A stretch of DNA of 64,000 nucleotides, taken from UHGV virus genome UHGV-0375936. One strand, given 5' to 3'. Origin of the DNA: a virus. A model generated the notes under the pieces. That model was given only the letters and a program-made list of their open reading frames with translations. It was not told the origin of the DNA and ran no database searches. How positions within the stretch are numbered: position 1 is the stretch's first letter; every line of letters begins with the position of its first letter. Made by a program: the position numbers and the translations under genes. This document shows, in pieces, positions 1-64,000 of this stretch.

Positions 1-446
1 CGGATACGGGACATTGTTTCGTTGGTAAGAATATCGCTCCAACACGTTGTGTCTATTATATCCGTCGTTGAAGATTGTCGCTGCAGTATGGCGACATACA
101 CTTCGTCGAGGGTATCTGGAGCATTATTCTGTAAGTAATGCGCGGCATGTAGAAAGGCTTTCTCAAGAATCAGGTGAATATCCGTATCGGGATCAGTTAC
201 CCGCACTAAATGTGGGTATGTCATAGCCGAATGGATTTTTCGCTCTAACTGTTCAATGAGATTATTCACCATCGCTTCTGAATCCAGGATAGTAATTTCG
301 ACCCCACTGTGTTCTTCAGAAATCTTGTTCTCATGTACTGCTATCGCGTCGTGCAGTTCAAACGCAACGCGGCTACGCATCTCACTTAACAGTTTGTTTA
401 ATTTGCCCCGTGACTCGCTGAGTGAGAAATCGATAAGTATTTTCAT
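1..446 (-). CDS. hypothetical protein, partial (C-terminus beyond window start)
   Basis: Minus-strand frame open from ATG at 444-446 to the window edge; absent from ORF track because incomplete. Confidence 0.4.
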   Translation of the reverse strand, partial: MKILIDFSLSESRGKLNKLLSEMRSRVAFELHDAIAVHENKISEEHSGVEITILDSEAMVNNLIEQLERKIHSAMTYPHLVRVTDPDTDIHLILEKAFLHAAHYLQNNAPDTLDEVYVAILQRQSSTTDIIDTTCWSDILTNETMSRI

Positions 447-447
447 G

Positions 448-1185
448 TTAATAGCCCTGATAAATGATGTCGTCACGGTCTTTACGTAACTGGCAGTATG
501 TTACGTCAGCACCGTTAGGGATTTGTACGCCAGCGTCTTCAAGATAAATAACACCAGTCTGATTACAGAAATAAAAAGACCACAAGTACGGATTGCCTTG
601 ACAACTGTTTTCACGATGATCGAAGGGCCAATAGCCTCGATACAATTCGTCGTAATCACCGCGCTCGATACCAAAAGCAATCATTTCTTTTTCCCACAAT
701 CTGCTTTCGGCGTCGTAAATCGAAAACCAGAAACCGACGAGGTTCTTTGTCCGTTTAACGTTCATTAAGTCGTTATAAATGGGGAAGAGTGCTTTATTGA
801 AACTTTCTAACATCCCTGGAGAGAGTAGAAAGTTCACGTAATATTCTAGCCATTGATAAACGGCTTCCCAGACATCCTCAGAAGAGAAATGCTCGAATAC
901 GGCGTCATCACAATCGTAGTTATCGAAGACCCCTGAGAGATCTATTATGACGTCGCGAAGGTCAAAGTTTCGGTTGGTATTGACACCCTCAATAACTTCA
1001 GCGATGAGACGAGTAAAGACGTTTGTGCAGGCAGTCTGTGCGGTATAAAAGAATTCTCCTTGTACGGTTGACCACTTTGGGTCCTTCAAATGTTCATTGA
1101 AGTATTGTGGCCAAATTTTATAAAAGATTCCCTCGAACAACGAGGGATTGATACGTTGTAATTGAGGGACATAAACTTTTAGCAT
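448..1185 (-). CDS. hypothetical protein
   Basis: 245-aa ORF, GGAG RBS upstream of ATG, same strand as neighbours. Confidence 0.6.
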   Translation of the reverse strand: MLKVYVPQLQRINPSLFEGIFYKIWPQYFNEHLKDPKWSTVQGEFFYTAQTACTNVFTRLIAEVIEGVNTNRNFDLRDVIIDLSGVFDNYDCDDAVFEHFSSEDVWEAVYQWLEYYVNFLLSPGMLESFNKALFPIYNDLMNVKRTKNLVGFWFSIYDAESRLWEKEMIAFGIERGDYDELYRGYWPFDHRENSCQGNPYLWSFYFCNQTGVIYLEDAGVQIPNGADVTYCQLRKDRDDIIYQGY

Positions 1186-1221
1186 TTTAATAACTCCAAT
1201 GGTGTTACACCTGGATAATAT

Positions 1222-1890
1222 CTATCTAAGAATATTTTTAGCGAAAAAAGGATCGACTATAAACTCCTTCACCTGTGAGTCATAACCCGAATGTATTTGA
1301 TCGCTACTGAGCAAATACCCGTCTAAATCGTGTGGAAGAATCCAAGAATCCCCCTGTTTAAAAATACCATAATCTGTTGTTCCAGAGGAAAAAACGATTT
1401 CCTCTGGAGAGGGATAGATGTGGCGTAAGGCAAGATCAGACGGCTTTAGCACGATTAATCGAACGGGATGTTGACTGACTGCCTCTTTAATAAACTGTTC
1501 ACGATTAAACCAAATTATTTTTTCGGGGTAAGTTTCGAATTCAGCCCATGTCCGCGTGATAACTAATTTGGAAATCTTTCTCAATTCTTCAGAATGCTCT
1601 GCGTAGCCGATACACTCCTTGCGTACTTCATGATTTTCTACCGATGCTGTGAATTTTTGGAATAGGTGTTGTTGGAAAAAGCCGTTCTCCGGGATATCAC
1701 AACCCGCGTTGTATAGTGCAACGATCTCCCACAACAACGAAAGAGAAAACACAAATGCTAACTTTTCCACAACTTCCCAATCTTCGGAGTAAGGGGCTTT
1801 AAAGCCCCAATACTGCCGTGCGTTATACATAAAGTGAGTTTGTAAAAACCGAGGGGCTTTTGACAAGACCTCACTATAAACGATCAGCAT
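1222..1890 (-). CDS. hypothetical protein
   Basis: 222-aa ORF, 7-nt overlap with upstream gene (translational coupling). Confidence 0.6.
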   Translation of the reverse strand: MLIVYSEVLSKAPRFLQTHFMYNARQYWGFKAPYSEDWEVVEKLAFVFSLSLLWEIVALYNAGCDIPENGFFQQHLFQKFTASVENHEVRKECIGYAEHSEELRKISKLVITRTWAEFETYPEKIIWFNREQFIKEAVSQHPVRLIVLKPSDLALRHIYPSPEEIVFSSGTTDYGIFKQGDSWILPHDLDGYLLSSDQIHSGYDSQVKEFIVDPFFAKNILR

Positions 1891-3404
1891 TCAAGCTCCT
1901 TATCCGTCAATATTCGTTTGTTTGAATAATAGCCGCACCACAACCCATGATATTTTTCCCCGATATAAACCAACGCGTACTCGATATACTGCCGTTCTGG
2001 ACGCCGTACCGCCACGTAGAATCGTCCTTCTGGTTCTTTCATACGGTTGATTTCCGTACGCGTCGGTATGTCGATACCTCGAGTAAGGATGGTTTTAACC
2101 TTGTTTTTGCTACCTGGGATATGGATGGTTACGTCAAAACCTTTATCTACGTTACGATAAAAGTCTTTCTTCGGCTTACCTTTCTCATCGTAAAGCAGGT
2201 CAGTAATGTCGTTCATTACGACTGAGTTTTTCCCCTCCATGGCATCGCGTAACCAACCTGCAAGCTCATCACGAATCGTAATGCAGCGATAAGACAATAA
2301 CGCGGGACGAAGAATTCGTGTAATCGAAAGATCTTCAAACATCCACAGGTTTTTGTCTTCGCTAAAATGCATCCGTTCGATAGGAATACCGTTAGCTGCG
2401 GCTTCTGCGAACTTCTTACGTTTTACGAATAAGTTAAATACAACGGCGATGGGATCAAATTGACGTAAACGGGGCACCCCTTCCCACGCTTTCGCAGAGT
2501 GGGTATTTACCAACTCGTATACGTTATCCCACGGTTCTTTGGTAAACATTACGCAGAATTGTGCGTCTGGAATGTACTTACCAACGAAGACGATATCGTC
2601 CTTCTGTTTTGCATGGTTCCCACCGAACATGTAATAAAGTTTATTACCGTTAACCGTAACCGTGGGATGCGGTTCGTTCACCATCGGGTAACAGAACTTC
2701 GTAACACAGATATCAGGAAAGGCAGACAAATTGACACCCTCGCCAACAACTTCTGGTTGCTGTTCTTCCTCAGGCATCTCGTCTTTTGACCAATACGGTG
2801 TATAGTCTAACCCATCACCTCGAGCCGAAATACTTGAACCTTTCCGTGCTAACTCGTCGGCACGTTCGTTTCCATAACGTCCTGAATGCCCTTTAATTTT
2901 AAGGACACGAACACCTTTCCCTTCTTTCTTTAACCGCTGTTTAACCTCCCACATCCGTTGGATTAATTCCAAGTTCGCAATAGGTGTACCGTCTGCACGA
3001 CGCCAACCGCGTGCAGCCCAACCATCAATCCAATCGTTATACGTGTTGACAACGTAAGAGGCATCGATATAGATAACATAGTTTTTGGCAACGAAAGGTG
3101 CGTGTTCGAAGACGGTCAGGAAAGCCACGAGTTCTGCAACGTCAGAGTGTGACATTTTTGGTACAGGCACAACGCCGTCAATAAACTCCACAGTTTCTGG
3201 TAAAGGTGGAAGTTTTTCATCCTTGTTTATCTGGCGGTATCCTGACGACGTAATCCCCTCTGGAATAGAGGGATGGCGGTAAACCCGACCATCCTCAATC
3301 GCTTCACGATTAAATAAGTATCCATGAATCCCCGCTCCTGTACCGAGCGGGGAGGTCAAATGGCTACCATCCGTGTAAATTACTGCAACATCAACGTTCT
3401 TCAT
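1884..3404 (-). CDS. RNase H-domain protein with about 300-aa C-terminal extension
   Basis: N-terminus VAVIYTDGS ... KIKGHSGRYGNERADELARKG resembles RNase HI active-site and C-terminal motifs; remainder unassigned. Confidence 0.65.
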   Translation of the reverse strand: MKNVDVAVIYTDGSHLTSPLGTGAGIHGYLFNREAIEDGRVYRHPSIPEGITSSGYRQINKDEKLPPLPETVEFIDGVVPVPKMSHSDVAELVAFLTVFEHAPFVAKNYVIYIDASYVVNTYNDWIDGWAARGWRRADGTPIANLELIQRMWEVKQRLKKEGKGVRVLKIKGHSGRYGNERADELARKGSSISARGDGLDYTPYWSKDEMPEEEQQPEVVGEGVNLSAFPDICVTKFCYPMVNEPHPTVTVNGNKLYYMFGGNHAKQKDDIVFVGKYIPDAQFCVMFTKEPWDNVYELVNTHSAKAWEGVPRLRQFDPIAVVFNLFVKRKKFAEAAANGIPIERMHFSEDKNLWMFEDLSITRILRPALLSYRCITIRDELAGWLRDAMEGKNSVVMNDITDLLYDEKGKPKKDFYRNVDKGFDVTIHIPGSKNKVKTILTRGIDIPTRTEINRMKEPEGRFYVAVRRPERQYIEYALVYIGEKYHGLWCGYYSNKRILTDKELEC

Positions 3405-3406
3405 TC

Positions 3407-4141
3407 TTAATCCCTGGTTAATTGATCACGAATCTGTGGCGCAACATACTCGCCTGTTTTCAGTTCTTCGTGACAGGCTTTGGCGCGTTCAAACCCGTAT
3501 TGGCGTGTGACCAAAGCGAGGTGGTAAATACGTGCCGTGGTGTAGGCTTCTTTTGCTGCATCCCACATTGCGTGGTGCTCAAAAGCGGGCTTACCGCGTG
3601 TCCAGTAAATTTGCTCTACGGTTAAGTCAGGCTCGAAACCAAATGCAAAGGCTAAACGTTCTGCAGTACGATCGCTATCCAGTGCACTAAATTTACGGAA
3701 CTTCCCTGGCGGAATATCACATTGTGCGAACGCGTTCATGAAAATCGGTGCATCAAAGTCAGGACCACGCATGGTAATAACAAATTCATGTTTTGCGGTA
3801 ATCTCCCCGAGCCATTTTTGCATCGCCCACAGTGCGTCCGGCAATGCTGTCGTCCCACCCCATGCTTCCGCATAGGCTTCACGAGACGGTGCGTATTCGG
3901 GTTCGCCTTTACCTTCCCACCAACCAACAGTTTGTGGGTCTTCGTGGAAAATGGCTTTTGCTTTAGGATCGTTAGGATCAATACGGATGTATGAGGAACC
4001 GACCATTTTCAATGTAGGGACGTCAAAGGCCACTAAACCTGCACTTAACAGATAAGCATCGGGACGTAATGATTTGGTTTCAGCATCAGCGCCAATAACC
4101 AGCGTCGGTGTGTACGGGGTGACAATTTTTGGGTAGGTCAT
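3407..4141 (-). CDS. putative DEDDh-type 3'-5' exonuclease
   Basis: Candidate Exo I (GADAET), Exo II (GPDFDAPIF) and Exo III (HHAMWDAAKEAY) motifs; AGGAGAA RBS. Confidence 0.5.
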   Translation of the reverse strand: MTYPKIVTPYTPTLVIGADAETKSLRPDAYLLSAGLVAFDVPTLKMVGSSYIRIDPNDPKAKAIFHEDPQTVGWWEGKGEPEYAPSREAYAEAWGGTTALPDALWAMQKWLGEITAKHEFVITMRGPDFDAPIFMNAFAQCDIPPGKFRKFSALDSDRTAERLAFAFGFEPDLTVEQIYWTRGKPAFEHHAMWDAAKEAYTTARIYHLALVTRQYGFERAKACHEELKTGEYVAPQIRDQLTRD

Positions 4142-4232
4142 GTTGAATTCTCCTGTTAGTCTACATTAAAATAGTCGTAAACGTTAAAAAGAAAGACCCT
4201 CCTGTACCACGAAAGGGTACAGGAGGGGGGTG

Positions 4233-4691
4233 TCAGTACAAACACGATGTCAAGTATTGGTTATACGAATCGAGCAGTGTCTGACGGTCGGAACGGTAAT
4301 TCCACAACAAATTATTGAGTTTACGCGATAAGTCACGGCTAATCTCCTGGGGCGTTAAAGAGCTTTCATCAAGAGATAAGCGTTCAGGTACAACATGTAA
4401 CTTCGGTAACTCATAACGTTCACAAAGTGGAGCCAGCATTGGTGGGCTCCAGCCACGTTTAACGGCTTGTTGGTTTAAATTTCGGGTGTAGACATAAACG
4501 TAGTAAGCATAGGTGTTGACATCCGCAACATACTCACGCATTGCATTATTGTCAATTTTCCAATTCACCATTATTGGCGGTGTAGGAGGAAGTTCCAGTG
4601 GCCTATAAGCTGGACGTTTAACTTCGTCGCCGTAGCTATTACTCACCAACCCCACGAACACCATCATGATGAATAACAGCATTTTCATCAA
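4233..4691 (-). CDS. secreted Pro-rich protein
   Basis: N-terminal signal-peptide-like hydrophobic stretch MMKMLLFIMMVFVGLVSNSYG, Pro-rich region after it. Confidence 0.5.
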   Translation of the reverse strand: MMKMLLFIMMVFVGLVSNSYGDEVKRPAYRPLELPPTPPIMVNWKIDNNAMREYVADVNTYAYYVYVYTRNLNQQAVKRGWSPPMLAPLCERYELPKLHVVPERLSLDESSLTPQEISRDLSRKLNNLLWNYRSDRQTLLDSYNQYLTSCLY

Positions 4692-5195
4692 TCACTCCTT
4701 AGAAGACGTTAGCGTCTTTATGATCTCCTGTCGAAAACTGTTCGCATTTAAATTGCCAACAGGTCTCGCCGAAGCCTCTTTACGTTGTTCTGGTGTTGAA
4801 GCTGGATTAACAGGAGTTTCTGGTTTTGTCGAAGACAGATCCTTCGCCGTACCGCTCGCTTTCGATGAATTAAACGTGCTTTCATATGGCGGTTTCTGGC
4901 CGAGGCAAACGAAGAGCCTGTCGTATAACTTCCCATTATCTTCTTTTAGTTTATCTCGATCTTGTTTCATCTCTTGGTAAGACTGCGACATATACGTGTC
5001 ATGAGACTGCACTGCAACGAGCGCGTGAAACTGTTGTACATAGGCGTAGGAGACGAAGCCAGAATACGACAACAAGATCGTGATGATTAAAGTCATTATC
5101 TTGCTTGCTCTTGATACGTTTTCTCCTTCTCCTGGTTTAAATGCTTCCATTAACATCTGAAGGAAGAACGGAAGCACTTTAAAAAATGAACCCAT
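4692..5195 (-). CDS. membrane-anchored coiled-coil protein
   Basis: Internal hydrophobic helix IMTLIITILLSYSGFVSYAYV followed by charged helical region; abuts 4233..4691. Confidence 0.5.
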   Translation of the reverse strand: MGSFFKVLPFFLQMLMEAFKPGEGENVSRASKIMTLIITILLSYSGFVSYAYVQQFHALVAVQSHDTYMSQSYQEMKQDRDKLKEDNGKLYDRLFVCLGQKPPYESTFNSSKASGTAKDLSSTKPETPVNPASTPEQRKEASARPVGNLNANSFRQEIIKTLTSSKE

Positions 5196-5220
5196 TGCTC
5201 ACCTCGGAGTATTTTTAATT

Positions 5221-6594
5221 ATGTTAGACTTACAAGGTTTTATTCAGATACCGGCACTGTTTGACAATCAGGACGGCGTCACCGCTCCGGTGGGCGAGCT
5301 GTCGGATTTGACACTCTCGTACGCGAAGAGTAAACAGACGTTTACTAAAACCAATTTGCAAGTTCAATTGGTGACTTTTACGTCTAAACGAGAAAAACAG
5401 ACGGTTGTTGTACCAGCCGAATTTTCTGATCATATTCTAACCGTTTCTCAATGGATTTACCAGCAAGCCATCTTGGGGAATCTGAGAAATGACGAACTTG
5501 AATTCCAGCGCCTGTTACTAGGACAATTCCAATCAACCATTTCTGGCGTTCAGTCCGGTGCGATGATCCAGACGAACAGTAACTGGTTCCCACGCTGGGT
5601 GAGCTGGAAATATGAAGCAACAGCAGATCAAGTACAAGATGACACCGATGTAGATAATCAGATCATTGTTTGGTTCTCGGATGAAGACTTCGATCAAGAT
5701 TACACAGGGTTCGAAATCGAAGTGCAGATGCCGATTTCACCAATCGACACATTTTTGTCGACCAAGTCAGTCGTTGAAAAGGCGATGGAAGGGTTTAACC
5801 TTACCGAACACCATAAGAAAATCAATGAGTTAATGGCAGGGTTTCCTTACACCGCTATCCAAACCAACTACTATACTTGGCACGATAAAGAAAACTACGA
5901 GTCCACCCTAGTTGTCCCAATGTCGGTTATTATTTACGGCCGCGCGGGAAAAAACCCAACGAAAATAAAGCAAGCGTTGCGAGAACATATTCTCGCCAAT
6001 TCTAGCTTTACTGTCCCCGTCGGGGTAAAGGTATTTCCTGAAATTTTCACTACCACGAAATTTACAATTGTTCCTGGATGGAAAATTCGTGGAATACCTA
6101 ATGAGGAAGACGTAGCGGCGCTTTATTCCCCTATCCTTCCATATGATTTCTGGGTCAAAGCTATCAGTCGGTTTGGAGAATGGGCAGACCTGACGGTAGC
6201 AGAAAGAAATACTAAAACGATCAGTAAGCCTACGACAGATGTAACTGACTTACCAACCGTTTATAAATCATTAAACTGTGTTGTAATCAGTGGGCCAGAA
6301 AATGATACGCGGAAAGCGACCTTACACGAAACTATCCCGGATTATGCGTTAATTGCGACGACTAACCCTGATATTGCGCGTATGTCGAAAACAACGACCG
6401 AATGGTTGGCGTTATTTTTCCAGGCACTTATTGCTGCGGAAGAATACCACCCGTATCAAACCAGCTTGGATATTGTAAAACTGGTCGATGAGGCTGACCC
6501 TGATAACTACTTCTGGGTGTTTGAATACGACAACGTAGAATATCGTATCCTGTCTCGGAAAGCGAAATGGTACACCGAGTTAGACAAGGAGTAA
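5221..6594 (+). CDS. hypothetical protein
   Basis: 457-aa ORF on plus strand inside a minus-strand block. Confidence 0.6.
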   Translation: MLDLQGFIQIPALFDNQDGVTAPVGELSDLTLSYAKSKQTFTKTNLQVQLVTFTSKREKQTVVVPAEFSDHILTVSQWIYQQAILGNLRNDELEFQRLLLGQFQSTISGVQSGAMIQTNSNWFPRWVSWKYEATADQVQDDTDVDNQIIVWFSDEDFDQDYTGFEIEVQMPISPIDTFLSTKSVVEKAMEGFNLTEHHKKINELMAGFPYTAIQTNYYTWHDKENYESTLVVPMSVIIYGRAGKNPTKIKQALREHILANSSFTVPVGVKVFPEIFTTTKFTIVPGWKIRGIPNEEDVAALYSPILPYDFWVKAISRFGEWADLTVAERNTKTISKPTTDVTDLPTVYKSLNCVVISGPENDTRKATLHETIPDYALIATTNPDIARMSKTTTEWLALFFQALIAAEEYHPYQTSLDIVKLVDEADPDNYFWVFEYDNVEYRILSRKAKWYTELDKE

Positions 6595-6597
6595 TGA

Positions 6598-7221
6598 ATG
6601 GCTACGCGTTTACCACTCCAGGTACCAGTCAACACCACGGGACTGTTCAAAGTAAAAACACCATTTACTTTGGCCGAGACGGTCATTTATACGGTAGAAG
6701 CGTCACGTACCTTCCCAGATTTAGTACGTCAGAATATTGACGTTTATAACTCGTATTACCAGCCAGTAGGGCTAGGACGTGAAGAATATTTAGCAGATGC
6801 GAATGTTAGTGCGTCGATTTTAACATTTAAATCTCGGGACGGTCAAGTTGTATACATACCTGACACCTACCTGGAATCATACCCAGGTTTATCCGGGATC
6901 ACGTATCAACGAAATGTGTTAGTAGTAGATTTGGCACTGGTACCGGATTACGTGAAAGTGTCGTCTATAACAAAAGACGTTTCAGATATTCTCACGCATA
7001 CACTAGGGATTGAGCCGAAAGTTGAAATTACAACGCTCGAGTATGAGGGGAAGGTAACGGAGGAACAGCACTTGCAGATGGAAGCGGCACGAAAAAATAA
7101 AATTCGTGAATCTATTCCATTAGGTGAGAAAGTTGCTGCGTTGACAGAAGAGAACAAAAAATTAAAAGAGTTAAACAACCAAATGTTAGAGATTCTTAAA
7201 GCTAACGGGTTAGTTAACTAA
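6598..7221 (+). CDS. hypothetical protein with C-terminal coiled coil
   Basis: 207-aa ORF 3 nt after previous stop; C-terminus KVAALTEENKKLKELNNQMLEILKANG. Confidence 0.6.
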   Translation: MATRLPLQVPVNTTGLFKVKTPFTLAETVIYTVEASRTFPDLVRQNIDVYNSYYQPVGLGREEYLADANVSASILTFKSRDGQVVYIPDTYLESYPGLSGITYQRNVLVVDLALVPDYVKVSSITKDVSDILTHTLGIEPKVEITTLEYEGKVTEEQHLQMEAARKNKIRESIPLGEKVAALTEENKKLKELNNQMLEILKANGLVN

Positions 7222-7228
7222 AAAGATT

Positions 7229-7262
7229 ACCCTACTCCTTCGGGAGTAGGGTAGCTTTTATT
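7229..7262. terminator. bidirectional Rho-independent terminator
   Basis: Perfect hairpin ACCCTACTCC-TTCG-GGAGTAGGGT between convergent genes, T-run after it. Confidence 0.6.
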
Positions 7263-7814
7263 TTAAATGTCGACTTCTAGTTTACGGTAATCGATGACGC
7301 CTTGAGCAATCATAGCAGCAACATCGTTCCAGGTACGAAAAATGAAGTAAACTGTGTCTCCGTTTAAAAAGATGTTAGATTCTTTATCCGGGAAATCATC
7401 TTCACTGAGGTAGTAGTAAGGTTTGTCGAAAGGGAAGTCGCGCTCATCAGAGGAACCAAGTACCGCATAACGATTGCCACAATCAAACAGAATCTTCCAA
7501 CCAGACAATTCACTATTAGCGTCAATACGATCGTCGATTTCAACGGTAATAGGAGAATGATCAAGAAAGCTGATTGTAACCTCTCCGTTATGCTGTCGTT
7601 TAAATCGACGAATATCTGTAGGCACAATTTCAGATGCTGCTATAAGGGAATAAAGTTGTGTTACGGTGATCTTTTTGTAAACACTATCGCCATCCCACAA
7701 ACGATCAAATAAGAAATTAGCCAGGAAATTTATATCCTTTAAACGTGAACGGAAAACAGAACCACGACGAATACCGTAAGCCAGATGAGTTAAATATTCA
7801 GACGATGGAAACAT
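7263..7814 (-). CDS. hypothetical protein
   Basis: 183-aa ORF; conserved RBS context (AGGAGTATTAAAATG). Confidence 0.6.
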   Translation of the reverse strand: MFPSSEYLTHLAYGIRRGSVFRSRLKDINFLANFLFDRLWDGDSVYKKITVTQLYSLIAASEIVPTDIRRFKRQHNGEVTISFLDHSPITVEIDDRIDANSELSGWKILFDCGNRYAVLGSSDERDFPFDKPYYYLSEDDFPDKESNIFLNGDTVYFIFRTWNDVAAMIAQGVIDYRKLEVDI

Positions 7815-7835
7815 TTTAATACTCCTAAGGTGGGA

Positions 7836-7868
7836 AAAAGAATTAACCCTACTCCCGGAGGAGTAGGG
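7836..7868 (-). terminator. Rho-independent terminator
   Basis: Hairpin CCCTACTCC-CGGA-GGAGTAGGG with A-run on plus strand (U-run on minus transcript). Confidence 0.55.
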
Positions 7869-7876
7869 GATTTAAA

Positions 7877-8812
7877 TTACTTTTTGGTTTGACCCAGGTT
7901 TTCAAGAACCAGCTCACGAATATACTTCTGAGTTCGTTTCTTCGGCGGTAGAGCCATAAGAGTGTCAACGATTCCCTGGCCGCCGATAACCTTGCTGACG
8001 AGTTGTTGAACTTGGAAGAGTTCTGCTTCTTCGTCACTGATCTCATTAGCTTGGTCTTTCTGACACAACGCTTCTACCAGGTCAGCTACGGATATTTCAT
8101 TTTCGTCACCGGGGAAATCCAGGTTTAACGATTCGAAAACATCACGCTTAACGAGTACAGATTTCAGATCATCGTAGTCTTCACAAACGGCGACTTCTGT
8201 GCCAGGTACCGTTTCTTCTTCGTCATGATCTCCTTCCTCAGGGTTATGGTATTTTACCAACGGTGAGTTGAACAACGGTCCTTTTTTCATCAGCACAAAA
8301 CCTACATGTGACCAACTGCTCAGGATGAAATAGACAGCAGACCCACTTAATCCGATATTACCTTGACGTAGGTCAAACGCAATTTCTTGACGGCGATAAA
8401 TCTGCCCTAAATCAAAGAAAGCTTCGTCACGAGCTGCAACAACATCATACTGATTCGCACCTTGTTCTACCACAACGAACCAATTACCGTGATCCGTTGT
8501 ATGTTGGTAAGGCACGAAAGATGGGTCATCTCTCATGATGGGATTAATGGCGATGGTCGAATACAGCATTCCCATAGAGAAGTTGAACGTATTCCTTTCT
8601 TGAAACGCAGTGAAATTATCAATTGGAAGGATTAAGGAGGTACGTTCGATAGAGAAAACCGTTTCCTGTGTAATCGACGTTGGATTTCTGCCCAGGAAAT
8701 AACCACGTAAAAAGTCGGCGGTCGCACCCACATTGGTTTGCATCGTCTTGCTGCTATGGTAACGACGTAGCGTGTTAGCCAGTTCGTGAATTACTTCAGA
8801 TGGAAAAGTCAT
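7877..8812 (-). CDS. hypothetical protein
   Basis: 311-aa ORF with RBS. Confidence 0.6.
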   Translation of the reverse strand: MTFPSEVIHELANTLRRYHSSKTMQTNVGATADFLRGYFLGRNPTSITQETVFSIERTSLILPIDNFTAFQERNTFNFSMGMLYSTIAINPIMRDDPSFVPYQHTTDHGNWFVVVEQGANQYDVVAARDEAFFDLGQIYRRQEIAFDLRQGNIGLSGSAVYFILSSWSHVGFVLMKKGPLFNSPLVKYHNPEEGDHDEEETVPGTEVAVCEDYDDLKSVLVKRDVFESLNLDFPGDENEISVADLVEALCQKDQANEISDEEAELFQVQQLVSKVIGGQGIVDTLMALPPKKRTQKYIRELVLENLGQTKK

Positions 8813-8866
8813 TTTAATAGTCCTCTTTTAGGTTTGTTCAAATCAACTAAGGGTTATGTAAAAAAG

Positions 8867-9346
8867 TTAAAATAATGGCAAGTTACGCCATTGTCCTACC
8901 GAGTAAAAAGCTTTTGGATGTTTACGGATATACGCTTTCGCTTCTTCTGGCAACCAACGGTCACCCGCCAGTTTTTGTTGTGCAACAATTACCGCCATCA
9001 ACAAATACGGGTTTTTCGCACCGGGGAACTTTGCATTGGTTTCTAGCGCAATATCCAACATTGACGACCAGCCCAGTAATTTATGTTGCGCCGGTAAACG
9101 TTCTTCAATATACATCAGCCATTTCATGATTTGTTTAGGCTTATACGGACAGGTATAATTCGCCCAACACACCATGACGAACTTAATAGCCTTCGCAATC
9201 ACCCATACAGGGACAGTCACGAAAAGGCAGAAAATGGCCAACTGCGAGGCGGGCGCTTCGACAAAAGTAACCGCTACAAGAACCATACACAGTTCAAGTA
9301 CCACAAACCAAAAACGCGTTGGATAACGCCAAATGAATTTTATCAT
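8867..9346 (-). CDS. membrane protein
   Basis: Two long hydrophobic segments in N-terminal half. Confidence 0.5.
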   Translation of the reverse strand: MIKFIWRYPTRFWFVVLELCMVLVAVTFVEAPASQLAIFCLFVTVPVWVIAKAIKFVMVCWANYTCPYKPKQIMKWLMYIEERLPAQHKLLGWSSMLDIALETNAKFPGAKNPYLLMAVIVAQQKLAGDRWLPEEAKAYIRKHPKAFYSVGQWRNLPLF

Positions 9347-9412
9347 AACTCTGTTCCTTTAGGGAATGAAAATAAAAGTACCCCTTACTCCGTATAGGGT
9401 AAGGGGTAGAAG

Positions 9413-9922
9413 TTAGAAGAACGGCTGATTTGGAATGACAGCGTACTCTAAAATGAACATATGTTCCGGGGCGTCTTCTTTACGCCAGACTTTGTGTGTC
9501 GACACAAGTTTTTCCAGAATCGTTAAGAAACTACGTTGGCAGTATGTGTTTTCACCAAGCAGTAGATTTTGAAGTTCTACAGTAGCGTCCATATACGCCT
9601 GTTTAAAGACTAAACTACGGTTATACTGCCCGGTAAAATTCCAAAGCAAGACCTTCCCTTCTTCGGTTTCTTTTACCGTTGGCCGTAAACCACAAATCCA
9701 CAGTAAGGCAAGGTTGACGTTCCAGTCAAACTCTAAACCTTCTTCTTCGTCAACACCGAATGCTGTGGGTAAAGCATCGTAAAATTCGTGTTTCTCTGCG
9801 AATTCTTCATCCGACTTAATCTCGTCTTCGATACTGCTTCGGACAATACTGTAAACGTCTTTCGCGGTCAATTGTGCGGCTTTTGTAATGCCTTTATACC
9901 AATCGGTTACTACGATGCTCAA
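9413..9922 (-). CDS. hypothetical protein
   Basis: 169-aa ORF, 4-nt overlap with upstream gene. Confidence 0.55.
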   Translation of the reverse strand: MSIVVTDWYKGITKAAQLTAKDVYSIVRSSIEDEIKSDEEFAEKHEFYDALPTAFGVDEEEGLEFDWNVNLALLWICGLRPTVKETEEGKVLLWNFTGQYNRSLVFKQAYMDATVELQNLLLGENTYCQRSFLTILEKLVSTHKVWRKEDAPEHMFILEYAVIPNQPFF

Positions 9923-10644
9923 AGGGTAACTCCTCTATTGATTGGAAAACTCGTGTTTATCGTATCCCAAATTCTACTAACTTCCGCCAGTTGAATCTGA
10001 CGTGGTGTTTTCTTCGCAAACGCAAGCTGACGTGGGGCCGAGCCCACAACAACAGGCACATCGATTTTCGCGCTATAGAACGAGGCGTCTTTCATAAAGC
10101 CTGCCATTTCTCGTTGTGCTGCTCGAGATTTGCTTTTGATTCGCGTGTGAGCGCCACTTTCACCCCAGTGGTAAGCTAACGCAACTTCAGCCATGGTGGG
10201 CTTGCGTTTGAGTCGTTTGGTTAACCCCTTCTCAAGATGTTTAACATACGCGGTAGCCAGCAAAACAGCATTACGCGGATTATACAAATCGGCGTTCTGA
10301 CTAAGACCTAATTCTTTTCCATAAAGCTTTAGCAGATTACGCTTGGTACTTGGAAGCATTTGTACCAGGCTGTGTGCTCGTGAGCTTTTGTTGTAAGCCT
10401 TGGGATCAAAACGCGATTCACGATAAATCAGCGTAATCATCAGCTTGGGATCAACGCCCTGCTTTCGTGAGATTTCCACAATTAACGGGCTGACTTTTTC
10501 GAACCGATGTTGGATTTGTGCAAACTCTCGCTGATGCTTAGAATGTGGCGTTGACGTTGACGCCTGTGCGTTAAACGCGAAAAGTGTTACCAGTAAAAGA
10601 AAGAAGATACGAAACATTTTGTTTCTCCAGTTGGATTTATACAT
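9919..10644 (-). CDS. lytic transglycosylase (SLT domain) with signal peptide
   Basis: Signal-like MFRIFFLLLVTLFAFNAQAS; SLT catalytic region LIYRESRFDPKAY...SLVQMLPST. Confidence 0.75.
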   Translation of the reverse strand: MYKSNWRNKMFRIFFLLLVTLFAFNAQASTSTPHSKHQREFAQIQHRFEKVSPLIVEISRKQGVDPKLMITLIYRESRFDPKAYNKSSRAHSLVQMLPSTKRNLLKLYGKELGLSQNADLYNPRNAVLLATAYVKHLEKGLTKRLKRKPTMAEVALAYHWGESGAHTRIKSKSRAAQREMAGFMKDASFYSAKIDVPVVVGSAPRQLAFAKKTPRQIQLAEVSRIWDTINTSFPINRGVTL

Positions 10645-10717
10645 TTCCGTATTCCGTAAGACGAAATGACGGCGCGGACAGCTAATACTCCTTTGTTGTG
10701 TGCCCTAATGATAATAT

Positions 10718-11278
10718 CTATTTAAAAGAGTTTGGAATTAATGACTCTGCTTCTTGGTACAGCTTATCAGGTAAATATAACGTGTAGCGCTGCCTCCTCG
10801 GTTCAAGTTTTTTGTAAAGCCACAAAAAGATTTCTTGTCTTTCCCAGGAATCTAACCACCCATTTGCCATCCCCAGTGGAGGGATAGCAACGCTGGTATC
10901 CAGATCCTCAGCACAGTCTGCTAATGCGGTAATGCCCGCAGTAACATAAGAAACCTGGGATTTTAAACGCCAATGTGTTTTCGTGGGGAGCAAGATACAC
11001 TTTTCGTCAGAGTAAACGTAAACGCTTCCAATCTTAATTTCGTCTTCACGACACCGCTTACGATAATCCTGATAAAGGTTGGGGTAGCGTTCACGACACG
11101 CGAGTGCAATACCGCGACCCATCGCTCCTACGCAGTTAATGGTAACGACTTTATAGTCTTCGGGCGCATTAAAAAGATCGTTACCAATTTCAGATTCTTT
11201 ACGTACCGTTAACATAACGAAACGCCCGGAGTTGATGTGTAGTATTAAAACGTGTACCGCCGATTGATAGCTCGACAA
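10718..11278 (-). CDS. macro-domain-like protein (start codon uncertain: TTG 11278 or ATG 11215)
   Basis: VVTINCVGAMGRGIALA and VAIPPLGMANG segments resemble macro/ADP-ribose-binding fold motifs; weak RBS. Confidence 0.4.
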   Translation of the reverse strand: MSSYQSAVHVLILHINSGRFVMLTVRKESEIGNDLFNAPEDYKVVTINCVGAMGRGIALACRERYPNLYQDYRKRCREDEIKIGSVYVYSDEKCILLPTKTHWRLKSQVSYVTAGITALADCAEDLDTSVAIPPLGMANGWLDSWERQEIFLWLYKKLEPRRQRYTLYLPDKLYQEAESLIPNSFK

Positions 11279-11302
11279 GTATAGCGATATATGTTTTACC
11301 CA

Positions 11303-11671
11303 TTATCGATTTTTCGTAATCCATTGCTTGACCGCTGCTTCTAAACCTTCGTGTTGTAAGCCCAGGCGCTGCATAGTCAGTGACAAGTTAAGCGTGTGGA
11401 CGACCTGCTCACGGAACTGATGATCGTTCATACGGTCCCAGACCTTCTCTACTGAAATATTGTGTTTCCAGAGCAAATAAGCTTCACGACACGATGCGCG
11501 ACGAACTAAACTGGGTTTAACAAAAGGCAACTCGATTTCAGGCAAGTAACCTAAAAGCTTAACTAACGGCGTTACCTGCGTCTTACCGAAGTCACCACAT
11601 TGATAACAAATTTGCAGAATATCAATTTCATTCAACGGTATGCCGTAAATTGATGGGTTCTCTGTGAACAT
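11303..11671 (-). CDS. hypothetical protein
   Basis: 122-aa ORF, AGGAGAA RBS. Confidence 0.5.
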   Translation of the reverse strand: MFTENPSIYGIPLNEIDILQICYQCGDFGKTQVTPLVKLLGYLPEIELPFVKPSLVRRASCREAYLLWKHNISVEKVWDRMNDHQFREQVVHTLNLSLTMQRLGLQHEGLEAAVKQWITKNR

Positions 11672-11873
11672 TCATATTCTCCTCAGGCTCGAAATGTGAT
11701 TCGGGTGGCAACGTCCCTAAAGCCCCTTGGATACAAGCCGTCAGTGAAGGTTTGCCGAAACAGACCTTACCTATCGTCCCCACATTGGGATGCTGTAAGA
11801 ACGCTTTCGCACGTTCGTATTCTTTCCAACAAATACTCGTATCCAAACCACCCACTCCGTACGATTTTAACAT
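11628..11873 (-). CDS. hypothetical protein
   Basis: 81-aa ORF overlapping the start of the next gene. Confidence 0.4.
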   Translation of the reverse strand: MLKSYGVGGLDTSICWKEYERAKAFLQHPNVGTIGKVCFGKPSLTACIQGALGTLPPESHFEPEENMNVHREPINLRHTVE

Positions 11874-11939
11874 AATTAGCTCTCCTGACGTAAATTTCTC
11901 ACACTCATAGTGAGGTACGCCAAGAGAGCTTTATTGTTT

Positions 11940-12383
11940 TTAGAATGTTTTGCTAAAATCGACCCACTCACGATCGTGTGAGTAAACCGCTTGATAGCCG
12001 CGTCGGATGAAATACTCTTTTGCTTCTTTACATTTCGCATACATGCCAGTAACAATCTCGCCGAAAACTTCATCAGCTGCAATTGCTTTGAAAATCTCTT
12101 TCATTACACCCCGTTGACGATAGTCTGGGAGCACGTATACCGAACGTATCTTAAGTGAACCGTTACGATTCCGATAACTACAGTATCCTACCGCGACATC
12201 ATCCTGATACACCAGAACTATGCAGTTACCTTCGATCAGCTGTCGCGCATTTAACTTCGGCACCGACATTTTGATTTTCAGTAACGTGGCCTGGTGGTCT
12301 AAGTAACGGTAGTGTAGTTTGAGTAAATCGGCAGCTTGTCGCTCGCCAACTTTAGAAGATGCGTTCAACAAATAAATTTCCAT
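11940..12383 (-). CDS. GNAT-family acetyltransferase-like protein
   Basis: Translation matches the minus strand only; YRQRGVMKEIF resembles the GNAT acetyl-CoA-binding motif; ATG at 12381-12383. Confidence 0.5.
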   Translation of the reverse strand: MEIYLLNASSKVGERQAADLLKLHYRYLDHQATLLKIKMSVPKLNARQLIEGNCIVLVYQDDVAVGYCSYRNRNGSLKIRSVYVLPDYRQRGVMKEIFKAIAADEVFGEIVTGMYAKCKEAKEYFIRRGYQAVYSHDREWVDFSKTF

Positions 12384-12414
12384 TTGCAAACCTTAGAGAC
12401 GCAAAAAAGTAAAA

Positions 12415-12543
12415 TTAAAACCAACGCGCGATGACGAAAGCCGCAGCGGCTAATATGGCTGTGGTGATTATCAATCCACCCCATGAAAGTTCCGCGTCGT
12501 ATAGTGCGGATATCGCTACATTCGTAGCGTTTATCGTGGTCAT
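12415..12543 (-). CDS. small hydrophobic peptide (42 aa)
   Basis: ATG with AGGAG RBS 6 nt upstream; MTTINATNVAISALYDAELSWGGLIITTAILAAAAFVIARWF; below ORF-track cutoff. Confidence 0.35.
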   Translation of the reverse strand: MTTINATNVAISALYDAELSWGGLIITTAILAAAAFVIARWF

Positions 12544-12600
12544 TTTCTGCTCCTGTCAATACCCTCACACCGGAGGGTATCTTCTGGACTATTTGGGTGG

Positions 12601-12699
12601 TTAATCTTCGAACGCCCAACGGTGACGTTTAATCAGCCAGTTTAAACCTTTACCAATTAACCACAACGAGCCAAGTGTTAACAGAACCCCTACAACCAT
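12601..12699 (-). CDS. small hydrophobic peptide (32 aa)
   Basis: ATG with AGGAGAGGG RBS; MVVGVLLTLGSLWLIGKGLNWLIKRHRWAFED. Confidence 0.35.
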   Translation of the reverse strand: MVVGVLLTLGSLWLIGKGLNWLIKRHRWAFED

Positions 12700-12709
12700 A
12701 TTCCCTCTC

Positions 12710-12895
12710 CTAATTCCGCCATTCGCATTCGCGTTGACGCCAAATTGAACCCCACGATAGTTTAATCAGATAAGATGAAACTACCCATAAAATCATCACC
12801 ACACAAAACATGACATAAAGAACCGCTAGAATGGACATGAAGCCAAACCCTGCCGCATCCACAATACGACGGAACCAATCAGTTTGCATAAACAA
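12710..12895 (-). CDS. small membrane protein
   Basis: 61-aa ORF with long hydrophobic core; overlaps the stop of the ATPase gene. Confidence 0.4.
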   Translation of the reverse strand: MFMQTDWFRRIVDAAGFGFMSILAVLYVMFCVVMILWVVSSYLIKLSWGSIWRQRECEWRN

Positions 12896-15383
12896 TTTTT
12901 ACTCCTTCGTTATACACCGCAGGCAATGTCACCCCTTCCGGTTCGATGACACAGTACGATGCTTCATTAAGTTTAGAATGAACCTCGGCTTCGTGGGAGA
13001 CTACCAACAGTTGGGAAAATTCTCCCGAGTTTGCTAACGTTTTAATAAAACCGACCAGGTTGTTACGGTGCTCCTCATCCATGCCTTCCGAAGGCTCATC
13101 CAAAAGCAACGGAAACTGATGCAACTTCAGCGCTTTGTACGCAGTCAGCCTGAACATCAGATTAAATATCGCACGCTGCGCCTTAGACCCTTTACGCACG
13201 TCAGGAACAGGCTCAGGATGCGTTTTTAGCTGGACAGGAAAAGTATAATCCAAATCGCCGTCAGTGAGGTCACAAGGCATAACGCGCATGGGGTACGTCC
13301 AGACCTGTTCGATATAACGCGTCATTAACTCTGTGATTCTAACGATAGCGTTGTAAAAATACTTTCTAAGTACACCCTTTTCTGGCGAGAAGGCTTGAAT
13401 CATCAGTTTGTTATTGAACTGCTGGGCTTGTAAGTCAGCAAGTTCGCGTTCCAAACTGTTGAGCTGATTCAATTCATTTTCCATCTGACGATAACGTTCG
13501 CGTGCGGTTGTAAAAGCATCCAGCTTCCCTTCTCGAGCACGTAAGAGTTCCTCGACGACCGTATTTGTCAACGTAACCTTAACATCACTCTCTAACCGTT
13601 CGAATAACGCACTGAAATCATCTACAGCACGTTTAACATTCACCAGATAGGTAAGTGTCGTGTTAGCCAGTTCGTGCTCTCTACGACGCATTGAGAGCAT
13701 CTCTGTGGCTTTACCTAATCGTGACTGTTGAAAAGCAATTTTCTGTTGTAAAGCACCATCGACGTTACCAACGGCCGCTACGGCATCCTGCCATTCTTTT
13801 TCCGCCTTCACTAACCGTTGTCGGGTTTCATGGTACTCAATAGCAGAGTACAACTCACTGTCAAACGCTGCGCATAGACTACCGAACTGTTCACGTGATT
13901 CTGTGAAAACGTTACGTTCTTGCAAACGCTTAAAGAACATGCTCAATACCGGGTCCTTTGAATACGTCAGCACAATCTCACGAACCTGCCGCATATAAGT
14001 TACATCAGATTCTAACTCAACACGATCGCGTAATAGGGCCTCTAACTGCGTTTGCAGTTCCGTGCGCTGCTGCTGTTGTCCACGAATCGAAGACTCAAGT
14101 TCAGGTAAAGAACGTGTAACACCAGGCCGAAACTTAAACCGGCACTGCGGACAATCCACTTCCGCTGTTTCTAAGTAGTGATTACGTTCGTGATTTAAAT
14201 TCTGTAAAACGTTCTCCACTCGCTGGAGTCTATCCCGCAACCCTGCGGTTTTTTGATCCATCACCAGAAGCCGTTCTTCCAAAACATTGAGTTTTTCAGT
14301 TGAATGAATTGCGTCCAGTGTTGTTCCTAACCGTTGCCCCCAAACACGCGCATCGGTAGCCGCACGAAGTTGGTCTAAATTGACGTTGTCGTTAAATAGA
14401 CCCGGAAAGAGATGCTCGGTGTCCCATTTGGTAAGTAACTCACGTAAACGCGCCAATGTATTCTTGAGACCTTCGTGATTCCGCATCAGGTAGTCTTGTC
14501 GTGTTGACTCATCCATCAATAACGACAAGTCTTTATTCAACATCGATACCTCTGTTTCAGTAGACACGACAGCTTCGCGGGCCGTCGCTTCGTTTTGTCG
14601 CGCGACCAGTATCTGTTCATCGGTAGGCAGGCCACCACGATGTTGTAATATTGCGTCGATGGTTGGGCCCAAGCTGTTTAATAACGCTTGGATTGTTTCG
14701 ATGGTGACGGCACGATTTAATCCTGGCAACTGTTCGATTTCTCGGTTCAATTCACGTAAATCCGATTCCAAACCTTTTAATCTCGTCGCTAACTGCTGCC
14801 GTTCTTCCTCGTTCTCAATAACACGCGTCCGTAATTCGGCGATCTTGCGGCTGGTGATTTCAATACCCCCATTTAAGGCAGTAAGGTTTTTACGTAAACG
14901 TTGATAAAACCCTAACGCGTAAGTGAGGTCAGAGGTACTTAAACGGTAAAACCATTTGCGGCGTAATTCGGTTCCCGCATCGGTTAACAACACCTCACCA
15001 TTTAATAGTTCTTTAATCTCTTTCGTAATACCCGTGATTTCTTCAACACGGGAGTTGTAGACTTTCGCATTACCTTGCTCGACGATCTTTGTCCCCGTGG
15101 TCAGGTTCTCAATATCGCAAACCAAAGAGTTGCCTTTACGGGCAACTTTGAATCGATAGCGTTGATCGCCAACTAAACAGTAGTTCGTGTAAGAACCGCC
15201 GTCCCTGAATTCAGTTTTAGCTGGTGCTAAGGGTAAGAACACAGACAGTAGACTGGTTTTCCCGCAGCCGTTCCCACCCAGGATAATTGTTGTCGGAGAC
15301 TGGATAGTGAAATCGAAGGTTTCAATTTCATGTAACCCCATCCCCGTAAAACCTTTGAGTATAATGCGTTCAACTTTTAGCAT
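12879..15383 (-). CDS. SbcC/Rad50/SMC-like ABC-type ATPase with long coiled coil
   Basis: Walker A GGNGCGKTSLL; coiled-coil middle; C-terminal LLLDEPSEGMD...LLVVSHE (Walker B/D-loop/H-loop); start probably ATG 15383 after GGAGG. Confidence 0.7.
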   Translation of the reverse strand: MLKVERIILKGFTGMGLHEIETFDFTIQSPTTIILGGNGCGKTSLLSVFLPLAPAKTEFRDGGSYTNYCLVGDQRYRFKVARKGNSLVCDIENLTTGTKIVEQGNAKVYNSRVEEITGITKEIKELLNGEVLLTDAGTELRRKWFYRLSTSDLTYALGFYQRLRKNLTALNGGIEITSRKIAELRTRVIENEEERQQLATRLKGLESDLRELNREIEQLPGLNRAVTIETIQALLNSLGPTIDAILQHRGGLPTDEQILVARQNEATAREAVVSTETEVSMLNKDLSLLMDESTRQDYLMRNHEGLKNTLARLRELLTKWDTEHLFPGLFNDNVNLDQLRAATDARVWGQRLGTTLDAIHSTEKLNVLEERLLVMDQKTAGLRDRLQRVENVLQNLNHERNHYLETAEVDCPQCRFKFRPGVTRSLPELESSIRGQQQQRTELQTQLEALLRDRVELESDVTYMRQVREIVLTYSKDPVLSMFFKRLQERNVFTESREQFGSLCAAFDSELYSAIEYHETRQRLVKAEKEWQDAVAAVGNVDGALQQKIAFQQSRLGKATEMLSMRRREHELANTTLTYLVNVKRAVDDFSALFERLESDVKVTLTNTVVEELLRAREGKLDAFTTARERYRQMENELNQLNSLERELADLQAQQFNNKLMIQAFSPEKGVLRKYFYNAIVRITELMTRYIEQVWTYPMRVMPCDLTDGDLDYTFPVQLKTHPEPVPDVRKGSKAQRAIFNLMFRLTAYKALKLHQFPLLLDEPSEGMDEEHRNNLVGFIKTLANSGEFSQLLVVSHEAEVHSKLNEASYCVIEPEGVTLPAVYNEGVKIVYAN

Positions 15384-15461
15384 ACCCACCTCCATAAAGA
15401 CGGAGTGTGGTGTAAAAAGAAAAAAATAAAGAAAGGGAGAACCCGAAGGTTCTCCCTAACG

Positions 15462-16070
15462 TTATTTGGTATACAGCTGATAACCCATTGAAGCCCAATA
15501 ATCAATGTTCTTCGCGTTTTCTACCCAAACCTGTCCCGCCTTTGTGGCTAAGACTTCCATTGTCAATGTACAGATCAGATTTGTTACCTGGATACAATTT
15601 CCAGGTGTAACATCATCCAGATAAACCGGATATAAAAACGGCGATTTAATGGATTGGTACGGGTAAGAATAGTGGCTACCGACTTTCCACCCTTCTTCTA
15701 CAGGGCAGAGATTATAAGTGCGTGTTTCAGGAACTGCGTTTTCAGAGATCCAGTTAACAACATCGGCTTTAATTCGATCGTGGTCGATATAGTAGAACAC
15801 AACACGCTGTGGGATACTTGTGGTACCAGCCGGGTCTAAAGCCTCCAACGCCTTAAAAGGCGACGTTAACAATGTTGTACTGTTCTCAAGCGCGTAAACC
15901 AACTTTTCGTAAGCAGTCGGTGTTTTGCGTTTAAAATATTCCCGTAAGCGAGGGTAAGCCAGGAAGCCCTCTACTTCTTCTTCCATTAAGTCAATGAATA
16001 AAGGCGTATGCGAAAACCGCTCTGCATTTTGCATCGCTTCAAGAAAACGAACTAATGTAATTTCGTTCAT
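15462..16070 (-). CDS. hypothetical protein
   Basis: 202-aa ORF. Confidence 0.55.
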   Translation of the reverse strand: MNEITLVRFLEAMQNAERFSHTPLFIDLMEEEVEGFLAYPRLREYFKRKTPTAYEKLVYALENSTTLLTSPFKALEALDPAGTTSIPQRVVFYYIDHDRIKADVVNWISENAVPETRTYNLCPVEEGWKVGSHYSYPYQSIKSPFLYPVYLDDVTPGNCIQVTNLICTLTMEVLATKAGQVWVENAKNIDYWASMGYQLYTK

Positions 16071-16087
16071 CTGGTCTTTCCTTTTAG

Positions 16088-16118
16088 ATCAAAAAAAGAA
16101 GCCCCGAGTAAACGGGGC
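16088..16118 (-). terminator. Rho-independent terminator
   Basis: GCCCCG-AGTAAA-CGGGGC hairpin with adjacent A-run on plus strand. Confidence 0.5.
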
Positions 16119-16126
16119 CGGGCTAA

Positions 16127-16603
16127 TTACAGCCCTAAGTGCGTGAGTGATAAAATAGGTTGTGTTTCACCTTTAATCGTCGCGTAGGAACGATACATTT
16201 CTGCGTTACTTGAAAAAACTTCGTTAGCAACGATACATTCACCCGTCTCTAAAGAAAGGAGATAAATGTAGTCGCTCCATACGCTTTGTACCAATACCCA
16301 CTCAAGTGCGGTATCATTTTCGCGTGTTGTTCGCAGGTGATGAAAGTAAGGACGGATTGCATCAACCGCCGCATTAAAACGACGGTGATAGATTCGGGTT
16401 AAATCAAAGGTCCAGATTGTTTCCAGGTCGACTGGATGTAATGTGCGCACCGTTTCGATAATCGTCGACTGATCGTTAAGGCGCGAGGCTTCGGCGATAC
16501 GTAGCAGTTTCCAGGCTACCGTTAAGTTGTGGCGAATTTGTTCAGGTTTAGCCGACAGGTCATGATGAAATTGCGCAGCTTGGTAAACGTTAGATAATTG
16601 CAT
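16127..16603 (-). CDS. hypothetical protein
   Basis: 158-aa ORF; conserved initiation context CCTAAAGGAGTATTAAAATG. Confidence 0.55.
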   Translation of the reverse strand: MQLSNVYQAAQFHHDLSAKPEQIRHNLTVAWKLLRIAEASRLNDQSTIIETVRTLHPVDLETIWTFDLTRIYHRRFNAAVDAIRPYFHHLRTTRENDTALEWVLVQSVWSDYIYLLSLETGECIVANEVFSSNAEMYRSYATIKGETQPILSLTHLGL

Positions 16604-16631
16604 TTTAATACTCCTTTAGGTAAATATGTCG

Positions 16632-16658
16632 TAAAAAGGACCCCGGACGTACCGGGGC
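16632..16658 (-). terminator. Rho-independent terminator
   Basis: CCCCGG...CCGGGG hairpin with A-run on plus strand. Confidence 0.5.
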
Positions 16659-16669
16659 CAAGACTACAC

Positions 16670-17059
16670 TCAAAGATCTAATTCGATAGCACCAGCCATC
16701 TTGCCCCGTTCTTCTATAACGATCAGATAACGGTCGCGAGATTTGCTTTTAGCGAGAGTTAAGACAACGGTAGGGTCGCACGTTTTCGTGGTGATAGGAA
16801 GAACCTCTCTTGCGACGGAATCGAGCAGAAAGTAATAACCTGCGGGACACATTGTGCCGCCATCAGCTTTTACCAGAATATAGCGCCCGTCTGCGCCGAC
16901 TTCTTGGCAGATTGTTTCACCGACTTCGCAAACTTCAAACCCCGGAGGATTGTACTGGTAATCGGTATTGTTGTTTGGGGTTAGCAGTAAATCGTTAACT
17001 TGAGTAGATGCTGCTACACTCAGGGAGAAGAAGAATGCTAAAACGCAGACGAGACGCAT
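16670..17059 (-). CDS. small secreted protein
   Basis: N-terminal signal-like MRLVCVLAFFFSLSVAAS. Confidence 0.55.
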   Translation of the reverse strand: MRLVCVLAFFFSLSVAASTQVNDLLLTPNNNTDYQYNPPGFEVCEVGETICQEVGADGRYILVKADGGTMCPAGYYFLLDSVAREVLPITTKTCDPTVVLTLAKSKSRDRYLIVIEERGKMAGAIELDL

Positions 17060-17069
17060 GAGTTACTCC

Positions 17070-17480
17070 TTAAATTTTAAGTTTATCCATAGCTACAACG
17101 ATAGGTTTTTCCGAAGTGTCTAATATCCCTACCATTGGCACACCATCTACGACTTCGAAGAATGGTTTGTTATTACCAGAGCATAGACGTTTGTCGTTGT
17201 ATTCGAGACGCTGAGCCTTCCACGTTTCGAGGTTGAGTACGGACATTGGGCTGTCGTAGCACCAGGCACCACCTTGCTCAACGATGAATACGTATCTGCT
17301 ACCTTTGTATTTAAACAGGCTCTTTGCCTGGCAGTACAACCCGTCTATTTCCGTACAATAGAAATCATCGGTGCTATTGACGTACTTAATATTGTCTGGC
17401 AACTGTATTGTCTTTGCTGTAGCGTTGACAGAGAACAGAACAGCCATTGCAATGAGAAGAGTATTAATGATAGTTTTCAT
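17070..17480 (-). CDS. small secreted protein
   Basis: N-terminal signal-like MKTIINTLLIAMAVLFSVNATA. Confidence 0.55.
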   Translation of the reverse strand: MKTIINTLLIAMAVLFSVNATAKTIQLPDNIKYVNSTDDFYCTEIDGLYCQAKSLFKYKGSRYVFIVEQGGAWCYDSPMSVLNLETWKAQRLEYNDKRLCSGNNKPFFEVVDGVPMVGILDTSEKPIVVAMDKLKI

Positions 17481-17491
17481 GATAAAAGTCC

Positions 17492-17977
17492 TTAGTATTT
17501 AGATTGTTCTACGTACTTCTTAACCAGGTAAGCGAATTCGGCAACACCGATATCACCGAACCAAATCAGGTAACCGGGGTCGATGTTGTAGTAATAACCG
17601 ACGAGTTTCTTGGTGTGTGGGTTGTATAGCGTTACGATGTATTCCCAACCACAAGCGTTAGCTTTACAACCGCCACTTTCAATCCAGATTTTGTTGTTGA
17701 TGTTTACCGGATACATGTTACCGCCAGGGCCATCCATGTAACCTTTAGAGCCGAACATACCATCCAGTCCCACAGGGTCTAGTGTTTTATCAACAACGGC
17801 TTTAAACGACTTATCGGTATCGTACAAGTCGTTGATGTTTGGGCACGCATTTGGCTGGCCTTCCCAAGCGTTTCCATCACAGGTAAGCAATTCGTCTACG
17901 GAGGCCGCATCTACAGTTGGCGTGGCACCGATAAACAAGAAAACCAGAAAGAACATCAGTGTATGTAAACGTTTCAT
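17492..17977 (-). CDS. small secreted protein
   Basis: N-terminal signal-like MKRLHTLMFFLVFLFIGATPTVDAA. Confidence 0.55.
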   Translation of the reverse strand: MKRLHTLMFFLVFLFIGATPTVDAASVDELLTCDGNAWEGQPNACPNINDLYDTDKSFKAVVDKTLDPVGLDGMFGSKGYMDGPGGNMYPVNINNKIWIESGGCKANACGWEYIVTLYNPHTKKLVGYYYNIDPGYLIWFGDIGVAEFAYLVKKYVEQSKY

Positions 17978-17995
17978 TGTAACTACTCCTTTAGA

Positions 17996-18388
17996 TTATT
18001 CGGCAGGACGATTTAAGGTAACGCGTCCGATTAATTCAGCGTTGTGAAAGAAGTCCACAGCGGTATAGTTACCAACTGATAGCGGATGGATACTAACTGA
18101 CATTACTTTTGGTTGTTCGCAGGCGATATCCGTCAGGCGTTGGTAGACTTGTGCACGAGTGTCAGCAATGAGTAATCCCGTACACGTTTCACCACGCACT
18201 AAACGATAAACTTGCAGTTTACCGAAACTGCGCATTAACGTAGGCGTCTCATCCGGGTTGATAATCGGTGACTCAGGAGCCGGTTCGTAATAGCGGACAT
18301 CCGAATCACCGAAAGCATAAGTGCCAGTAATTCCGACCGCACAGAAAACAATGATAGTATAAAGTATAGTTCTGATATTCATTTTCAC
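17996..18388 (-). CDS. small secreted protein
   Basis: N-terminal signal-like MKMNIRTILYTIIVFCAVGITGTYA. Confidence 0.55.
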   Translation of the reverse strand: MKMNIRTILYTIIVFCAVGITGTYAFGDSDVRYYEPAPESPIINPDETPTLMRSFGKLQVYRLVRGETCTGLLIADTRAQVYQRLTDIACEQPKVMSVSIHPLSVGNYTAVDFFHNAELIGRVTLNRPAE

Positions 18389-18410
18389 GCACTCTAAAAA
18401 AGATTAATAC

Positions 18411-18872
18411 TTATTTGTTAGGACGGGTGTGTCCACAGTTCTGGAAGAAAGTTTCAGATAAACGATCGCCTTCTACGGTAAAGTTAGCGGCATCGTTACC
18501 ATTGATACTCACACTGAAAGTTTTGGCATTACCGATAGCATTAACGAAAGCAACCCAAGCGTGTTCTGCCTTGTCGCTACCGTCCACGGTAGGGATGTTA
18601 TAGGTTTTGCCGTTTACGACAATATCCATCATGTTATCTTCAGCGTTAGTTGCACCTACGGGTTCCCCGTAATACCAAACCATGCGACCGTAAAATTTGC
18701 GATTCACAGTTTCTGTGTCACAGTTGATAGACAGTCCGTTTCCGGCGGTGTCTTCGATTTCGTAAACTGCCTGGCCAGGGTTTTGTATTTGTTCCCAACT
18801 ATTGATTGCAGCGTATGCGCTATTGAGGCCGAAAGTTAAAATGGTTATTAAGAATGTGATAAAGGTTTTCAT
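18411..18872 (-). CDS. small secreted protein
   Basis: N-terminal signal-like MKTFITFLITILTFGLNSAYA. Confidence 0.55.
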   Translation of the reverse strand: MKTFITFLITILTFGLNSAYAAINSWEQIQNPGQAVYEIEDTAGNGLSINCDTETVNRKFYGRMVWYYGEPVGATNAEDNMMDIVVNGKTYNIPTVDGSDKAEHAWVAFVNAIGNAKTFSVSINGNDAANFTVEGDRLSETFFQNCGHTRPNK

Positions 18873-18918
18873 TGAAATGCTCCTTCGAGTTATGGGGAAG
18901 CTCCCACAAATTATGAAA

Positions 18919-19290
18919 TTAAATAACTGTGTTGGGTAATGCTTTAATCTGTGTATAACTATCTCCGATACCTCTTATCATTTCCAGACGCTCTTCTGTA
19001 GAAAGGCTTTGGTTAATGTCTTTGTCAAGATTGAACAGTGTCAAGAGTTTTGCAATTGCAACCGTCAAGTTGTCGGACAGCTCGTTGTTTTTACGCCATT
19101 CTTCGTTACGGAAAATAGAGATAAGGTCTTTCGCCTGGCCTTCAGCGTGCGGTTTGGCTAACTGCGCGTCACGCTGTTCGATAAGGTATGCTTCGTTAGT
19201 AAGTAAACGTTTCAGGTTTTCTGGGTTAGTGGCAGCGCGAGTAACGATCATTAATACAACAAACGGGTCTTTAAATAATTCGTTTTTCAT
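18919..19290 (-). CDS. hypothetical protein
   Basis: 123-aa ORF directly downstream of a conserved promoter-like element. Confidence 0.55.
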   Translation of the reverse strand: MKNELFKDPFVVLMIVTRAATNPENLKRLLTNEAYLIEQRDAQLAKPHAEGQAKDLISIFRNEEWRKNNELSDNLTVAIAKLLTLFNLDKDINQSLSTEERLEMIRGIGDSYTQIKALPNTVI

Positions 19291-19295
19291 CTTTA

Positions 19296-19373
19296 GTTCT
19301 CCTAAAATGGTTTTCGTTAAGTGAGAGCTTTTGTACTCTCACCTAAGTAATATATATCTGAAATTATTTTTAA
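19296..19373 (-). promoter_or_regulatory. conserved AT-rich box plus 5' hairpin element (copy 1)
   Basis: Near-identical to 55955..56027; minus strand reads TTTCAGATATATATTACTTAGG then hairpin GTGAGAG-TACAAAAGC-CTCTCAC then RBS and ATG. Confidence 0.45.
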
Positions 19374-19383
19374 TATTAACGAA

Positions 19384-19416
19384 CAAAAAAATAAAAGGTG
19401 GGGGTAAACCCCCCAC
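19384..19416 (-). terminator. Rho-independent terminator
   Basis: GGTGGGGG-TAAA-CCCCCACC hairpin with A-run on plus strand. Confidence 0.55.
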
Positions 19417-19421
19417 CGATG

Positions 19422-20000
19422 TTATACATCGAACCGATACTGCCGGGAGTTAATGAGGAATTCGGTATTCAGCTCAATCCATTCGAGTAAATCACCCAAC
19501 GGTAATCGGTTTGGGTTTTCTAACTCAATAGACGCTACCGGATAAGAGTTTACTAATTCCGTAATTGTATCAATACCCTCTTGCGTTCCATCGTCTTCTA
19601 AGGTGATTGTAAACGGCATATCGGTACGATCCGCATTAGGATTGTACAAACTGACTTTTGTTGCTTGGACAAACGCAGACAGGTCGTCACGTATAATGCG
19701 TGTATCAGGCGATAGAACTACCCAGAGATGCTGCCCTGGCTGGAGTTTACGTTTTGCGTAGTTTAAGAAAGGACTTGCCATCAAGTTTTCCAAACCACAA
19801 CAGATGCTACGTAACTGTATTCCGCGCGGATCTCGGTAATCCACATCGAAAATTCCCACAGGTTCATTCGCTGCCTGTTTTATCAGAAAGGCCAATACCG
19901 TGTCCGCTCTTTCTGGTAAGGAAAGCTCTATTCCCTCAAGCTCCCCATCGACGAGATTTTCTAACCAAACGTCTTTTCGCATTTCTATTAATCGGTACAC
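19422..20000 (-). CDS. hypothetical protein
   Basis: 192-aa ORF. Confidence 0.55.
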   Translation of the reverse strand: MYRLIEMRKDVWLENLVDGELEGIELSLPERADTVLAFLIKQAANEPVGIFDVDYRDPRGIQLRSICCGLENLMASPFLNYAKRKLQPGQHLWVVLSPDTRIIRDDLSAFVQATKVSLYNPNADRTDMPFTITLEDDGTQEGIDTITELVNSYPVASIELENPNRLPLGDLLEWIELNTEFLINSRQYRFDV

Positions 20001-20012
20001 GGTTCCACCTCA

Positions 20013-20786
20013 CTAATAATTAAGTTTTACATCGGCAATAAACAGCAATTGTTTACCATGTTGCTGCACTTCTTTCCAACCTAGTTTCATAGCAGCGTCA
20101 ACAACATCTAACATGCTGTAACGGGACATCAAAGATTCTGATTTTGTTCCTGACATTAAGTAAAGTGGCTCATTAGGGCTACGGTCACGTGCGTCAGGAA
20201 GTTCCCGAGAGACTGCTGATCCTTCGGGTACGGTAACAACATGAATCACGGTAAATGGTCTCTTGTGCGTCAGATAGATACGAAACCCAACGTGTTCAGA
20301 TTCATGAAAGACTTTCTTCACAACCACATCTTTTAGTGTCGTCTGAACATCAGCCCCAGGTAATATCGTGGTTTCACGTGAAACGAAACAACGGCTATTT
20401 TCAATCGTGGAGAAATAATTACGTATCGGCAAACTAGCGTTATGATCGCGCAGTTTTTTGCTCAGTAGATCGAAGTTCAGTTCTTTAACTTTCTCTAGCC
20501 ATTCTTTGGCTTGTTGAATGTAATAACTACCGACAGTGCGATAAGTTAATACCTTACCTGTGCTTACTTTCCAAAGTTTAACGCTTAGTGAATTTGGCTT
20601 ATAGCGACGATACTCACCCCGCGTATAGTTGATGCGCTCGTAACGCTCTACATCGTCAACGGGTGCAGATTCGATCGATTGTAATTGCAGCGTACGATCT
20701 AATCTATCGGCGAATAGTAGTGATGTTAGCGGACCTTCGATCAAATACGGTTCGGTTTTAAAGATATCATCTAGATGGATTTTCAT
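20013..20786 (-). CDS. hypothetical protein, tandem paralog family member
   Basis: C-terminus LGWKEVQQHGKQLLFIADV shared with three neighbours; N-terminal LDDIF. Confidence 0.6.
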   Translation of the reverse strand: MKIHLDDIFKTEPYLIEGPLTSLLFADRLDRTLQLQSIESAPVDDVERYERINYTRGEYRRYKPNSLSVKLWKVSTGKVLTYRTVGSYYIQQAKEWLEKVKELNFDLLSKKLRDHNASLPIRNYFSTIENSRCFVSRETTILPGADVQTTLKDVVVKKVFHESEHVGFRIYLTHKRPFTVIHVVTVPEGSAVSRELPDARDRSPNEPLYLMSGTKSESLMSRYSMLDVVDAAMKLGWKEVQQHGKQLLFIADVKLNY

Positions 20787-20853
20787 TTCTATTTCCTTCT
20801 TAACAAAAGCCGCGACTAAAGCGCGGCAGTTAGAGAAAGTCTATTTTTACTTA

Positions 20854-22005
20854 TTAGAGGTCAGCAACAAACAACAGCTGGCAGCCGTACTTTTGTACGT
20901 CCGCCCAACCGTAGTCTTTTCCGATTATAGGTAGATGTAAAATATCCAGCTTCTCGTCTTTCGCTTTTAGTTTCGCCATTAACGCATTGGACTCCTCAGC
21001 ACTGAGGAGTAATGCTGGCTCTTTTTCAGTACGTCCTTCTGCGGTTGGGAAGAAATTGTAATAGCTGCGAGTAGGTAAATCGACAGAAAAACTACGATTG
21101 CCTATTCTGGCGATGAACGCAACTCCTTCACAGTTAGCATCTACACTACACGACCATCCCGCCTCCGTTAAAAGGTCTTTTAACAGACACCACACTTTAA
21201 GTTGGTTCTTAGAAACTGTACGGTAAATAGCAAGATGTTCAGGAAGTAAATGTACGCCCATAACCACGTTTTCAGATTTCTCGTCAAGCAACTCTGGATG
21301 CTGTATCGGGAACAATAATTCACTGATACCCACGTTATCAATTTTGTTAACAAAATCAGTTAATTCATCTTTTAAGGTAGACACTTGATTTTCTCCTTTG
21401 TCTTCAATAATCAGGTGGGGTTCGCCGCTAATTAAAATGTGGTAAACGAGATCGTCAGTAGAACGGTAAGTGAGCTTGATTGCTTTATCACTTAATATTT
21501 CGTAGCGGAAGAAACTTTCGTACCAACTTGAGCCGAAATCGTTTTGTGTAAGCTCCTGCTCAACTTTGATGGTTTTTGCTTCAAAGCCGATTAACTCGCT
21601 TAATAACGCGAGTTCTTGTTTAGTTAAAATAGCTACACCGTGAAAGGGCACTTGTTCAAGCTGAAAACATAACTTAGTGACTTCACCATTTGGGAAGACC
21701 TTAAACATAATCTTCCGGTTGCTACTCTTTTCCCTAACAACGAGTTTACGGTAATTTAGTCCACAATTTGTGTAAGCCGCGAACTGGTAACCTTCAATTT
21801 CTTCATCGGAAGTACAGACATCGACAGGCGCGATAATCTCATCGTATTCACTAAGTACACAGCAGCCCAATTTATAACCAAACAACGTATGTTGTAAAAA
21901 ATAGTCGAGGGTTAAGCTTGGTAGTGGCCAAGCCCGATTATAGCATCTGTCCATCAGTTCTTTTAGGTACTTGGCATGTCTTGGTTTAGAAATAATATTT
22001 CGCAT
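20854..22005 (-). CDS. hypothetical protein, tandem paralog family member
   Basis: C-terminus FFPT...GWADVQKYGCQLLFVADL. Confidence 0.6.
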   Translation of the reverse strand: MRNIISKPRHAKYLKELMDRCYNRAWPLPSLTLDYFLQHTLFGYKLGCCVLSEYDEIIAPVDVCTSDEEIEGYQFAAYTNCGLNYRKLVVREKSSNRKIMFKVFPNGEVTKLCFQLEQVPFHGVAILTKQELALLSELIGFEAKTIKVEQELTQNDFGSSWYESFFRYEILSDKAIKLTYRSTDDLVYHILISGEPHLIIEDKGENQVSTLKDELTDFVNKIDNVGISELLFPIQHPELLDEKSENVVMGVHLLPEHLAIYRTVSKNQLKVWCLLKDLLTEAGWSCSVDANCEGVAFIARIGNRSFSVDLPTRSYYNFFPTAEGRTEKEPALLLSAEESNALMAKLKAKDEKLDILHLPIIGKDYGWADVQKYGCQLLFVADL

Positions 22006-22036
22006 TTTTACTCTCCTTTAGGGGTTTTTTCGTTAC

Positions 22037-22591
22037 TTAAGCAGGGCAAGCTAAGAACAACAACTGCTGACCGATTTTACGTACGGTATACCAACCGTGG
22101 GCTTTAGCGACCGCGATCAACGTTTCCCAGTCATCAACATCACATTGCTCGTTCCGAAGTTTTGTAAAGAGTGCTTCGGCTTCGTCTTGGTTTAATAACT
22201 TACCTGGATTATCAGGGGTGGTGCCAGAAGGGGTTGGAAAGAAATCGTATTGACGCGCTAAGAGAAAATCAACCAGATACTTGGTGTTCTCTTTATAAAC
22301 CAGTGTGGAAGTCTTCCCTTCGTGGAAGAAGCTGCCTGTTTTCCAAACGCTATCTTTCAGTAAGCTCTGAAGGTAATCTGTAAAGCCCGTTCTAAATGGG
22401 ATATGCGTTTTACGCGTGATGTTGCGACGCAGCGGGGTTTCCTCCACAGCTTGTACACTCACCCCTACTATCATCGCACCTGGCTGAATAATGGTATTGG
22501 TCAGTACGGTATAGGGACAGTTAAAGAAATGTTCACCTACACCTTTTTCAAGGGATTGGATAATTTCATTTTTCAGTTTAGTCAGATACAT
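22037..22591 (-). CDS. hypothetical protein, tandem paralog family member
   Basis: C-terminus FFPT...GWYTVRKIGQQLLFLA. Confidence 0.6.
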   Translation of the reverse strand: MYLTKLKNEIIQSLEKGVGEHFFNCPYTVLTNTIIQPGAMIVGVSVQAVEETPLRRNITRKTHIPFRTGFTDYLQSLLKDSVWKTGSFFHEGKTSTLVYKENTKYLVDFLLARQYDFFPTPSGTTPDNPGKLLNQDEAEALFTKLRNEQCDVDDWETLIAVAKAHGWYTVRKIGQQLLFLACPA

Positions 22592-22617
22592 GATATATTC
22601 TCCTTTTAGGTTTTTAC

Positions 22618-23352
22618 TTACGCGGTTTTAATTAGCAGCAGATAGCCCTTCGTAATCTCAGCACAACTCCACCCTTTTACGGCAGCGACACCACGAAGGT
22701 AATTTTCTGTGTGATACTGTAAAAACGGATCGTCTGGATTAATCTCAACTAGGTGAGTGGCTTTAGAAATCGTTTCCGCCTCTGGGATTTGTTTTGTTAA
22801 GCCTGATGCAATCAGTTCAATAACGCGGTATCCCTCTAACCAAGAAACATAGATACGTAAACCGTATAACTTACCGTTATCTTTTAAGGGATAAAGACTG
22901 ATGTCCCGGCCGAGCAACGTTAATTCTACATCAGTGGGAAGGTTTTCTACATGCTTGATTAACCCTACCCCATGTCTAAACAGTGGGAAGTAAGAGTATA
23001 GCGTCAGCATACTGCTTCCTCCAATAAACGTAACATCGGAAACGGTAGGCGTGCTGGCAATGAGGCGAACATGTTCCGCTACGACTTCAAGTTCGGCGTC
23101 ACTGATCAATTTATAGAATAAAATGACGCTGGTTTCGGTATTAAGAACAAAGAAGAACCGGTTGGCGTGACTGCTTATCGTGTATTCGTCAACCATGCTG
23201 TCGATAACGTCACTGTCTGGATAATCTTCGGGTTTAATTGTTTCAGCAGAGACTAACTTAGCAGGTTGGGATTGCCCTATTAGTTCATTAACCACCGTAG
23301 AAGAAAGTTCTAAACTGGTGTTAGTAAAGATATCGTCTAATAATTCTCTCAT
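22618..23352 (-). CDS. hypothetical protein, tandem paralog family member
   Basis: N-terminal LLDDIF and C-terminal KGWSCAEITKGYLLLI related to the three neighbours. Confidence 0.55.
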   Translation of the reverse strand: MRELLDDIFTNTSLELSSTVVNELIGQSQPAKLVSAETIKPEDYPDSDVIDSMVDEYTISSHANRFFFVLNTETSVILFYKLISDAELEVVAEHVRLIASTPTVSDVTFIGGSSMLTLYSYFPLFRHGVGLIKHVENLPTDVELTLLGRDISLYPLKDNGKLYGLRIYVSWLEGYRVIELIASGLTKQIPEAETISKATHLVEINPDDPFLQYHTENYLRGVAAVKGWSCAEITKGYLLLIKTA

Positions 23353-23558
23353 GATTTACTCGCTAATCTCAATAAAGGGGAGTCTATTATTATGGATTGT
23401 AAAAGAGGTATAAGGAAGTCACTACGTTCCTCTGGGAAGAGTATGTCGGTATACTACGTATACCTCCGCTATTTATATCCGTATACATAATGCCCCCTAC
23501 CCCCTACCGGTATCCCGAGTAGCAGAATAAAGGGACATAATGTAATTTTTAGTACCTG

Positions 23559-23639
23559 TTATCGGAAGGTACTAAATGGAGTGTAGTCTTTAAGCCGTTT
23601 GAGCAGCTCATTGAGACTTTCTTTCTTTTTAGTAGACAT
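23559..23639 (-). CDS. candidate 26-aa basic peptide
   Basis: ATG preceded by GGAGAG RBS and by the conserved AT-rich box/hairpin; MSTKKKESLNELLKRLKDYTPFSTFR; below track cutoff. Confidence 0.3.
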   Translation of the reverse strand: MSTKKKESLNELLKRLKDYTPFSTFR

Positions 23640-23691
23640 GATCTGTCTCTCCAAATGGTTTAATCAATCCGTTTCGAATGAAACGTGCTCG

Positions 23692-23747
23692 TAGGGACTG
23701 AACTGGTACTTCAGTCCCTATTCACTTAAGTAAAATATATCTGAAAT
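23692..23747 (-). promoter_or_regulatory. conserved AT-rich box plus hairpin element (variant copy)
   Basis: Minus strand ATTTCAGATATATTTTACTTAAG followed by 10-bp stem hairpin AGGGACTGAA/TTCAGTCCCT. Confidence 0.4.
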
Positions 23748-23772
23748 CAATTCCGATCTAAGGAACGTCCCG

Positions 23773-24738
23773 ATGGAGAAATCCAGTGTTGATTTTTTCT
23801 CAATTGGTATCGTCGCGGAAGACAAACCCCGTGGTACAGATCGGGTAAAAGTGATACCAATTGAAACCAACTTTGCTAACCCTACCGTGGTGCAATCTGT
23901 TTCTTCAGCAACTGAAAAGACGCATGAAACGTCCGGTGCAACAGATAACCTAACCATTAAGACGGGTAACACGATAACCGCAAAGTGGTGGAAGTTTAAC
24001 TCCAACCGAATTAATTCCCCTGACGTTAAACGAGAAGACTACGTTATCTTGTTGCGTTTGGGGAAAACCGATATTTATTTTTGGATTGATCTGAACTTCG
24101 CTAACGTTAAGCGATTAGAAGATGCGGTTTATGCGTGGTCGGCTGACCCTGAAAACCAAATGGCGGATGACTTGTCCAATGCGTATGTGTTGAACGTTTC
24201 GACGATTGACAAACATATCACGCTAAGAACGAGTATGGTGAATGGCGAGAAAGCGGCGTGGTTGTTTCAGTTTGATAATGCAAACGGTACGTGGCAGTGC
24301 GTTGACCATAAAGGAAACAAGTATTACATTAACTCGGTTGAAGATGATCTCGGGTTTGAGAATGCGATGCTTTCAAAAGTGAACATCAACAAAGAAGATG
24401 CGTTCATTTATTCAAAGCGTTCTATTAACCTGGAAACGAAAACGATTAATGAAAAATGTGAAGTCCGCAATACGGAAGCAGCGAATTCCGTTACGTTTAA
24501 AACACAAACCTGGTTAACAGAAGCGGGCAGTTCGACAACGTTTAAAACGCCGAACTTTAAACAAGAAGGGAAGGAAGCGATGTTCACCGGTAATTTGGAA
24601 ATCGCTAAGAACTTCAAATACGGTGGTACGGGTGAAGGCGTGGGTGTCTTTACGGTTAAAGATGCCATTATTTCCGGTATTACCTTTAGCGTTCACATTC
24701 ACCAAGGTAAACATGGCCCGACATCACCTCCACAGTAA
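23773..24738 (+). CDS. hypothetical protein (possibly virion-associated)
   Basis: 321-aa ORF, first gene of the plus-strand structural block. Confidence 0.55.
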   Translation: MEKSSVDFFSIGIVAEDKPRGTDRVKVIPIETNFANPTVVQSVSSATEKTHETSGATDNLTIKTGNTITAKWWKFNSNRINSPDVKREDYVILLRLGKTDIYFWIDLNFANVKRLEDAVYAWSADPENQMADDLSNAYVLNVSTIDKHITLRTSMVNGEKAAWLFQFDNANGTWQCVDHKGNKYYINSVEDDLGFENAMLSKVNINKEDAFIYSKRSINLETKTINEKCEVRNTEAANSVTFKTQTWLTEAGSSTTFKTPNFKQEGKEAMFTGNLEIAKNFKYGGTGEGVGVFTVKDAIISGITFSVHIHQGKHGPTSPPQ

Positions 24739-24945
24739 TTCCCCTTTTTCTTACGTTGTTTTTATATATTGTGACCTGACGTTGGTAAAACTTTTTATCA
24801 ACACTTTTCTTAAACCCATCGTTTAGTTAAGCAGGCCACTTTTTTTCGCGCACTCTACTCCTCCCTACGGGGAGGAGCTATCTTATGCTTCGGTTGTAAC
24901 ACACGTCGGTCTTAGACCACTAACCTTTTGAAATGGAGAGCTGTT

Positions 24946-25155
24946 ATGTCTATTAAAGAGTTCTCTTCTGCTGAGCATATTCCAGAAGAGTTTAAGAAAA
25001 TCGGTAACGTTAGCGCTTTCGGCGATACCGTTGATCATGTAACTGGTAAACTGGCTGCTGAAGCTGAAAAAATTGGCGGCGACGCATTCAAAGTTATCGG
25101 TATTTCCGGCAACAACAAACTGCACGGTAACGCGATTGTCTACAAAAAAGACTAA
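24946..25155 (+). CDS. small DUF1471-like (YdgH/BhsA/McbA-type) domain protein
   Basis: GGAGAG RBS then ATG; KIGNVSAFGDTVDHVTGKLAAEAEKIGGDAFKVIGISG...NAIVYK matches that small-domain pattern; no signal peptide. Confidence 0.45.
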   Translation: MSIKEFSSAEHIPEEFKKIGNVSAFGDTVDHVTGKLAAEAEKIGGDAFKVIGISGNNKLHGNAIVYKKD

Positions 25156-25156
25156 G

Positions 25157-25216
25157 CGAAAAAAAAAACGTGCTACTCCTACCCTCTAAGAGGGTAGGAG
25201 GTTACTTTATTTTTTT
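25157..25216. terminator. bidirectional Rho-independent terminator
   Basis: Hairpin TCCTACCCT-CTAAG-AGGGTAGGA flanked by A-run and T-run between convergent genes. Confidence 0.6.
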
Positions 25217-26469
25217 CGTGCTCTAAAGCGATGCATTTCTAAATACACTTTTTCCCAGGGACCGAATGGACCGACGATTGCTTGCGCGTCGTTAATCTTC
25301 TTCTGATTATACCACCGGGCTTCACGAAAGACGTAGTTTTGACTGTCGAACTCTGTGGTGTTAAATACCCACTCACCCTCCTCCCATGTAGGCCAATAGC
25401 CCACCGTCTTTCCGAAGCGGTTGTTTAAGTACCCTAACGGTTTTTCAGAATCAGGATCGTTAGGGTCCTTGAGATAACAACGTCCCCAAACTGCGTTATG
25501 CGATACACCCACAACCTCTTCTTCTAAATACGGATTATCTACCGTAAAGATAAACGAAGACTCGTGGAGTAAAAGCGCCTTTAATGTTTCGGGGTTGCGA
25601 ATACGTTGGACATTAGTAGGTGTTGATAAATCCCCCACACCGATGGCGTCCCAGTCGTAATAGCGACGGGTTTCCAGAACGGTCCGCGCAAGATCAAAAT
25701 TCGGTAAAGAAATCATGATCGCACGGTCGGAGAAATAACCGCCCGGAGGCAACCAACGTAACAGTCCACCGATGACGAAACCCACCGTTTTTCCCGTAAT
25801 AGATTCGGGTAGCGAAATCATTAACGTGGAGTAATAGTCACGTGTGGTGTCGAGCTTGTTTAGGGTAAGGTTGGCAATGGGGTAAGTTTTAACATTCCCT
25901 AACTGACCAAAAACCATACAGCCGATATCTGGCGTACAGGCCCTTCGTACAATTTTACCGGCCCCGGGTAATCGGACACCTACGGTATCTGTCTGATGCG
26001 CTACCCATTGACCGTTAATGTTGTACAGTACACTATTACGGTATTTGTCCTTCCACTTGTCCTCACAAACGATGACAACGTCATCAGCATCATCTAAGCT
26101 GAAATCTTGACTGTGGTGGTACCCCGGCGGACACAGGTACGTTTCAACGGGCACGTCAGCATTAATCGATTGGTAATGTGCCCAACTGAATTCGAGTTTC
26201 GGCAATCCGGCCTTTAGAGTGGGGATGACGTTTCCGGCTTTTTCATTTAACCAATCTTGTAAAGTGTCTGTTCGGTTTTGTAGTTCGGCAAGATGGTATT
26301 GGCTGACTAACGTATAGTCTTTACCAAGTGCACTTAAACCGATCTCAAAGGTGTGGTAGTCTGAACACAACGTATTTAAGGGTTGCGTGACATCGATGGC
26401 TCCCCAGGTACGGGACTCTCGAGAGAAGCCAAAAGCGCTGTCGGGCCGCACTTGATAAGCAGTAGTCAC
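25207..26469 (-). CDS. hypothetical protein
   Basis: 420-aa ORF, lone minus-strand gene diverging from the fibre genes. Confidence 0.55.
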   Translation of the reverse strand: MTTAYQVRPDSAFGFSRESRTWGAIDVTQPLNTLCSDYHTFEIGLSALGKDYTLVSQYHLAELQNRTDTLQDWLNEKAGNVIPTLKAGLPKLEFSWAHYQSINADVPVETYLCPPGYHHSQDFSLDDADDVVIVCEDKWKDKYRNSVLYNINGQWVAHQTDTVGVRLPGAGKIVRRACTPDIGCMVFGQLGNVKTYPIANLTLNKLDTTRDYYSTLMISLPESITGKTVGFVIGGLLRWLPPGGYFSDRAIMISLPNFDLARTVLETRRYYDWDAIGVGDLSTPTNVQRIRNPETLKALLLHESSFIFTVDNPYLEEEVVGVSHNAVWGRCYLKDPNDPDSEKPLGYLNNRFGKTVGYWPTWEEGEWVFNTTEFDSQNYVFREARWYNQKKINDAQAIVGPFGPWEKVYLEMHRFRARKK

Positions 26470-26537
26470 AGCTCTTTTCCTCTATAGATTCAAGTCATAG
26501 TATGAACTTCGACGCCCACGGACTATAGGAGTAGAGA

Positions 26538-29500
26538 ATGGCTGTCGTCCTAGACCCACACTTCAAAAAACCGGGGAATAAAATAACCGGTGAAGCGGTC
26601 GCCGTCATTGGTACGAAATACCGAATGTTGGTACCTGCCCACGCCCCTTTTTTCACCACATCCCTGGTGGTCAAGAGCGGCGGCAAAACACTGACCTTAG
26701 GCGACGATTACATTATTACACACCCGTACGAGACCGGTATGTTGCGCACAGCCTATCTCATTCACGGGATGATTTGGATTGTTAATGACAAATACAAATC
26801 GAATTTTACGGTAGATTACCACGCCGTTGGTTGTGGTCAGGCTACCCAACAACAGATTACCGCAGAACGCGAACTCAATAAAGATAAATACCCGACTACG
26901 TGTCAGTGGGACACCGTCATCGGGGACGTTTACTTTCCGCCGGTCGATATCCAGTTCGATTGGGAGAATTGGAAAGGTGAACTGGAATTAATGCAGGCTA
27001 TTGCTGGATTAGGCGATTCGTTAGGGGAAGTCGTGAGTCGACTTAACCCCATCGCACGCAATACCCTGGATTTAGAATACCGTGCTAACAGCAAGGTTAT
27101 CACTTCCGAGCAGTATGCCGCATACGACAATAAAGGTGGGTTCACCTACAACACTACCCGTCATCGTTATAGCTTGAGTTATAAAACTGCAACCTTTAAC
27201 GACTACGCCCTGTCAGTGAAACATAGAATTCCTGCTATTCTGCCAGACATGACGAAATTGAATCCAAACGAACAGATCGATTGGATGCTCTGTTATGCTA
27301 ACGGCGGGGCAAGTATTCTACGGCTGCAGCTAAAACAGCGCAAAATCTCACTGGTCTTAACGGTCGCTATTGGTAGCGGTTCAACAAACTACGATTATAC
27401 GTTAATCAACGGTTTAACTGACGATGAGTTAAAAAACGATATCGATTTTAGTGTAACCCGTCAACCCGGAAACGGTGTTTACGTCATCGTAGTAAAAACA
27501 AATAAACAGACCATGGATTACACATTCAACGTCGATACGCCGCCTGATGAGTTCTCGGCAGGGTATTCGAAAACGGATGTTGCTAAATGGTTGAAGTCTA
27601 AAACGAACATTAACCTGAACTGGTATGCTGGACAAAAAGATTATGTTCAAATTCGTTCTTTACCCGGCGCACCAGAACCTGACGTCGACAACGATGTTTA
27701 CCAGTTAATAGTTAAATACCATCAATTAGTTGAGCAGCTGTATCGTAACGCGCCTGCACACGAACACGTTACACGTAAGGACAACCCGCACACCGATACG
27801 TGGGGCCCGATCCGTGCGTTACAGCTGAATGGTATTGCGTCGGATGCCGCGTTAGCTTACGGGAAAACGAAACAACAGTTAACGGATTATGTTAATGCTA
27901 AGTACCCAACACAAGCAACGTTAACCGCACAGAAAAAACTGCTTCGTGAATCGGCGAACAAGAACGTTAACGGCACGATTACCACACTTCCGGGTTTTAC
28001 TTCGTTCACGACGGAAGTTGATCCGGTTTCGATGTCGAAATACGTGAGTCCTAGTTTTAGCGAAAGCTACGTTAGTAATGGTCACAGGTATCACGGTGCG
28101 CTTCGTTACACAGGAACGAAAAGCGGTTTCAGTGCTAACTTTAATGCGGTGCCTGCCAACCTGCAAGATATTGACTTTATTGTTACCGGACGTAAAACAG
28201 CGTCTGGTAACGAAGCTGTCGGTGCAGTTGGTTTGCGTTTCTACGAAAACCCCGGTAGTAACTCCGGTAAGTTTGTAGAGATTAACGGACAAATCTGGGC
28301 TGGTACCCTTACTATCAGTCTGACATTGAACGGTTACGGGAGTCCGTTACCGTCGGTGCGTTATATTTCTCAAGCCCCTAATCCGGCAATACCGGATGGA
28401 GATTTTACGCTACGTTTTCAACTGAAGCGTACAGGGAACGTGTTTGACGTCGTTATTACCGTAAACGGTAAAACGTATAGCGCCCGGATTAACTTCAATA
28501 ACATGGACGCTGCGTTAGAAGCATTAGAGAATCAGCACCACTTTAAATCGCTGATCAATAATGTTGCCGATGGCGTCAAAATTAGTTCGCAAAACAAAGG
28601 TAACACGGTTACCATTAAGAAAGCACCGGATGTCGTTGACGGAACTCGTTTAGGTGCCCAGTTTGTCGTTGATCCGAAATCCATTAAGTTTATTGGCCAA
28701 GGTTCAACTGATGTTAACGTAGGAAATAACCCCGTAACGTTCCAAGCAGGTACTAACCAGCTTATGTTGTATCCTGACGATCGTGGGTTACAGTGGCGTG
28801 GTAAAAAACTCTTAGACCCTACCACCGTGGCCCCGTATCTGCCAGGTAATACCGCAGGTGGTACCGGTTTATTCTACGCAAGCTCGACAACAACAGTTAC
28901 GATCACTGGTAGCGGGATAAAAGCTTCGCCGTTCGTAGCGACCTTTATTCTCCCTACCGCGACCGATACAACGGCTCTGGCAGCTTGGCAGTTGACCGAT
29001 GAGTTCGGTACTGCTGAAAACCTTGCAGCAACGCCAGCACTGATTGAAAAACTGGATGCGGAGTTCACCGGTAAGTTAGTTGCAGTTAAATCGTACATTA
29101 ACGACATGCAGCTTACCAGCTCGGTTACTATCGATAAGATTACCTTCGGTTTAGGTAATGTTGCGAATACGCCCGATGTCAATTTACCGATTTCTACAGC
29201 ACAGCGTGCGGAGTTAGATAAATACTCGCCTAAGGTTCACCAACACCCGTTTACCGCTTTTGGTACCGGGAACGCAACCACAGCGAAACGCGGTCTGATT
29301 AAATTTGGTCTGGATGTGGATGATGCGACTTTAGCACTCGATGGGAGTGTGGTAATGGCGCAGACTTCCCAGATTGAAAAATTGGAGAGTGCTGTCGGCG
29401 GCGTTGACTCGGAGGCACGTCTTGATATCATACGTTTTGGTGAGTCTGGTAACGACTTAATAGACGTTACGGTCAAAGACAAAATTCTGGTCACGCTTCC

Positions 29501-30860
29501 AGCTTCAACGTATTTTATCGGTGGCGAAACGTACACCGTACCGTTGATGACGATTAACGTTAGTGAACGTTTTCCGAAATTGAATACAGAGATCTACGCG
29601 GGGATTTTTGTTGATATTGTTGATAACAAAGCGAAGTATATTATCCACGACAGCTACAGTCAGGCCGAAACGGATACCATGACGCGTGTGGGGTTGATCG
29701 GCGTCAACGACCTTTCTGAGGTGTTCGTTACAGAGATGCGTAATGTCACACGGTTGGGTGATTTCCGTGAACTGAAAGATCATAAAGCCGATGACAACGC
29801 ACACATTCAGCGCTCCGCATCACGTGCAGCGCTTGGGTTAGCTAACTTAACCGTAGGTGCGCCTTGCTGGGCTTCTGGACTCCAGGCAGTAGTACGCGGT
29901 GAAGCAGATTGGCGTTATGTTGCCGGTGGACAGTATAAAGCTTTAGACGGGGTGAAATACGACCAGCTCGCATCCAAGTGGATTTTTGACGCGAAAGGGG
30001 TAAGCGATAACCTACACGGGTTTATCCACAACATGTTCCCAGCTTTTAAGAACGCAGGAATGCGGGTAAGTTGGGAAACAGAAAGCAACGCAAAAACCGG
30101 CACGGTGTTAGAAACTGTTTTAGGTTGTTGGAAAAACACCGACGGCGAGTTTATGCGGTTGTCGTTACTTATCACTCGTGGTTATCGTTTAACTGACAGC
30201 AACGGTGAGTATTGTTACGCAGGGTTCGGTTTGAACTTCGGTAGCGGGAAATCGGTAGTGTTAGGTTTCACACCAACGAAGCGTGTTACGCCTGCACCGT
30301 GGAATACGTTACAACCTGACGTAACGTTTACCCACACCCGTGCTGCAAATAACGCATTAACGTTTAACGCAACACTGACCTTAGCGGGCACTACGTATAC
30401 CGTCGTGGTGTTTTTATCTGCGACAGATAAATACGTAAGCTGCACGGCAGCAGGGGGAGCTACGCAGAAAATCCCTCTAACTGACCGTTTAACAGGGTTC
30501 AACCTCGCACCTATCGTTAACGATCCGTATACCCCTATTTACTACGGTTTAGGGGGACTTTATGAGGATGAGGTTCGTGCCAACATCCGTTCTACGGCAG
30601 ACAGCGCAACCGCGAATAAAGTCTACGGTACGTTGTTAGACTATATTAGCAACTATTCCTCATTAAATCGTGTGCGCGTTATGGAATTGAGCGGTGTCAG
30701 TTCAGACCCCGAAACGCTTAATGCGTTAGTGGCAACTGAATTTAATAACAACCTGGCGGATTACGCCGCGTTACCGATACCTTCTTATCTTAACAAGGAG
30801 CGCGTAATGTCGTTTATCGACACCAACAATAAAGTGCAGGCGGTAATCATTCGCGATTAA
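26538..30860 (+). CDS. tail-fibre-like protein (paralog 1 of 4)
   Basis: 1440 aa; N-terminal PFF...G..L.LG.DY domain shared with next three genes; T4 gp34/gp12-like repeat (NATTAKRGLIKFG). Confidence 0.65.
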   Translation: MAVVLDPHFKKPGNKITGEAVAVIGTKYRMLVPAHAPFFTTSLVVKSGGKTLTLGDDYIITHPYETGMLRTAYLIHGMIWIVNDKYKSNFTVDYHAVGCGQATQQQITAERELNKDKYPTTCQWDTVIGDVYFPPVDIQFDWENWKGELELMQAIAGLGDSLGEVVSRLNPIARNTLDLEYRANSKVITSEQYAAYDNKGGFTYNTTRHRYSLSYKTATFNDYALSVKHRIPAILPDMTKLNPNEQIDWMLCYANGGASILRLQLKQRKISLVLTVAIGSGSTNYDYTLINGLTDDELKNDIDFSVTRQPGNGVYVIVVKTNKQTMDYTFNVDTPPDEFSAGYSKTDVAKWLKSKTNINLNWYAGQKDYVQIRSLPGAPEPDVDNDVYQLIVKYHQLVEQLYRNAPAHEHVTRKDNPHTDTWGPIRALQLNGIASDAALAYGKTKQQLTDYVNAKYPTQATLTAQKKLLRESANKNVNGTITTLPGFTSFTTEVDPVSMSKYVSPSFSESYVSNGHRYHGALRYTGTKSGFSANFNAVPANLQDIDFIVTGRKTASGNEAVGAVGLRFYENPGSNSGKFVEINGQIWAGTLTISLTLNGYGSPLPSVRYISQAPNPAIPDGDFTLRFQLKRTGNVFDVVITVNGKTYSARINFNNMDAALEALENQHHFKSLINNVADGVKISSQNKGNTVTIKKAPDVVDGTRLGAQFVVDPKSIKFIGQGSTDVNVGNNPVTFQAGTNQLMLYPDDRGLQWRGKKLLDPTTVAPYLPGNTAGGTGLFYASSTTTVTITGSGIKASPFVATFILPTATDTTALAAWQLTDEFGTAENLAATPALIEKLDAEFTGKLVAVKSYINDMQLTSSVTIDKITFGLGNVANTPDVNLPISTAQRAELDKYSPKVHQHPFTAFGTGNATTAKRGLIKFGLDVDDATLALDGSVVMAQTSQIEKLESAVGGVDSEARLDIIRFGESGNDLIDVTVKDKILVTLPASTYFIGGETYTVPLMTINVSERFPKLNTEIYAGIFVDIVDNKAKYIIHDSYSQAETDTMTRVGLIGVNDLSEVFVTEMRNVTRLGDFRELKDHKADDNAHIQRSASRAALGLANLTVGAPCWASGLQAVVRGEADWRYVAGGQYKALDGVKYDQLASKWIFDAKGVSDNLHGFIHNMFPAFKNAGMRVSWETESNAKTGTVLETVLGCWKNTDGEFMRLSLLITRGYRLTDSNGEYCYAGFGLNFGSGKSVVLGFTPTKRVTPAPWNTLQPDVTFTHTRAANNALTFNATLTLAGTTYTVVVFLSATDKYVSCTAAGGATQKIPLTDRLTGFNLAPIVNDPYTPIYYGLGGLYEDEVRANIRSTADSATANKVYGTLLDYISNYSSLNRVRVMELSGVSSDPETLNALVATEFNNNLADYAALPIPSYLNKERVMSFIDTNNKVQAVIIRD

Positions 30861-30873
30861 GGAGAATTTTTTG

Positions 30874-33800
30874 ATGAAAGCGTATCCTTACGATCCTCGG
30901 GGGACGAAAGCCGAGAATCACTTCTTAGAGGAGCGTATCATCGGGTCAGAGAACAACAACGATCGGGTGGTGATTTTAGACCACCGCCCGTTCTTTGAAG
31001 ATTTGGTCGTCAGACAACCAGGTTCAACCACCCCACTGAGTCGTGGGGTGGACTACGAACTGCAATATCAGCTGACGGAACTGGATGACTCGGTAGCAGC
31101 CAACGTGTATTGTGGGGTACACCTTATCAACCCATCCATCAAAGGCATCGTAACCTTTGAAGGACAAATGCTCGGCGGTACGTTCTACGACCCGTTTGTT
31201 GATATTCTCGATGAACTGGTGAAATATTTGAATAACCCTGTCAGTGCTGACTGGTTGTTATTAGACGGTAGACCATCGTTATATCCAGCGACGCCAGCAG
31301 CAACGTCCTGGGCGGATTTGCTGAACAAAAAATATTTAGCGTCGGCAGTTCACGATATTGAATTGAAAACCGACGACGCTAACCAGTTAATTAAAGACAA
31401 ATTAGCTGAAGTTAAAGCGTTAGTGACTGCGTTGGGTAAAGAAATCGAAGCATTTAACTACCCGGCACATATCGCGGAAACCAACCCACACAAAACCACA
31501 TCCGCGCAGATTAACGCGCATCCTGTTAACTTGAAAACACCCGACACCTTTATGGCGTACGGGTTAAAGTTGAAAGCGCTGACGGATGAGCTGAAAGCGT
31601 TTCGTTTACCCCAGTCAGTTATCGACACGTATATCTCTCACTGGATTTCTTCGGAAGTACGTGGCGTGTTTAACTGTACGGTGTCAGGAAACCGCGCACA
31701 GTTCCGTTCGAAAAACGGTGAGTCAGAAATCATTTTTGCCAACGATGGTTTTACGTTAAAATCCAACGGTTCTGTGGTATTAGCGGTAGGGCATCTGGAA
31801 GGTACGGGTGCAGGACGTTACATTAATTGGCGTGCCGGTAAAAACACATTACGCATCGAGTCAACAGGCGATGCTTTAGGGATGAACAAACTCACCCTGA
31901 ACGGTAACCCGTTACTGACTACCACGGCGTTGATGGAATACCAACAAGATCCAGATGCGGGTTCTGGTGGCGGTGGCGACCCTGATGACTCGAAGGTGTA
32001 CATTGAAGGCCGTAATGGGATTAGCTTTACCGGTAAAGGTTCTCGCGCCGACCCTATCGTGGGGACTATCGACCCAACAAAAGCGACAACCGCCGAAAAA
32101 GGCGTCGCTAAACTTAAAACAGGTAAAGGTACAGAAACGACTGGGGTTGCTGCAACTCCGGCTTCGTTAGCACCATACTCGACTGACCTATCGGGGTATG
32201 TGGCTAAAACGACCATGATTAACGGTAAGCCGATGAACGACGGCTCCAGGACAATCACGAAAGCTGATCTGGGGTTAGGGCAAGCGAATAACACCGCAGA
32301 CGTTGACAAACCGTTGTCTACCGAGTTAAATGCGGCGCTTAGCGGCTTAGCGGATGCAGGCCACCACCACGATTGGTCGGAACTCGGCATTTATAAAGCC
32401 TCGCAATCCGTTTACGGTATCGGTCGTTACGCAACTAACCAGAACGGTTTGGTTGAAAACCGTGCGGTAGTACCGAACATCTTAAAAGAACTTTCGGCGC
32501 GTTTAGATGTGGTTGCTGCGGCGATTGCAAACGCGAAAGAAGGATCGGTAACGGATTTCGCTGCGGTAAAAGGCGCAGAGTGGCGCTTTAATAGTCAGGG
32601 TACGGCAATCTCCGTTCAAGATTTGAAGTATTTCTATTTGCTGAACGGTACGAAAGCTGATAGCACCGTTACAGGTTCGATTGACCTGCAAACTACGCCG
32701 ATGTTTAACTGGTTCTCACCGAACAACCAAATTGAGACGACTTGGCCTACGGGGAAAGTGAGCGCTGGTAAGGGTATTAACTGGACAGGTATTGAAGAAC
32801 CACCACTAATGGGTTTCCAATCTGTTCCGGTAGGTAAAACTGCCTCACAGATGGGTGACCAGTCAGTTGTTACTGTGTTGGCCAAAACGCGGGTAAGGGC
32901 ACACCAGTCGAAGCTTTGGGTTTATGCCGCAGGGGGTGGTCCGGTTACAGTTTACATTAACGGTATCCAGGCAGCCACAGGCCAGTCTCCACTCGTTGCA
33001 GTGCATGAAACATCAGCAGACGTTGAAAACTACACCGTAGCGGTTAAAGCTGAGTGTAGCGACACAGCTAAATCCGCAGCGGTGCAATTCGAAATTTACG
33101 ACGGTGACTACCCCGTTTATTTCAGTGGCCCTGAAACGCGCGTAGAGCTTCTCCAAGAGTTTGTTACAACACACGTAGGGATTCGTCATTATCTGTACGT
33201 TAACATGCTCACAAGCTCTCTGTATTCGCGTACTGAGCCAATTCAGAGTGTTGCAGTTGATCCTGAGCGCGGTTATATCGGCTACGTTGATATTGTTGCC
33301 GGTGAGTCTTACGCGAATAAGAGCGTGAGTTTTGAAACCACGTTTGATTTCGGGAAAAGTGCCGAGGTTAGTGAACACATTGACACACGCAAAGCACACG
33401 GACTCAGCTCTGTAGACTGGACGTTAACGGATAACCCACGTTTCCCGTTATTAAATCGTGCGATTGCAGAGCCGAGAACGTGTATTTTTAGAAAAACGTT
33501 AACGGCCGGTACTGGTGACGTTTTTCATCTCGTGAGTCGTGGTCTTTATACTTACGCACATAACCAAAACGTGAAGTCCAGTCTTCAATACGTTGTGATA
33601 CCTGAAGGTGCTACACCGTATTGCTGGTTTACGCCGTTTAACCCGAAAGAAAACAACGCACCGACGTTCGAAGGTTCGTTTGTGTTCGACGTTGACGACG
33701 TCGGTGGAACACAAGCGCTCACGGCTGCACCGGATTTGGTGCTGTGTACGTCAACACAAGGTAGCAGCGTTAAACGTCGTTACGTACGTATTGACCTAAC

Positions 33801-35055
33801 TGCCAAAGCGTGTAAGCTGGGGATTGGTTCTCGTTCAGATTCTGCGGTTACGGATATCCCGTTAGTGATGGAGGAATCTGGGGAAACGGCGGTGGCGGCA
33901 ACGTTTAAGGATGTGTTGTTCAACGGCGAGGAAACCAACGCAGCGATACTCGACTTGATAGGCTGGGGTCCAAATAAAGACAAAATCTCTGCAAACCACG
34001 CGCCACGAGGTATGATTCGTTATCGTTACAACGTAAACACTCGGGTATTACGTTTAGCACTATCGTTCTCACAGTTCGGAACGACAACAGTTAAGCACCG
34101 CCAGTTGGAAATTGAATTTCCGTTTGATTTGGTGGATTACTTCACCGGTGACGGTGTAGGATTGTCGTTTAAAGAACTGTCTGCGAAATGCCGTGTAACG
34201 ATTAGCCACGCACTGATTGATCCGGTTACGACTAAAATCGATATTGATAAGTATCATTACCTACGCTCGTTATTTGAGTCGTATTTGGATGCATCTGTTG
34301 GTTATTTGGCTGATACCAAAGACGCCGACTTTAACCAGTCTGTGATTGACCCTGCGACTTATGAGATTAATCAGAAATACCGCGTTACCGAAAGCATTGC
34401 GCTGCCGACCGGTCAGGGAAGTGTTGCTGTTTCCCATGACGGTCAGTTACCTGCACAGTTCTTTGACCGTAAGCTGTCTCGCGGTGCTTTGATGGCCAAG
34501 AAAGGTGAACTTCATACTTCCTGGAACAATGAGTGGAGTACATCCAAAGCTGCCGCAAACCGGTATCGACATAAACTCATTCTGCGCTTTGCACAAGGTG
34601 CTGATAAACAACAGTACCGTGTTGCAAAAGTGACAGGAACGGTGAAGTGTAACTGGCCGGGCAAGGTGATTATCGGTGATGCTGGGAAGGACGCGTATGT
34701 ATCAGCTATCGATAGCGTGCCGTTTGCGCTTTCGACCAGCGCGGACACAGGTAAAGCAGTTACCCTTACGCCAAAGGATCTACGTGTAGGGCAGGACATT
34801 TATATTGTCTTAGAACCACCAGGCAATAATCCAGAAGGCTACGAGCTTAACTTTACCTGTTCGTTAGATGTCACTGACGAGAAAGGTGTCCGTCAAGACC
34901 AGCTCAATGCGCAGAGTTTCGAACTCCGTAGCGGCGAAAGTCAGTTCTTAATGGAGAAACGCAATCCGTACCACATCACGAGTAAAGCGTGGAAGTGGAT
35001 TCTGGCTGTACTGAAACGAGAACTTAACGGGAAGCAGTTAGGGGATCGTACTTAG
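30874..35055 (+). CDS. tail-fibre-like protein (paralog 2 of 4)
   Basis: 1394 aa from ATG after AAGGAGAA; shared N-terminal domain; repeat ATTAEKGVAKLKTGKGTETTGVAATPASL. Confidence 0.65.
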   Translation: MKAYPYDPRGTKAENHFLEERIIGSENNNDRVVILDHRPFFEDLVVRQPGSTTPLSRGVDYELQYQLTELDDSVAANVYCGVHLINPSIKGIVTFEGQMLGGTFYDPFVDILDELVKYLNNPVSADWLLLDGRPSLYPATPAATSWADLLNKKYLASAVHDIELKTDDANQLIKDKLAEVKALVTALGKEIEAFNYPAHIAETNPHKTTSAQINAHPVNLKTPDTFMAYGLKLKALTDELKAFRLPQSVIDTYISHWISSEVRGVFNCTVSGNRAQFRSKNGESEIIFANDGFTLKSNGSVVLAVGHLEGTGAGRYINWRAGKNTLRIESTGDALGMNKLTLNGNPLLTTTALMEYQQDPDAGSGGGGDPDDSKVYIEGRNGISFTGKGSRADPIVGTIDPTKATTAEKGVAKLKTGKGTETTGVAATPASLAPYSTDLSGYVAKTTMINGKPMNDGSRTITKADLGLGQANNTADVDKPLSTELNAALSGLADAGHHHDWSELGIYKASQSVYGIGRYATNQNGLVENRAVVPNILKELSARLDVVAAAIANAKEGSVTDFAAVKGAEWRFNSQGTAISVQDLKYFYLLNGTKADSTVTGSIDLQTTPMFNWFSPNNQIETTWPTGKVSAGKGINWTGIEEPPLMGFQSVPVGKTASQMGDQSVVTVLAKTRVRAHQSKLWVYAAGGGPVTVYINGIQAATGQSPLVAVHETSADVENYTVAVKAECSDTAKSAAVQFEIYDGDYPVYFSGPETRVELLQEFVTTHVGIRHYLYVNMLTSSLYSRTEPIQSVAVDPERGYIGYVDIVAGESYANKSVSFETTFDFGKSAEVSEHIDTRKAHGLSSVDWTLTDNPRFPLLNRAIAEPRTCIFRKTLTAGTGDVFHLVSRGLYTYAHNQNVKSSLQYVVIPEGATPYCWFTPFNPKENNAPTFEGSFVFDVDDVGGTQALTAAPDLVLCTSTQGSSVKRRYVRIDLTAKACKLGIGSRSDSAVTDIPLVMEESGETAVAATFKDVLFNGEETNAAILDLIGWGPNKDKISANHAPRGMIRYRYNVNTRVLRLALSFSQFGTTTVKHRQLEIEFPFDLVDYFTGDGVGLSFKELSAKCRVTISHALIDPVTTKIDIDKYHYLRSLFESYLDASVGYLADTKDADFNQSVIDPATYEINQKYRVTESIALPTGQGSVAVSHDGQLPAQFFDRKLSRGALMAKKGELHTSWNNEWSTSKAAANRYRHKLILRFAQGADKQQYRVAKVTGTVKCNWPGKVIIGDAGKDAYVSAIDSVPFALSTSADTGKAVTLTPKDLRVGQDIYIVLEPPGNNPEGYELNFTCSLDVTDEKGVRQDQLNAQSFELRSGESQFLMEKRNPYHITSKAWKWILAVLKRELNGKQLGDRT

Positions 35056-35093
35056 GACAGACTGCCTGCGGGCAGTTGTGTGTCCGTAGGTAA

Positions 35094-35130
35094 CCCCTCC
35101 CTGTAATGGGGAGGGGTATCCATTTTATTT
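35094..35130 (+). terminator. intergenic hairpin / possible attenuator
   Basis: CCCCTCCC-TGTAAT-GGGAGGGG hairpin with T-rich tail between fibre genes 2 and 3. Confidence 0.45.
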
Positions 35131-35149
35131 AAAAGTAGGAGTCTTTACG

Positions 35150-38100
35150 ATGCCGAGAGAAGACGCGGCGCAGTTTAACGGTACGCTAAGCACAACGACG
35201 TACCCTAACCGATTTAACGTGGTCATTCCGCCTGAAGGACCTTTTTATCGTATCGGATTAAAACTCACAGTAGCCGACGATACCGCGCCTAACGGACGTC
35301 GTACTCTGATTGAGGGGTTGGACTACTATTTAGGCTATTACTTTAAAGAACTCGCAGAAGCTGAACAAGATCAGATTTATGGCGGGTTTATGTTGCTTAC
35401 TGCAACAGAAATCGAATATGAGATTTTAGGGGTAGCACGTCAATACCGTGTACCGCAATCTGAAATCGGGAAGTTCTTAGTTCGTACTGACCTGAAAGAC
35501 CCACGTAACGTGGACTGGTCAGAGTTAATGGCGTATGCGCCAGTTATTCAACCTATCGATCCCCCTGCTAACTTAGAAGAAGCTATCCTGAGGGATGAGG
35601 TTGTTAAAGCGTTAAACGATATCCGTAAGAAAATCATTCAACGTTCAACAGAGTTAGATGCAGCGTTTACCGAAGTCACTAACCTGATTTACGAGAACGG
35701 TAAAAAGATTTTCGATGAAGAACTATACCAACACCACCTTAATCCTAACGCTCACCAGTATACGACCACTGATGTTGGTGCTCTTCCGGTTTTGGGACGT
35801 GCTGTTGACGCGACAAAAGCGTTTGGACTGACGATTGACCAGCTGGCTACGCTGATGGGTTCGGCGGGTATTGAGCAATCAGACGTTGATCAGTTAATAG
35901 GTGAAGCCCTCGGCACTGTTTACGGTCGTTGGGGCAGCACGAACGGTAACGAACTGACGTTTAAAACCGCAGGCGGACACATCATCAGTATCCGTGGTGA
36001 TAAGTGGTTAATTACCTCACCGCAACCGTTGGTGATTAAAGCAGACCAGGACAACAACGAATCGGGTTTGGCGGTTGAATTTAGTGCGGGGCTGAATACG
36101 CTTTGGGTACACTCTGGGACAGAACAAGATGTATTAGCGCCGGTTTACAACTCTGTGTATTTGGTTACACCAGAAATGGTGAACATGTACCTTACGTCTG
36201 TAACGTTACTTGAAGCAAATGCCTATTTCAAACCATCAGACACCGTAAAACCATACGGTACAGCGAAGCAGTCTAATCCGCTAACGTTGAACGCGAATAT
36301 CCCCACAGCAACCGAGTCGGTTTATGGGGTGTTTTCGATTACGAATATCGCAACCTCCGTAGCACTAGGCACTGCTATTTCCCAAAAGGCGGTGACCGAA
36401 TTAAAAGACCGGTTAGACTTGTACGTTGACGATGACTACACGGTTAACGGTAAAGGGTTTGTTAAGACAGGCGATAAAATGGTGTTAACCTTAACGAAAA
36501 CCGATTTCGGTATCGATAAGATGGATAACACCACGCCGATCGCTAAACCGGTAACAAAAGCGTTAGCGAATGTGCTGAAAAATAAAAGTTTGAAGGTGCA
36601 TACGCACACTACCGCCGATTTGGATAATGTCCCGATTGGTAGTGCGACCGTGGATGGTATCTTACAGCTGTGGGATGCGATTGATACCACGAATGATAAA
36701 GCCGTCACATCACGCCAAGGGTGGTTGTTCGCAAAAGAGATTAAGAAGGTCTCTGATAAACTGAATACCCTCTTGCCCGCATGGACAACGTCCGGGAGCA
36801 AATACACCAATAATTCGATATTGCCGATCTTGTCGATGGGTAATTACGAAGGTTATGGTAAAAACATGGATGCGCTCCAGATGGTTATAGGGGTACAACA
36901 AGGTAAGCTTTATGCTTTAATTAGTTCTAAATCTGCCCTTCCGGGAACTGAGGGTATTTATTACGCTGTTGCTGGGTTAAAAAACGACAAAAGTCTCGGT
37001 GAAATTTACAAAACAACTTTCCGTTATAAGCCGAAAGGGTTAGAGACGAATTATCCGGGGGTGGAACTAAAAGAAATTACCGTTACTGGCACCGAAGCAT
37101 TTATAGCGAAGGGCAGCGACGATAATTATTATTTAGTTAAACTGAACGGTTCAATGGATTACACCAAACATACCGATGTCAGGTTGGTAACTTTCTCAGA
37201 ATTTGTTTCAGAAACAACATGGGAATTTGTGCCGAATATGTTCATGGATCGTGTGGTCATAGCCGATAACGGCGTCTATGTTTTGCGTACGATGCTAATG
37301 GCCGATCTGAAAAACAATAGTCTGGTGGACTACATTAAGGATACTCCGCAACCTATGTTCCGTGTTGGGTTATTGCGACTTAATAAAACCGATCGGTTTG
37401 AACAGGTTGATTTAAGCTCTACACGAAAAATCGGTAAGTGTGCCGATTTGGTTGAACCTGGCGCGTTCGATGTAGATAATCCGAATACGAAGCGTCTTGC
37501 CTACTTCACTGCGGAAGGCAAAGCGTTGTGGACAGTGAATTTACAATTAACTAGAGGGGTGTCAAGATGGATAACGCCCGTTGTTAAGGACGGTCACTTG
37601 TTAACCGTCGGCGTGTCTGGCGTTTGTCTTGGTTTTTCTTCAACGAAAGGTACCACATTCGGGCCATGGAATGGTGCTTATCGTCTCGACCTATTAACCG
37701 GGGAGGTTGGGTTAGAGACAACTAACATCTTCCCAATCAAAATCGATACTACAGGTTGCTACTTAAAAGACGGAACAAAAATAGAGCTGAAATGGAAATG
37801 GGCTACTCGAAGTTCTGGCTATATGGCCGACAATAGAATCTGTGTCGGTGATATGGTTTATTCTTGCTGCTGTTCGACAGAAAAACAACTTGCACCGTCT
37901 CTCCATTACCAGAAACTCCCAGAAGGAGTTAGTTATCTGGACTATGTTAAGTTGAGTGCGGGGTATGAGGGGCAATCTACGTTTGAAAATCGGATAAACC
38001 CTGTGGTGGGTTCGGTGTGGAAACCGTCTATGACCTTCCCATTGTTCTTCCCAGGAACAAACAAAGTATGGCTTAAACATCAAAAAACGGCTTATTTCAT

Positions 38101-40336
38101 TGAAGCCGAATATGATAAAGATACGACTTATGGTTATCCTGGATACGGCGGGTTTGGACCAACATCCCGCCGTGTTGAAAAAAAAGCGAACGAATACGGC
38201 GTATTGACAAATATACCGCTGGTTGTTACGCCAGACATACCGAAAGGTCTACTAGATGGGGCTTACTTTATCGGTGCTGAAAGTAAACCATGTAAAGTTG
38301 TTTACGGTACCACTACGGTGGCTAGTGATCGGTTGTCTATCGATGCGGCAGAATGGGCGAAGTTGACTAATATTGTTCAGTCCAGCCAGTTCTCTGGGGC
38401 TTCTAACGGCAACGCCTATGAGCGGATTAGCGTAGCTAAGACCAAAAAGAACAACTACAGTTTGTCCTTTTGGGTGCTTGGTCAAACGATGTCTGGTGGT
38501 CCGCTTTGTATCGCGATAGTGAGTCTTATCTATAAAGACACTGACGGGGTAAATAAGTTTGCTTTTTACTTCTTTCAGGTAAAACCGACTATAACCAACG
38601 GGGTCATAAGGTTCGTTAGTTCGGAAGCGAGAATGATGACGTTCAGGGAAAAAGTGGCCAGTAACGCCATTAATCTCTCACCCACAGCTTTTAATGGTGA
38701 ACTTAAACAACGCTCCGGTCAAGTTTTCCTTTATTCGCAAGACGGACAAAAGTTCAGATTCTCAATACATAACCTGGTTGGCGGGAATCTTGTAGGATCA
38801 GAGATTTCTTTTGCTTTTGGGATAAACTTGACTAAAAAAGGAGAATGGTTTACCGGCGAAATTCATCGGGCGTGGGGCTATACGTATACGCTGAATAATA
38901 CATCTGAAGTCTATATACCCGATCTCTCGGGCATCGCGCTATTGACTTGTAACTCGGAAGATTTAAACGAGTTGTATCTCGGTGGCGAACAGTATAGAAT
39001 CTCTGATTTGTTTAACAAAAAATATACTGTTATCGATAAGATTATTATTGGCGGCGTACAAACACAGAGCGGTTGGAATTTCTATCTGACGGAGGAAACC
39101 GAGTTAAGTTTTGGAAATAAAAGATATACCGTTCCAAGATGGTCCGTTGATTTAAGCGATGAATTCCCGACTAATCACGCTAACCAGACATTCTACGTTT
39201 ATGCTGAAGTGGTCGGTTCTACTGCCCAATACCGCATCGGTTTAGAGCAGTTAGCTGATACCTCGTCGAGACTGTTTGTTGGGACAGTAACCACTGATTC
39301 GAACCGTATTACGGATATCAGTATCGATAAAGTAAAACGGTTAGGTCGTGTAAAAGAGCTGGAAAATCATGCCTCGGTTGTTGATCAGCACGATGTGGCG
39401 CAGGCGTTCGACAGGAAAACTGGTCCACTATTAACAGTGGTTAATAAACCCGTTAAAGCCATTACAGCATCTGCGAGCAAGGGTGCTGGGTATGTCGATG
39501 GCCAGAAATGGAATACGTTGTCCGGGATTGCAACGCGGCCCAGGTTGCCGGTACAGGAAACCTATTCAGGTTATAAAAGTATCAGCAGGGTGGCGTATGA
39601 GAACTGCGCTGACCAGTTCTGGCAGAAAGCGGTTGCTGCGAACGTTGCAGCGGCTACTGCTTCTGAGAACAAACAAGCAGCAACCGCGAACATGAAGTGG
39701 TTGGGTGCGTATACGAAACCGACTACCGGCGAGTATGCATATCTGGCATTGAGTCTGCGTGTTAAAGTACCTGGCGATCCTGGTACTACTAATCGTCGAC
39801 TGAAAATCAGGCTTGCGGCCCCGACAGGTATAACTCAAGTTCGTTACGGGCTAAATCAGTCTGGCGGTACGATGACTGAACAGACAGTAACGCTAACTGC
39901 TAACAGTTACCTGGAAAAAGAACACGCGGGATTTAAGCCAGCCGCCGAAGTCCGCCTTCATGCTACGTTTGTCATTCCAAAAAATGAATACGATAGCTAC
40001 CGGACCAAATTTGGTGCTGTTCAGCTGATTGACGTTGAGACGAACACTGTCATTAAACAGACAGATATCGACACACCGTTTATCGTGTACACCGCCACAG
40101 AGCAAGCGGCACAATCTGGTTTGGTGTATAAAGCGGTTAAGAGTCAGTTTCGTCAACTCCCGGCTCAACCTGTCGTCATTGTAACTGATGGACAGACAGG
40201 GACTACACCACCGGTGAAAACCGCATATTCTGACGGCACGTTAACGGTCTACGTGGCAACCACGTACGATGCGGTTAACCCAGCACAAACTCGCGATATC
40301 GATAAGCTCCAGTTCAATCTTATGTTTACATCTTAA
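35150..40336 (+). CDS. tail-fibre-like protein (paralog 3 of 4)
   Basis: 1728 aa; AGGAG RBS; shared N-terminal domain (PPEGPFYRIGL...GLDYYLGYY). Confidence 0.65.
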   Translation: MPREDAAQFNGTLSTTTYPNRFNVVIPPEGPFYRIGLKLTVADDTAPNGRRTLIEGLDYYLGYYFKELAEAEQDQIYGGFMLLTATEIEYEILGVARQYRVPQSEIGKFLVRTDLKDPRNVDWSELMAYAPVIQPIDPPANLEEAILRDEVVKALNDIRKKIIQRSTELDAAFTEVTNLIYENGKKIFDEELYQHHLNPNAHQYTTTDVGALPVLGRAVDATKAFGLTIDQLATLMGSAGIEQSDVDQLIGEALGTVYGRWGSTNGNELTFKTAGGHIISIRGDKWLITSPQPLVIKADQDNNESGLAVEFSAGLNTLWVHSGTEQDVLAPVYNSVYLVTPEMVNMYLTSVTLLEANAYFKPSDTVKPYGTAKQSNPLTLNANIPTATESVYGVFSITNIATSVALGTAISQKAVTELKDRLDLYVDDDYTVNGKGFVKTGDKMVLTLTKTDFGIDKMDNTTPIAKPVTKALANVLKNKSLKVHTHTTADLDNVPIGSATVDGILQLWDAIDTTNDKAVTSRQGWLFAKEIKKVSDKLNTLLPAWTTSGSKYTNNSILPILSMGNYEGYGKNMDALQMVIGVQQGKLYALISSKSALPGTEGIYYAVAGLKNDKSLGEIYKTTFRYKPKGLETNYPGVELKEITVTGTEAFIAKGSDDNYYLVKLNGSMDYTKHTDVRLVTFSEFVSETTWEFVPNMFMDRVVIADNGVYVLRTMLMADLKNNSLVDYIKDTPQPMFRVGLLRLNKTDRFEQVDLSSTRKIGKCADLVEPGAFDVDNPNTKRLAYFTAEGKALWTVNLQLTRGVSRWITPVVKDGHLLTVGVSGVCLGFSSTKGTTFGPWNGAYRLDLLTGEVGLETTNIFPIKIDTTGCYLKDGTKIELKWKWATRSSGYMADNRICVGDMVYSCCCSTEKQLAPSLHYQKLPEGVSYLDYVKLSAGYEGQSTFENRINPVVGSVWKPSMTFPLFFPGTNKVWLKHQKTAYFIEAEYDKDTTYGYPGYGGFGPTSRRVEKKANEYGVLTNIPLVVTPDIPKGLLDGAYFIGAESKPCKVVYGTTTVASDRLSIDAAEWAKLTNIVQSSQFSGASNGNAYERISVAKTKKNNYSLSFWVLGQTMSGGPLCIAIVSLIYKDTDGVNKFAFYFFQVKPTITNGVIRFVSSEARMMTFREKVASNAINLSPTAFNGELKQRSGQVFLYSQDGQKFRFSIHNLVGGNLVGSEISFAFGINLTKKGEWFTGEIHRAWGYTYTLNNTSEVYIPDLSGIALLTCNSEDLNELYLGGEQYRISDLFNKKYTVIDKIIIGGVQTQSGWNFYLTEETELSFGNKRYTVPRWSVDLSDEFPTNHANQTFYVYAEVVGSTAQYRIGLEQLADTSSRLFVGTVTTDSNRITDISIDKVKRLGRVKELENHASVVDQHDVAQAFDRKTGPLLTVVNKPVKAITASASKGAGYVDGQKWNTLSGIATRPRLPVQETYSGYKSISRVAYENCADQFWQKAVAANVAAATASENKQAATANMKWLGAYTKPTTGEYAYLALSLRVKVPGDPGTTNRRLKIRLAAPTGITQVRYGLNQSGGTMTEQTVTLTANSYLEKEHAGFKPAAEVRLHATFVIPKNEYDSYRTKFGAVQLIDVETNTVIKQTDIDTPFIVYTATEQAAQSGLVYKAVKSQFRQLPAQPVVIVTDGQTGTTPPVKTAYSDGTLTVYVATTYDAVNPAQTRDIDKLQFNLMFTS

Positions 40337-40376
40337 CGCCACGAGACAAGGACGTCTCGGATTAAGGAGAGTGGCC

Positions 40377-41576
40377 ATGGCCTCCATTGTATACCAATAC
40401 CCTTTAGATTTAACGGGAACCCTAACCTCTAACGCCGTGGAGCGTCAGGTTACGTTAGGTACAGGTAAAGTTAACCGTGCGTTTGCTTTTCCTGACGGTC
40501 CGTTTTATGCTGATACGTTCCGCTTGCGGGTTGCTAACCGCCCAGATGCGACGTATGAGCGCGGAACGGACTATGAGTTGATTTTTGCACACCCGGCTTA
40601 CGAGAAATTGACGAAGAACCGGGAAGTGGTAATGGCGGTTGTTGTAACGAACACCGCGATTCCGACCGATATCACGGTATCGGCGCAAGTAGTCGGGGGC
40701 CCGCAGTCGGCAAACGTGACTGCGATAGAACAGGCGATTGCTGAGTTGAATCTCGATAATCGAACTGTTGGCTTTAAAGACTTGCGAAATGTTCCTGATA
40801 CATTTCCTTCGGCACCAACGTATAAAGACGTCGGCGATATTTACGGCTTCGAATACATCATTACAGTGCTCGCCGGTATTAAAGATGCGATAACTGCTGG
40901 CGATGCTGTACAGCTTGAGAACATCAAAGCGATTCTCGAAAGCCTGAAAAACGATTTCCTGGACGCGCTGAACGCGCACATTAACGCCACGGGTAACGTC
41001 CACCATCTGGATATTCACCAGGTTAACGGGTTAACAGAAACGGAGATCCGTGCACTGATCCGTGACGTACAGTCTGCCATCGATGCAACCATTACTGATA
41101 TTAATGCGTTGAAGAAAGCAGACGAAGCGTTAGGAAAACGTATTGATGCTGTTGTCAAATCTCTGGAAGCGTGGAACGACCAACTTAACGTCGTTGCACA
41201 AAACTACCAGAAAATGGCACTGGCAATGGCGAACCTAAACTCGTTAGTGTTACAGTTACAGAAAAATATCAACGATCTGAGCACCAAACTCAACCAAGCG
41301 ATTCAACGTATTGCTGCGTTAGAACAGCGGGGTAATGAGTCCGATCAGAAAATTGATAAACTGCAACAAAACCTGGATGCGCTTAAACAGCAGGTTAATA
41401 ATAACACGAACGCAATCAGTCAGGCGAATCAGAACCTACAAAACCATATTGCGGCAGACAACCCACACACAGGCTATCTCCACAAGAAATACGGTGGTGT
41501 GGTTCAGGCTCCAGTGCACGTTAACGCTAACTTGACGTCCCGTGATGACGTTCAGGCAGAAGCGGGTACGAAATAA
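40377..41576 (+). CDS. tail-fibre-like protein with coiled coil (paralog 4 of 4)
   Basis: ATG after AAGGAG; N-terminus FPDGPFYADTFRL...GTDYELIF shares the fibre N-domain; long heptad-like C-terminal region. Confidence 0.6.
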   Translation: MASIVYQYPLDLTGTLTSNAVERQVTLGTGKVNRAFAFPDGPFYADTFRLRVANRPDATYERGTDYELIFAHPAYEKLTKNREVVMAVVVTNTAIPTDITVSAQVVGGPQSANVTAIEQAIAELNLDNRTVGFKDLRNVPDTFPSAPTYKDVGDIYGFEYIITVLAGIKDAITAGDAVQLENIKAILESLKNDFLDALNAHINATGNVHHLDIHQVNGLTETEIRALIRDVQSAIDATITDINALKKADEALGKRIDAVVKSLEAWNDQLNVVAQNYQKMALAMANLNSLVLQLQKNINDLSTKLNQAIQRIAALEQRGNESDQKIDKLQQNLDALKQQVNNNTNAISQANQNLQNHIAADNPHTGYLHKKYGGVVQAPVHVNANLTSRDDVQAEAGTK

Positions 41577-41643
41577 CTTTATTACAGGAGGAACTATGCT
41601 TATGGGCGTAGTCCTCCATTCTTTTTTATTTTAAGGATACGTG

Positions 41644-42039
41644 ATGGCGATCAGTGTTAAAAATGTACGTGACCGAATCACCAACGTAGAGAACCAAATG
41701 GCAACTGGCCCACGTGTTGATCCGCAAGTTGCGTCGAAAGCACATAATGCCGCCGACACTTTTTCGGGTTGGACGCCAAGTCGGTTAGACTGCGGGGGAA
41801 GTTGCAGCTGGACGTGCTCAAACGGCTGTACGCACGGCTGTACGAGTTGTTCGGGCACCTGTACGTCAGTATGTGTAGGTAGCTGCTCCTCTGCGTGCGG
41901 TAACCAGTGTACTGGATGTAGTTCAACATGTTCCGGCGGCTGTTCAGGTTGCAGTGGGACCTGTGGTGGTGCTTGCTCGGGCCGTTGTTCTACGGGTTGT
42001 TCTGGTGCTTGCTCTGGTGGCTGTTCTGGCCCAACCTAA
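41644..42039 (+). CDS. Cys-rich peptide A, candidate RiPP precursor
   Basis: AAGGA RBS; about 50-aa leader then about 80-aa core with about 21 Cys, mostly C-x3-C (CGGSCSWTCSNGCTHGC...); track ORF starts 3 nt earlier at GTG. Confidence 0.6.
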   Translation: MAISVKNVRDRITNVENQMATGPRVDPQVASKAHNAADTFSGWTPSRLDCGGSCSWTCSNGCTHGCTSCSGTCTSVCVGSCSSACGNQCTGCSSTCSGGCSGCSGTCGGACSGRCSTGCSGACSGGCSGPT

Positions 42040-42049
42040 GAGGTGAAAA

Positions 42050-42448
42050 ATGGCAATTGGATTACCTGCGCTACAAGCGCGGCTAAATAACATTGACAAC
42101 ACTGCATTGAAGAATACGGGTGCAGTGCAAAACTATATTCGTGGGAAAGCGACGAACAACGCAGACTTATTCGGTGGACAAGCTCGCAACCATTACGACT
42201 GTGGTGGGAGCTGTAGCTGGACCTGTTCGAGCTGTTCTGGTGGTTGTACAGGGAACGCATCAGGCGGCTGTGGTTCTTCGTGTTCTGCAAACTGTGTATC
42301 AGGTTGCAGCGCAGGCTGTAGCGGATGTTCGAATACATGTTCTGGTGGCTGCTCAGGAAGCTGTACGGGGAGTTGTTCTAACTCGTGTGTGGGAAACTGT
42401 TCTTCAGGCTGCTCGGGCAGTTGTTCTGGTGGGTGTTCTGGGAGGTAA
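42050..42448 (+). CDS. Cys-rich peptide B, candidate RiPP precursor
   Basis: GAGGTG RBS, 10 nt after peptide A stop; core DCGGSCSWTCSSCSGGC... with about 20 Cys. Confidence 0.6.
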   Translation: MAIGLPALQARLNNIDNTALKNTGAVQNYIRGKATNNADLFGGQARNHYDCGGSCSWTCSSCSGGCTGNASGGCGSSCSANCVSGCSAGCSGCSNTCSGGCSGSCTGSCSNSCVGNCSSGCSGSCSGGCSGR

Positions 42449-42450
42449 TT

Positions 42451-42657
42451 GTGATTAGCCTTAAGAACCTTCGTGATCGATTAGTAACAGCGGAAGGGTA
42501 TATTACGACCGCTAACGCAAACAACTATATTGCAAACCAGGGCACCGTGTCTTCAACCAATAACCTTGCCGGTTTACCTTTAAGCCATTATAACTGTAAC
42601 GGCGGATGTAGCTGGTCGTGTAGCGGTAGCTGTAGTAAAGGCGCGGGGGGAAGGTAA
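42451..42657 (+). CDS. short Cys-rich peptide C, candidate RiPP precursor
   Basis: GTG start 5 nt after GGAGG, 2 nt after peptide B stop; leader VISLKNLRDRL resembles peptide A; core NCNGGCSWSCSGSCSKG. Confidence 0.5.
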   Translation: MISLKNLRDRLVTAEGYITTANANNYIANQGTVSSTNNLAGLPLSHYNCNGGCSWSCSGSCSKGAGGR

Positions 42658-42806
42658 CTAAGCCCTCCAGTGGTAGTATGTCTATTACGCAATAACCGAG
42701 TTAATCGTACGGGTTTACTACTGAGTTTCAAGTTACCGGTAGGCAATGGTGCGGTGGTTTCTATACCCTGAATGTCCGTTTGACCGTGAAATAATTGGAG
42801 CAATCA

Positions 42807-43694
42807 ATGAAGAATGATTTACATTTAGCATACAAAACAATTTTCAATCATCCACTTCACATTTCTTCCCCTGATTCCGTACGTGCACACTTAGCAGATG
42901 AAGTTCGTCTGCTGACTCAGTTGCCGGGCGAATGGCCTAAAGTACGCGGACGTTTCTTTACCGATCGTAAAAACTATCGTGTAGAAAATACGTTTAAGAT
43001 TCGTGATCTGACGGCAGAAAGTGTGGTGGTCTTTACCGGTGACTCCGAGTTGCGTGGTAAACTGGTTGCGGGTAAATATTTCTTTAGTGACGGGATTTTG
43101 AATAACTCCGTAGATATGGAATTGTTCTTTACCCCATTTGAAGAAATGGGCGCAAAACCGGTTGCCCGTCGTTGGTGGTCACCGGATTACTTAGGCTCGT
43201 TCCCGTATTTCTTTACCCTGGTAACACCAGAAACGAAGAACTATTTCGATACGGAATCGTATATCGAAATTGAAGGGTACGAAGCGTTAGGGATTAATTG
43301 CTTAGCGGATTTAATGGCGTATAGCTATAAGTTCGTGTGGGATCGTGAACGTTCCGTGTGGGTTGCCCTGACGGATGAACATGAAATCACAAAACGCATC
43401 CGTAAGCCTTGGATGCAGCATTTGATTCAAACGCGTATTGGCGAGCATCCGTCAACAGAAGCGGATCTGGCAAAACTCCTTAGTTTCTTAATGACGAAAG
43501 TCACGTTAACTGACGAAGAGAAAGCAGCAGTGTCGGCGGTGTTGGACCGTAACGTAACGTTAGCGGATTTAGAACGTTTAAATGTCCGTTATAAAGACCT
43601 TAACCGTATTTTGGAAGCGTATAACTCTCCATTCTTGTTAACCCCTGGTGCTAACGTAGACGACGATCCTTTGTTCGCCATTGATTATATTTAA
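42807..43694 (+). CDS. hypothetical protein, candidate RiPP accessory
   Basis: ATG at 42807 with GGAG RBS; 296 aa between precursors and radical SAM genes; no motif recognised. Confidence 0.55.
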   Translation: MKNDLHLAYKTIFNHPLHISSPDSVRAHLADEVRLLTQLPGEWPKVRGRFFTDRKNYRVENTFKIRDLTAESVVVFTGDSELRGKLVAGKYFFSDGILNNSVDMELFFTPFEEMGAKPVARRWWSPDYLGSFPYFFTLVTPETKNYFDTESYIEIEGYEALGINCLADLMAYSYKFVWDRERSVWVALTDEHEITKRIRKPWMQHLIQTRIGEHPSTEADLAKLLSFLMTKVTLTDEEKAAVSAVLDRNVTLADLERLNVRYKDLNRILEAYNSPFLLTPGANVDDDPLFAIDYI

Positions 43695-43715
43695 AAACGA
43701 CCGGAGTCACCTGCA

Positions 43716-44639
43716 ATGACAACCAATGCAGAACCAAGGTTATCGAATCGTTTATACGATAAACCCACCGTATTGTCCGTAGTCGCTACGTCCAAGTGTA
43801 ACCTGGATTGTAGCTTCTGCGGTGGAGCCTATTACATGAATCGTGAAGATTCTCCGCGAGAGTTTCAACGTGAGCGAATTTTGGAAGCGCTGGAAGCTAA
43901 TCCAACCATTACCGAAATTCAGTGGACGGGTGGTGAGCCATTACTGGCAACCCGTAAAATTGAGGCGTTTGTTGACGAATTAAAAGTGATTCGTCCAGAA
44001 CTCAAACACCAGTTGTATACCAATGGCTTAAAGATGCGTAAATCGCATCTCCCGTTGCTAAAACAGTTTGACAATGTCTACGTTAGCATCGATGGGTTTA
44101 AGTCGTCTGAGCGCCCGTTTATGCGCTTTATTGACGAAGGCTGTTACGAAGCACTGGAAACGATCTACGAGCTGGATAATGTCCAGACTTGGGGTGTCCT
44201 GACACGGGACCGTTTAGGGGACAAACGCTGGCACGAAGATATTATTCAGCTGCACAGCGCGATTTACCATTACGGTTTCCGTGCAATGACGTTACTCTTA
44301 GATGCGAAAATGCCAAAACCTTTATCGCCTGACCACGTCATGAACTTTATTTACGGCTACTATCAGGTTCAGGATAACATTGAACGACTGAATGTAGTAA
44401 ATAGTCGTGAATGCGGCTTTACAGTAAGTAAAGTGTTTGAAGAAGGGTGTAACGTTTGCAGCGAAAGTCTTTGGATTAATGCAGACGGCGGTGAGCACCA
44501 ACTCCAGAATGCACCTAACGTTCTGGAATCGGGATGTAACCAACTGGCCTTCTCTATCGGTGTAGAGGCGTACGAATATATTCGTCGCGTAGTGATGGCA
44601 GGGCGTAATAGAGGGGCGGCAAATGAGTCAAGTAAATGA
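43716..44639 (+). CDS. radical SAM enzyme
   Basis: CNLDCSFC (CxxxCxxC) near N-terminus, GGEPLL SAM-binding motif, four more Cys in the C-terminal third. Confidence 0.8.
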   Translation: MTTNAEPRLSNRLYDKPTVLSVVATSKCNLDCSFCGGAYYMNREDSPREFQRERILEALEANPTITEIQWTGGEPLLATRKIEAFVDELKVIRPELKHQLYTNGLKMRKSHLPLLKQFDNVYVSIDGFKSSERPFMRFIDEGCYEALETIYELDNVQTWGVLTRDRLGDKRWHEDIIQLHSAIYHYGFRAMTLLLDAKMPKPLSPDHVMNFIYGYYQVQDNIERLNVVNSRECGFTVSKVFEEGCNVCSESLWINADGGEHQLQNAPNVLESGCNQLAFSIGVEAYEYIRRVVMAGRNRGAANESSK

Positions 44640-45945
44640 ATTCCCTAAGCAGTTAACGTATCAGATCGTAACCAACCTTTCGTGTAACCTGGACTGCGAA
44701 TATTGTTACGAACGTAAGTACCCGCGTAACAACAAAGCGGCGGATATTGTTGATTTCTTACACGCCTGTTTTGAACGTGATAAAAACGAACCGAATGTTG
44801 AAGTTATTATCGACATTATCGGTGGTGAGCCGTTCATGCAGCCTAAACTGCTGCTGGCTGCGTTTGAAACCGCTGAGCAGTTGTGTAAAGAACACAACCG
44901 ACCGTTTATGTTTAGTATTTCCACGAACGGAACGCTGTTAGATCGTCCGTTGAACCGTGAGATCGTAGAACGTTGGAAAGATAAACTTTCGGTTGGGGTT
45001 TCGATTGACGGCTTACCTGAGTCCCATGACCGTTATCGTATCTTCACAACAACACGCCAGGGTTCTTACGAAGCCGCAGTACGTGGCTATAACTACTTAA
45101 AAGAGGTTGGCATTGCAGAGCTCGGCGTAAAAGCAACCTTTACGTTAGAAACGCTGCCGTTCTATGCTGCGGGGATGAAGTCATTAATTGACATTACTGG
45201 CGGTGGGACAATTTCTGGAAACGTAACTTTCGAAGACGTTATGCCGCGTAGCATGGCGACATCAATCGCTTTACAGATGATGGATGTGATCGATTATTGG
45301 GTTGAGAAAGGATTACACACCAACCCACGTAATATCTTATCGCACATCATTCCAGAAGGGTTGGATTTCGATACGATTTGGGAACCGAACTGGCGTGACC
45401 AGTTACTGTATAATGACACCGTACGGTTGAACCCAGAACGTTTACGTCCGTTCTGTGGGACGTTAACGCACATGACGTGCTTAGGATTTGACCGTAAGAT
45501 CTTTGGCTGTAACCGCTTTATGTCAACGGTAACGTCGCGTTCTGCGGTGTTTGAGTTGGTAGGTCGGGAATTCGTCAGTCTGGACAACGGTAAGCTGCTA
45601 GAAGAGATTCAAACGCAATATACCAACTACCCAGAGACCTGTTTAGGTTGTCCGATGAAACACGCTTGTGGTAGCTGTGCTGCGGCTTCTTACGAGAACG
45701 GGGAAGGAACGTTAGAAGACCGTAAGGCGTATCACGCTGAACGACGTCAGTGCGGCTGGACGACAGCGAAACTGATGGTGGCGGAATACTGGAAACAGAA
45801 GATGGGTACGACGTCAGCAAAAGCGTTCCATGACACGAGCATGTGTTATTGCCCACGCTGTGTTCGTGAACGTGCCCAAAAGGAAAAATTATTAAGAGAA
45901 GCCAAAGATGAAACCAATTCTGATCAACAATATTACGAAGCGTAG
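44623..45945 (+). CDS. radical SAM enzyme with SPASM-like domain
   Basis: CNLDCEYC, IGGEPF, STNGTLL, and C-terminal CLGCPMKHACGSCAA Cys cluster; 17-nt overlap with upstream radical SAM gene. Confidence 0.8.
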   Translation: MSQVNEFPKQLTYQIVTNLSCNLDCEYCYERKYPRNNKAADIVDFLHACFERDKNEPNVEVIIDIIGGEPFMQPKLLLAAFETAEQLCKEHNRPFMFSISTNGTLLDRPLNREIVERWKDKLSVGVSIDGLPESHDRYRIFTTTRQGSYEAAVRGYNYLKEVGIAELGVKATFTLETLPFYAAGMKSLIDITGGGTISGNVTFEDVMPRSMATSIALQMMDVIDYWVEKGLHTNPRNILSHIIPEGLDFDTIWEPNWRDQLLYNDTVRLNPERLRPFCGTLTHMTCLGFDRKIFGCNRFMSTVTSRSAVFELVGREFVSLDNGKLLEEIQTQYTNYPETCLGCPMKHACGSCAAASYENGEGTLEDRKAYHAERRQCGWTTAKLMVAEYWKQKMGTTSAKAFHDTSMCYCPRCVRERAQKEKLLREAKDETNSDQQYYEA

Positions 45946-46480
45946 AATTCGACTTCTGGATAAGTTTCTGGAAAACAGTAAGCTATTCGGTTGTTATGTG
46001 GTGATTAACGGTGAAGATTTTACCGATGACGTAAAACGCTTACTGATTCGTCACGGCGTGACTGTAATCATCCCAATGTACTGCACCGAACTTACTGACC
46101 TGTCGGTCGCGGAAATTGAAAAACGTAACCCAGGGTTTGAAGAACGGGTATTGGATTTCCCACGTCACAAAATTGCGTTTCTACGCCGCTCTTTAAGCGA
46201 ACCCAGCGCAGAATCTATCACTGTGTTGGCATTGTCCTTCCCAGGCATTACTATCTTCGCAACACGTAACCCGAACTCACCGATTGATGGGTTTTACGAT
46301 GAGCGGGAGAAATTTAATAGCGTGATTTTTCCTGAACTAACGCCAGAAGAATGTCAGGGTATCCGTATCGATTGGGAATCGGACTTCGACACAAGATTCC
46401 GTCATATCGATTTTGAACTGTTAATCGAATTAGGGTTGATTAAAGGAGACGATGAATGTCTGCTACTGGTGAAGGCTTAA
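45908..46480 (+). CDS. hypothetical protein
   Basis: 190-aa ORF overlapping the end of the radical SAM gene. Confidence 0.5.
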   Translation: MKPILINNITKRRIRLLDKFLENSKLFGCYVVINGEDFTDDVKRLLIRHGVTVIIPMYCTELTDLSVAEIEKRNPGFEERVLDFPRHKIAFLRRSLSEPSAESITVLALSFPGITIFATRNPNSPIDGFYDEREKFNSVIFPELTPEECQGIRIDWESDFDTRFRHIDFELLIELGLIKGDDECLLLVKA

Positions 46481-47127
46481 CGAAAGAAGAAATCCGTCGC
46501 CGTTATTTTGCGCACGATTTACCGATTGACCGTCATGGTAACTACATGGAGAAAATCGGTAGCGAAGATCACGGCCGTACAGGGTTTTGTGCATTACTGC
46601 ACTATAAGTTGATTGATGGGATGTCTGATCGCGAAGCATTGGAGCAAATGCGTAACTACGACATGTCTGAAATCGAAGCACGGTTTACGCTACAGAAAGC
46701 GAAAGACTTTGTTAACGACACGCTGGGAATTGACCTGGAAGAGATTCGTACGGGGTTACGTTCCACCGTACGGTACATCTTTACCGATGTTCAGAAAATT
46801 CTAAGCGCTTTGGAATTCCGTTATCAGGATGCGCGCTATGCTGAGATTCAGGTAGGTGATTTCACTTTCCAGGCAGATGAGAAGTCACAGGTAGCACTGA
46901 GTCGTTATATCCAGTCAGAAACTGCGCCAGCGTATTGGTTAACGGCTAACAACACCCGTATCGAACCGTTTACGTTAGAACAGTGCAAGACGTTGCTGGC
47001 AGCAATCGTTGAGCGTGATCAAAGACTACACCACGCAATGTCTGAGCAGAAAAGAGAAGTCAGGGCTTGGGCTGAAGCACGTGATTACGATTCGATAAAA
47101 GCGTTTGCGTTAGAGCAAGGGCTGTAA
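46456..47127 (+). CDS. hypothetical protein
   Basis: 223-aa ORF overlapping previous gene; last gene before bidirectional terminator. Confidence 0.5.
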   Translation: MSATGEGLTKEEIRRRYFAHDLPIDRHGNYMEKIGSEDHGRTGFCALLHYKLIDGMSDREALEQMRNYDMSEIEARFTLQKAKDFVNDTLGIDLEEIRTGLRSTVRYIFTDVQKILSALEFRYQDARYAEIQVGDFTFQADEKSQVALSRYIQSETAPAYWLTANNTRIEPFTLEQCKTLLAAIVERDQRLHHAMSEQKREVRAWAEARDYDSIKAFALEQGL

Positions 47128-47134
47128 TCGACAG

Positions 47135-47190
47135 CGAAAAAAACAGTATACCTACCTCCCGTAATAGGAGGTAGGTATTTTTATTTTTTC
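47135..47190. terminator. bidirectional Rho-independent terminator
   Basis: 12-bp perfect stem ATACCTACCTCC-CGTAATA-GGAGGTAGGTAT flanked by A-run and T-run. Confidence 0.7.
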
Positions 47191-47721
47191 TTAGGACGTA
47201 AAACCGTCCAGCTCACCGTTGGTGGTGGCCAGGTCAATACGATTATCAACAACCTTCGGCGTAATTACGAAAGTTGCCATTACACCTGGCTTATAACGGA
47301 GGTTCTTTTCAGTAACGGTACACGTTACCGTACGCAGAGTGACGCTATCGTGTTCGTCTTTCTGGTCTTCGGTGGTGTACTCAGCGTCACCAGGTGCGAT
47401 AGAGTCGTCAGGTTTTACTTTATTGATGTAAAACTGTAATCGGTCGCGTAGTTCGTTTTCTCCAGTCCAGAGAGCCAAATCGTCCGTTACCTCAATGCGT
47501 CCGACAACGCCAGGTTCCAGACGATCGTAATGCAGTTCGATTGCGCCTTTAAAATTTTCAGACTCTGTACGTGCGGTCATGGTAACTTTGGTATTTTTAT
47601 CGCCCTTTTCAAGAGCGACAGGTTGACCAAAAGTTACCTCTTTATCAGTGACCTGATGCGGTAGCTCTGTGTTAGCAGCATTATAAAGCGCAACTAACAT
47701 CATCTGGTTAGTAGCTGCCAT
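47191..47721 (-). CDS. putative virion protein, paralog family B
   Basis: Shares NTKVTMTARTESENFKG...HYDRL and NGELDGFT with 47787..48353. Confidence 0.5.
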   Translation of the reverse strand: MAATNQMMLVALYNAANTELPHQVTDKEVTFGQPVALEKGDKNTKVTMTARTESENFKGAIELHYDRLEPGVVGRIEVTDDLALWTGENELRDRLQFYINKVKPDDSIAPGDAEYTTEDQKDEHDSVTLRTVTCTVTEKNLRYKPGVMATFVITPKVVDNRIDLATTNGELDGFTS

Positions 47722-47786
47722 TATCTTAAATCCTTAAAATGAAAGTTAAAGAAATATCGGGGGAGGTTACCCCCCCCCCGAATCAA

Positions 47787-48353
47787 TTACTCTTTAGGCG
47801 CTGGTGCGGTGAAGCCATCCAGTTCACCTTCCAAACCGCTCAGTGCTACTTTCTCAAGAGCTGGAGGGGTAACTTTATACGTCGCAACAGTACCTGGCAG
47901 GAACTTCAAGTGGCCAGCCACAACCGTTACCACGTAAATGGTTTTGCCTTCTTCTTCACGAGAGATAGTTTGCAGGTCGTTTTCACCGAACTCGTCATCG
48001 GTGTACCCTTTCTCAGCCATGGCTGCGTTAACTTTCGCCAGGATTTTCGTCGGTGAATCGAAATCGGTAGTAGGTGCAGTTACTTCAACTTCACCAACGA
48101 TGTCGCAGGAAAGACGAGTATAGTGGAATTCTTTCTCGCCTTTGAAGTTCTGGCTTTCTGCCTTGGCGGTCAGAGTAATTTTAGTGTTGCGGCCAGCTTC
48201 TCCGGTGAACTCAGCGACAGCACTAAAATTAACATCATTTACAGTCAGCTTAGAAGCAGTTTGGTTGTTTTTAGCAATTACAATCTCGATAAGCTGCTGT
48301 TGAAAAGTTTTAGCCATTGTTTTTACCTCGTAAGTAGTATGGGTGGTTTGCAT
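47787..48353 (-). CDS. putative virion protein, paralog family B
   Basis: Paralog of 47191..47721. Confidence 0.5.
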   Translation of the reverse strand: MQTTHTTYEVKTMAKTFQQQLIEIVIAKNNQTASKLTVNDVNFSAVAEFTGEAGRNTKITLTAKAESQNFKGEKEFHYTRLSCDIVGEVEVTAPTTDFDSPTKILAKVNAAMAEKGYTDDEFGENDLQTISREEEGKTIYVVTVVAGHLKFLPGTVATYKVTPPALEKVALSGLEGELDGFTAPAPKE

Positions 48354-48457
48354 AGTATTGTTCGGATTATAGAAGTGTTGTTAATAGTTATGACAGACAG
48401 CAGTAAGGGTTGTCTGTAAAATTATTATTTTTTAACTTTTTATAGAAGGGTGAAAAC

Positions 48458-48940
48458 ATGCTAAAACGTTTTCTACTTGTTGTAACTGCAGCACTTTCGT
48501 TGGCAAGCTGTGCCCTACAACCCACCGCTAACGGTCAATTCTCGACTGTACCCGTAGAGCCACACGACATGGTTATTTACACCTGTATGGGTGTAGAGCA
48601 AGATTTTGTAAATTATAAACCTGTCGTCAATTCGACTAACCTAATGTTAGGCTCAGTAACTGTAATCGATACTGGTGCTAACTGGGTAGCCACCTGGCCA
48701 AATGGTAAGATTGAGTCACCCCAACTTTATAAAGATCTATTAGGTAAAGTTAATGGAAATATCGATCCTATCACGGGACAACGTTACTACCGTGTAAATG
48801 GGTTACTTTCAAAAACACCAACATTTGCGTATTCTACTTTAGAATATAAAACGGGTGATGGTAAAGGCATTACTTTCTTCCACTGTAAAGAAGGTGTAGC
48901 GTCTGACACTGGAACAATGCTCCATCCTGCGGAACAATAA
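48458..48940 (+). CDS. lipoprotein (moron-like)
   Basis: Signal peptide ending in lipobox-like LSLASC; lone plus-strand gene with its own terminator. Confidence 0.6.
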   Translation: MLKRFLLVVTAALSLASCALQPTANGQFSTVPVEPHDMVIYTCMGVEQDFVNYKPVVNSTNLMLGSVTVIDTGANWVATWPNGKIESPQLYKDLLGKVNGNIDPITGQRYYRVNGLLSKTPTFAYSTLEYKTGDGKGITFFHCKEGVASDTGTMLHPAEQ

Positions 48941-48944
48941 AAAC

Positions 48945-48980
48945 TACCCTACTCCTTAACGGGAGTAGGGTATAGTCATT
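48945..48980 (+). terminator. Rho-independent terminator
   Basis: TACCCTACTCC-TTAACG-GGAGTAGGGTA hairpin right after the lipoprotein stop. Confidence 0.6.
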
Positions 48981-49055
48981 TTAACCGCCAAATCGTGCGT
49001 AGAACGCATTCTAAGCGCCTTTATACAAAATAAGGTATAAACGCCTTAGAAATAA

Positions 49056-49571
49056 TTAAATCTCGACTAAGGCGCTCCAATCGATTGGTTTTTGCTTAAC
49101 AACCTTCACAGTACCTCGATTTGGTGACCAGAAAGTAATGTTAGGCTGGTTACGAACGTCAATGTGCAACCAACTGATGTCACATTCAATAAAGTGAATG
49201 AACGGAAACTCGTCAGGGTTAGCAGCGATATAGTCGTGAACCTGTTTTACGGTGCTATCCAACAACGTTGCGTCAATGGCGTTACCGAATTTGTGTTGAC
49301 TTCCTGAATCGGCGTAAAGCTGCAACGCACGTTGTTTATAACTACCGCCCTTAGGCTTTTCTTGATTAATAAAGAAATCTAAGGTTCTTAGTCCACGTTG
49401 TTGTGCGGCAGTTGAGTTAATCACCATTCTACCGAAACGGTTACGAATCTGTTGTAGGGAGATCATTAACAACGGATTCATAAACCGAATTGCAGAATCG
49501 CCGTATTTGGCAATATAGGACTGTGGTACTAACTCTCTGAGTTTAAAGTTACTCGGATTTGGATGAAACAT
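49056..49571 (-). CDS. peptidase M15-like (VanY/L-Ala-D-Glu peptidase type) protein
   Basis: SQHKFGNAIDA fits SxHxxGxAxD; later WLHID His motif. Confidence 0.55.
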   Translation of the reverse strand: MFHPNPSNFKLRELVPQSYIAKYGDSAIRFMNPLLMISLQQIRNRFGRMVINSTAAQQRGLRTLDFFINQEKPKGGSYKQRALQLYADSGSQHKFGNAIDATLLDSTVKQVHDYIAANPDEFPFIHFIECDISWLHIDVRNQPNITFWSPNRGTVKVVKQKPIDWSALVEI

Positions 49572-50223
49572 CTTCCCTCCCAGACAGAAATGCCCGTTTA
49601 ATGTTCAGGTATTTGACATTAACGGGACAATCTGTGGTGATATCAATACGTTCGTGGTCAGGGATTGCAGGTTCCTTAAACTCGCGAACGAATAAATAGT
49701 TTCGATTATAATCTAACGTACGAAACGCGTTAGTGTTGTAGGATGGCTTTGCATTAGGATCTACGTAGGCATCCCAGCCGAATTCAACAACGGCCTTATA
49801 AAATGTTTGGCAGATATAAGGCGAGATTTCCAACGACTGCATAATACGCAGGAAAGTTAAGTCAGAGAACTCTTTATCGATGAAACGCGAAACGTTACCA
49901 CCCGGTGTCATGGGATAGCTACGCTCCGTGTTGCATTTTTGATAGAGTAAGTCGTGAATACAGGCCGCAGGTGCCCACGGTCCGTCAGGATGGAAAATTC
50001 CCTGGAGGTGTTCAGGAATTGACGCTAAATCAGTAACGAACCCTTTCGGTGCTGTTAACCACAGTTGTGTGTCAGGCAATACACCGGTTAAATAAACCGC
50101 ACGGTCTAAGTGTACGTGGTCGTGATATATCTCACGTAACGTAAACGGATAATGGTAATCCTCCGTTAATACAAACCACTTATTGTCTAAACGTTTATAT
50201 TGAAGCTTCTCCATTACCCACAC
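49549..50223 (-). CDS. hypothetical protein
   Basis: 224-aa ORF overlapping start of the M15 gene. Confidence 0.5.
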   Translation of the reverse strand: MWVMEKLQYKRLDNKWFVLTEDYHYPFTLREIYHDHVHLDRAVYLTGVLPDTQLWLTAPKGFVTDLASIPEHLQGIFHPDGPWAPAACIHDLLYQKCNTERSYPMTPGGNVSRFIDKEFSDLTFLRIMQSLEISPYICQTFYKAVVEFGWDAYVDPNAKPSYNTNAFRTLDYNRNYLFVREFKEPAIPDHERIDITTDCPVNVKYLNIKRAFLSGREDVSSKSE

Positions 50224-50330
50224 CTTCCCTTATAGAAACCAGAAAAATTCGTATCCACGCTTTTCGTCTTTACGTTTCCGCCCAGACGTTAACGCTTTCC
50301 ACAATAGTGCTAAGAGTTTAGCAAACCAGT

Positions 50331-50921
50331 TCATTTTACTAACCCCGCCTTCACTACATAATCCGGCATTTCCCTGAACACACGTGCATACCAACCGTAA
50401 GCGAATTTTTCATTCTTCTTACGCTTTTCGGAGATTTCTGTGTAGTAAGTTACCTGGTGTGAGATTAACGCAAAGATTAAAATGCCTAATCCCTCGCCTT
50501 TACGGTAATTCAGATAAGCATTCAGAGCACCTAGCGTTTTAGGCCCCATACCGCCGTCGGTGTCAATATCTGCGTAAAGTTTCCCTTCGTTATTTAAAAC
50601 GTTGAGAATACGTTGTAACGATTTCACACAGTTAACACGGCCAGAGTTAATAGCAAAATCAAACATCCGGTCGGCGAGTATCGGCGAGATAGCGAAAATC
50701 TCATCGAGTTTAAGTTTCTTCCACCAACCACGATCGTAAATGTCAAACGCTTGCGCACGGGTCAGATCTTTCATTCTTCCTTTGTACCCGTATTCGCGTG
50801 CAGTTGTCAGTGTTACCCCGTGACAGGTTTCCCCACCTTTATCGTCAGGGTCGTTCACGTACCCACCCTCTAAATCTGTTTTTGATTCAATAATACCTTC
50901 TTTAGTCCAACGTTCGGCCAT
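50331..50921 (-). CDS. endolysin-like GH108 lysozyme with peptidoglycan-binding region
   Basis: N-terminal EGGYVNDPDDKGGETCHGVT typical of GH108; C-terminal region consistent with a PG-binding module. Confidence 0.7.
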   Translation of the reverse strand: MAERWTKEGIIESKTDLEGGYVNDPDDKGGETCHGVTLTTAREYGYKGRMKDLTRAQAFDIYDRGWWKKLKLDEIFAISPILADRMFDFAINSGRVNCVKSLQRILNVLNNEGKLYADIDTDGGMGPKTLGALNAYLNYRKGEGLGILIFALISHQVTYYTEISEKRKKNEKFAYGWYARVFREMPDYVVKAGLVK

Positions 50922-50943
50922 TTTGTTTAACTCCTCTTTTACA

Positions 50944-50978
50944 CAAAAAAAGAAAAGAGGGTGGGATTACCCCACCCT
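50944..50978 (-). terminator. Rho-independent terminator
   Basis: AGGGTGGG-ATTA-CCCACCCT hairpin with A-run on plus strand. Confidence 0.55.
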
Positions 50979-50992
50979 GTAGTTATTTCTTC

Positions 50993-51457
50993 TTAGCGAG
51001 ATGGCTTGGCTGGCGCTGCGGCGACAGACGGTTTACGCGCAACACGCACTGTAAAACCACCGACCCAGGTTAGACACTCAGGACGGAAGAAAATACCGTG
51101 TTCGATTGCACTGCCGTCCAGCGGTAACGCACCAACCTGCTCTACCCATACGTCGTCTTCGGTAAGGGTTAAGCCATATTGCTCGTTAATTACAGGCAGC
51201 AGATCCGCAGTTGTGGTAGCTGATTCAACTAACAGTTTCGGCAATACGTTGAGGAAATACAAGCCTGCATCGATGCGGTTATACTGGAACGTTTGCTTAT
51301 TAGCATAACCGAGATTCTTAACCGCCACAACCGTAATTTCGGTATTGTAAGTACCGGTACTTACGACGGGATCAGCCAATGTGACTTTGGCGGTGTCAAG
51401 CTCAGCGTCTGGGTTAGCCTTTTTAATAAGGTCGAAGATAGTTTCTTGACTGGTCAT
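50993..51457 (-). CDS. putative virion protein, paralog family B
   Basis: Shares ...Y.R..... and DLLPVINEQYGL motifs with 51471..52319. Confidence 0.45.
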   Translation of the reverse strand: MTSQETIFDLIKKANPDAELDTAKVTLADPVVSTGTYNTEITVVAVKNLGYANKQTFQYNRIDAGLYFLNVLPKLLVESATTTADLLPVINEQYGLTLTEDDVWVEQVGALPLDGSAIEHGIFFRPECLTWVGGFTVRVARKPSVAAAPAKPSR

Positions 51458-51470
51458 TACTGTAATCCTC

Positions 51471-52319
51471 TTAATCTAAGAATCCCGGTAAGACCGAATT
51501 AGTCTTGGCTAATTCAATCTTCGACTTCGGACGATCGGTTCCGTTAAAGTGGATTAACAGATTACCGGTCAGGTTAGCACACATACCGCTTAGGGCGAGT
51601 ACCAGCACACGTGTGTACTTCGCATTTGCACCTTCGAAACCTGCGGTAGGGCCATCGTAGATAACCTTAGCACCGTAGAGGTTATTAGCAACGTTCTTAG
51701 GTACGCTTACCCATTTCTCATCAACGACGTTGACCAGTTTAGTGGCTAACTCAGCCATGTCGACAGTGTCGTTGATGGTAATCGGATCGAGGTAATCTTT
51801 TTCTGCGGTGAAGTCAATTGGATAAGAATAAACCGCAGCATTACCTTTCTTAGTGGACGGATACTCTACCAGGTTTTCTAATTGAGTAACAGGTAACAGT
51901 TTAGCCAGATCAATAGGATCGCGTAGCGTGAGTGTCACCTCGCCACACCACTCGTAGGATTTCTCGTTAGCGGTAAGCTGATGGGATTCACCTTCAACTT
52001 TCGCATCAACGATATCCGACGGTAGAATATTTAAATCGTATTTTGCGTTAATCGCATTAAGCAAATCTGCGGCGGTTACAACACCGTCGTTACCGAATAC
52101 CAACTCACCTGTTAGGTATTCGGGCAAATTACGACGATGGTAAGTCACGGTTAAAGTAGTAGACTCATCGCCTTTGAGTTTAGAAGTCAGAACCACCTGG
52201 GTATCAACCCCAGTACCAGTAGGTTCGCCGATATCAACATCACTGAAAGTCAATGGCGGAACAATATTGTTTTCAGTGTTGATGAGTTTTAGCAGTTTCT
52301 GTTTTGACGTAAGAGACAT
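51471..52319 (-). CDS. putative virion protein, paralog family B
   Basis: LTVTYHRRNLPEYL and DLLNAINAKYDLN related to neighbours. Confidence 0.45.
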   Translation of the reverse strand: MSLTSKQKLLKLINTENNIVPPLTFSDVDIGEPTGTGVDTQVVLTSKLKGDESTTLTVTYHRRNLPEYLTGELVFGNDGVVTAADLLNAINAKYDLNILPSDIVDAKVEGESHQLTANEKSYEWCGEVTLTLRDPIDLAKLLPVTQLENLVEYPSTKKGNAAVYSYPIDFTAEKDYLDPITINDTVDMAELATKLVNVVDEKWVSVPKNVANNLYGAKVIYDGPTAGFEGANAKYTRVLVLALSGMCANLTGNLLIHFNGTDRPKSKIELAKTNSVLPGFLD

Positions 52320-52485
52320 CGCGTTAACTCACAATAAGTAAAAAGGTTTAAGAGGTCGTTTTACATCCCTCAGCCAGCATAGGAATAGTCGAGTAGAGAG
52401 TAAGCAAAGTGGTGTCAAAATAACAAAAAAGAAAAGGGAAAGAAAATTAATTCCGCTATAGACCGAAGCCTATAGCGGAGTGAGA

Positions 52486-52917
52486 TTAACGAACGTTGTG
52501 TGCTAAGTACATCAGAGAACGAGTGTCGGTGTCACGAGAAGTTTGTGACATCTGGCTCAGTAACTTGTTGGCGGTAGGATCGCTATAAAGACGTTTTAAC
52601 CATTCGTCAACCATTTCTGGTACAGTGTCGACCAGCAGTGGATAGTTAAGATTTTCCAGTGTGTATTCAACGAATTCGTGCATCAGATTCTGGTCACGAT
52701 GCATGGTGTCACCTAACTCACCTGCGGGATACTCTTCACGAGGACGTTTACCCCAGCTGCAAATCTCCATATAGGCCGTGTTTACAATCTCTTTGTATTC
52801 CTCTAACTTAAGTAAATCGAAGCCAGTATTCGGGCGGCAGAAACCTACTAAAACGCTCAGAGCAATAGGGTTGTTACGAACGTAGTTACGGATTTCATCA
52901 TTTAATACGAAAAACAT
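52486..52917 (-). CDS. hypothetical protein (paralog of 54197..54625)
   Basis: Shared N-terminal (NDEIRNYVRNNP / NSDLRDYIRQYP) and internal motifs. Confidence 0.5.
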   Translation of the reverse strand: MFFVLNDEIRNYVRNNPIALSVLVGFCRPNTGFDLLKLEEYKEIVNTAYMEICSWGKRPREEYPAGELGDTMHRDQNLMHEFVEYTLENLNYPLLVDTVPEMVDEWLKRLYSDPTANKLLSQMSQTSRDTDTRSLMYLAHNVR

Positions 52918-52986
52918 TTTAATACTCCTTTAGGTAAATACAATAATGGAGGGGTGGTAAACCACCCCTTGTACGATTTTAGTTAA

Positions 52987-54174
52987 TTAACGAAATTTTT
53001 GACAAGCAGGGCAATCGCAGCCTATACCAGATGATATTTCTCTAAAGATCGCGTCGATCGAGTGCTCATTATTCTTAAGAAAACGAGCTCCCGCCAAGTC
53101 ACGCAGATGAGTTTTTAACTTTCCGATAATACCGGGTTCATAGTTGAGTAGAATGGTAAGTGTATTGTCTGTGTAAGTCCACTGACGGACTTTCTCAGGA
53201 AACCAACTAGCGATATCACGCATAAACGTATCGGCATCTTCTTTCCCAATAGCAGTGATTGTCAGAAGACGTAGCCGATCGTTAACAATATCGTCAATGA
53301 GATCACGAATTTCATCTCCCAGAGAAAGGTCGTCTAACGGGAGTTTAATGGTGAGCTGTTCGCCCTCGAGTTTAGTTTCTACCCTGCTGGAGTAGAATCC
53401 TGACAAGGTGTCACTAACATCTTTGGCATCTGGGCCAGTATAATTAATGGCATCCTGTCTTTCGGCGCATTTACGTGAATTTTTCTTTATTAACTCATCC
53501 ATACGGGTGCGTAGCTGATTAATAACAACAGGGTCATTATCAACAAGTACGGCTAGAGTGTCGCGAACATAATTAGACTGGAGAATTTTCTCCTTGTGTT
53601 CGTGAACGGCCCCACGCATGAATTCGTCCGCTTCACCTTTTCCGATACCTCGAAACGAAATAAGTCGAACGGCGTCTTTGACGATCCGTGCAACGGTGAT
53701 GCGAATAGCTTTAATGAGCTTAGGTTCGAAAATGAGCCTATGATCGAAATCATTCAACCAGACAACTAACGTGTCGTATTGTTGACCGACGGTTAAATAA
53801 TCAGGATAGAGAGCTTCTAACGCTTCTTTAATTTTCTCGTTCGTTTCGGCATCATACCGATAGACGAGCGGATTGTCGTCGCTGGTTTCAGCCCACTGCT
53901 GCTCTTCGACTTTCGGTTGCTCTGTCTCGGCCGCTTTTGCCTTGGCGTTTGCGGCTACCGGGTTGAGCAACTCACCGATTTCCACCGCAATAGTGTCAGA
54001 AACGTACTCACTGCTGTCAGTCCAGTAGAATACGATGCTTTCATCGTTGACCTGCTCTACACGGAAATGTACACCTTTATCCAGGAATATGCGATAAAGT
54101 TGATCAAGTAACTGTGCTTCAGGAACCGGACGGATTTCAGTTTTAACGAGCGGGGTAATTTCGATATTAAACAT
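52987..54174 (-). CDS. hypothetical protein with internal duplication
   Basis: Two related segments containing IGKGEADEFMRG / IGKEDADTFMRD. Confidence 0.5.
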   Translation of the reverse strand: MFNIEITPLVKTEIRPVPEAQLLDQLYRIFLDKGVHFRVEQVNDESIVFYWTDSSEYVSDTIAVEIGELLNPVAANAKAKAAETEQPKVEEQQWAETSDDNPLVYRYDAETNEKIKEALEALYPDYLTVGQQYDTLVVWLNDFDHRLIFEPKLIKAIRITVARIVKDAVRLISFRGIGKGEADEFMRGAVHEHKEKILQSNYVRDTLAVLVDNDPVVINQLRTRMDELIKKNSRKCAERQDAINYTGPDAKDVSDTLSGFYSSRVETKLEGEQLTIKLPLDDLSLGDEIRDLIDDIVNDRLRLLTITAIGKEDADTFMRDIASWFPEKVRQWTYTDNTLTILLNYEPGIIGKLKTHLRDLAGARFLKNNEHSIDAIFREISSGIGCDCPACQKFR

Positions 54175-54196
54175 GTCATTTTTTCCTTTTGGTAAA

Positions 54197-54625
54197 TTAA
54201 CTGTAATTGTGCTTAAAGAACTCTAAAGCACGCTGGTCGTTTGTAATCGCCGTTGTGGACATTCGTTTTAACGCCTGTCGGCAGTAAGCGTCGCTCAGAA
54301 TACGTTGCTGCCAAGCGTTAACTATTTCCGTCACTGTTTCCCCTTCTACAGCAGTGTTAAGTTTATCGAGACAGTGTCGCCCTAACAGAAACGCAACTGC
54401 GTAATCGGTAAACATCTCGGTGCCGAAATCCCCGTCGGGATAATCGCAACGTTTACGTACCGACGTTGCGGTAATGGAGTTATAGGCGGTTTTTATTATC
54501 TCGTGGAACTGTTCCACCGTTAAGATGTTAACGTCAGTACCTGAAAGCGTAAGCGAAGCCAGTACAGGAATACTGGCTGGGTACTGACGGATGTAATCAC
54601 GCAAATCTGAATTGAGCGTTTTCAT
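54197..54625 (-). CDS. hypothetical protein (paralog of 52486..52917)
   Basis: See 52486..52917. Confidence 0.5.
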   Translation of the reverse strand: MKTLNSDLRDYIRQYPASIPVLASLTLSGTDVNILTVEQFHEIIKTAYNSITATSVRKRCDYPDGDFGTEMFTDYAVAFLLGRHCLDKLNTAVEGETVTEIVNAWQQRILSDAYCRQALKRMSTTAITNDQRALEFFKHNYS

Positions 54626-55373
54626 TCATGAACCCTTTTGTTTTTATCCAATATAAGCAATTTGCACCAACCTGAACTGGCTCGATCCTATCAAGTTCTT
54701 CCATCAGAGCCAGATAAGTTTGCCAAACGGTTTGACGTTCGAAGAAAAATGATGTTGTGCCATTAGACCTAAGACATGCACGTACTAAGTGCTCGGTTTG
54801 TGAAAACTGTATATTAACGTTGTTCAGGACACGTTGAATAGTATCAGAATCGTAATGCGCGAAACGATCTTTGTGTACCAGAACCAACTCTATAGGCGTG
54901 GAGTTATCAATGACTGAAAAAGGTTCGTCAATACGAATAAGGTTATTCCGGTGAGGTACCCCATCATAACCGAGCGTATAGACATCCATACCTTCCCCTG
55001 GGTTACAGTCGAAATACTCCAGAATTTTATCAGCGTTTTTCTCCGCCGAACGTTTAAAGTAAACAATATAAACGGTATGACTAATCTTCTCAACTTCGTA
55101 TACTTTTTCGGAGAACGATCTGAAAATTGCCATGACGTTTAATCTTCCTTTGTCTTTAGCAACGTAACTTGCAACTAAACACGTTGCTTCACCACGAAGA
55201 ACATCGTCAATGAACTCTTTTGCTCGTTTTAATTCATCCTCGTTAAAACCACCGATAGTGAGCTCATTCCCACAAATCTGATAAGCAAGATGTGGAGTAA
55301 CGTTTTTCAGGAAACTCGTAATGATGTGCGTGTATGCCCAAAGACTACTATTCTTAAACTCGATAGTTTTCAT
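54597..55373 (-). CDS. hypothetical protein
   Basis: 258-aa ORF overlapping the downstream gene start. Confidence 0.5.
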   Translation of the reverse strand: MKTIEFKNSSLWAYTHIITSFLKNVTPHLAYQICGNELTIGGFNEDELKRAKEFIDDVLRGEATCLVASYVAKDKGRLNVMAIFRSFSEKVYEVEKISHTVYIVYFKRSAEKNADKILEYFDCNPGEGMDVYTLGYDGVPHRNNLIRIDEPFSVIDNSTPIELVLVHKDRFAHYDSDTIQRVLNNVNIQFSQTEHLVRACLRSNGTTSFFFERQTVWQTYLALMEELDRIEPVQVGANCLYWIKTKGFMNENAQFRFA

Positions 55374-55440
55374 TTTATTTTCCTTTTGGTTTTACAAGTC
55401 GAAATAATAGGGTAAGGGAATCCCTTACCCTATAGCGTAA

Positions 55441-55947
55441 TTAAACGTTGAAGTTAAAACGTACGTCTAAGATATTGGATATAAGATTGAAAAGTTCAAC
55501 TTTGGTAGCTAAACCGGCTCTTAAGTAAACGTCAAAGCTATCCTTACGGAAACTAAATTTAACCGAACTACCTAGCTCCTTTCTGAACTCGTCATAAAGT
55601 TCGTACTTATCGACATCCGTTAAGTCTTTATCGAATTCTACCGTGAAGCGATATTTTTCTTTGGCTTCCATTCCTTTAGTGTAAACCGCACATTTAGCGG
55701 TGGTGGTACCGACGATTTCGCACACCATATTGAACATTTCCTCATCGGTACGTACTGCGGCGGTGTAACCAATATCGATGGAGTCTTTACGGAAACCCAT
55801 GAAGAACAGCGCACCGAAGTGTTTGCGGAAAGCTTTATATAGCGTATCTTTTTCATCTTCGGTTAATACGTAGTCCAGTTCAACAGTAAACTTGTAATCT
55901 TCTTTAGAAACGAATTCTTTAGCATAATCAACTTTAGTGAAGTTCAT
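55441..55947 (-). CDS. hypothetical protein with internal tandem duplication
   Basis: Two about 65-aa halves share KEDYKFTVELDY...FRKDSIDI / KEKYRFTVEFDK...FRKDSFDV. Confidence 0.5.
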   Translation of the reverse strand: MNFTKVDYAKEFVSKEDYKFTVELDYVLTEDEKDTLYKAFRKHFGALFFMGFRKDSIDIGYTAAVRTDEEMFNMVCEIVGTTTAKCAVYTKGMEAKEKYRFTVEFDKDLTDVDKYELYDEFRKELGSSVKFSFRKDSFDVYLRAGLATKVELFNLISNILDVRFNFNV

Positions 55948-55954
55948 GGTATAT

Positions 55955-56027
55955 TCTCCTAAAATGGTTCGTTAAGTGAGAGCTTTTGTACTCTCACCTA
56001 GGTAATATATATCTGAAATTATTTTTA
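55955..56027 (-). promoter_or_regulatory. conserved AT-rich box plus 5' hairpin element (copy 2)
   Basis: Near-identical to 19296..19373 over about 75 bp, including RBS, hairpin and TTTCAGATATATATTACCTAGG. Confidence 0.45.
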
Positions 56028-56309
56028 TTAAAAACCCGCAATAAAACTGCCTAGCGAGACACGCTGTAGGTATTTGGGCTTACGGGCCAGGTAACAGTTC
56101 TTAGGATTACCTATTGCCATCTGCGCAACTGCACGTTCTAAACGCGGTGCTTCTAAGATGGCACGATAGTTCCCTTCGTAATGCATTAACCAAGCACACT
56201 CTTCAACGAAACGTTTTGCTTCGCGATAATCTAACGTACGGATTAACTTCTTGCCCCGGTATTGTTTTACATCGCCGTTTTGACAAAATACAATAGTTTC
56301 ACGATTCAT
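56028..56309 (-). CDS. hypothetical protein
   Basis: ORF with ATG at 56309 after GGGAGA (track extends to GTG at 56330). Confidence 0.45.
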   Translation of the reverse strand: MNRETIVFCQNGDVKQYRGKKLIRTLDYREAKRFVEECAWLMHYEGNYRAILEAPRLERAVAQMAIGNPKNCYLARKPKYLQRVSLGSFIAGF

Positions 56310-56628
56310 TGATAATCTCCCAGAATTCACGTACTAAATTACTTTTATATCCTTCAACCTCGGCACGACAACCTTTTGAGATTTTCTCAAGCACTGTCAG
56401 CCCACCCTCTTTAGATAGCTTACCTTCGCAGATCAATTCAGATATTGCACAGAGCTTGTAATAAAGTTCCCATTGTTCGGCGATTGATTTCGACTGTACC
56501 TTGATCAGTTCATCTTGCGTAGCAATAAGTTTTTCGCTGATCTCACAGACATCGCATTTCTTACGTTTAAAGAATTCGATTAGTTTAAAAACCACTGTTA
56601 CCTCCTCTGGCAATCCAGGTCGCCACAC
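56299..56628 (-). CDS. hypothetical protein
   Basis: 109-aa ORF in overlapping operon arrangement. Confidence 0.45.
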   Translation of the reverse strand: MWRPGLPEEVTVVFKLIEFFKRKKCDVCEISEKLIATQDELIKVQSKSIAEQWELYYKLCAISELICEGKLSKEGGLTVLEKISKGCRAEVEGYKSNLVREFWEIINES

Positions 56629-56893
56629 GCATATGGGCGTCTTGAAAAGATGAGATCAGTAAGATCACACCGCCTAACGTACGAGGTACGCGTAAGGCTT
56701 CGAAACGTCGGCAGTAAGAGCGTACACAATACTCGGAACCTAAGATAACGATTTCGCAGTATTCTGAACGAATCGGTAGTAATTGAGAAACGAGTTTATC
56801 GCACGTTTCTTTGTTATCTTCTAACAACCCACCGCGGAGAATATAGTTGACAATGTTCTCAGGTGCCGATGTGTTCGCGATTTTATTTTCCAT
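56585..56893 (-). CDS. hypothetical protein
   Basis: 102-aa ORF, overlapping operon arrangement. Confidence 0.45.
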   Translation of the reverse strand: MENKIANTSAPENIVNYILRGGLLEDNKETCDKLVSQLLPIRSEYCEIVILGSEYCVRSYCRRFEALRVPRTLGGVILLISSFQDAHMRVATWIARGGNSGF

Positions 56894-56896
56894 CTT

Positions 56897-57271
56897 TTAA
56901 ATCTCCACCGTAGTTCGTTCAGCTTCTTTAATAAATCTATGGACTGTCTCACCTAATTTCTTTACACGATTACCAAGTTCAATAAGCGTGTCGAAATAGT
57001 GTTGTGCTGTACAGTCAAATAACATTGGTCCTGCTTTCAGTTCCAATGCGGAAACCAGATAGAGTTCGGGAAGAAAAATAGCACCGCCTTTACGACCTAT
57101 CCTGACGCTGATATTGCGAACCTGAACATTAATCAGTTGACCGTCAGGGAGTACCACAATTTCGGTATACCAGTCTGTTGCTTTAACGATCGTTCTGACG
57201 TTCTCACCGCAAGCCCACGTTTTAAACTTTCCACTCAGCCAGTATTTAGTTGTATACGACATAAAAGCCAT
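56897..57271 (-). CDS. hypothetical protein
   Basis: 124-aa ORF. Confidence 0.5.
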   Translation of the reverse strand: MAFMSYTTKYWLSGKFKTWACGENVRTIVKATDWYTEIVVLPDGQLINVQVRNISVRIGRKGGAIFLPELYLVSALELKAGPMLFDCTAQHYFDTLIELGNRVKKLGETVHRFIKEAERTTVEI

Positions 57272-57313
57272 AATGTTACTCCTCCCTCTCAGGATTTCCT
57301 GAGAGGGGCTATA

Positions 57314-57595
57314 TCACAGTTTCTCTTCTATTGTATCTAATCGAACTAACGCATCGTGACTGACTTTCCGTGCGTGTCCGATTGTCCCACCTAAAGCTTT
57401 TGTTGTTGGGTCTAAGGTATTCAGACGGTGATACTGATAATCGATATCACGTATACAACGCGCCTGTTGTTTTACCATCCGAATTAATTGTCGTTTGGTC
57501 TGACGATTGCTACTAAGCTCCTGCCGTAATCGTGTGTTTTCTTTATAAAGCTCCTGTTGACGTGAGTTAATTAAACCCAACAACCAATCTAACAT
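57314..57595 (-). CDS. hypothetical protein (coiled-coil)
   Basis: 93-aa ORF, charged helical sequence. Confidence 0.45.
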   Translation of the reverse strand: MLDWLLGLINSRQQELYKENTRLRQELSSNRQTKRQLIRMVKQQARCIRDIDYQYHRLNTLDPTTKALGGTIGHARKVSHDALVRLDTIEEKL

Positions 57596-57597
57596 TT

Positions 57598-58113
57598 TTA
57601 CCCCCGGTGCAAGAAAATACGGTTAGTGTTTTCGAATTTCGGTTCTGTCCACTCCAGTTCCCAGTAAGCCTGGTTAATATCGCGAGACGTAAGTTTCAAA
57701 TTCGAAACGCCGGGGATATCGATCTGCTGCAGTAAATTAATAATCGTCACCAGCTCTTTACGAGGACGGTTCCAGATAACTTCAAGATATTCCTTTAGGC
57801 GTTCTGGGTAAGCGACAGGACGAATATAAACTAACCCAGAAGGATACTCAATTGCTGAGGGCGTTCTTGGCACTAACCAAACCCAGTCTTTTAATAGCGG
57901 TCCTGAGTGGTAGTTAGAGAGTTGAGTAAGCGCGTTTGCGACCGAACAACAACGGAAGTAGGTGATATCCCAATCGTGTTCATGGCAATTTCGCGCAACG
58001 ATAACTTTTAAACGGTCAATAGGTTTACCGTCGATGGTCGTAACACCAGGTTGATTCGCCAGAATCTGACGTTCACGTTTAGTATAAAGATTCATGTTAA
58101 TATTTACTGACAT
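57598..58113 (-). CDS. hypothetical protein
   Basis: 171-aa ORF; conserved initiation context; G10 tract just upstream. Confidence 0.5.
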   Translation of the reverse strand: MSVNINMNLYTKRERQILANQPGVTTIDGKPIDRLKVIVARNCHEHDWDITYFRCCSVANALTQLSNYHSGPLLKDWVWLVPRTPSAIEYPSGLVYIRPVAYPERLKEYLEVIWNRPRKELVTIINLLQQIDIPGVSNLKLTSRDINQAYWELEWTEPKFENTNRIFLHRG

Positions 58114-58163
58114 TTAATGCTCCTTTAGGTAAATGGTGTGGGGGGGGGGTAGTTAATGCTTCG

Positions 58164-59006
58164 TTATTTAAGATTCTGAATTTCTCTCATCTCGTTACAA
58201 AACTTATCAAACAACTGGGCGTATTTGTCAATGTGATTTTCGAACTCCCCAAAAAGGTGGCGTGAAAGGCGTTCGCTGACTTCCTTTTCGTATTTCTCGA
58301 GAAGTTGTTTAAAATATTCACTGTCTCTCTTAATTTTCTTCACATGGGATTCCAAAACTTTAAGAATCCATGATTCGTTTCTGATCAAGAGATTCAAATT
58401 ACCTTCAAGATATTTGCTTTGATAAATCATAAATTCGCGGCCTTCGAGTTCATCTTTCACGCGTCGGATAAACTCGCCAGCATTGGCTTCGCTAATATCC
58501 TCAACTGTAAATACCAGAACATTTTCTCCCTCTATGTCTTCCAATAGTTGATTTAAAAGAACACGATAGCTAGTATATTCATAGTTCACCCTAAGTACGT
58601 TGTTTTCAACCAGATAAGTGAATTTGTCGCTGTAAAAAAGGTATAATATCGATCCAATTTTACCTGCTTGTTTGGGGGTAAGCGGAATCTCGTCTGTGAA
58701 GTAAGCGACGTCTTTTGCGGTGGGCTTGTCTTTTAGCCTACAAGTCATTTGATCGGGTATTTCTTGCCCTTTAGGCATCTCAACAGGCCGTACCAAAATA
58801 TCCATAACTGCACTAATGAGCTTGTTAGAGAAATCGACCTCGCCTTCTACCCAGAAAATATTAAATGTTTCCGATTTAACTTTATAGTAAAAGGTGTACG
58901 TTTTTTGTAACTCAGCGATTTCCTTAATTTGTTCTTCAGTGGGGATAGGGGAGATCTTAAACCTGCTGATGACTTTTTCTTCTTCGGTGAGTTCGAACTG
59001 TAACAT
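58164..59006 (-). CDS. hypothetical protein
   Basis: 280-aa ORF. Confidence 0.5.
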   Translation of the reverse strand: MLQFELTEEEKVISRFKISPIPTEEQIKEIAELQKTYTFYYKVKSETFNIFWVEGEVDFSNKLISAVMDILVRPVEMPKGQEIPDQMTCRLKDKPTAKDVAYFTDEIPLTPKQAGKIGSILYLFYSDKFTYLVENNVLRVNYEYTSYRVLLNQLLEDIEGENVLVFTVEDISEANAGEFIRRVKDELEGREFMIYQSKYLEGNLNLLIRNESWILKVLESHVKKIKRDSEYFKQLLEKYEKEVSERLSRHLFGEFENHIDKYAQLFDKFCNEMREIQNLK

Positions 59007-59017
59007 GTTATAGTTCC

Positions 59018-59461
59018 TTAAATCATACCTGGGAATTCGAAATCGATTTTATCTAAAAGTTTGTAGTCGTCTTTTAGTTGAAGCATTAGTGTATTCTTAA
59101 ACAGTTCAAGTGAACCGATAAAGTAAGCCGTATAGCAGCTACCACGAACAGAAGAGGAAAGACCCAAGTCTCTTAAACACTGTTTCAAGATTTCATGTTC
59201 TTCAGCGGTACCGAAAAGTTGGAAATTGATAACGGTAATCTGTTTATTAATGATTGCCGATAACCATTCTTTAATTCTTCTCGTGGTTATACGTTCTTTG
59301 AAATCACTAGCTTCTGGCAACCAGGTAATGTGAACAAATGGGGCAGCATAGTCGACGAGAACTTTTTGCTGCCAACGTACTTGCATCAAACCACGAATAC
59401 GGTTTGCTAACGTTTCAGAATCACAAAGTAGCATAATGCCATTAGTAGTATTTGGTTTCAT
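59018..59461 (-). CDS. hypothetical protein
   Basis: 147-aa ORF. Confidence 0.5.
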   Translation of the reverse strand: MKPNTTNGIMLLCDSETLANRIRGLMQVRWQQKVLVDYAAPFVHITWLPEASDFKERITTRRIKEWLSAIINKQITVINFQLFGTAEEHEILKQCLRDLGLSSSVRGSCYTAYFIGSLELFKNTLMLQLKDDYKLLDKIDFEFPGMI

Positions 59462-60309
59462 AATTGCCCTTCCTTCTTAATGTAATCTTCAACCAACTTA
59501 TCAAACACGATTTTTATCTTCTCGCGTTCTTCTTCACCCAAATCACCAGAACAGGTCAGCCCATTTATCTTCCCGTACCGTAATTCCAACACATATTTCA
59601 ACCGATGACGTAAGGCTTGTTCAAAATGTGTCGGGATATAGATCGGTTCGAAGTTGTGCAATAAAATAAAATCGTCTTCGGTGTGTTTAGGGGGTTCGAA
59701 TTTTACTCTATCTAAGATAGTAAGCCAGCGTTGTCTGTCGACTAGCCGATCGTCCCAATAAACAGGTTTTGTCTTAGAGGGAGTAAGTGTATTGTAGTTA
59801 CTGGAATCAGAGACACGGAAATTTGCCGTGACATAAGTCTTCGTGAGTAACGAGAGAAGACAAATCGTGCCTTCTTCAGAGTAACTTAAACCCTCGTCGA
59901 GTACGTCTTTAGCTTTCTTGAAGTAGTCTTCGATATAGTCTTCAGCAATCGGTTGAATTTCTACTTCCATACAGCTAATTTGGGGTCCGTCTATCCGTAG
60001 GGGAATTTTTAGTTCAGCAATATATTGCCTATCCGATGTATAAGCTCGCGTAATAATAGGATAAGTAACAGGCTTAGCCAAATGACGATATTCACCAACC
60101 CTAATGACTGCGGAACGTCCAAAGTCACCTTTATTCGATTTTGAAAAACCGTAAAGGTCTTTTAGATACTCCAGATACTGGTCATCAGTCATTTCGTCGG
60201 TATTAAATTCACGAATGTAAAGTTGATTAAAAGATCCCTTTGTTTGTTCGTAGTAATAACCAGGGTCCCTATTTGCTAGAATGTGCGGGAGATAATACGG
60301 GTGATACAT
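59458..60309 (-). CDS. hypothetical protein
   Basis: 283-aa ORF; conserved AT-rich box/hairpin variant upstream. Confidence 0.5.
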   Translation of the reverse strand: MYHPYYLPHILANRDPGYYYEQTKGSFNQLYIREFNTDEMTDDQYLEYLKDLYGFSKSNKGDFGRSAVIRVGEYRHLAKPVTYPIITRAYTSDRQYIAELKIPLRIDGPQISCMEVEIQPIAEDYIEDYFKKAKDVLDEGLSYSEEGTICLLSLLTKTYVTANFRVSDSSNYNTLTPSKTKPVYWDDRLVDRQRWLTILDRVKFEPPKHTEDDFILLHNFEPIYIPTHFEQALRHRLKYVLELRYGKINGLTCSGDLGEEEREKIKIVFDKLVEDYIKKEGQL

Positions 60310-60339
60310 CTAATCCTCCTTTAGGCTATAACTAATGGA

Positions 60340-60381
60340 GTGAACGTAAATTTCACTCTCTCCTAGGTAATATATATCTGA
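60340..60381 (-). promoter_or_regulatory. conserved AT-rich box plus hairpin element (variant copy)
   Basis: Minus strand TTCTCAGATATATATTACCTAGG followed by hairpin GAGTGAA/TTCACTC. Confidence 0.4.
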
Positions 60382-60427
60382 GAAAAAATATAAAAACCGT
60401 AGGATGGACTAAGTCCATCCTACGGTT
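60381..60427 (-). terminator. Rho-independent terminator
   Basis: Long stem CCGTAGGATGGACT / AGTCCATCCTACGG with A-rich run on plus strand. Confidence 0.55.
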
Positions 60428-60431
60428 TAAA

Positions 60432-62552
60432 TTAAATAACTACCCAGCTTTTACCATCGGAACCAATCTGCATTAGCGTAATACTTTCATTGGTCTCAAT
60501 GGGTTTGGCAAGACCTTCTGTCCCACTCTTTGGAGTGATGAGAACGTTTGAATTTTCCGGTTTAACGGTGATCTTACCAGCCTTATTTGCCACGATCTGT
60601 ATATTTCTACCCACACTATATTCTAGATCAGGAATAGTAAGTTGGCCGCCACGGTTGGTGGCTGGGAAATACACATAAGACGACACATCTTCCTCAGATA
60701 ACACTATACCACCAGAATCACGATTGACCGAGATCTCAAACTTAGAAATATCGATATCGTAGGCAGTAACTTTCGTAATATCCGTCAGAACCAATTCGTT
60801 CAAATCGGTATTAGCTGGACTGTTCGCCAGATCAAACGGAGTGCCATTCTTGCCGTCAAGCACAGGTGTGACTTTGATTTTATTGTCACCCGGATAAATG
60901 ATTTCAAGCGTATGCCAGTTATTATCGTACGCACCAAAAGTTCCTAATTGCGCATTCTGCTTTTTATGATGCATCAGATAAAGATTCGTAGCGTCGGTCT
61001 GTAAGAAAAAAGACATTAGGTACGGGTTCGTCTTAGCCACACCAGCGTCAGCAAGTGTAGTACCAGAAGGTAGGTCGGACGCGGAAATACGCCAATAAAG
61101 TCCTAATCCGAAACGATCTGCTGCTAAATCACCTTTTAGTCTAAAAGTAACGGTCAGACGTCCACCGTAACGTAGCATGTCCGCAGCAGATGTCATTGAC
61201 TTAGTTACATTCCAAGGTTTCATCGTTACAGCCTTTCTTAATTCGACGAAATGCCCGTTTCCATCCTCAGAATCTTGCACGGTTACGTTACAATCAACGA
61301 TATTGTTCCAACCTTGCTCTTTCAGGGAACCATCCCCACGACGTCCGTTATAACCCACAGACTCTACTAATGGGGTATAGCTTCTTACCACATTCATATT
61401 GTCTTTGGATCTCTTAGTGTCGTTCTTCGTCAGGAACATTGCACCAATCGCTGTTCTTGATAATATCTCGGCAGCTATTCTCTCTGAGATAATACCGCGT
61501 CGAGCCCAAGAACTGAAATGGCTATTCCTTTCTGCAGACGTCCAGTTTTTAGCACTACGGGAGGCAGCGCCGTAGTAGGTAGCACCGGTGATATCAGGAT
61601 CGTCAGTGGGATCATTAGTCGGTACACGTTGGCCATTATCGTCGTACATGAATGGGACAAAAAAGATATTTTTTTGTTCATTGTTACGATAATTACCGTA
61701 TATGGTTTCATATTGAGCAGGATATTTTTCCTTCCAATAATAGGTAGTGTCCCCGCAGATCCATGGTACTTCGGCGGTGTCGTACTCGGGCATCTGAGAG
61801 AGATGGTCAGAGAGATCAGTTCGGAAACGCTCTACCATTGCGTTAAATAACGCTGGTTGTTGTGCGTATTGTACTTTAGTCAGATCATACTCTCCCTGCA
61901 TCCACACTACAGCCAAGAGTTTATTTTTAGGATTAACTTCCAGAGCTTTTTTGGTCCGGCTAACTAAATCTTTATAAAGTGGTTTCTCCACCCCCCATAG
62001 CATTGACGACTCAGTGGCTCCTGTGGCTTCATCGAAGGTACCTTCTGCACCACCCGTGAAAGCAGAACCGCCGCGTGCGCAGGGTACTAGTAAGATACCG
62101 GCGTTCTTAGGAATATACGGGAGAAGACGCTTCGCGATATGTAGACCTTGACCCACACATCCGTATTCACCTTTGCTCAAATCGGCATTGGGATGCGAGT
62201 ATCTGGACATGTCTTGCACGTCGTGCAGACAATGATCCGCTGGAATGACGTCGTTATACTTACAATCAGCCCCGTTAGGCGTTACCTTCGCACGGCGCGC
62301 CATCTGTTTAATTCGCGGATCGGGAGCGTCCAACGTCGCCGGTAGAGGCAACCCTTCACCATAACTCATCGCATTAGATTGCCCGGCTATAGGAATCACG
62401 AAGTAATACTCCGGCTCCGTCGTGCCCTGAAGTTTTGCAATATCAATTTTATATTCTTTTTCTTCCTTAGAAAGAAGAACTAACGCACCTTTGAGATCGC
62501 CAGAGAAATTGTCGAGTTCATGGATACGTTTCTTTCCAATTGGCTGACTCAT
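60432..62552 (-). CDS. tailspike/fibre-like protein with SGNH/SASA-type esterase motif
   Basis: 706 aa; N-terminal FVIPIAGQSNAMSYGEG matches the GQSN block of SGNH/sialate-O-acetylesterase-like hydrolases. Confidence 0.5.
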   Translation of the reverse strand: MSQPIGKKRIHELDNFSGDLKGALVLLSKEEKEYKIDIAKLQGTTEPEYYFVIPIAGQSNAMSYGEGLPLPATLDAPDPRIKQMARRAKVTPNGADCKYNDVIPADHCLHDVQDMSRYSHPNADLSKGEYGCVGQGLHIAKRLLPYIPKNAGILLVPCARGGSAFTGGAEGTFDEATGATESSMLWGVEKPLYKDLVSRTKKALEVNPKNKLLAVVWMQGEYDLTKVQYAQQPALFNAMVERFRTDLSDHLSQMPEYDTAEVPWICGDTTYYWKEKYPAQYETIYGNYRNNEQKNIFFVPFMYDDNGQRVPTNDPTDDPDITGATYYGAASRSAKNWTSAERNSHFSSWARRGIISERIAAEILSRTAIGAMFLTKNDTKRSKDNMNVVRSYTPLVESVGYNGRRGDGSLKEQGWNNIVDCNVTVQDSEDGNGHFVELRKAVTMKPWNVTKSMTSAADMLRYGGRLTVTFRLKGDLAADRFGLGLYWRISASDLPSGTTLADAGVAKTNPYLMSFFLQTDATNLYLMHHKKQNAQLGTFGAYDNNWHTLEIIYPGDNKIKVTPVLDGKNGTPFDLANSPANTDLNELVLTDITKVTAYDIDISKFEISVNRDSGGIVLSEEDVSSYVYFPATNRGGQLTIPDLEYSVGRNIQIVANKAGKITVKPENSNVLITPKSGTEGLAKPIETNESITLMQIGSDGKSWVVI

Positions 62553-62555
62553 CTA

Positions 62556-63068
62556 CTACTCTCCAAAAGTTAAGATTTTATTGTCAAACGTCAACACGAC
62601 AGAATCATCACCGATGCCACACGGTGTTTCATCTGGGCCGAAAACCACCACGGAGAACTGTCCTTTATAAGCGATGGAATTCGGAGCGATGCTAAGCGTT
62701 ACCGCGTCTTTACCTACCGTGAACGACTGGTCGGTTAAATCGTCGGTTTGTAAGTTAGCACCACAAACAGCATTGACGGATTCGATAAGATCGTGTGCAT
62801 TAAACCCTTCACCTCTTACTTTTACCAGAATAGGTTGTTGGTTTAACCACCGCTCTGCGGTTAAACGGTTGTAGTAGATTTGCAACGTTCTGTTTCCAGG
62901 ACGTTTAATCTTTACAATGGCAGTGGAGTCACGATCCATTTCATCACTGGTTTTTACGTCACTGACTTCAACCTCGTTCTCTTGCAAGTCAAGTTGGAGG
63001 TCATGGTTAACCAGTGAAATAACCATGTTAAGTGAAGTTAGTGATAAATCTGGTGTGAATTTTTCCAC
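62556..63068 (-). CDS. putative virion protein, paralog family B
   Basis: RTLQIYYNRLTAER and DLIESVNAVCGANL resemble motifs of 47191/47787/50993/51471 proteins. Confidence 0.4.
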   Translation of the reverse strand: MEKFTPDLSLTSLNMVISLVNHDLQLDLQENEVEVSDVKTSDEMDRDSTAIVKIKRPGNRTLQIYYNRLTAERWLNQQPILVKVRGEGFNAHDLIESVNAVCGANLQTDDLTDQSFTVGKDAVTLSIAPNSIAYKGQFSVVVFGPDETPCGIGDDSVVLTFDNKILTFGE

Positions 63069-63122
63069 GTATGTTTACCTCCTACGGTTGGGGGTCATAA
63101 AATATTGACTAAAAAACATTCA

Positions 63123-63132
63123 CCCCCCCCCC
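63123..63132. repeat. C10 homopolymer tract next to a 12-bp inverted repeat
   Basis: Ten consecutive C upstream of the 62556..63068 start, followed by ATTATTTTCAAC-CGCTTTCA-GTTGAAAATAAT. Confidence 0.6.
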
Positions 63133-63166
63133 ACGATTATTTTCAACCGCTTTCAGTTGAAAATAA

Positions 63167-63670
63167 TTAGCTAATTCTCAAATCACGCAGTGCGCCTGTC
63201 GATTTCATCACGTTTTGGAACGCGCCACTGATGTTATTAGTCCAGTAATAATGCTGTCCGTTAATAACCTGCTGATAGGTCAGCGCGCAGGTGTTGCCAC
63301 CTAAATTTACGGTAATGTTAGAGGCTCTGCCTCCTTGTAAGTAAACCGCTAAAGTAGGCTTTGCGTTGGCAACTATCGTCGTTAACTGTAACTCAATACC
63401 TACTAAAGTTCCCACCCCGCAGTTACCCGCGTTTTGAATGGTTCCCTGATTTTTCTGGTTTAACGGCCAGCTTGGTCCTACCGCGCCCCATTTCTTACCT
63501 AAAGAATCGCTATATGCAGCGGTTGCAATTTTACAGCCCATAGATCTTCCCACCATTTGACTCATCATAAAAGGTCTACCCAATCCTAATTTACTACCAG
63601 CAGCGCTCATCCATTGTTCGCCCGTTTCGTTCTTAGCCGAAGAACCGACCCATCCAGATGCTACCCCCAT
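63167..63670 (-). CDS. hypothetical protein
   Basis: 167-aa ORF, Gly/Asn-rich. Confidence 0.5.
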   Translation of the reverse strand: MGVASGWVGSSAKNETGEQWMSAAGSKLGLGRPFMMSQMVGRSMGCKIATAAYSDSLGKKWGAVGPSWPLNQKNQGTIQNAGNCGVGTLVGIELQLTTIVANAKPTLAVYLQGGRASNITVNLGGNTCALTYQQVINGQHYYWTNNISGAFQNVMKSTGALRDLRIS

Positions 63671-63686
63671 CTACCTTCTCTTTTAA

Positions 63687-64000
63687 TTAAACACGTGAAC
63701 CGTATATTGCACCTACTGCGTCCCATCTTGGCGCATTACCAGTAACAGCTTTACCAGCTGCTCCGCCGTTATATTCTGTACCGTTACCATGAGTATTACA
63801 TCTTCCTCCAGCAGCACCGACATTACCACCCGAACCGCCTGTATATGCACTAAGAGACCCCTCACCAACAGATCCTTTACCAGGAGCGGAAATAGTACCA
63901 GCAGTTGCACCGGAACTCATATGAGAGGAAGACCCACCAGCACCGAATGGGCGACCACCGCCACCACCAAATATTAGTCTACCCCTGTTACCGCCGCCAC
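63687..64000 (-). CDS. Gly-rich protein, partial (N-terminus beyond window end)
   Basis: Minus-strand frame stays open upstream of the track Met to the window edge (…GGGNRGRLIFGGGGRPFGAGG…). Confidence 0.4.
   Translation of the reverse strand, partial: GGGNRGRLIFGGGGGRPFGAGGSSSHMSSGATAGTISAPGKGSVGEGSLSAYTGGSGGNVGAAGGRCNTHGNGTEYNGGAAGKAVTGNAPRWDAVGAIYGSRV

Follow-up and report, generated by a model that had tools for sequence, protein, structure and literature searches.

Within a 64,000-nucleotide stretch of the virus genome UHGV-0375936 (here, the window), one small gene runs against all of its neighbors, and the question that it raises is what function a nucleus-forming jumbo phage may assign to a solitary gene for a putative lipoprotein. 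In the biology of these phages, lysis, the control of superinfection, and persistence belong to the aspects that are least well understood, and a recent review of the group mentioned neither holins, spanins, nor superinfection. The gene studied here, compact, conserved, and highly expressed, is a candidate for one such function in the Salmonella/E. coli/Erwinia branch. Its isolation, pointed out in an earlier reading made from the sequence alone (the sequence-only reading), held when the strands were compared: among the open reading frames (ORFs) of 110 aa or more between 47191 and 63670, it alone is not on the minus strand. It is the sole plus-strand gene between 47.2 and 63.7 kb; to the left of 47127, the plus strand encodes the genes.

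The gene spans 48458..48940 on the plus strand (160 aa, coordinates including the stop codon TAA) and is preceded, ca. 7 nt 5' of its ATG, by a Shine-Dalgarno-like AAGGG (48446..48450) read directly from the sequence. It is a real gene, given its match to the family phrog_9559 (E 2e-65), its homologues, the peptides of its Goslar homologue detected by mass spectrometry, and a signature of purifying selection, with nonsynonymous divergence far below synonymous divergence (pN of 0.09 to 0.35 versus pS of 0.64 to 0.81) and a dN/dS ratio of 0.06 in the sole pair without synonymous saturation. We considered as lipoprotein hallmarks a positively charged n-region, an uncharged core, and a lipobox of the form [LVI][ASTVI][GAS]C with the cysteine at position 15 to 35. 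The product begins with MLKRFLLVVTAALSLASC, followed by ALQ, and its signal peptide (residues 1 to 17, 48458..48508, plus strand) displays a K3 R4 n-region, the hydrophobic core LLVVTAALS, and the lipobox L15-A-S, immediately before Cys18 (codon at 48509..48511), the predicted lipid-attachment site and residue 1 of the mature protein. The lipobox-like signal described earlier was therefore confirmed, since a regular-expression version of PROSITE PS51257 matched the protein at Cys18, as it did 20 of the 21 family members, and this cysteine is invariant in all 21, down to 28% identity, with L15 nearly so. Weak matches were also obtained to the signal models LPAM_1, PG1828, and TrwH. No second hydrophobic segment was found, and the 64-kb window holds no other credible lipobox ORF. 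Under the Lol sorting rule of Enterobacterales, the residue at position +2 decides the outer-membrane destination. Here it is Ala, which predicts sorting to the outer membrane and is compatible with Lol transfer to its inner leaflet; the 21 members have A, T, S, or V there and in no case Asp. Taken from the sequence, the anatomy of a conserved phage lipoprotein with a Sec/SPase II signal is solid.

The mature region (48512..48937, plus strand; ca. 142 aa, 6% Pro) would start with a flexible tether (approximately residues 19 to 27) and continue as a confidently modeled small beta-barrel, so that a periplasmic barrel domain of ca. 125 residues with two invariant cysteines is predicted. These cysteines, C43 and C143, are conserved down to 28% identity, alongside that of the lipobox, and are predicted to form a disulfide. 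The segment ESPQLYKDLLGK (residues 86 to 97) is highly conserved, being almost identical between Salmonella and Erwinia phages. No specific structural relative of the predicted barrel was found, and sequence searches of Pfam, NCBIfam, PADLOC, and the PDB gave signal-peptide-level matches only.

Upstream of the gene, the hexamer TATGAC (48389..48394, plus strand) is predicted to act as a promoter, of late or middle type, for the non-virion RNA polymerase of the phage, with transcription starting at G48392. In phiKZ, the late promoter consists of TATG, whose G is position +1 (PMC4666361), and we predict TATGAC to be a late-promoter motif of this type. In all nine related loci, the hexamer was invariant and lay 39 to 66 nt 5' of the start codon, in intergenic DNA that could not otherwise be aligned; in Goslar, its counterpart is TATGG. 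Within the intergenic DNA of the window, TATGAC occurred 4 times versus 1.2 expected, an enrichment that is not meaningful, and the promoter argument therefore rests on conservation across phages. The early-type element GATATATATTAC, present elsewhere in the window, was absent 5' of the gene; the best sigma-70-like match upstream reached only 9/12, and such matches in the region (8, versus 6.9 ± 2.6 in shuffled sequence) showed no excess. A second TATG, on the minus strand (48351..48354, CATA on the plus strand), is predicted to serve as the late promoter for the divergent DUF7941 gene (47787..48317), is kept at the equivalent place in all nine loci, and explains the overextended 188-aa call of the DUF7941 ORF. 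These motifs provide comparative support for the use of phiKZ-type TATG late promoters in Seoul-like phages and correct the start of the neighboring gene. Where the mRNA is predicted to begin, a stem-loop (48393..48417, plus strand; 9 bp, dG of -12.2, z of -4.8 in the window) may stabilize the transcript or form part of the promoter. A hairpin beginning at +1 to +4 was found in 9 of 9 relatives, with differing stem sequences and weak in several of them.

Directly after the stop codon lies a second, much stronger hairpin (48945..48972), with a GC-rich 12-bp stem (dG of -25.8 kcal/mol, z of -5.9), which none of 200 shuffled sequences folded as well as. An equivalent structure (dG of -20 to -28) directly follows the stop in 9 of 9 relatives, and Rfam gave no RNA family in the gene flanks. 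The sequence-only reading had assigned the gene a terminator of its own; the strong hairpin just after the stop stands, but it is shared with the convergent minus-strand gene. On the plus strand, the T-tract after the hairpin is weak and offset (TAGTCATTTT), while on the minus strand the same hairpin is directly followed by GTTTTTATTG, which indicates a bidirectional terminator common to the lipoprotein gene and the convergent lysis-side genes rather than a private one. The comparison of loci thus supports a self-contained transcription unit, predicted to run from the conserved TATGAC to the conserved terminator hairpin.

How old is this arrangement? Homologues were detected in 55 phage records, and the family, PHROG 9559, is very small and restricted to nucleus-forming jumbo phages of the Seoul-like, Erwinia, and Goslar-like groups. 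Along the same lines, when 1.8 billion representatives were searched exhaustively with a profile, only the family itself was retrieved, in 14 clusters, of which two were scrambled or partial. Cluster size was discarded as a proxy for diversifying selection, being uninformative because the clusters are split at 90% identity. The gene keeps its position and orientation in SPN3US (gp159), STsAS, Asesino, phiEaH2, Wellington, Machina, ChrisDB, and metagenomic relatives, and Goslar also carries it (gp88). The UniProt "Lipoprotein" entries of the Erwinia phages Huxley and Kwan, SPN3US gp159, and Goslar gp88 are true homologues (31 to 71% identity) that share the lipobox, the cysteines, and the locus of the window protein. 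A search of the SPN3US literature returned nothing relevant on a lipoprotein, a spanin, or gp159. Being in the same place in all these viruses, the gene is an old, conserved part rather than a recent acquisition and, as judged from this synteny, is vertically conserved at one locus across the Seoul-like, Erwinia, and Goslar-like chimalliviruses. Its alleles, on the other hand, move. Between two closely related phage lineages, the DNA of the lysis block is 83 to 98% identical, while the lipoprotein alleles are 71% identical as proteins and saturated at synonymous sites; by this measure, alleles are swapped by recombination, as is typical of host-range and exclusion cassettes.

The neighbors of the gene are of two kinds. 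It always adjoins DUF7941 genes, being divergently paired with those for abundant DUF7941 fibers. The DUF7941 proteins are peripheral-baseplate filament proteins for which a role in host recognition has been proposed. In Goslar, it lies directly downstream of tail-fiber and fiber-assembly genes. Its convergent neighbor encodes a virion-associated M15-like hydrolase, a homologue of SPN3US gp158, which is missing from the Erwinia phages that retain the lipoprotein gene, and an endolysin cluster is found within 0.1 to 3 kb in all of the non-Goslar genomes examined. A conserved gene for a 34- to 44-aa peptide, a candidate membrane-disrupting factor, adjoins the endolysin.

Our preferred explanation is that the protein is an outer-membrane lipoprotein, made late and in abundance, that acts at the envelope by exclusion or masking, a guess by analogy that we consider quite possible but short of probable and that is not demonstrated. 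Superinfection exclusion by receptor blocking, which the sequence-only reading had already proposed, is the leading functional guess. The closest analogues are Llp of T5 and BF23 and Cor of phi80, N15, and T1, which are likewise outer-membrane lipoproteins of virulent or lytic-phase phages, encoded in small separate units beside structural genes for host recognition, and with alleles exchanged together with host-range regions. In BF23 and T5, the gene for the receptor-blocking lipoprotein reportedly adjoins that for the receptor-binding protein, an arrangement that the present locus resembles; in T5, llp is oriented opposite to its neighbor. We counted in favor of exclusion the neighboring baseplate-fiber genes, the tail-fiber adjacency in Goslar, and the recombinational exchange of alleles. 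Under this explanation, the phage non-virion RNA polymerase would transcribe the gene from G48392 in middle or late infection, and the 5' stem-loop would stabilize the mRNA so that the lipoprotein could build up to a high level, which fits the very high abundance of Goslar gp88 (see below). Infected cells, debris, and possibly daughter cells in persistent infections would then stop taking up or inactivating phage. This would amount to envelope-level exclusion of the Llp/Cor or Spackle kind, carried out by an unrelated protein. If exclusion were true, the lipoprotein would matter for cocktail design and for therapy and biocontrol with SPN3US-like phages.

Several observations weigh against exclusion. 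The protein shows neither sequence similarity nor a specific fold similarity to Llp, Cor, or other exclusion proteins. Mature Llp has ca. 60 aa, whereas the mature protein here has more than twice that length and is a predicted beta-barrel. Exclusion genes such as T5 llp act early, whereas the promoter of the lipoprotein gene is predicted to be of the late (or middle) type. Unlike Llp and Cor, moreover, the family is kept across phages of several host genera, and the near identity of ESPQLYKDLLGK between Salmonella and Erwinia phages points to a conserved target rather than to a variable receptor. SPN3US has been reported to use flagella as its receptor, and a periplasm-facing lipoprotein cannot mask a filament. 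That gp88 is so abundant in preparations of Goslar virions could also reflect a genuine association with the particle.

A broader version of exclusion would make the lipoprotein an envelope device that lets Seoul-like and Goslar-like jumbo phages persist in bacterial populations that are growing: produced in very large amounts late in infection, it would sit in the outer membrane of infected cells, of debris, and possibly of uninfected daughters, blocking the entry of siblings by a mechanism other than that of Llp or Cor. We regard this as doubtful, with a slim chance of being right, but it would explain three features together, namely, the confinement of the family to the chimallivirus clades that dominate surveys of "persistent virulent phages," the copurification with Goslar virions at hundreds of copies, and the recombinational swapping of alleles. 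The group is virulent and nucleus forming, yet it persists in bacterial isolates.

Given the endolysin cluster within 0.1 to 3 kb, a role in lysis fits the genomic context about as well as exclusion does. The lipoprotein could be an outer-membrane factor that weakens or remodels the outer membrane or its peptidoglycan links, or that times lysis or lysis inhibition, in which case it would fill the role that spanins have in other phages of Gram-negative hosts. We consider this rather unlikely. The gene is convergent with, or less than 3 kb from, the cluster of GH108 endolysin, small peptide, and DUF1353 genes in the window, SPN3US, STsAS, Asesino, phiEaH2, Wellington, Machina, and ChrisDB, its promoter motif is of the late type, and the window shows neither a spanin-like pair nor another lipobox ORF. 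Its product also resembles o-spanins (Rz1 family) in being an outer-membrane lipoprotein, probably late, from a phage of a Gram-negative host and encoded near the endolysin in most genomes. The periplasmic part of o-spanins, however, is short, proline rich, and largely unstructured, while this protein is a globular, putatively disulfide-bonded barrel with little proline. It has no C-terminal transmembrane segment of the u-spanin kind and no adjacent or embedded type II membrane partner; with no neighboring plus-strand gene beside it, there is no i-spanin candidate. In Goslar, furthermore, no endolysin or DUF1353 homologue lies within 5 kb of the gene, and elsewhere its alleles recombine independently of a near-identical lysis block; the small peptide encoded beside the endolysin is itself a candidate for membrane disruption.

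Another possibility is a periplasmic inhibitor of peptidoglycan hydrolases of the MliC/PliC kind, directed at the enzymes of superinfecting virions or at the phage's own. By neutralizing the muralytic enzymes of superinfecting virions, it would give protection against lysis from without, like that of T4 Spackle. The idea draws on the convergent gene for the M15-like homologue of SPN3US gp158, on a weak BFVD match to an RB49 protein annotated as an LprI-like lysozyme inhibitor, and on an overall layout like that of E. coli MliC, in which a lipobox and a linker of ca. 20 residues precede a Y-x-C strand and, near the end, a C-terminal Cys. We find it improbable, as Pfam PF09864 remained unmatched in 21 members even at an E value of 10, and the hhalign alignment to MliC (probability of 43%) covered only the signal peptide, linker, and Y-x-C strand, leaving unaligned the MliC barrel and its inhibitor loops SGA.Y and W.KG. 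The predicted barrel is also ca. 40 residues larger than that of MliC/PliC, the profile alignment stops short of it, and the Erwinia phages lack the hydrolase but not the lipoprotein. The MliC lead was dropped when profile-profile alignment failed beyond the N-terminal region.

The proteomic data on Goslar bear on whether the protein might instead be a genuine component of the particle. Goslar gp88 (gp088) was detected by mass spectrometry with 20 peptides (78% coverage) and ranks with the proteins most abundant in preparations of purified virions, with an estimate of ca. 737 copies per virion equivalent (range, 491 to 1,158 copies per virion in CsCl-purified particles), 4 to 6 times the values for the known contaminants PhuZ and chimallin. 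The Goslar study described gp88 as an abundant unmodeled virion-associated protein with no clearly predicted function and did not mention a lipoprotein signal. The coverage fits the loss of Goslar residues 1 to 31, although another combination of peptides also gives 130 covered residues, and the mature N-terminal peptide ATLEGLPNLDK is not in the A-E part of the Goslar peptide list. On these numbers, and with its gene divergently paired with those of the abundant DUF7941 fibers, the protein might cap or decorate DUF7941 and tail fibers after lysis or travel on virion-bound membrane fragments. This is very unlikely in our judgment: an exported lipoprotein cannot enter particles that assemble in the cytoplasm, gp88 was not modeled in the Goslar cryo-electron microscopy structure, and the same preparation demonstrably carried non-virion assemblies. 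SPN3US gp159, for its part, is absent from the table of virion spectral counts, in which gp155, gp160, and gp167 are present. Rereading gp88 as a predicted exported lipoprotein alters the reading of the Goslar virion proteome.

There remains the label of moron, which the sequence-only reading had attached to the gene and which we rejected, as the gene is at the same locus in every relative examined, with no case of its absence between the same flanking genes in close relatives, a hallmark of morons in the Hendrix/Juhala sense, as these are virulent nucleus-forming phages and not prophages, and as the promoter of its unit, although its own like the terminator, is predicted to be a phage late-type TATG motif and not a host-type one. 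A classical moron or host-fitness factor (Bor- or TraT-like) that is expressed from a host promoter and benefits the bacterium during phage carriage is the least credible explanation, in spite of the autonomous architecture of the unit, its low GC3, and the many assemblies of Salmonella, Shigella, and E. coli isolates in which the phage occurs as a whole-genome contig. Against it, the relatives show no presence/absence polymorphism for the gene, homology to Bor or TraT was not found, the GC3 deviation is not consistent across relatives, and the conserved upstream element is a phage TATG, the best sigma-70-like match upstream reaching only 9/12. As for base composition, the GC3 of the gene is low (31.7% versus 43.9 ± 3.8 for the genes of the window), which looks like a sign of foreign origin, but the deviation is not reproducible across the family: some relatives show it, others do not, and in Goslar it runs the other way. 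Its overall GC content is normal for the window (41.4% versus 44.1 ± 3.0) and, across the family, follows that of each phage, from 41% to 55%.

The gene at 48458..48940 (plus strand) encodes a protein of 160 aa with the N-terminus MLKRFLLVVTAALSLASC-ALQPTANGQ and is preceded by an AAGGG ribosome-binding site 7 nt 5' of its start. The lipoprotein signal suspected in the sequence-only reading was borne out: the N-terminus combines two basic residues, an uncharged hydrophobic core, and the L-A-S-C lipobox, whose Cys is residue 18 and is followed by Ala (+2), and the protein matches the PROSITE PS51257 pattern (regex version). It has no second hydrophobic segment. No other credible lipobox ORF turned up anywhere in the 64-kb window when every possible start in the six frames was considered. 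Its solitary orientation likewise held: of the ORFs of at least 110 aa from 47191 to 63670, it alone lies on the plus strand. An AlphaFold2 model (17 sequences; pLDDT, 82.8; pTM, 0.71) predicts a signal helix, a low-confidence tether (ca. residues 19 to 27), a beta-barrel (residues 28 to 145), and a disordered tail.

No close DNA match to the window was found among deposited phages, the closest being a 416-bp stretch with 75% identity to the Salmonella phages STsAS and SPAsTU. At the protein level, the lipoprotein matched PHROG 9559 (function unknown) with an E value of 2e-65, and tblastn located homologues in 55 phage records, all from SPN3US-like Salmonella, E. coli, and Proteus phages or Erwinia jumbo phages (Asesino, phiEaH2, Wellington, Machina, ChrisDB, Caitlin, and others), with a weaker match in the E. 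coli phage Goslar. When 1.84 billion cluster representatives were searched exhaustively with a profile, just 14 proteins were recovered, which makes this a tiny family restricted to this clade. Copies identical to the protein sit on ~220- to 226-kb contigs assembled from Salmonella enterica and Shigella sonnei isolates, a sister cluster (71% identical) takes in E. coli assemblies too, and the neighbouring genes occur likewise in bacterial isolate assemblies. Near-complete contigs of this ~225-kb chimallivirus-like phage were seen in isolate assemblies of many Salmonella enterica serovars, Shigella sonnei, Shigella flexneri, and E. coli. This presence agrees with the reported phenomenon of "persistent virulent phages," among which Seoul-like and Goslar-like chimalliviruses predominate (bioRxiv 10.1101/2024.12.31.630880), and the phage of the window belongs to that group.

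In an alignment of 21 family sequences reaching down to 28% identity, C18 (lipobox), C43, C143, G73, R109, Y111, S126, G133, and G135 were invariant and the lipobox L15 was nearly so; 20 of the 21 members passed the lipoprotein regex, and the +2 residue was never Asp. The segment ESPQLYKDLLGK was nearly unchanged across Salmonella and Erwinia phages. Values of pS ranged from 0.64 to 0.81 (synonymous saturation in most pairs) versus 0.09 to 0.35 for pN, and the single unsaturated pair gave a dN/dS of 0.06. The lipoprotein is under strong purifying selection.

One small block recurs in the window, its metagenomic relatives, SPN3US (where the lipoprotein is gp159), STsAS, Asesino, phiEaH2, and Wellington. 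In this block, one or more DUF7941 (baseplate-fibre) genes lie on one strand and the lone lipoprotein gene on the other; next comes a convergent cluster with DUF1353, an ORF of 34 to 44 aa, and a GH108 plus PG_binding_3 endolysin, to which the Salmonella lineage adds an M15-like gene. [quoted passage not shown] In Goslar, tail-fibre and fibre-assembly genes of the same strand come before the lipoprotein gene and a DUF7941-glycosidase gene comes after it, and no endolysin or DUF1353 homologue was found within 5 kb. Thus, DUF7941, and not the endolysin, is the universal neighbour. The DUF7941 protein encoded at 51471..52319 matches phiKZ gp127 in a solved structure.

The 120- to 140-nt spacer between the lipoprotein gene and the divergent DUF7941 gene could not be aligned between genera. 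Within it, TATGAC was invariant in 9/9 loci, 39 to 66 nt before the lipoprotein start codon, and an opposite-strand TATG ca. 35 nt before the DUF7941 start was kept in all nine; Goslar has TATGG within a 44-nt spacer. The mechanical call of this DUF7941 ORF (47787..48353, minus strand, 188 aa) was over-extended, its ATG (48353..48351) being the conserved TATG motif itself; the real start is at 48317 (176 aa, with a GAGG ribosome-binding site and the same call in the metagenomic copies). In phiKZ, the late promoter for the non-virion RNA polymerase (nvRNAP) is TATG, with G as +1 and every position required (PMC4666361), and 201phi2-1 has promoter motifs that mirror the phiKZ ones (PMC11512511). 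A hairpin beginning at the G of TATGAC, or no more than 3 nt from it, could be formed in every locus, with differing stem sequences; its stability is high in the window (−12.2 kcal/mol; z, −4.8) and low in several relatives, and this 5' stem-loop likely stabilises the mRNA. Three exact copies of the AT-rich GATATATATTAC (19347-19358, 56002-56013, and 60367-60378, minus strand), upstream of minus-strand genes, lie within a longer conserved element, TTTCAGATATATATTACYTAGG, followed by a GAGAGT...ACTCTC hairpin, and look like the early promoters of the virion RNA polymerase of this phage; none was present upstream of the lipoprotein gene. Since TATGAC, the 5' hairpin, and the terminator are kept and the early-type element is absent upstream, we infer that the gene forms an autonomous unit, with a predicted promoter of the nvRNAP-dependent (middle or late) class.

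The strong hairpin after the gene is real, a 12-bp GC-rich stem at 48945..48972 (ΔG, −25.8 kcal/mol; z, −5.9) beginning five bases past the stop codon, but it is not private to the gene, as had been proposed. Its T-tract is weak and offset on the plus strand, while on the minus strand the hairpin leads straight into GTTTTTATTG, indicating a bidirectional terminator common to the convergent genes. A hairpin of −20 to −28 kcal/mol directly 3' of the stop was found in 9/9 loci, with a good T-tract in most. Two more hairpins lie at 48995..49050, between the shared terminator and the stop of the M15-like gene; they had no Rfam match, and a loosely similar CGT..GTAACGC element occupies the same place in SPN3US and STsAS. 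Overall, the gene is very probably a conserved, autonomous, probably late, and strongly expressed one, encoding an outer-membrane lipoprotein that is sorted by Lol and carries a disulfide-bonded barrel in the periplasm.

Across genera, identity was 43 to 58% for the lipoprotein, 52 to 63% for the endolysin, and 54 to 62% for DUF1353, a roughly equal divergence that is consistent with long residence. The overall GC content of the gene follows each carrier phage (41% to 55%); GC3 in the window is 31.7% versus 43.9 ± 3.8, a deviation that is inconsistent across relatives. Compared with the closest lineage (L011 to L013, from Salmonella isolates), the lysis block has 91 to 97% protein and 83 to 98% DNA identity versus protein identities of 71% for the lipoprotein, 58% for DUF7941b, 68% for DUF4376, and 52% for a 190-aa protein, with the change-over at the convergent terminator. 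At the DNA level, comparison of ca. 45.8 to 49.05 kb with L011 showed a mosaic boundary at this terminator, the right-hand genes (lysis and next DUF7941) showing 79 to 98% identity and the lipoprotein, DUF7941b, DUF4376, and 190-aa genes showing 48 to 80%. Because the lipoprotein genes of this pair show synonymous saturation (pS, 0.78), recombination has introduced an old allele, as opposed to rapid change in place. Such exchange is typical of host-range and exclusion cassettes.

In CsCl-purified virions of Goslar, the homologue HOV27_gp088 (YP_009820773.1) was detected with 20 peptides (77.8% coverage) and an estimated ~737 copies per virion (range, 491 to 1158), which places it among the ten or so most abundant Goslar proteins of the preparation and above its known contaminants PhuZ (171) and chimallin (126). 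In the part of the peptide list examined, no peptide had the mature N-terminus, which would be compatible with lipidation. The Goslar authors place gp88 among unmodelled proteins without a clearly predicted function, and the lipoprotein signal is unmentioned. The SPN3US virion spectral-count table includes gp155, gp160, gp167, and others, without gp159; gp160, the DUF7941 neighbour, is abundant. As an exported lipoprotein cannot enter particles assembled in the cytoplasm, we read the Goslar signal as probably that of a late protein made at very high levels, which either travelled on outer-membrane material purified along with the virions or became attached after lysis.

As to function, we tentatively favour envelope-level exclusion or masking, Llp/Cor-like in its logic and close to the superinfection exclusion first suggested, because of the host-recognition neighbourhood, the position in Goslar, the allele exchange, and the high copy number. 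An exclusion lipoprotein would possibly shield progeny from debris and add to persistence. Against this reading stand the predicted late timing, the report of flagella as the SPN3US receptor (PMC11428620), and the ESPQLYKDLLGK motif, whose near-invariance points to a conserved target. A lysis-linked role in the outer membrane, ranked second, is rather unlikely. An inhibitor of muralytic enzymes, MliC- or Spackle-like, is less likely again. E. coli MliC has the same layout (lipobox, linker, Y-x-C strand, and C-terminal Cys), and this resemblance is only a lead: none of the 21 family members matched PF09864, even at an E value of 10, and hhalign aligned only the signal peptide through the Y-x-C strand (probability, 43%), leaving membership in the MliC family unsupported. 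True virion association, to which the Goslar abundance might point, is improbable. Least probable is a host-fitness moron. The isolated gene had been taken for a moron, and in the accepted sense it is not one, given the lack of presence/absence polymorphism, the phage's own promoter motif, and the virulent nature of the phage.

The family had been catalogued before (PHROG 9559; UniProt "Lipoprotein") and is uncharacterised, the window providing an additional member. New here are the core, syntenic status of the gene in the enterobacterial chimallivirus branch, the conserved TATGAC/5' hairpin/terminator architecture, the allele exchange by recombination, and the recognition that the abundant "gp88" of Goslar is a lipoprotein. 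The gene is a sound lead and offers a tractable experiment in a poorly understood area of jumbo-phage biology.

Among the lysis-side genes, the 171-aa product of 49056..49571 (minus strand) matches endolysin PHROG 894 and is homologous to SPN3US gp158, which has been reported as a minor virion protein associated with the tail. It had no significant match in sequence searches of Pfam, NCBIfam, and PDB, and the label "M15-like" is our own reading of the sequence. The gene was present in the Salmonella lineage and was not found at any of the Erwinia phage loci examined. Between the GH108 endolysin and DUF1353 genes, a 34-aa ORF, MNWFAKLLALLWKALTSGRKRKDEKRGYEFFWFL (50230..50334, minus strand), has counterparts of 34 to 44 aa in the same slot in L011, SPN3US (unannotated), Asesino, phiEaH2, Wellington, Machina, and ChrisDB; in the Seoul and Erskine group, the sequence reads as an amphipathic helix with a cationic tail. 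In these phages, which have no annotated holin or spanin, the product is a candidate lysis peptide resembling a holin or disruptin. Finally, runs of ~10 G or C, which are slippage-prone, occur in intergenic hairpin- or terminator-like elements at ~47757-47781, upstream of 57598..58113, and at ~63100-63115.

What the first reader, a model, noticed from the sequence alone, without database searches (positions are those of the whole stretch)
60432..62552. Fibre/tailspike-like protein with an SGNH/SASA-type esterase motif
A 706-aa protein carries the GQSN block (IAGQSNAMSYGEG) typical of SGNH-family carbohydrate esterases such as sialate O-acetylesterases. In phages such domains occur in tailspikes that deacetylate O-antigen or capsule, so it may be an enzymatic receptor-modifying adhesin.
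Basis: partly seen in the sequence, partly recalled or inferred. Interest (0 to 1): 0.55.

Follow-up and report, generated by a model that had tools for sequence, protein, structure and literature searches.

The report
Jumbo-phage sialic-acid esterase with tail-fibre anchor
This gene encodes a well-known type of phage enzyme that strips acetyl groups from sialic-acid sugars, but here, in a giant phage, it carries the same short N-terminal docking peptide as that phage group's tail fibres, so it is probably displayed on the virus particle rather than serving a bacterial host.

Summary
The 706-aa ORF (60432-62552, minus strand) and its GQSN block are real. It is a clear homologue of NanS/NanS-p sialate 9-O-acetylesterases: PDB 3PT5 E=9e-123, 6YP6 lectin domain E=3e-39, and Ser59 and His345 invariant in 85 relatives. 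The host genome is new for this family. It is an SPN3US-like jumbo phage, whereas all phage-record homologues I inspected are 33-90 kb temperate phages. The capsid-binding DUF1737 domain of Stx-phage NanS-p is replaced by a 44-aa N-terminal peptide. That peptide is homologous to the N-termini of tail fibres and spikes of related jumbo phages (HMM E=2.7e-12, next best 0.62; tblastn E down to 1e-7). The gene follows a DUF7941 paralogue by 3 nt and ends the fibre operon at a strong terminator. An extra C-terminal domain has a T4 gp9/gp10-type fold. Composition is ameliorated and dN/dS is about 0.4. Best reading: a virion-tethered lectin-esterase accessory protein, with tethering inferred, not shown. 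In sister phages the anchor-enzyme junction is a G9/G11 tract that breaks the fusion. Verdict: new variant of a known kind, moderate interest.

The parts
60432..62552 (-). Complete CDS (706 aa plus stop) of a NanS-p-family sialate O-acetylesterase with a fibre-type N-anchor
62421..62552 (-). N-terminal anchor peptide, residues 1-44 (MSQPIGKKRIHELDNFSGDLKGALVLLSKEEKEYKIDIAKLQGT). It is homologous to the N-termini of jumbo-phage tail fibres and spikes and is disordered in the monomer model.
   Evidence: BLAST against SPN3US gp123 (44% over 1-43) and the sister-phage 1497-aa fibre (34% over 1-41). HMM built without the esterase scores E=2.7e-12. tblastn against all phages gives E from 1e-7 to 8e-3, all hits being N-termini of 'tail fiber protein'. 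pLDDT about 30.
61458..62420 (-). SGNH type II (SASA) catalytic domain, residues 45-365
   Evidence: 3PT5 E=9.4e-123 and 58% identity; 66-67% identity to Stx-phage NanS-p including 933W L0105
62373..62384 (-). Block I GQSN: Gln58 (oxyanion hole) and Ser59 (nucleophile, codon 62376-62378)
   Evidence: Invariant in 85 aligned homologues. Corresponds to NanS Gln18/Ser19. Coordinates.
61518..61529 (-). Block V equivalent RNSH: catalytic His345 (codon 61518-61520) and Arg342
   Evidence: R342 and H345 are invariant. Corresponds to NanS His301 and the RSSH/RASH block of NanS-p.
61356..61457 (-). Interdomain linker, residues 366-399, specific to this clade and of low model confidence
60723..61355 (-). 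Lectin-like jelly-roll domain (DUF6645), residues 400-610. F481, Y486 and F516 occupy three of the four aromatic positions of the proposed phi24B sugar-binding site.
   Evidence: 6YP6 E=3e-39 and target TM-score 0.90; aromatic mapping; pLDDT above 90
60435..60722 (-). Extra C-terminal all-beta domain, residues 611-706, with a T4 gp9/gp10 'XD'-type fold. It is matched in 82 of the 120 listed homologues (mainly the longer Salmonella-type prophage proteins) and is absent from phi24B gp84.
60384..60428 (-). Intrinsic terminator (16-bp stem, 3-nt loop, T-run) starting 4 nt after the stop codon; end of the fibre transcription unit
   Evidence: RNA fold -28.4 kcal/mol, z=-8.5
62556..63068 (-). DUF7941 paralogue (170 aa). 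Its tandem TAG TAG stops lie immediately before the esterase ATG, and a GGAG lies upstream of that ATG. It is the presumed partner or adaptor of the anchor.
   Evidence: Pfam PF25613 E=1.3e-13 and PHROG 'virion structural protein'; junction sequence; the same gene order holds in all relatives
63167..63670 (-). Gp38_N-type tail-fibre adhesin (167 aa), an upstream member of the same fibre module
63687..64000 (-). 3' part of a second, glycine-rich gp38-type adhesin gene that runs off the window end
   Evidence: Open frame to the window edge; 260-aa Gp38_N+GP38 gene at this position in L020 and L014

Best explanation
The ORF encodes a four-module protein: (i) a 44-aa N-terminal docking peptide, (ii) a NanS-type SGNH sialate 9-O-acetylesterase with a Ser59-His345 dyad and Gln58 in the oxyanion hole, (iii) a DUF6645 jelly-roll lectin domain, and (iv) a gp9/gp10-type beta-sandwich. 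The enzyme-lectin core is the NanS-p module of temperate enterobacterial phages. In phi24B that module is tethered to the capsid by an N-terminal DUF1737 domain. In this SPN3US-like jumbo phage the tether has been replaced by the docking peptide that related jumbo phages use at the N-terminus of their tail fibres and spikes. The gene is expressed as the last cistron of the fibre operon, immediately after a dedicated DUF7941 paralogue. The protein is therefore most likely hung on the virion, at the fibre or peripheral-baseplate network via DUF7941, as an accessory enzyme. There its lectin domain would bind sialoglycans and its esterase would remove O-acetyl groups. I consider O-acetylated mucin sialic acids in the gut the most likely target, giving reversible, receptor-destroying-type adhesion in mucus. 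De-O-acetylation of a sialylated host capsule or O-antigen is the second possibility. Shown: enzyme family, fold, catalytic residues, anchor homology, gene order, terminator, amelioration and purifying selection. Inferred: virion attachment, DUF7941 as docking partner, substrate and biological role.
For: Enzyme identity; S59, Q58, R342 and H345 invariant in 85 sequences; catalytic residues per PMC9063846. Anchor: 44% identity over positions 1-43 to SPN3US gp123 and 34% to the sister phage's 1497-aa T4-like long tail fibre. An HMM of seven fibre or spike N-termini, built without the esterase, hits residues 1-45 at E=2.7e-12, against 0.62 for the next best of 604 six-frame segments. tblastn of 48 aa against 2.3 Gb of phage DNA returns 25 jumbo-phage hits, all N-termini of 'tail fiber protein' next to the DUF7941 gene. 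Anchor-bearing proteins are genuine fibres or spikes by PHROG, and the anchor also carries other cargo, namely Ig-like plus propeller-like P0126 in the same syntenic slot. Cassette: a DUF7941 gene lies directly upstream in the window, L001-3, L020, SPN3US, Asesino, SPAsTU and KpHz_2, and one small ORF away in L014 and L022. DUF7941 proteins are abundant in Goslar virions, form filaments and fit PhiKZ peripheral-baseplate density. Family precedent for virion display: phi24B gp84 decorates the capsid via DUF1737; P0006 fuses the same core to a lambda-type tail-fibre N-domain after a tail-fibre assembly gene; Salmonella Mu-like prophages place it right after the fibre and its assembly gene. The C-terminal fold matches fibre, tailspike and baseplate modules. 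The gene is an ameliorated long-term resident (GC3 42% against 54-73% in prophage homologues) under purifying selection (dN/dS 0.27-0.49). A strong terminator closes the operon.
Against: There is no proteomic or structural evidence that this protein, or any anchor-bearing protein of this lineage, is in virions. [quoted passage not shown] That conflicts with the baseplate model of the Goslar preprint, which is itself unreviewed and partly based on AlphaFold. The anchor has pLDDT about 30 in the monomer model, so no structural support was obtained. In sister phages a G9 or G11 tract separates anchor and enzyme, so an untethered 663-aa esterase may be the main product there. NanS is monomeric, whereas fibres are trimeric. 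Substrate specificity is extrapolated from 58-67% identical enzymes. The fourth aromatic residue of the phi24B lectin site is missing. The partner fibre has no sialidase domain.
Confidence: 0.6

Rival explanations
1. Soluble, non-structural enzyme, the classical NanS-p view. The esterase is simply made late and released at lysis, modifying mucin or freeing Neu5Ac in the surroundings. The N-terminal similarity to fibres would be a recombination scar from insertion into the fibre operon, with no docking function.
For: NanS-p enzymes are active as free recombinant proteins and support growth on Neu5,9Ac2. G9/G11 relatives encode an anchor-less 663-aa esterase ORF. SPN3US gp122 was not found in virions. 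Nothing here shows virion association directly.
Against: The anchor is conserved (91-100% identity in relatives 91-97% identical overall; 93% in the poly-G lineage) and begins exactly at residue 1 as in genuine fibres. The same anchor and slot hold other receptor-binding-type cargo. A phage that kills its host gains nothing from feeding a lysogen, and no lysogeny genes were seen in the ORFs I scanned. phi24B shows that even the 'classical' NanS-p is structural.
Confidence: 0.2
2. True receptor-binding or receptor-modifying protein aimed at the bacterial surface. It would de-O-acetylate a sialic-acid-containing or otherwise O-acetylated capsule or O-antigen of the host to expose the receptor for the gp38-tipped long fibre.
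For: SGNH and sialate-esterase-like tailspikes that deacetylate capsule or O-antigen are established or predicted in Acinetobacter and other phages. The 2021 review raises this possibility for NanS-p. The gene sits beside the adhesins. The lectin domain shows the highest dN/dS (0.49), as expected for a host-range determinant.
Against: The same enzyme-lectin-C-terminal core is spread through prophages of many Salmonella serovars and E. coli, most of which are not known to carry sialylated surface glycans (my own knowledge, not tested). The catalytic domain is very close to enzymes proven on Neu5,9Ac2 and mucin. No sialidase accompanies it. The host is unknown.
Confidence: 0.15
3. Capsid or head decoration, as for phi24B gp84. 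The anchor would dock onto head-associated DUF7941-family proteins rather than the baseplate.
For: phi24B precedent. The SPN3US paralogue family tentatively including gp122 was found in tailless particles.
Against: DUF1737 is absent. The same anchor heads a 1497-aa T4-like long tail fibre with gp38 adhesins, which must attach to the tail. PhiKZ DUF7941 proteins fit peripheral-baseplate density.
Confidence: 0.05

Closest known systems
NanS-p prophage sialate O-acetylesterases (phi24B gp84 = vb_24B_21, 933W L0105/z1466; PDB 6YP6)
   Same: Same catalytic SASA/SGNH domain (about 66-67% identity), the same GQSN and R-x-S-H blocks, and the same DUF6645 lectin domain (37% identity, target TM-score 0.90). 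The phi24B protein is also a virion protein.
   Different: No DUF1737 capsid-binding domain; a 44-aa fibre-type anchor takes its place. There is an extra C-terminal gp9/gp10-like domain. The SSP motifs proposed as self-processing sites in phi24B gp84 are not present in the linkers. The gene sits in a fibre operon of a jumbo phage rather than the Q-stx-lysis late region of a lambdoid prophage. One lectin-site aromatic residue is missing.
E. coli NanS/YjhS (PDB 3PT5)
   Same: 58% identity, target TM-score 0.87, Ser/His dyad without a catalytic Asp, Gln in the oxyanion hole.
   Different: NanS is a single-domain, monomeric chromosomal enzyme. It has no lectin domain, no anchor and no C-terminal module.
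Longer prophage versions of the family (for example P0075 in Salmonella Mu-like prophages, P0005 in a lambdoid prophage, P0006 fused to a tail-fibre N-domain)
   Same: Same catalytic + lectin + C-terminal beta-sandwich core (52-60% identity, 93-97% coverage). Several lie in tail-fibre modules.
   Different: Different, highly variable N-termini: DUF1737, phage_tail_N, or unassigned segments from 26 to about 260 aa before the GQSN block. They sit in temperate phages and have much higher GC.
SGNH or sialate-esterase-like tailspikes of lytic phages (for example Acinetobacter phages Phab24 gp164, DMU1 gp20, Aristophanes; epsilon15 tailspike esterase domain)
   Same: A virion-borne carbohydrate esterase attached through an N-terminal phage-specific anchor.
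   Different: No detectable sequence relationship to those proteins was found here. They are trimeric tailspikes acting on the host capsule or O-antigen. The present protein is of the NanS lineage and carries its own lectin domain.
DUF7941 'fiber cloud' proteins of chimalliviruses (Goslar gp22/gp23, gp86/gp92/gp161; PhiKZ gp126/gp127)
   Same: A DUF7941 module associated with carbohydrate-binding or carbohydrate-hydrolysing cargo in jumbo phages.
   Different: In Goslar the DUF7941 module is fused to the cargo. Here DUF7941 is a separate upstream gene, and the cargo carries a short anchor peptide instead. No esterase cargo is reported there.
Haemagglutinin-esterases of influenza C virus and betacoronaviruses (HEF/HE), a functional analogy only
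   Same: A virion-displayed lectin plus an SGNH 9-O-acetylesterase acting on sialoglycans (fold statement).
   Different: Not homologous at the sequence level. In HE the lectin is inserted within the esterase fold. They belong to enveloped animal viruses. The analogy is an inference.

Membership tests
SGNH/SASA sialate O-acetylesterase (NanS lineage) | SGNH type II fold of the catalytic domain | tested here: met
   phmmer 3PT5 E=9.4e-123; AF2 model against 3PT5 Foldseek E=7e-34, target TM-score 0.87; Pfam SASA above the gathering score
SGNH/SASA sialate O-acetylesterase (NanS lineage) | Catalytic Ser in the GQSN block and His in the R-x-S-H block (dyad; Gln in the oxyanion hole; no catalytic Asp required) | tested here: met
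   G57, Q58, S59, N60, R342 and H345 are invariant in 85 sequences; residue roles from PMC9063846 and PMC10462455.
SGNH/SASA sialate O-acetylesterase (NanS lineage) | Esterase activity on Neu5,9Ac2, O-acetylated mucin or pNP-acetate | not testable with these tools
   Inferred only from 58-67% identity to characterised enzymes
NanS-p (prophage three-domain esterase) | C-terminal lectin-like jelly-roll domain (DUF6645) with the aromatic putative sugar site | tested here: met
   PF20350 E=4.4e-31; 6YP6 E=3e-39, target TM-score 0.90. Three of four aromatic positions are retained (F481, Y486, F516) and the fourth falls in a 1-residue deletion.
NanS-p (prophage three-domain esterase) | N-terminal DUF1737 (capsid-binding) domain | tested here: not met
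   No PF08410 hit at E<=1. Residues 1-44 match only the three close jumbo-phage relatives among 120 homologues. The alignment to phi24B gp84 shows no similarity before residue ~45.
NanS-p (prophage three-domain esterase) | Encoded in the late region of a temperate (lambdoid) phage | tested here: not met
   The window is an SPN3US-like jumbo phage. The gene is in the tail-fibre operon. The 60 phage records sampled evenly from 348 are 33-90 kb temperate phages plus one 3.9-kb fragment.
Jumbo-phage 'DUF7941 + N-anchored receptor-binding protein' cassette (defined here from SPN3US gp122-gp123, Asesino gp139-gp140, KpHz_2, L001) | Conserved ~45-aa N-terminal motif (M..p.KK+hH-L..a.Gd....hhL.S.-.K-YKh.h..L) starting at residue 1 | tested here: met
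   HMM E=2.7e-12 with the esterase excluded from the model; tblastn E=1e-7 to Asesino gp140; phmmer against 1.84 billion representatives gives 9 true hits, all at positions 1-4x
Jumbo-phage 'DUF7941 + N-anchored receptor-binding protein' cassette | Gene directly downstream of a DUF7941 gene on the same strand | tested here: met
   3-nt gap in the window; the same order in 10 other loci
Jumbo-phage 'DUF7941 + N-anchored receptor-binding protein' cassette | Physical presence in the virion and binding of the anchor to DUF7941 or the baseplate | not testable with these tools
   No proteomics are available for this lineage. SPN3US gp122 was not detected in virions, while Goslar DUF7941 proteins are abundant.
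Trimeric tailspike/tail-fibre proteins | Trimeric beta-helix, coiled-coil or fibre shaft | tested here: not met
   The AF2 model shows only globular SGNH, jelly-roll and beta-sandwich domains joined by linkers. There are no fibre-repeat Pfam or PHROG hits. Oligomeric state was not tested.

The most novel reading that the evidence does not exclude
The NanS-p enzyme-lectin core may be a portable, virion-displayed 'receptor-destroying' device for moving through O-acetyl-sialylated mucus, a phage counterpart of influenza C HEF and coronavirus HE. Different phage lineages would plug it onto whatever attachment point they have: DUF1737 on capsid hexons, a lambda-type fibre N-domain, or the jumbo-phage fibre anchor. 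In some jumbo-phage lineages the tethered and free states would be switched by a hypermutable or frameshift-prone poly-G tract placed exactly at the anchor-enzyme junction.
Probability: 0.25. Interest if true: 0.75.

Novelty: new variant of a known kind. Interest (0 to 1): 0.55.

Why it matters
NanS-p has been treated for a decade as a lysogenic-conversion 'moron' that feeds EHEC on mucin sialic acid. The 2021 review asks explicitly whether it instead serves the phage itself, and a 2026 preprint shows it is a capsid protein in phi24B. Here the same core is long resident, ameliorated and under selection in a jumbo phage with no obvious lysogen to benefit. It is also wired to the tail-fibre attachment system. 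This is independent comparative evidence that the module works for the virion. It also gives a concrete, testable docking rule for accessory receptor-binding proteins of SPN3US-like jumbo phages: a DUF7941 gene followed by a 45-aa anchor. Their peripheral baseplate and fibres are still unresolved by cryo-EM. That rule could help in engineering cargo onto jumbo phages and in annotating their receptor-binding proteins.

Tried and rejected
1. Megablast of the gene against 50,697 phage records found no match. The lineage is absent at the DNA level, and only radical-SAM genes of the window match SPN3US-like phages, at about 72%.
2. One search was my own error: I gave protein residue numbers as DNA coordinates. 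It is uninformative.
3. NCBIfam has no model for this protein. Pfam has nothing for residues 606-706.
4. I tested whether the Mu-like Salmonella esterase (P0075) shares its N-terminus with its own fibre, as in the jumbo phage. It does not (E=10), so 'anchor copied from the cognate fibre' is not a family-wide rule.
5. I tested whether the partner long fibre is an endosialidase, which would pair logically with the esterase. Only Phage_fiber_2 and the Peptidase_S74 chaperone were found, so this was rejected.
6. The anchor profile against the 5.8-billion word-indexed database gave only four short fragments. The exhaustive representative search was more useful, but P0127 in it is a spurious internal-repeat hit.
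7. The SPN3US supplements gave no proteomic information on gp123 or gp124.
8. The esterase anchor shows no similarity to DUF7941 itself (E=6.9), so the anchor is not a split-off piece of DUF7941 detectable by sequence.
10. The sigma-70 promoter scan was at background (11 found against 9.3 expected). No promoter is claimed.
Full report
OBSERVATION. The motif IAGQSNAMSYGEG is present, with GQSN at residues 57-60 (nt 62373-62384). It is not a chance motif. Pfam gives SASA (PF03629, E=6.9e-12) and DUF6645 (PF20350, E=4.4e-31). PHROG 143 scores E=3.9e-251. Against PDB sequences, residues 45-364 match E. coli NanS/YjhS (3PT5) at E=9.4e-123, and residues 400-610 match the C-terminal domain of phi24B NanS-p (6YP6) at E=3e-39.

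WHAT THE PROTEIN IS. It has five segments.
- Residues 1-44 form an N-terminal peptide found only in three close relatives among the 120 best homologues.
- Residues 45-365 are the catalytic domain.
- Residues 366-399 are a low-confidence linker.
- Residues 400-610 are the lectin-like jelly roll.
- Residues 611-706 form an extra all-beta domain.

An AF2 model built from 85 homologues (mean pLDDT 79) superposes on 3PT5 (target TM-score 0.87, 58% identity) and 6YP6 (0.90). The lectin domain also resembles the sialic-acid-binding domain of V. cholerae sialidase (2W68, target TM-score 0.72).

NanS uses a Ser19/His301 dyad with Gln18 in the oxyanion hole and has no catalytic Asp (PMC9063846). NanS-p proteins share the GQSN and RSSH/RASH blocks (PMC10462455). 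In the 85-sequence alignment G57, Q58, S59, N60, R342 and H345 are invariant.

Of the four aromatic residues proposed for the phi24B lectin site (Y510, Y515, Y540, F611), three are aromatic here (F481, Y486, F516). The fourth falls in a one-residue deletion.

- a capsid spike and a tailspike;

In BFVD it matches tail-fibre and Mtd-N-domain proteins. This domain is matched in 82 of the 120 listed homologues, mainly the longer Salmonella-type prophage proteins. It is absent from phi24B gp84.

WHERE IT SITS. The window is not a Stx or lambdoid phage.
- Only 13% of a 24-kb stretch matches any deposited phage, at 72% identity. The match covers the radical-SAM genes of SPN3US-like jumbo phages.
- The window's giant ORFs are the paralogous 'virion structural proteins' of those phages.
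- The neighbouring 170-aa gene (62556-63068) is a DUF7941 protein whose homologues all lie in 197-270 kb phages.

By contrast, 348 phage records hold a NanS-p catalytic domain. The 60 sampled evenly down the ranking are 33-90 kb temperate phages, plus one 3.9-kb fragment. Close relatives of the protein (97%, 91% and 90% identity) exist only in metagenomic assemblies, one on a 226-kb contig.

In that sister phage the gene order is: DUF7941 (188 aa), a 1497-aa fibre, Gp38_N adhesin, Gp38_N adhesin, DUF7941 (170 aa), the esterase, then hypothetical genes. The window shows the same order from the adhesins onward. The DUF7941 gene ends in TAG TAG immediately before the esterase ATG, with a GGAG upstream of that ATG. 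Four nucleotides after the esterase stop codon there is a 16-bp-stem terminator (-28.4 kcal/mol, z=-8.5). The esterase is thus the last cistron of the tail-fibre unit.

THE KEY RESULT: A FIBRE-TYPE N-TERMINAL ANCHOR. Residues 1-43 align position for position with two other N-termini. One is SPN3US gp123 (RefSeq 'tail fiber protein', 156 aa; 44% identity). The other is the sister phage's 1497-aa fibre (34% identity).

The evidence that this is real and specific:
- An HMM built only from seven such N-termini (SPN3US, Asesino, SPAsTU, the 1497-aa fibre and three KpHz_2 proteins), with the esterase left out, finds esterase residues 1-45 at E=2.7e-12. The next best of 604 six-frame segments of the window scores E=0.62.
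- tblastn of the first 48 residues against all 2.3 Gb of phage records returns 25 jumbo-phage hits (E from 1e-7 to 8e-3). Every one is the start of the gene that follows the DUF7941 'virion structural protein'. The only other hit is a Bacillus phage antirepressor at E=0.8.
- The anchor-bearing proteins are genuine receptor-binding proteins. The 1497-aa protein hits dozens of tail-fibre PHROGs, carries Phage_fiber_2 and the S74 chaperone, and is followed by gp38 adhesins. A KpHz_2 member hits tail-spike and EPS-depolymerase families.
- An exhaustive search of 1.84 billion representatives finds the anchor only at extreme N-termini. It also finds the anchor on a different cargo, P0126, which has Ig-like domains plus a propeller-like C-terminus. 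P0126 occupies the same syntenic slot (fibre, assembly protein, DUF7941, small ORF, cargo) in another phage.

The anchor is therefore a modular adaptor for fibre-module proteins, and the slot after the second DUF7941 gene swaps cargo.

WHAT IS KNOWN ABOUT THE PARTS.
- NanS-p enzymes of Stx phages are proven Neu5,9Ac2 and mucin O-acetylesterases. They have been interpreted as aids to lysogen nutrition, and whether they serve the phage itself was left open (PMC8065619).
- A 2026 preprint shows that phi24B gp84 is a structural protein. Its DUF1737 domain forms hexamers plugged into capsid hexons, and the enzyme part appears to be cleaved off later.
- A second 2026 preprint reports that DUF7941 proteins are restricted to chimalliviruses and are very abundant in Goslar virions. 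They form head-to-tail filaments, fit PhiKZ peripheral-baseplate density, and are sometimes fused to carbohydrate-active domains. It mentions no esterase.
- Against this, SPN3US gp122, the orthologue of the DUF7941 gene here, was not detected in wild-type virions. It was tentatively grouped with a paralogue family regarded as head proteins (PMC5694885). The location and role of this particular DUF7941 protein remain uncertain.

FAMILY-WIDE PATTERN. The N-terminus is the variable part of the family, ranging from 26 to about 260 residues before the GQSN block. Three contexts are seen:
- DUF1737 in E. coli Stx-phage versions;
- a complete lambda-type 'prophage tail fibre N-terminal' domain (PF08400, E=9e-49) in P0006, encoded next to a tail-fibre assembly gene at a prophage end;
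- unassigned N-termini in Salmonella Mu-like prophages, where the gene follows baseplate J, gp48, the fibre and the assembly protein, and in a lambdoid prophage between the lysis genes and terminase.

The swap point is always just before the conserved PEYYFVIP strand.

The jumbo-phage gene is not a recent import. Its GC is 45.1% and GC3 42%, matching the window (44.5%), whereas prophage homologues have GC 53-60% and GC3 54-73%. dN/dS against the 91% relative is 0.39 overall (catalytic 0.27, lectin 0.49, C-terminal 0.38). With dS only 0.12, these figures are rough.

MECHANISM (best reading, confidence 0.6). The protein is a virion-tethered accessory enzyme. The anchor docks it to the same acceptor that holds the fibres, probably via its dedicated DUF7941 paralogue at the baseplate periphery. 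The lectin domain binds sialoglycan and the SGNH domain removes O-acetyl groups. The C-terminal gp9/gp10-like module is either a further docking or oligomerisation element or a second glycan-binding module.

I favour O-acetylated mucin sialic acids as the target, for two reasons. The catalytic domain is 58-67% identical to enzymes proven on that substrate. The same core is also spread through prophages of many Salmonella serovars and E. coli, most of which are not known to carry sialylated surface glycans (my own knowledge, not tested). De-O-acetylation of a host capsule or O-antigen remains possible.

Shown here: family, fold, catalytic residues, anchor homology, synteny, terminator and selection. 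Inferred: virion location, DUF7941 partnership, substrate and benefit.

Rivals are a soluble enzyme released at lysis (0.2), a host-surface-directed receptor-modifying protein (0.15) and head decoration (0.05).

AN UNEXPECTED SIDE FINDING IN RELATIVES. In a lineage whose esterase is 93% identical (225-kb contigs from several samples), the anchor-enzyme junction is a homopolymer...CTTCAA-G(n)-TGACGGAACC... The tract is G9 in three loci and G11 in two, and one contig ends inside a run of at least 10 G. With n=9 the anchor frame stops (QGGG-TGA, a 45-aa ORF seen on 8 contigs), and the 663-aa esterase continues in the -1 frame. Only n=7, 10 or 13, or a -1 slip, would give the fused protein LQGGGVTEPDYY, the architecture found in the window. 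The window and its closest relatives have GGCACGACG or GGCGTGACG at this point and are stably fused. This may be phase-variable or frameshift-controlled tethering; hypermutable poly-G tracts are known in Campylobacter phages (Sorensen et al. 2021, cited in PMC10877375). It may equally be homopolymer assembly error. Raw reads would decide.

COMPARISON AND NOVELTY. As an enzyme this is an ordinary, well-understood family member. Three defining features of NanS-p are met (fold, dyad, lectin domain) and two are not (DUF1737, temperate-phage late-region context). Virion-borne SGNH or sialate-esterase-like tail proteins are also a known kind.

What is new:
- the occurrence of the NanS-p core in a jumbo phage;
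- the replacement of its tether by the fibre anchor;
- the DUF7941-plus-anchor cassette rule itself, which I did not find described in the papers read;
- the poly-G junction in relatives.

I rate this a new variant of a known kind, interest 0.55. It is useful, testable evidence on what NanS-p is for and on how SPN3US-like phages mount accessory receptor-binding proteins. It is not a new kind of system.

Noticed in passing
L014:6127-6135, L016:924, L017:471 (G9); L018:6127, L019:3801 (G11); L015 contig end (at least 10 G). The corresponding window position, about 62420-62426, has no run.: In 93%-identical relatives the anchor-esterase junction is a poly-G tract whose assembled length (9 or 11) breaks the fusion into a 45-aa or 61-aa anchor ORF plus a 663-aa esterase ORF in another frame. 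G10 or a -1 slip would restore the fused protein. This could be phase variation or programmed frameshifting controlling tethering, or it could be homopolymer assembly error.
   Followed up: partly
window 26538-40336 (+): Three consecutive giant paralogous ORFs (1440, 1394 and 1728 aa) match PHROGs 7557, 8078, 7449 and 2163 ('virion structural protein'). By size and annotation they look like counterparts of the SPN3US gp168-170 'baseplate/tail fiber candidates' (paralogue family C in PMC5694885).
   Followed up: partly
window 42795-45945 (+): The radical-SAM gene pair is the only part of a 24-kb stretch that matches deposited phages at the DNA level (about 72% to SPN3US-like phages). It is far more conserved than its surroundings.
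   Followed up: no
window 63167-63670 and 63687-64000 (-); L001:8283-9384: Two T-even-type gp38 adhesin genes (Gp38_N; one with glycine-rich GP38 motifs) follow a T4-like long fibre carrying an S74 chaperone domain, all inside an SPN3US-like jumbo phage. This is a mosaic of T-even adhesin modules on a chimallivirus-type fibre anchor.
   Followed up: partly
window 62553-62558 (-): The DUF7941 gene ends with tandem stop codons TAG TAG placed directly before the esterase ATG, with a GGAG upstream of that ATG. This is a tight, probably translationally coupled junction.
   Followed up: no
L011 (Serratia phage KpHz_2, MN871445.1) 4079-14525: An unannotated jumbo phage carries at least three DUF7941 ORFs and three anchor-bearing large ORFs (591, 732 and 756 aa) in a row, including two adjacent DUF7941 genes before one cargo gene. 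This is a multi-cassette array of receptor-binding proteins.
   Followed up: partly
L004:1015-3768 (P0006, ENA metagenome contig): A 917-aa protein fuses a complete lambda-type 'prophage tail fibre N-terminal' domain and a coiled-coil-like spacer to the NanS-p catalytic, lectin and C-terminal core. It is encoded after a tail-fibre assembly gene at a prophage-chromosome boundary.
   Followed up: partly
L022:6001-8133 (P0126) and P0125: The same anchor (60-69% identical) and the same slot after DUF7941 hold a different cargo, Ig-like (Rha78A_N-type) domains plus a propeller-like C-terminus, in another metagenomic jumbo phage. The slot is a cargo-swapping locus.
   Followed up: partly
L014:5696-5965; L019:3412-3639; L022:5354-5977: Some relatives have an extra small ORF (75-207 aa, no Pfam family) between the DUF7941 gene and the anchor-bearing gene. 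It is absent from the window.
   Followed up: no
[not shown]
   Followed up: no
PV089521.1 (Arthrobacter phage MrSmee) 19077-19496: A 'minor tail protein' of an actinophage shows weak similarity (28.5% over 131 aa, E=2e-5) to the catalytic domain. This looks like an independent case of a SASA-like esterase in a tail protein.
   Followed up: no
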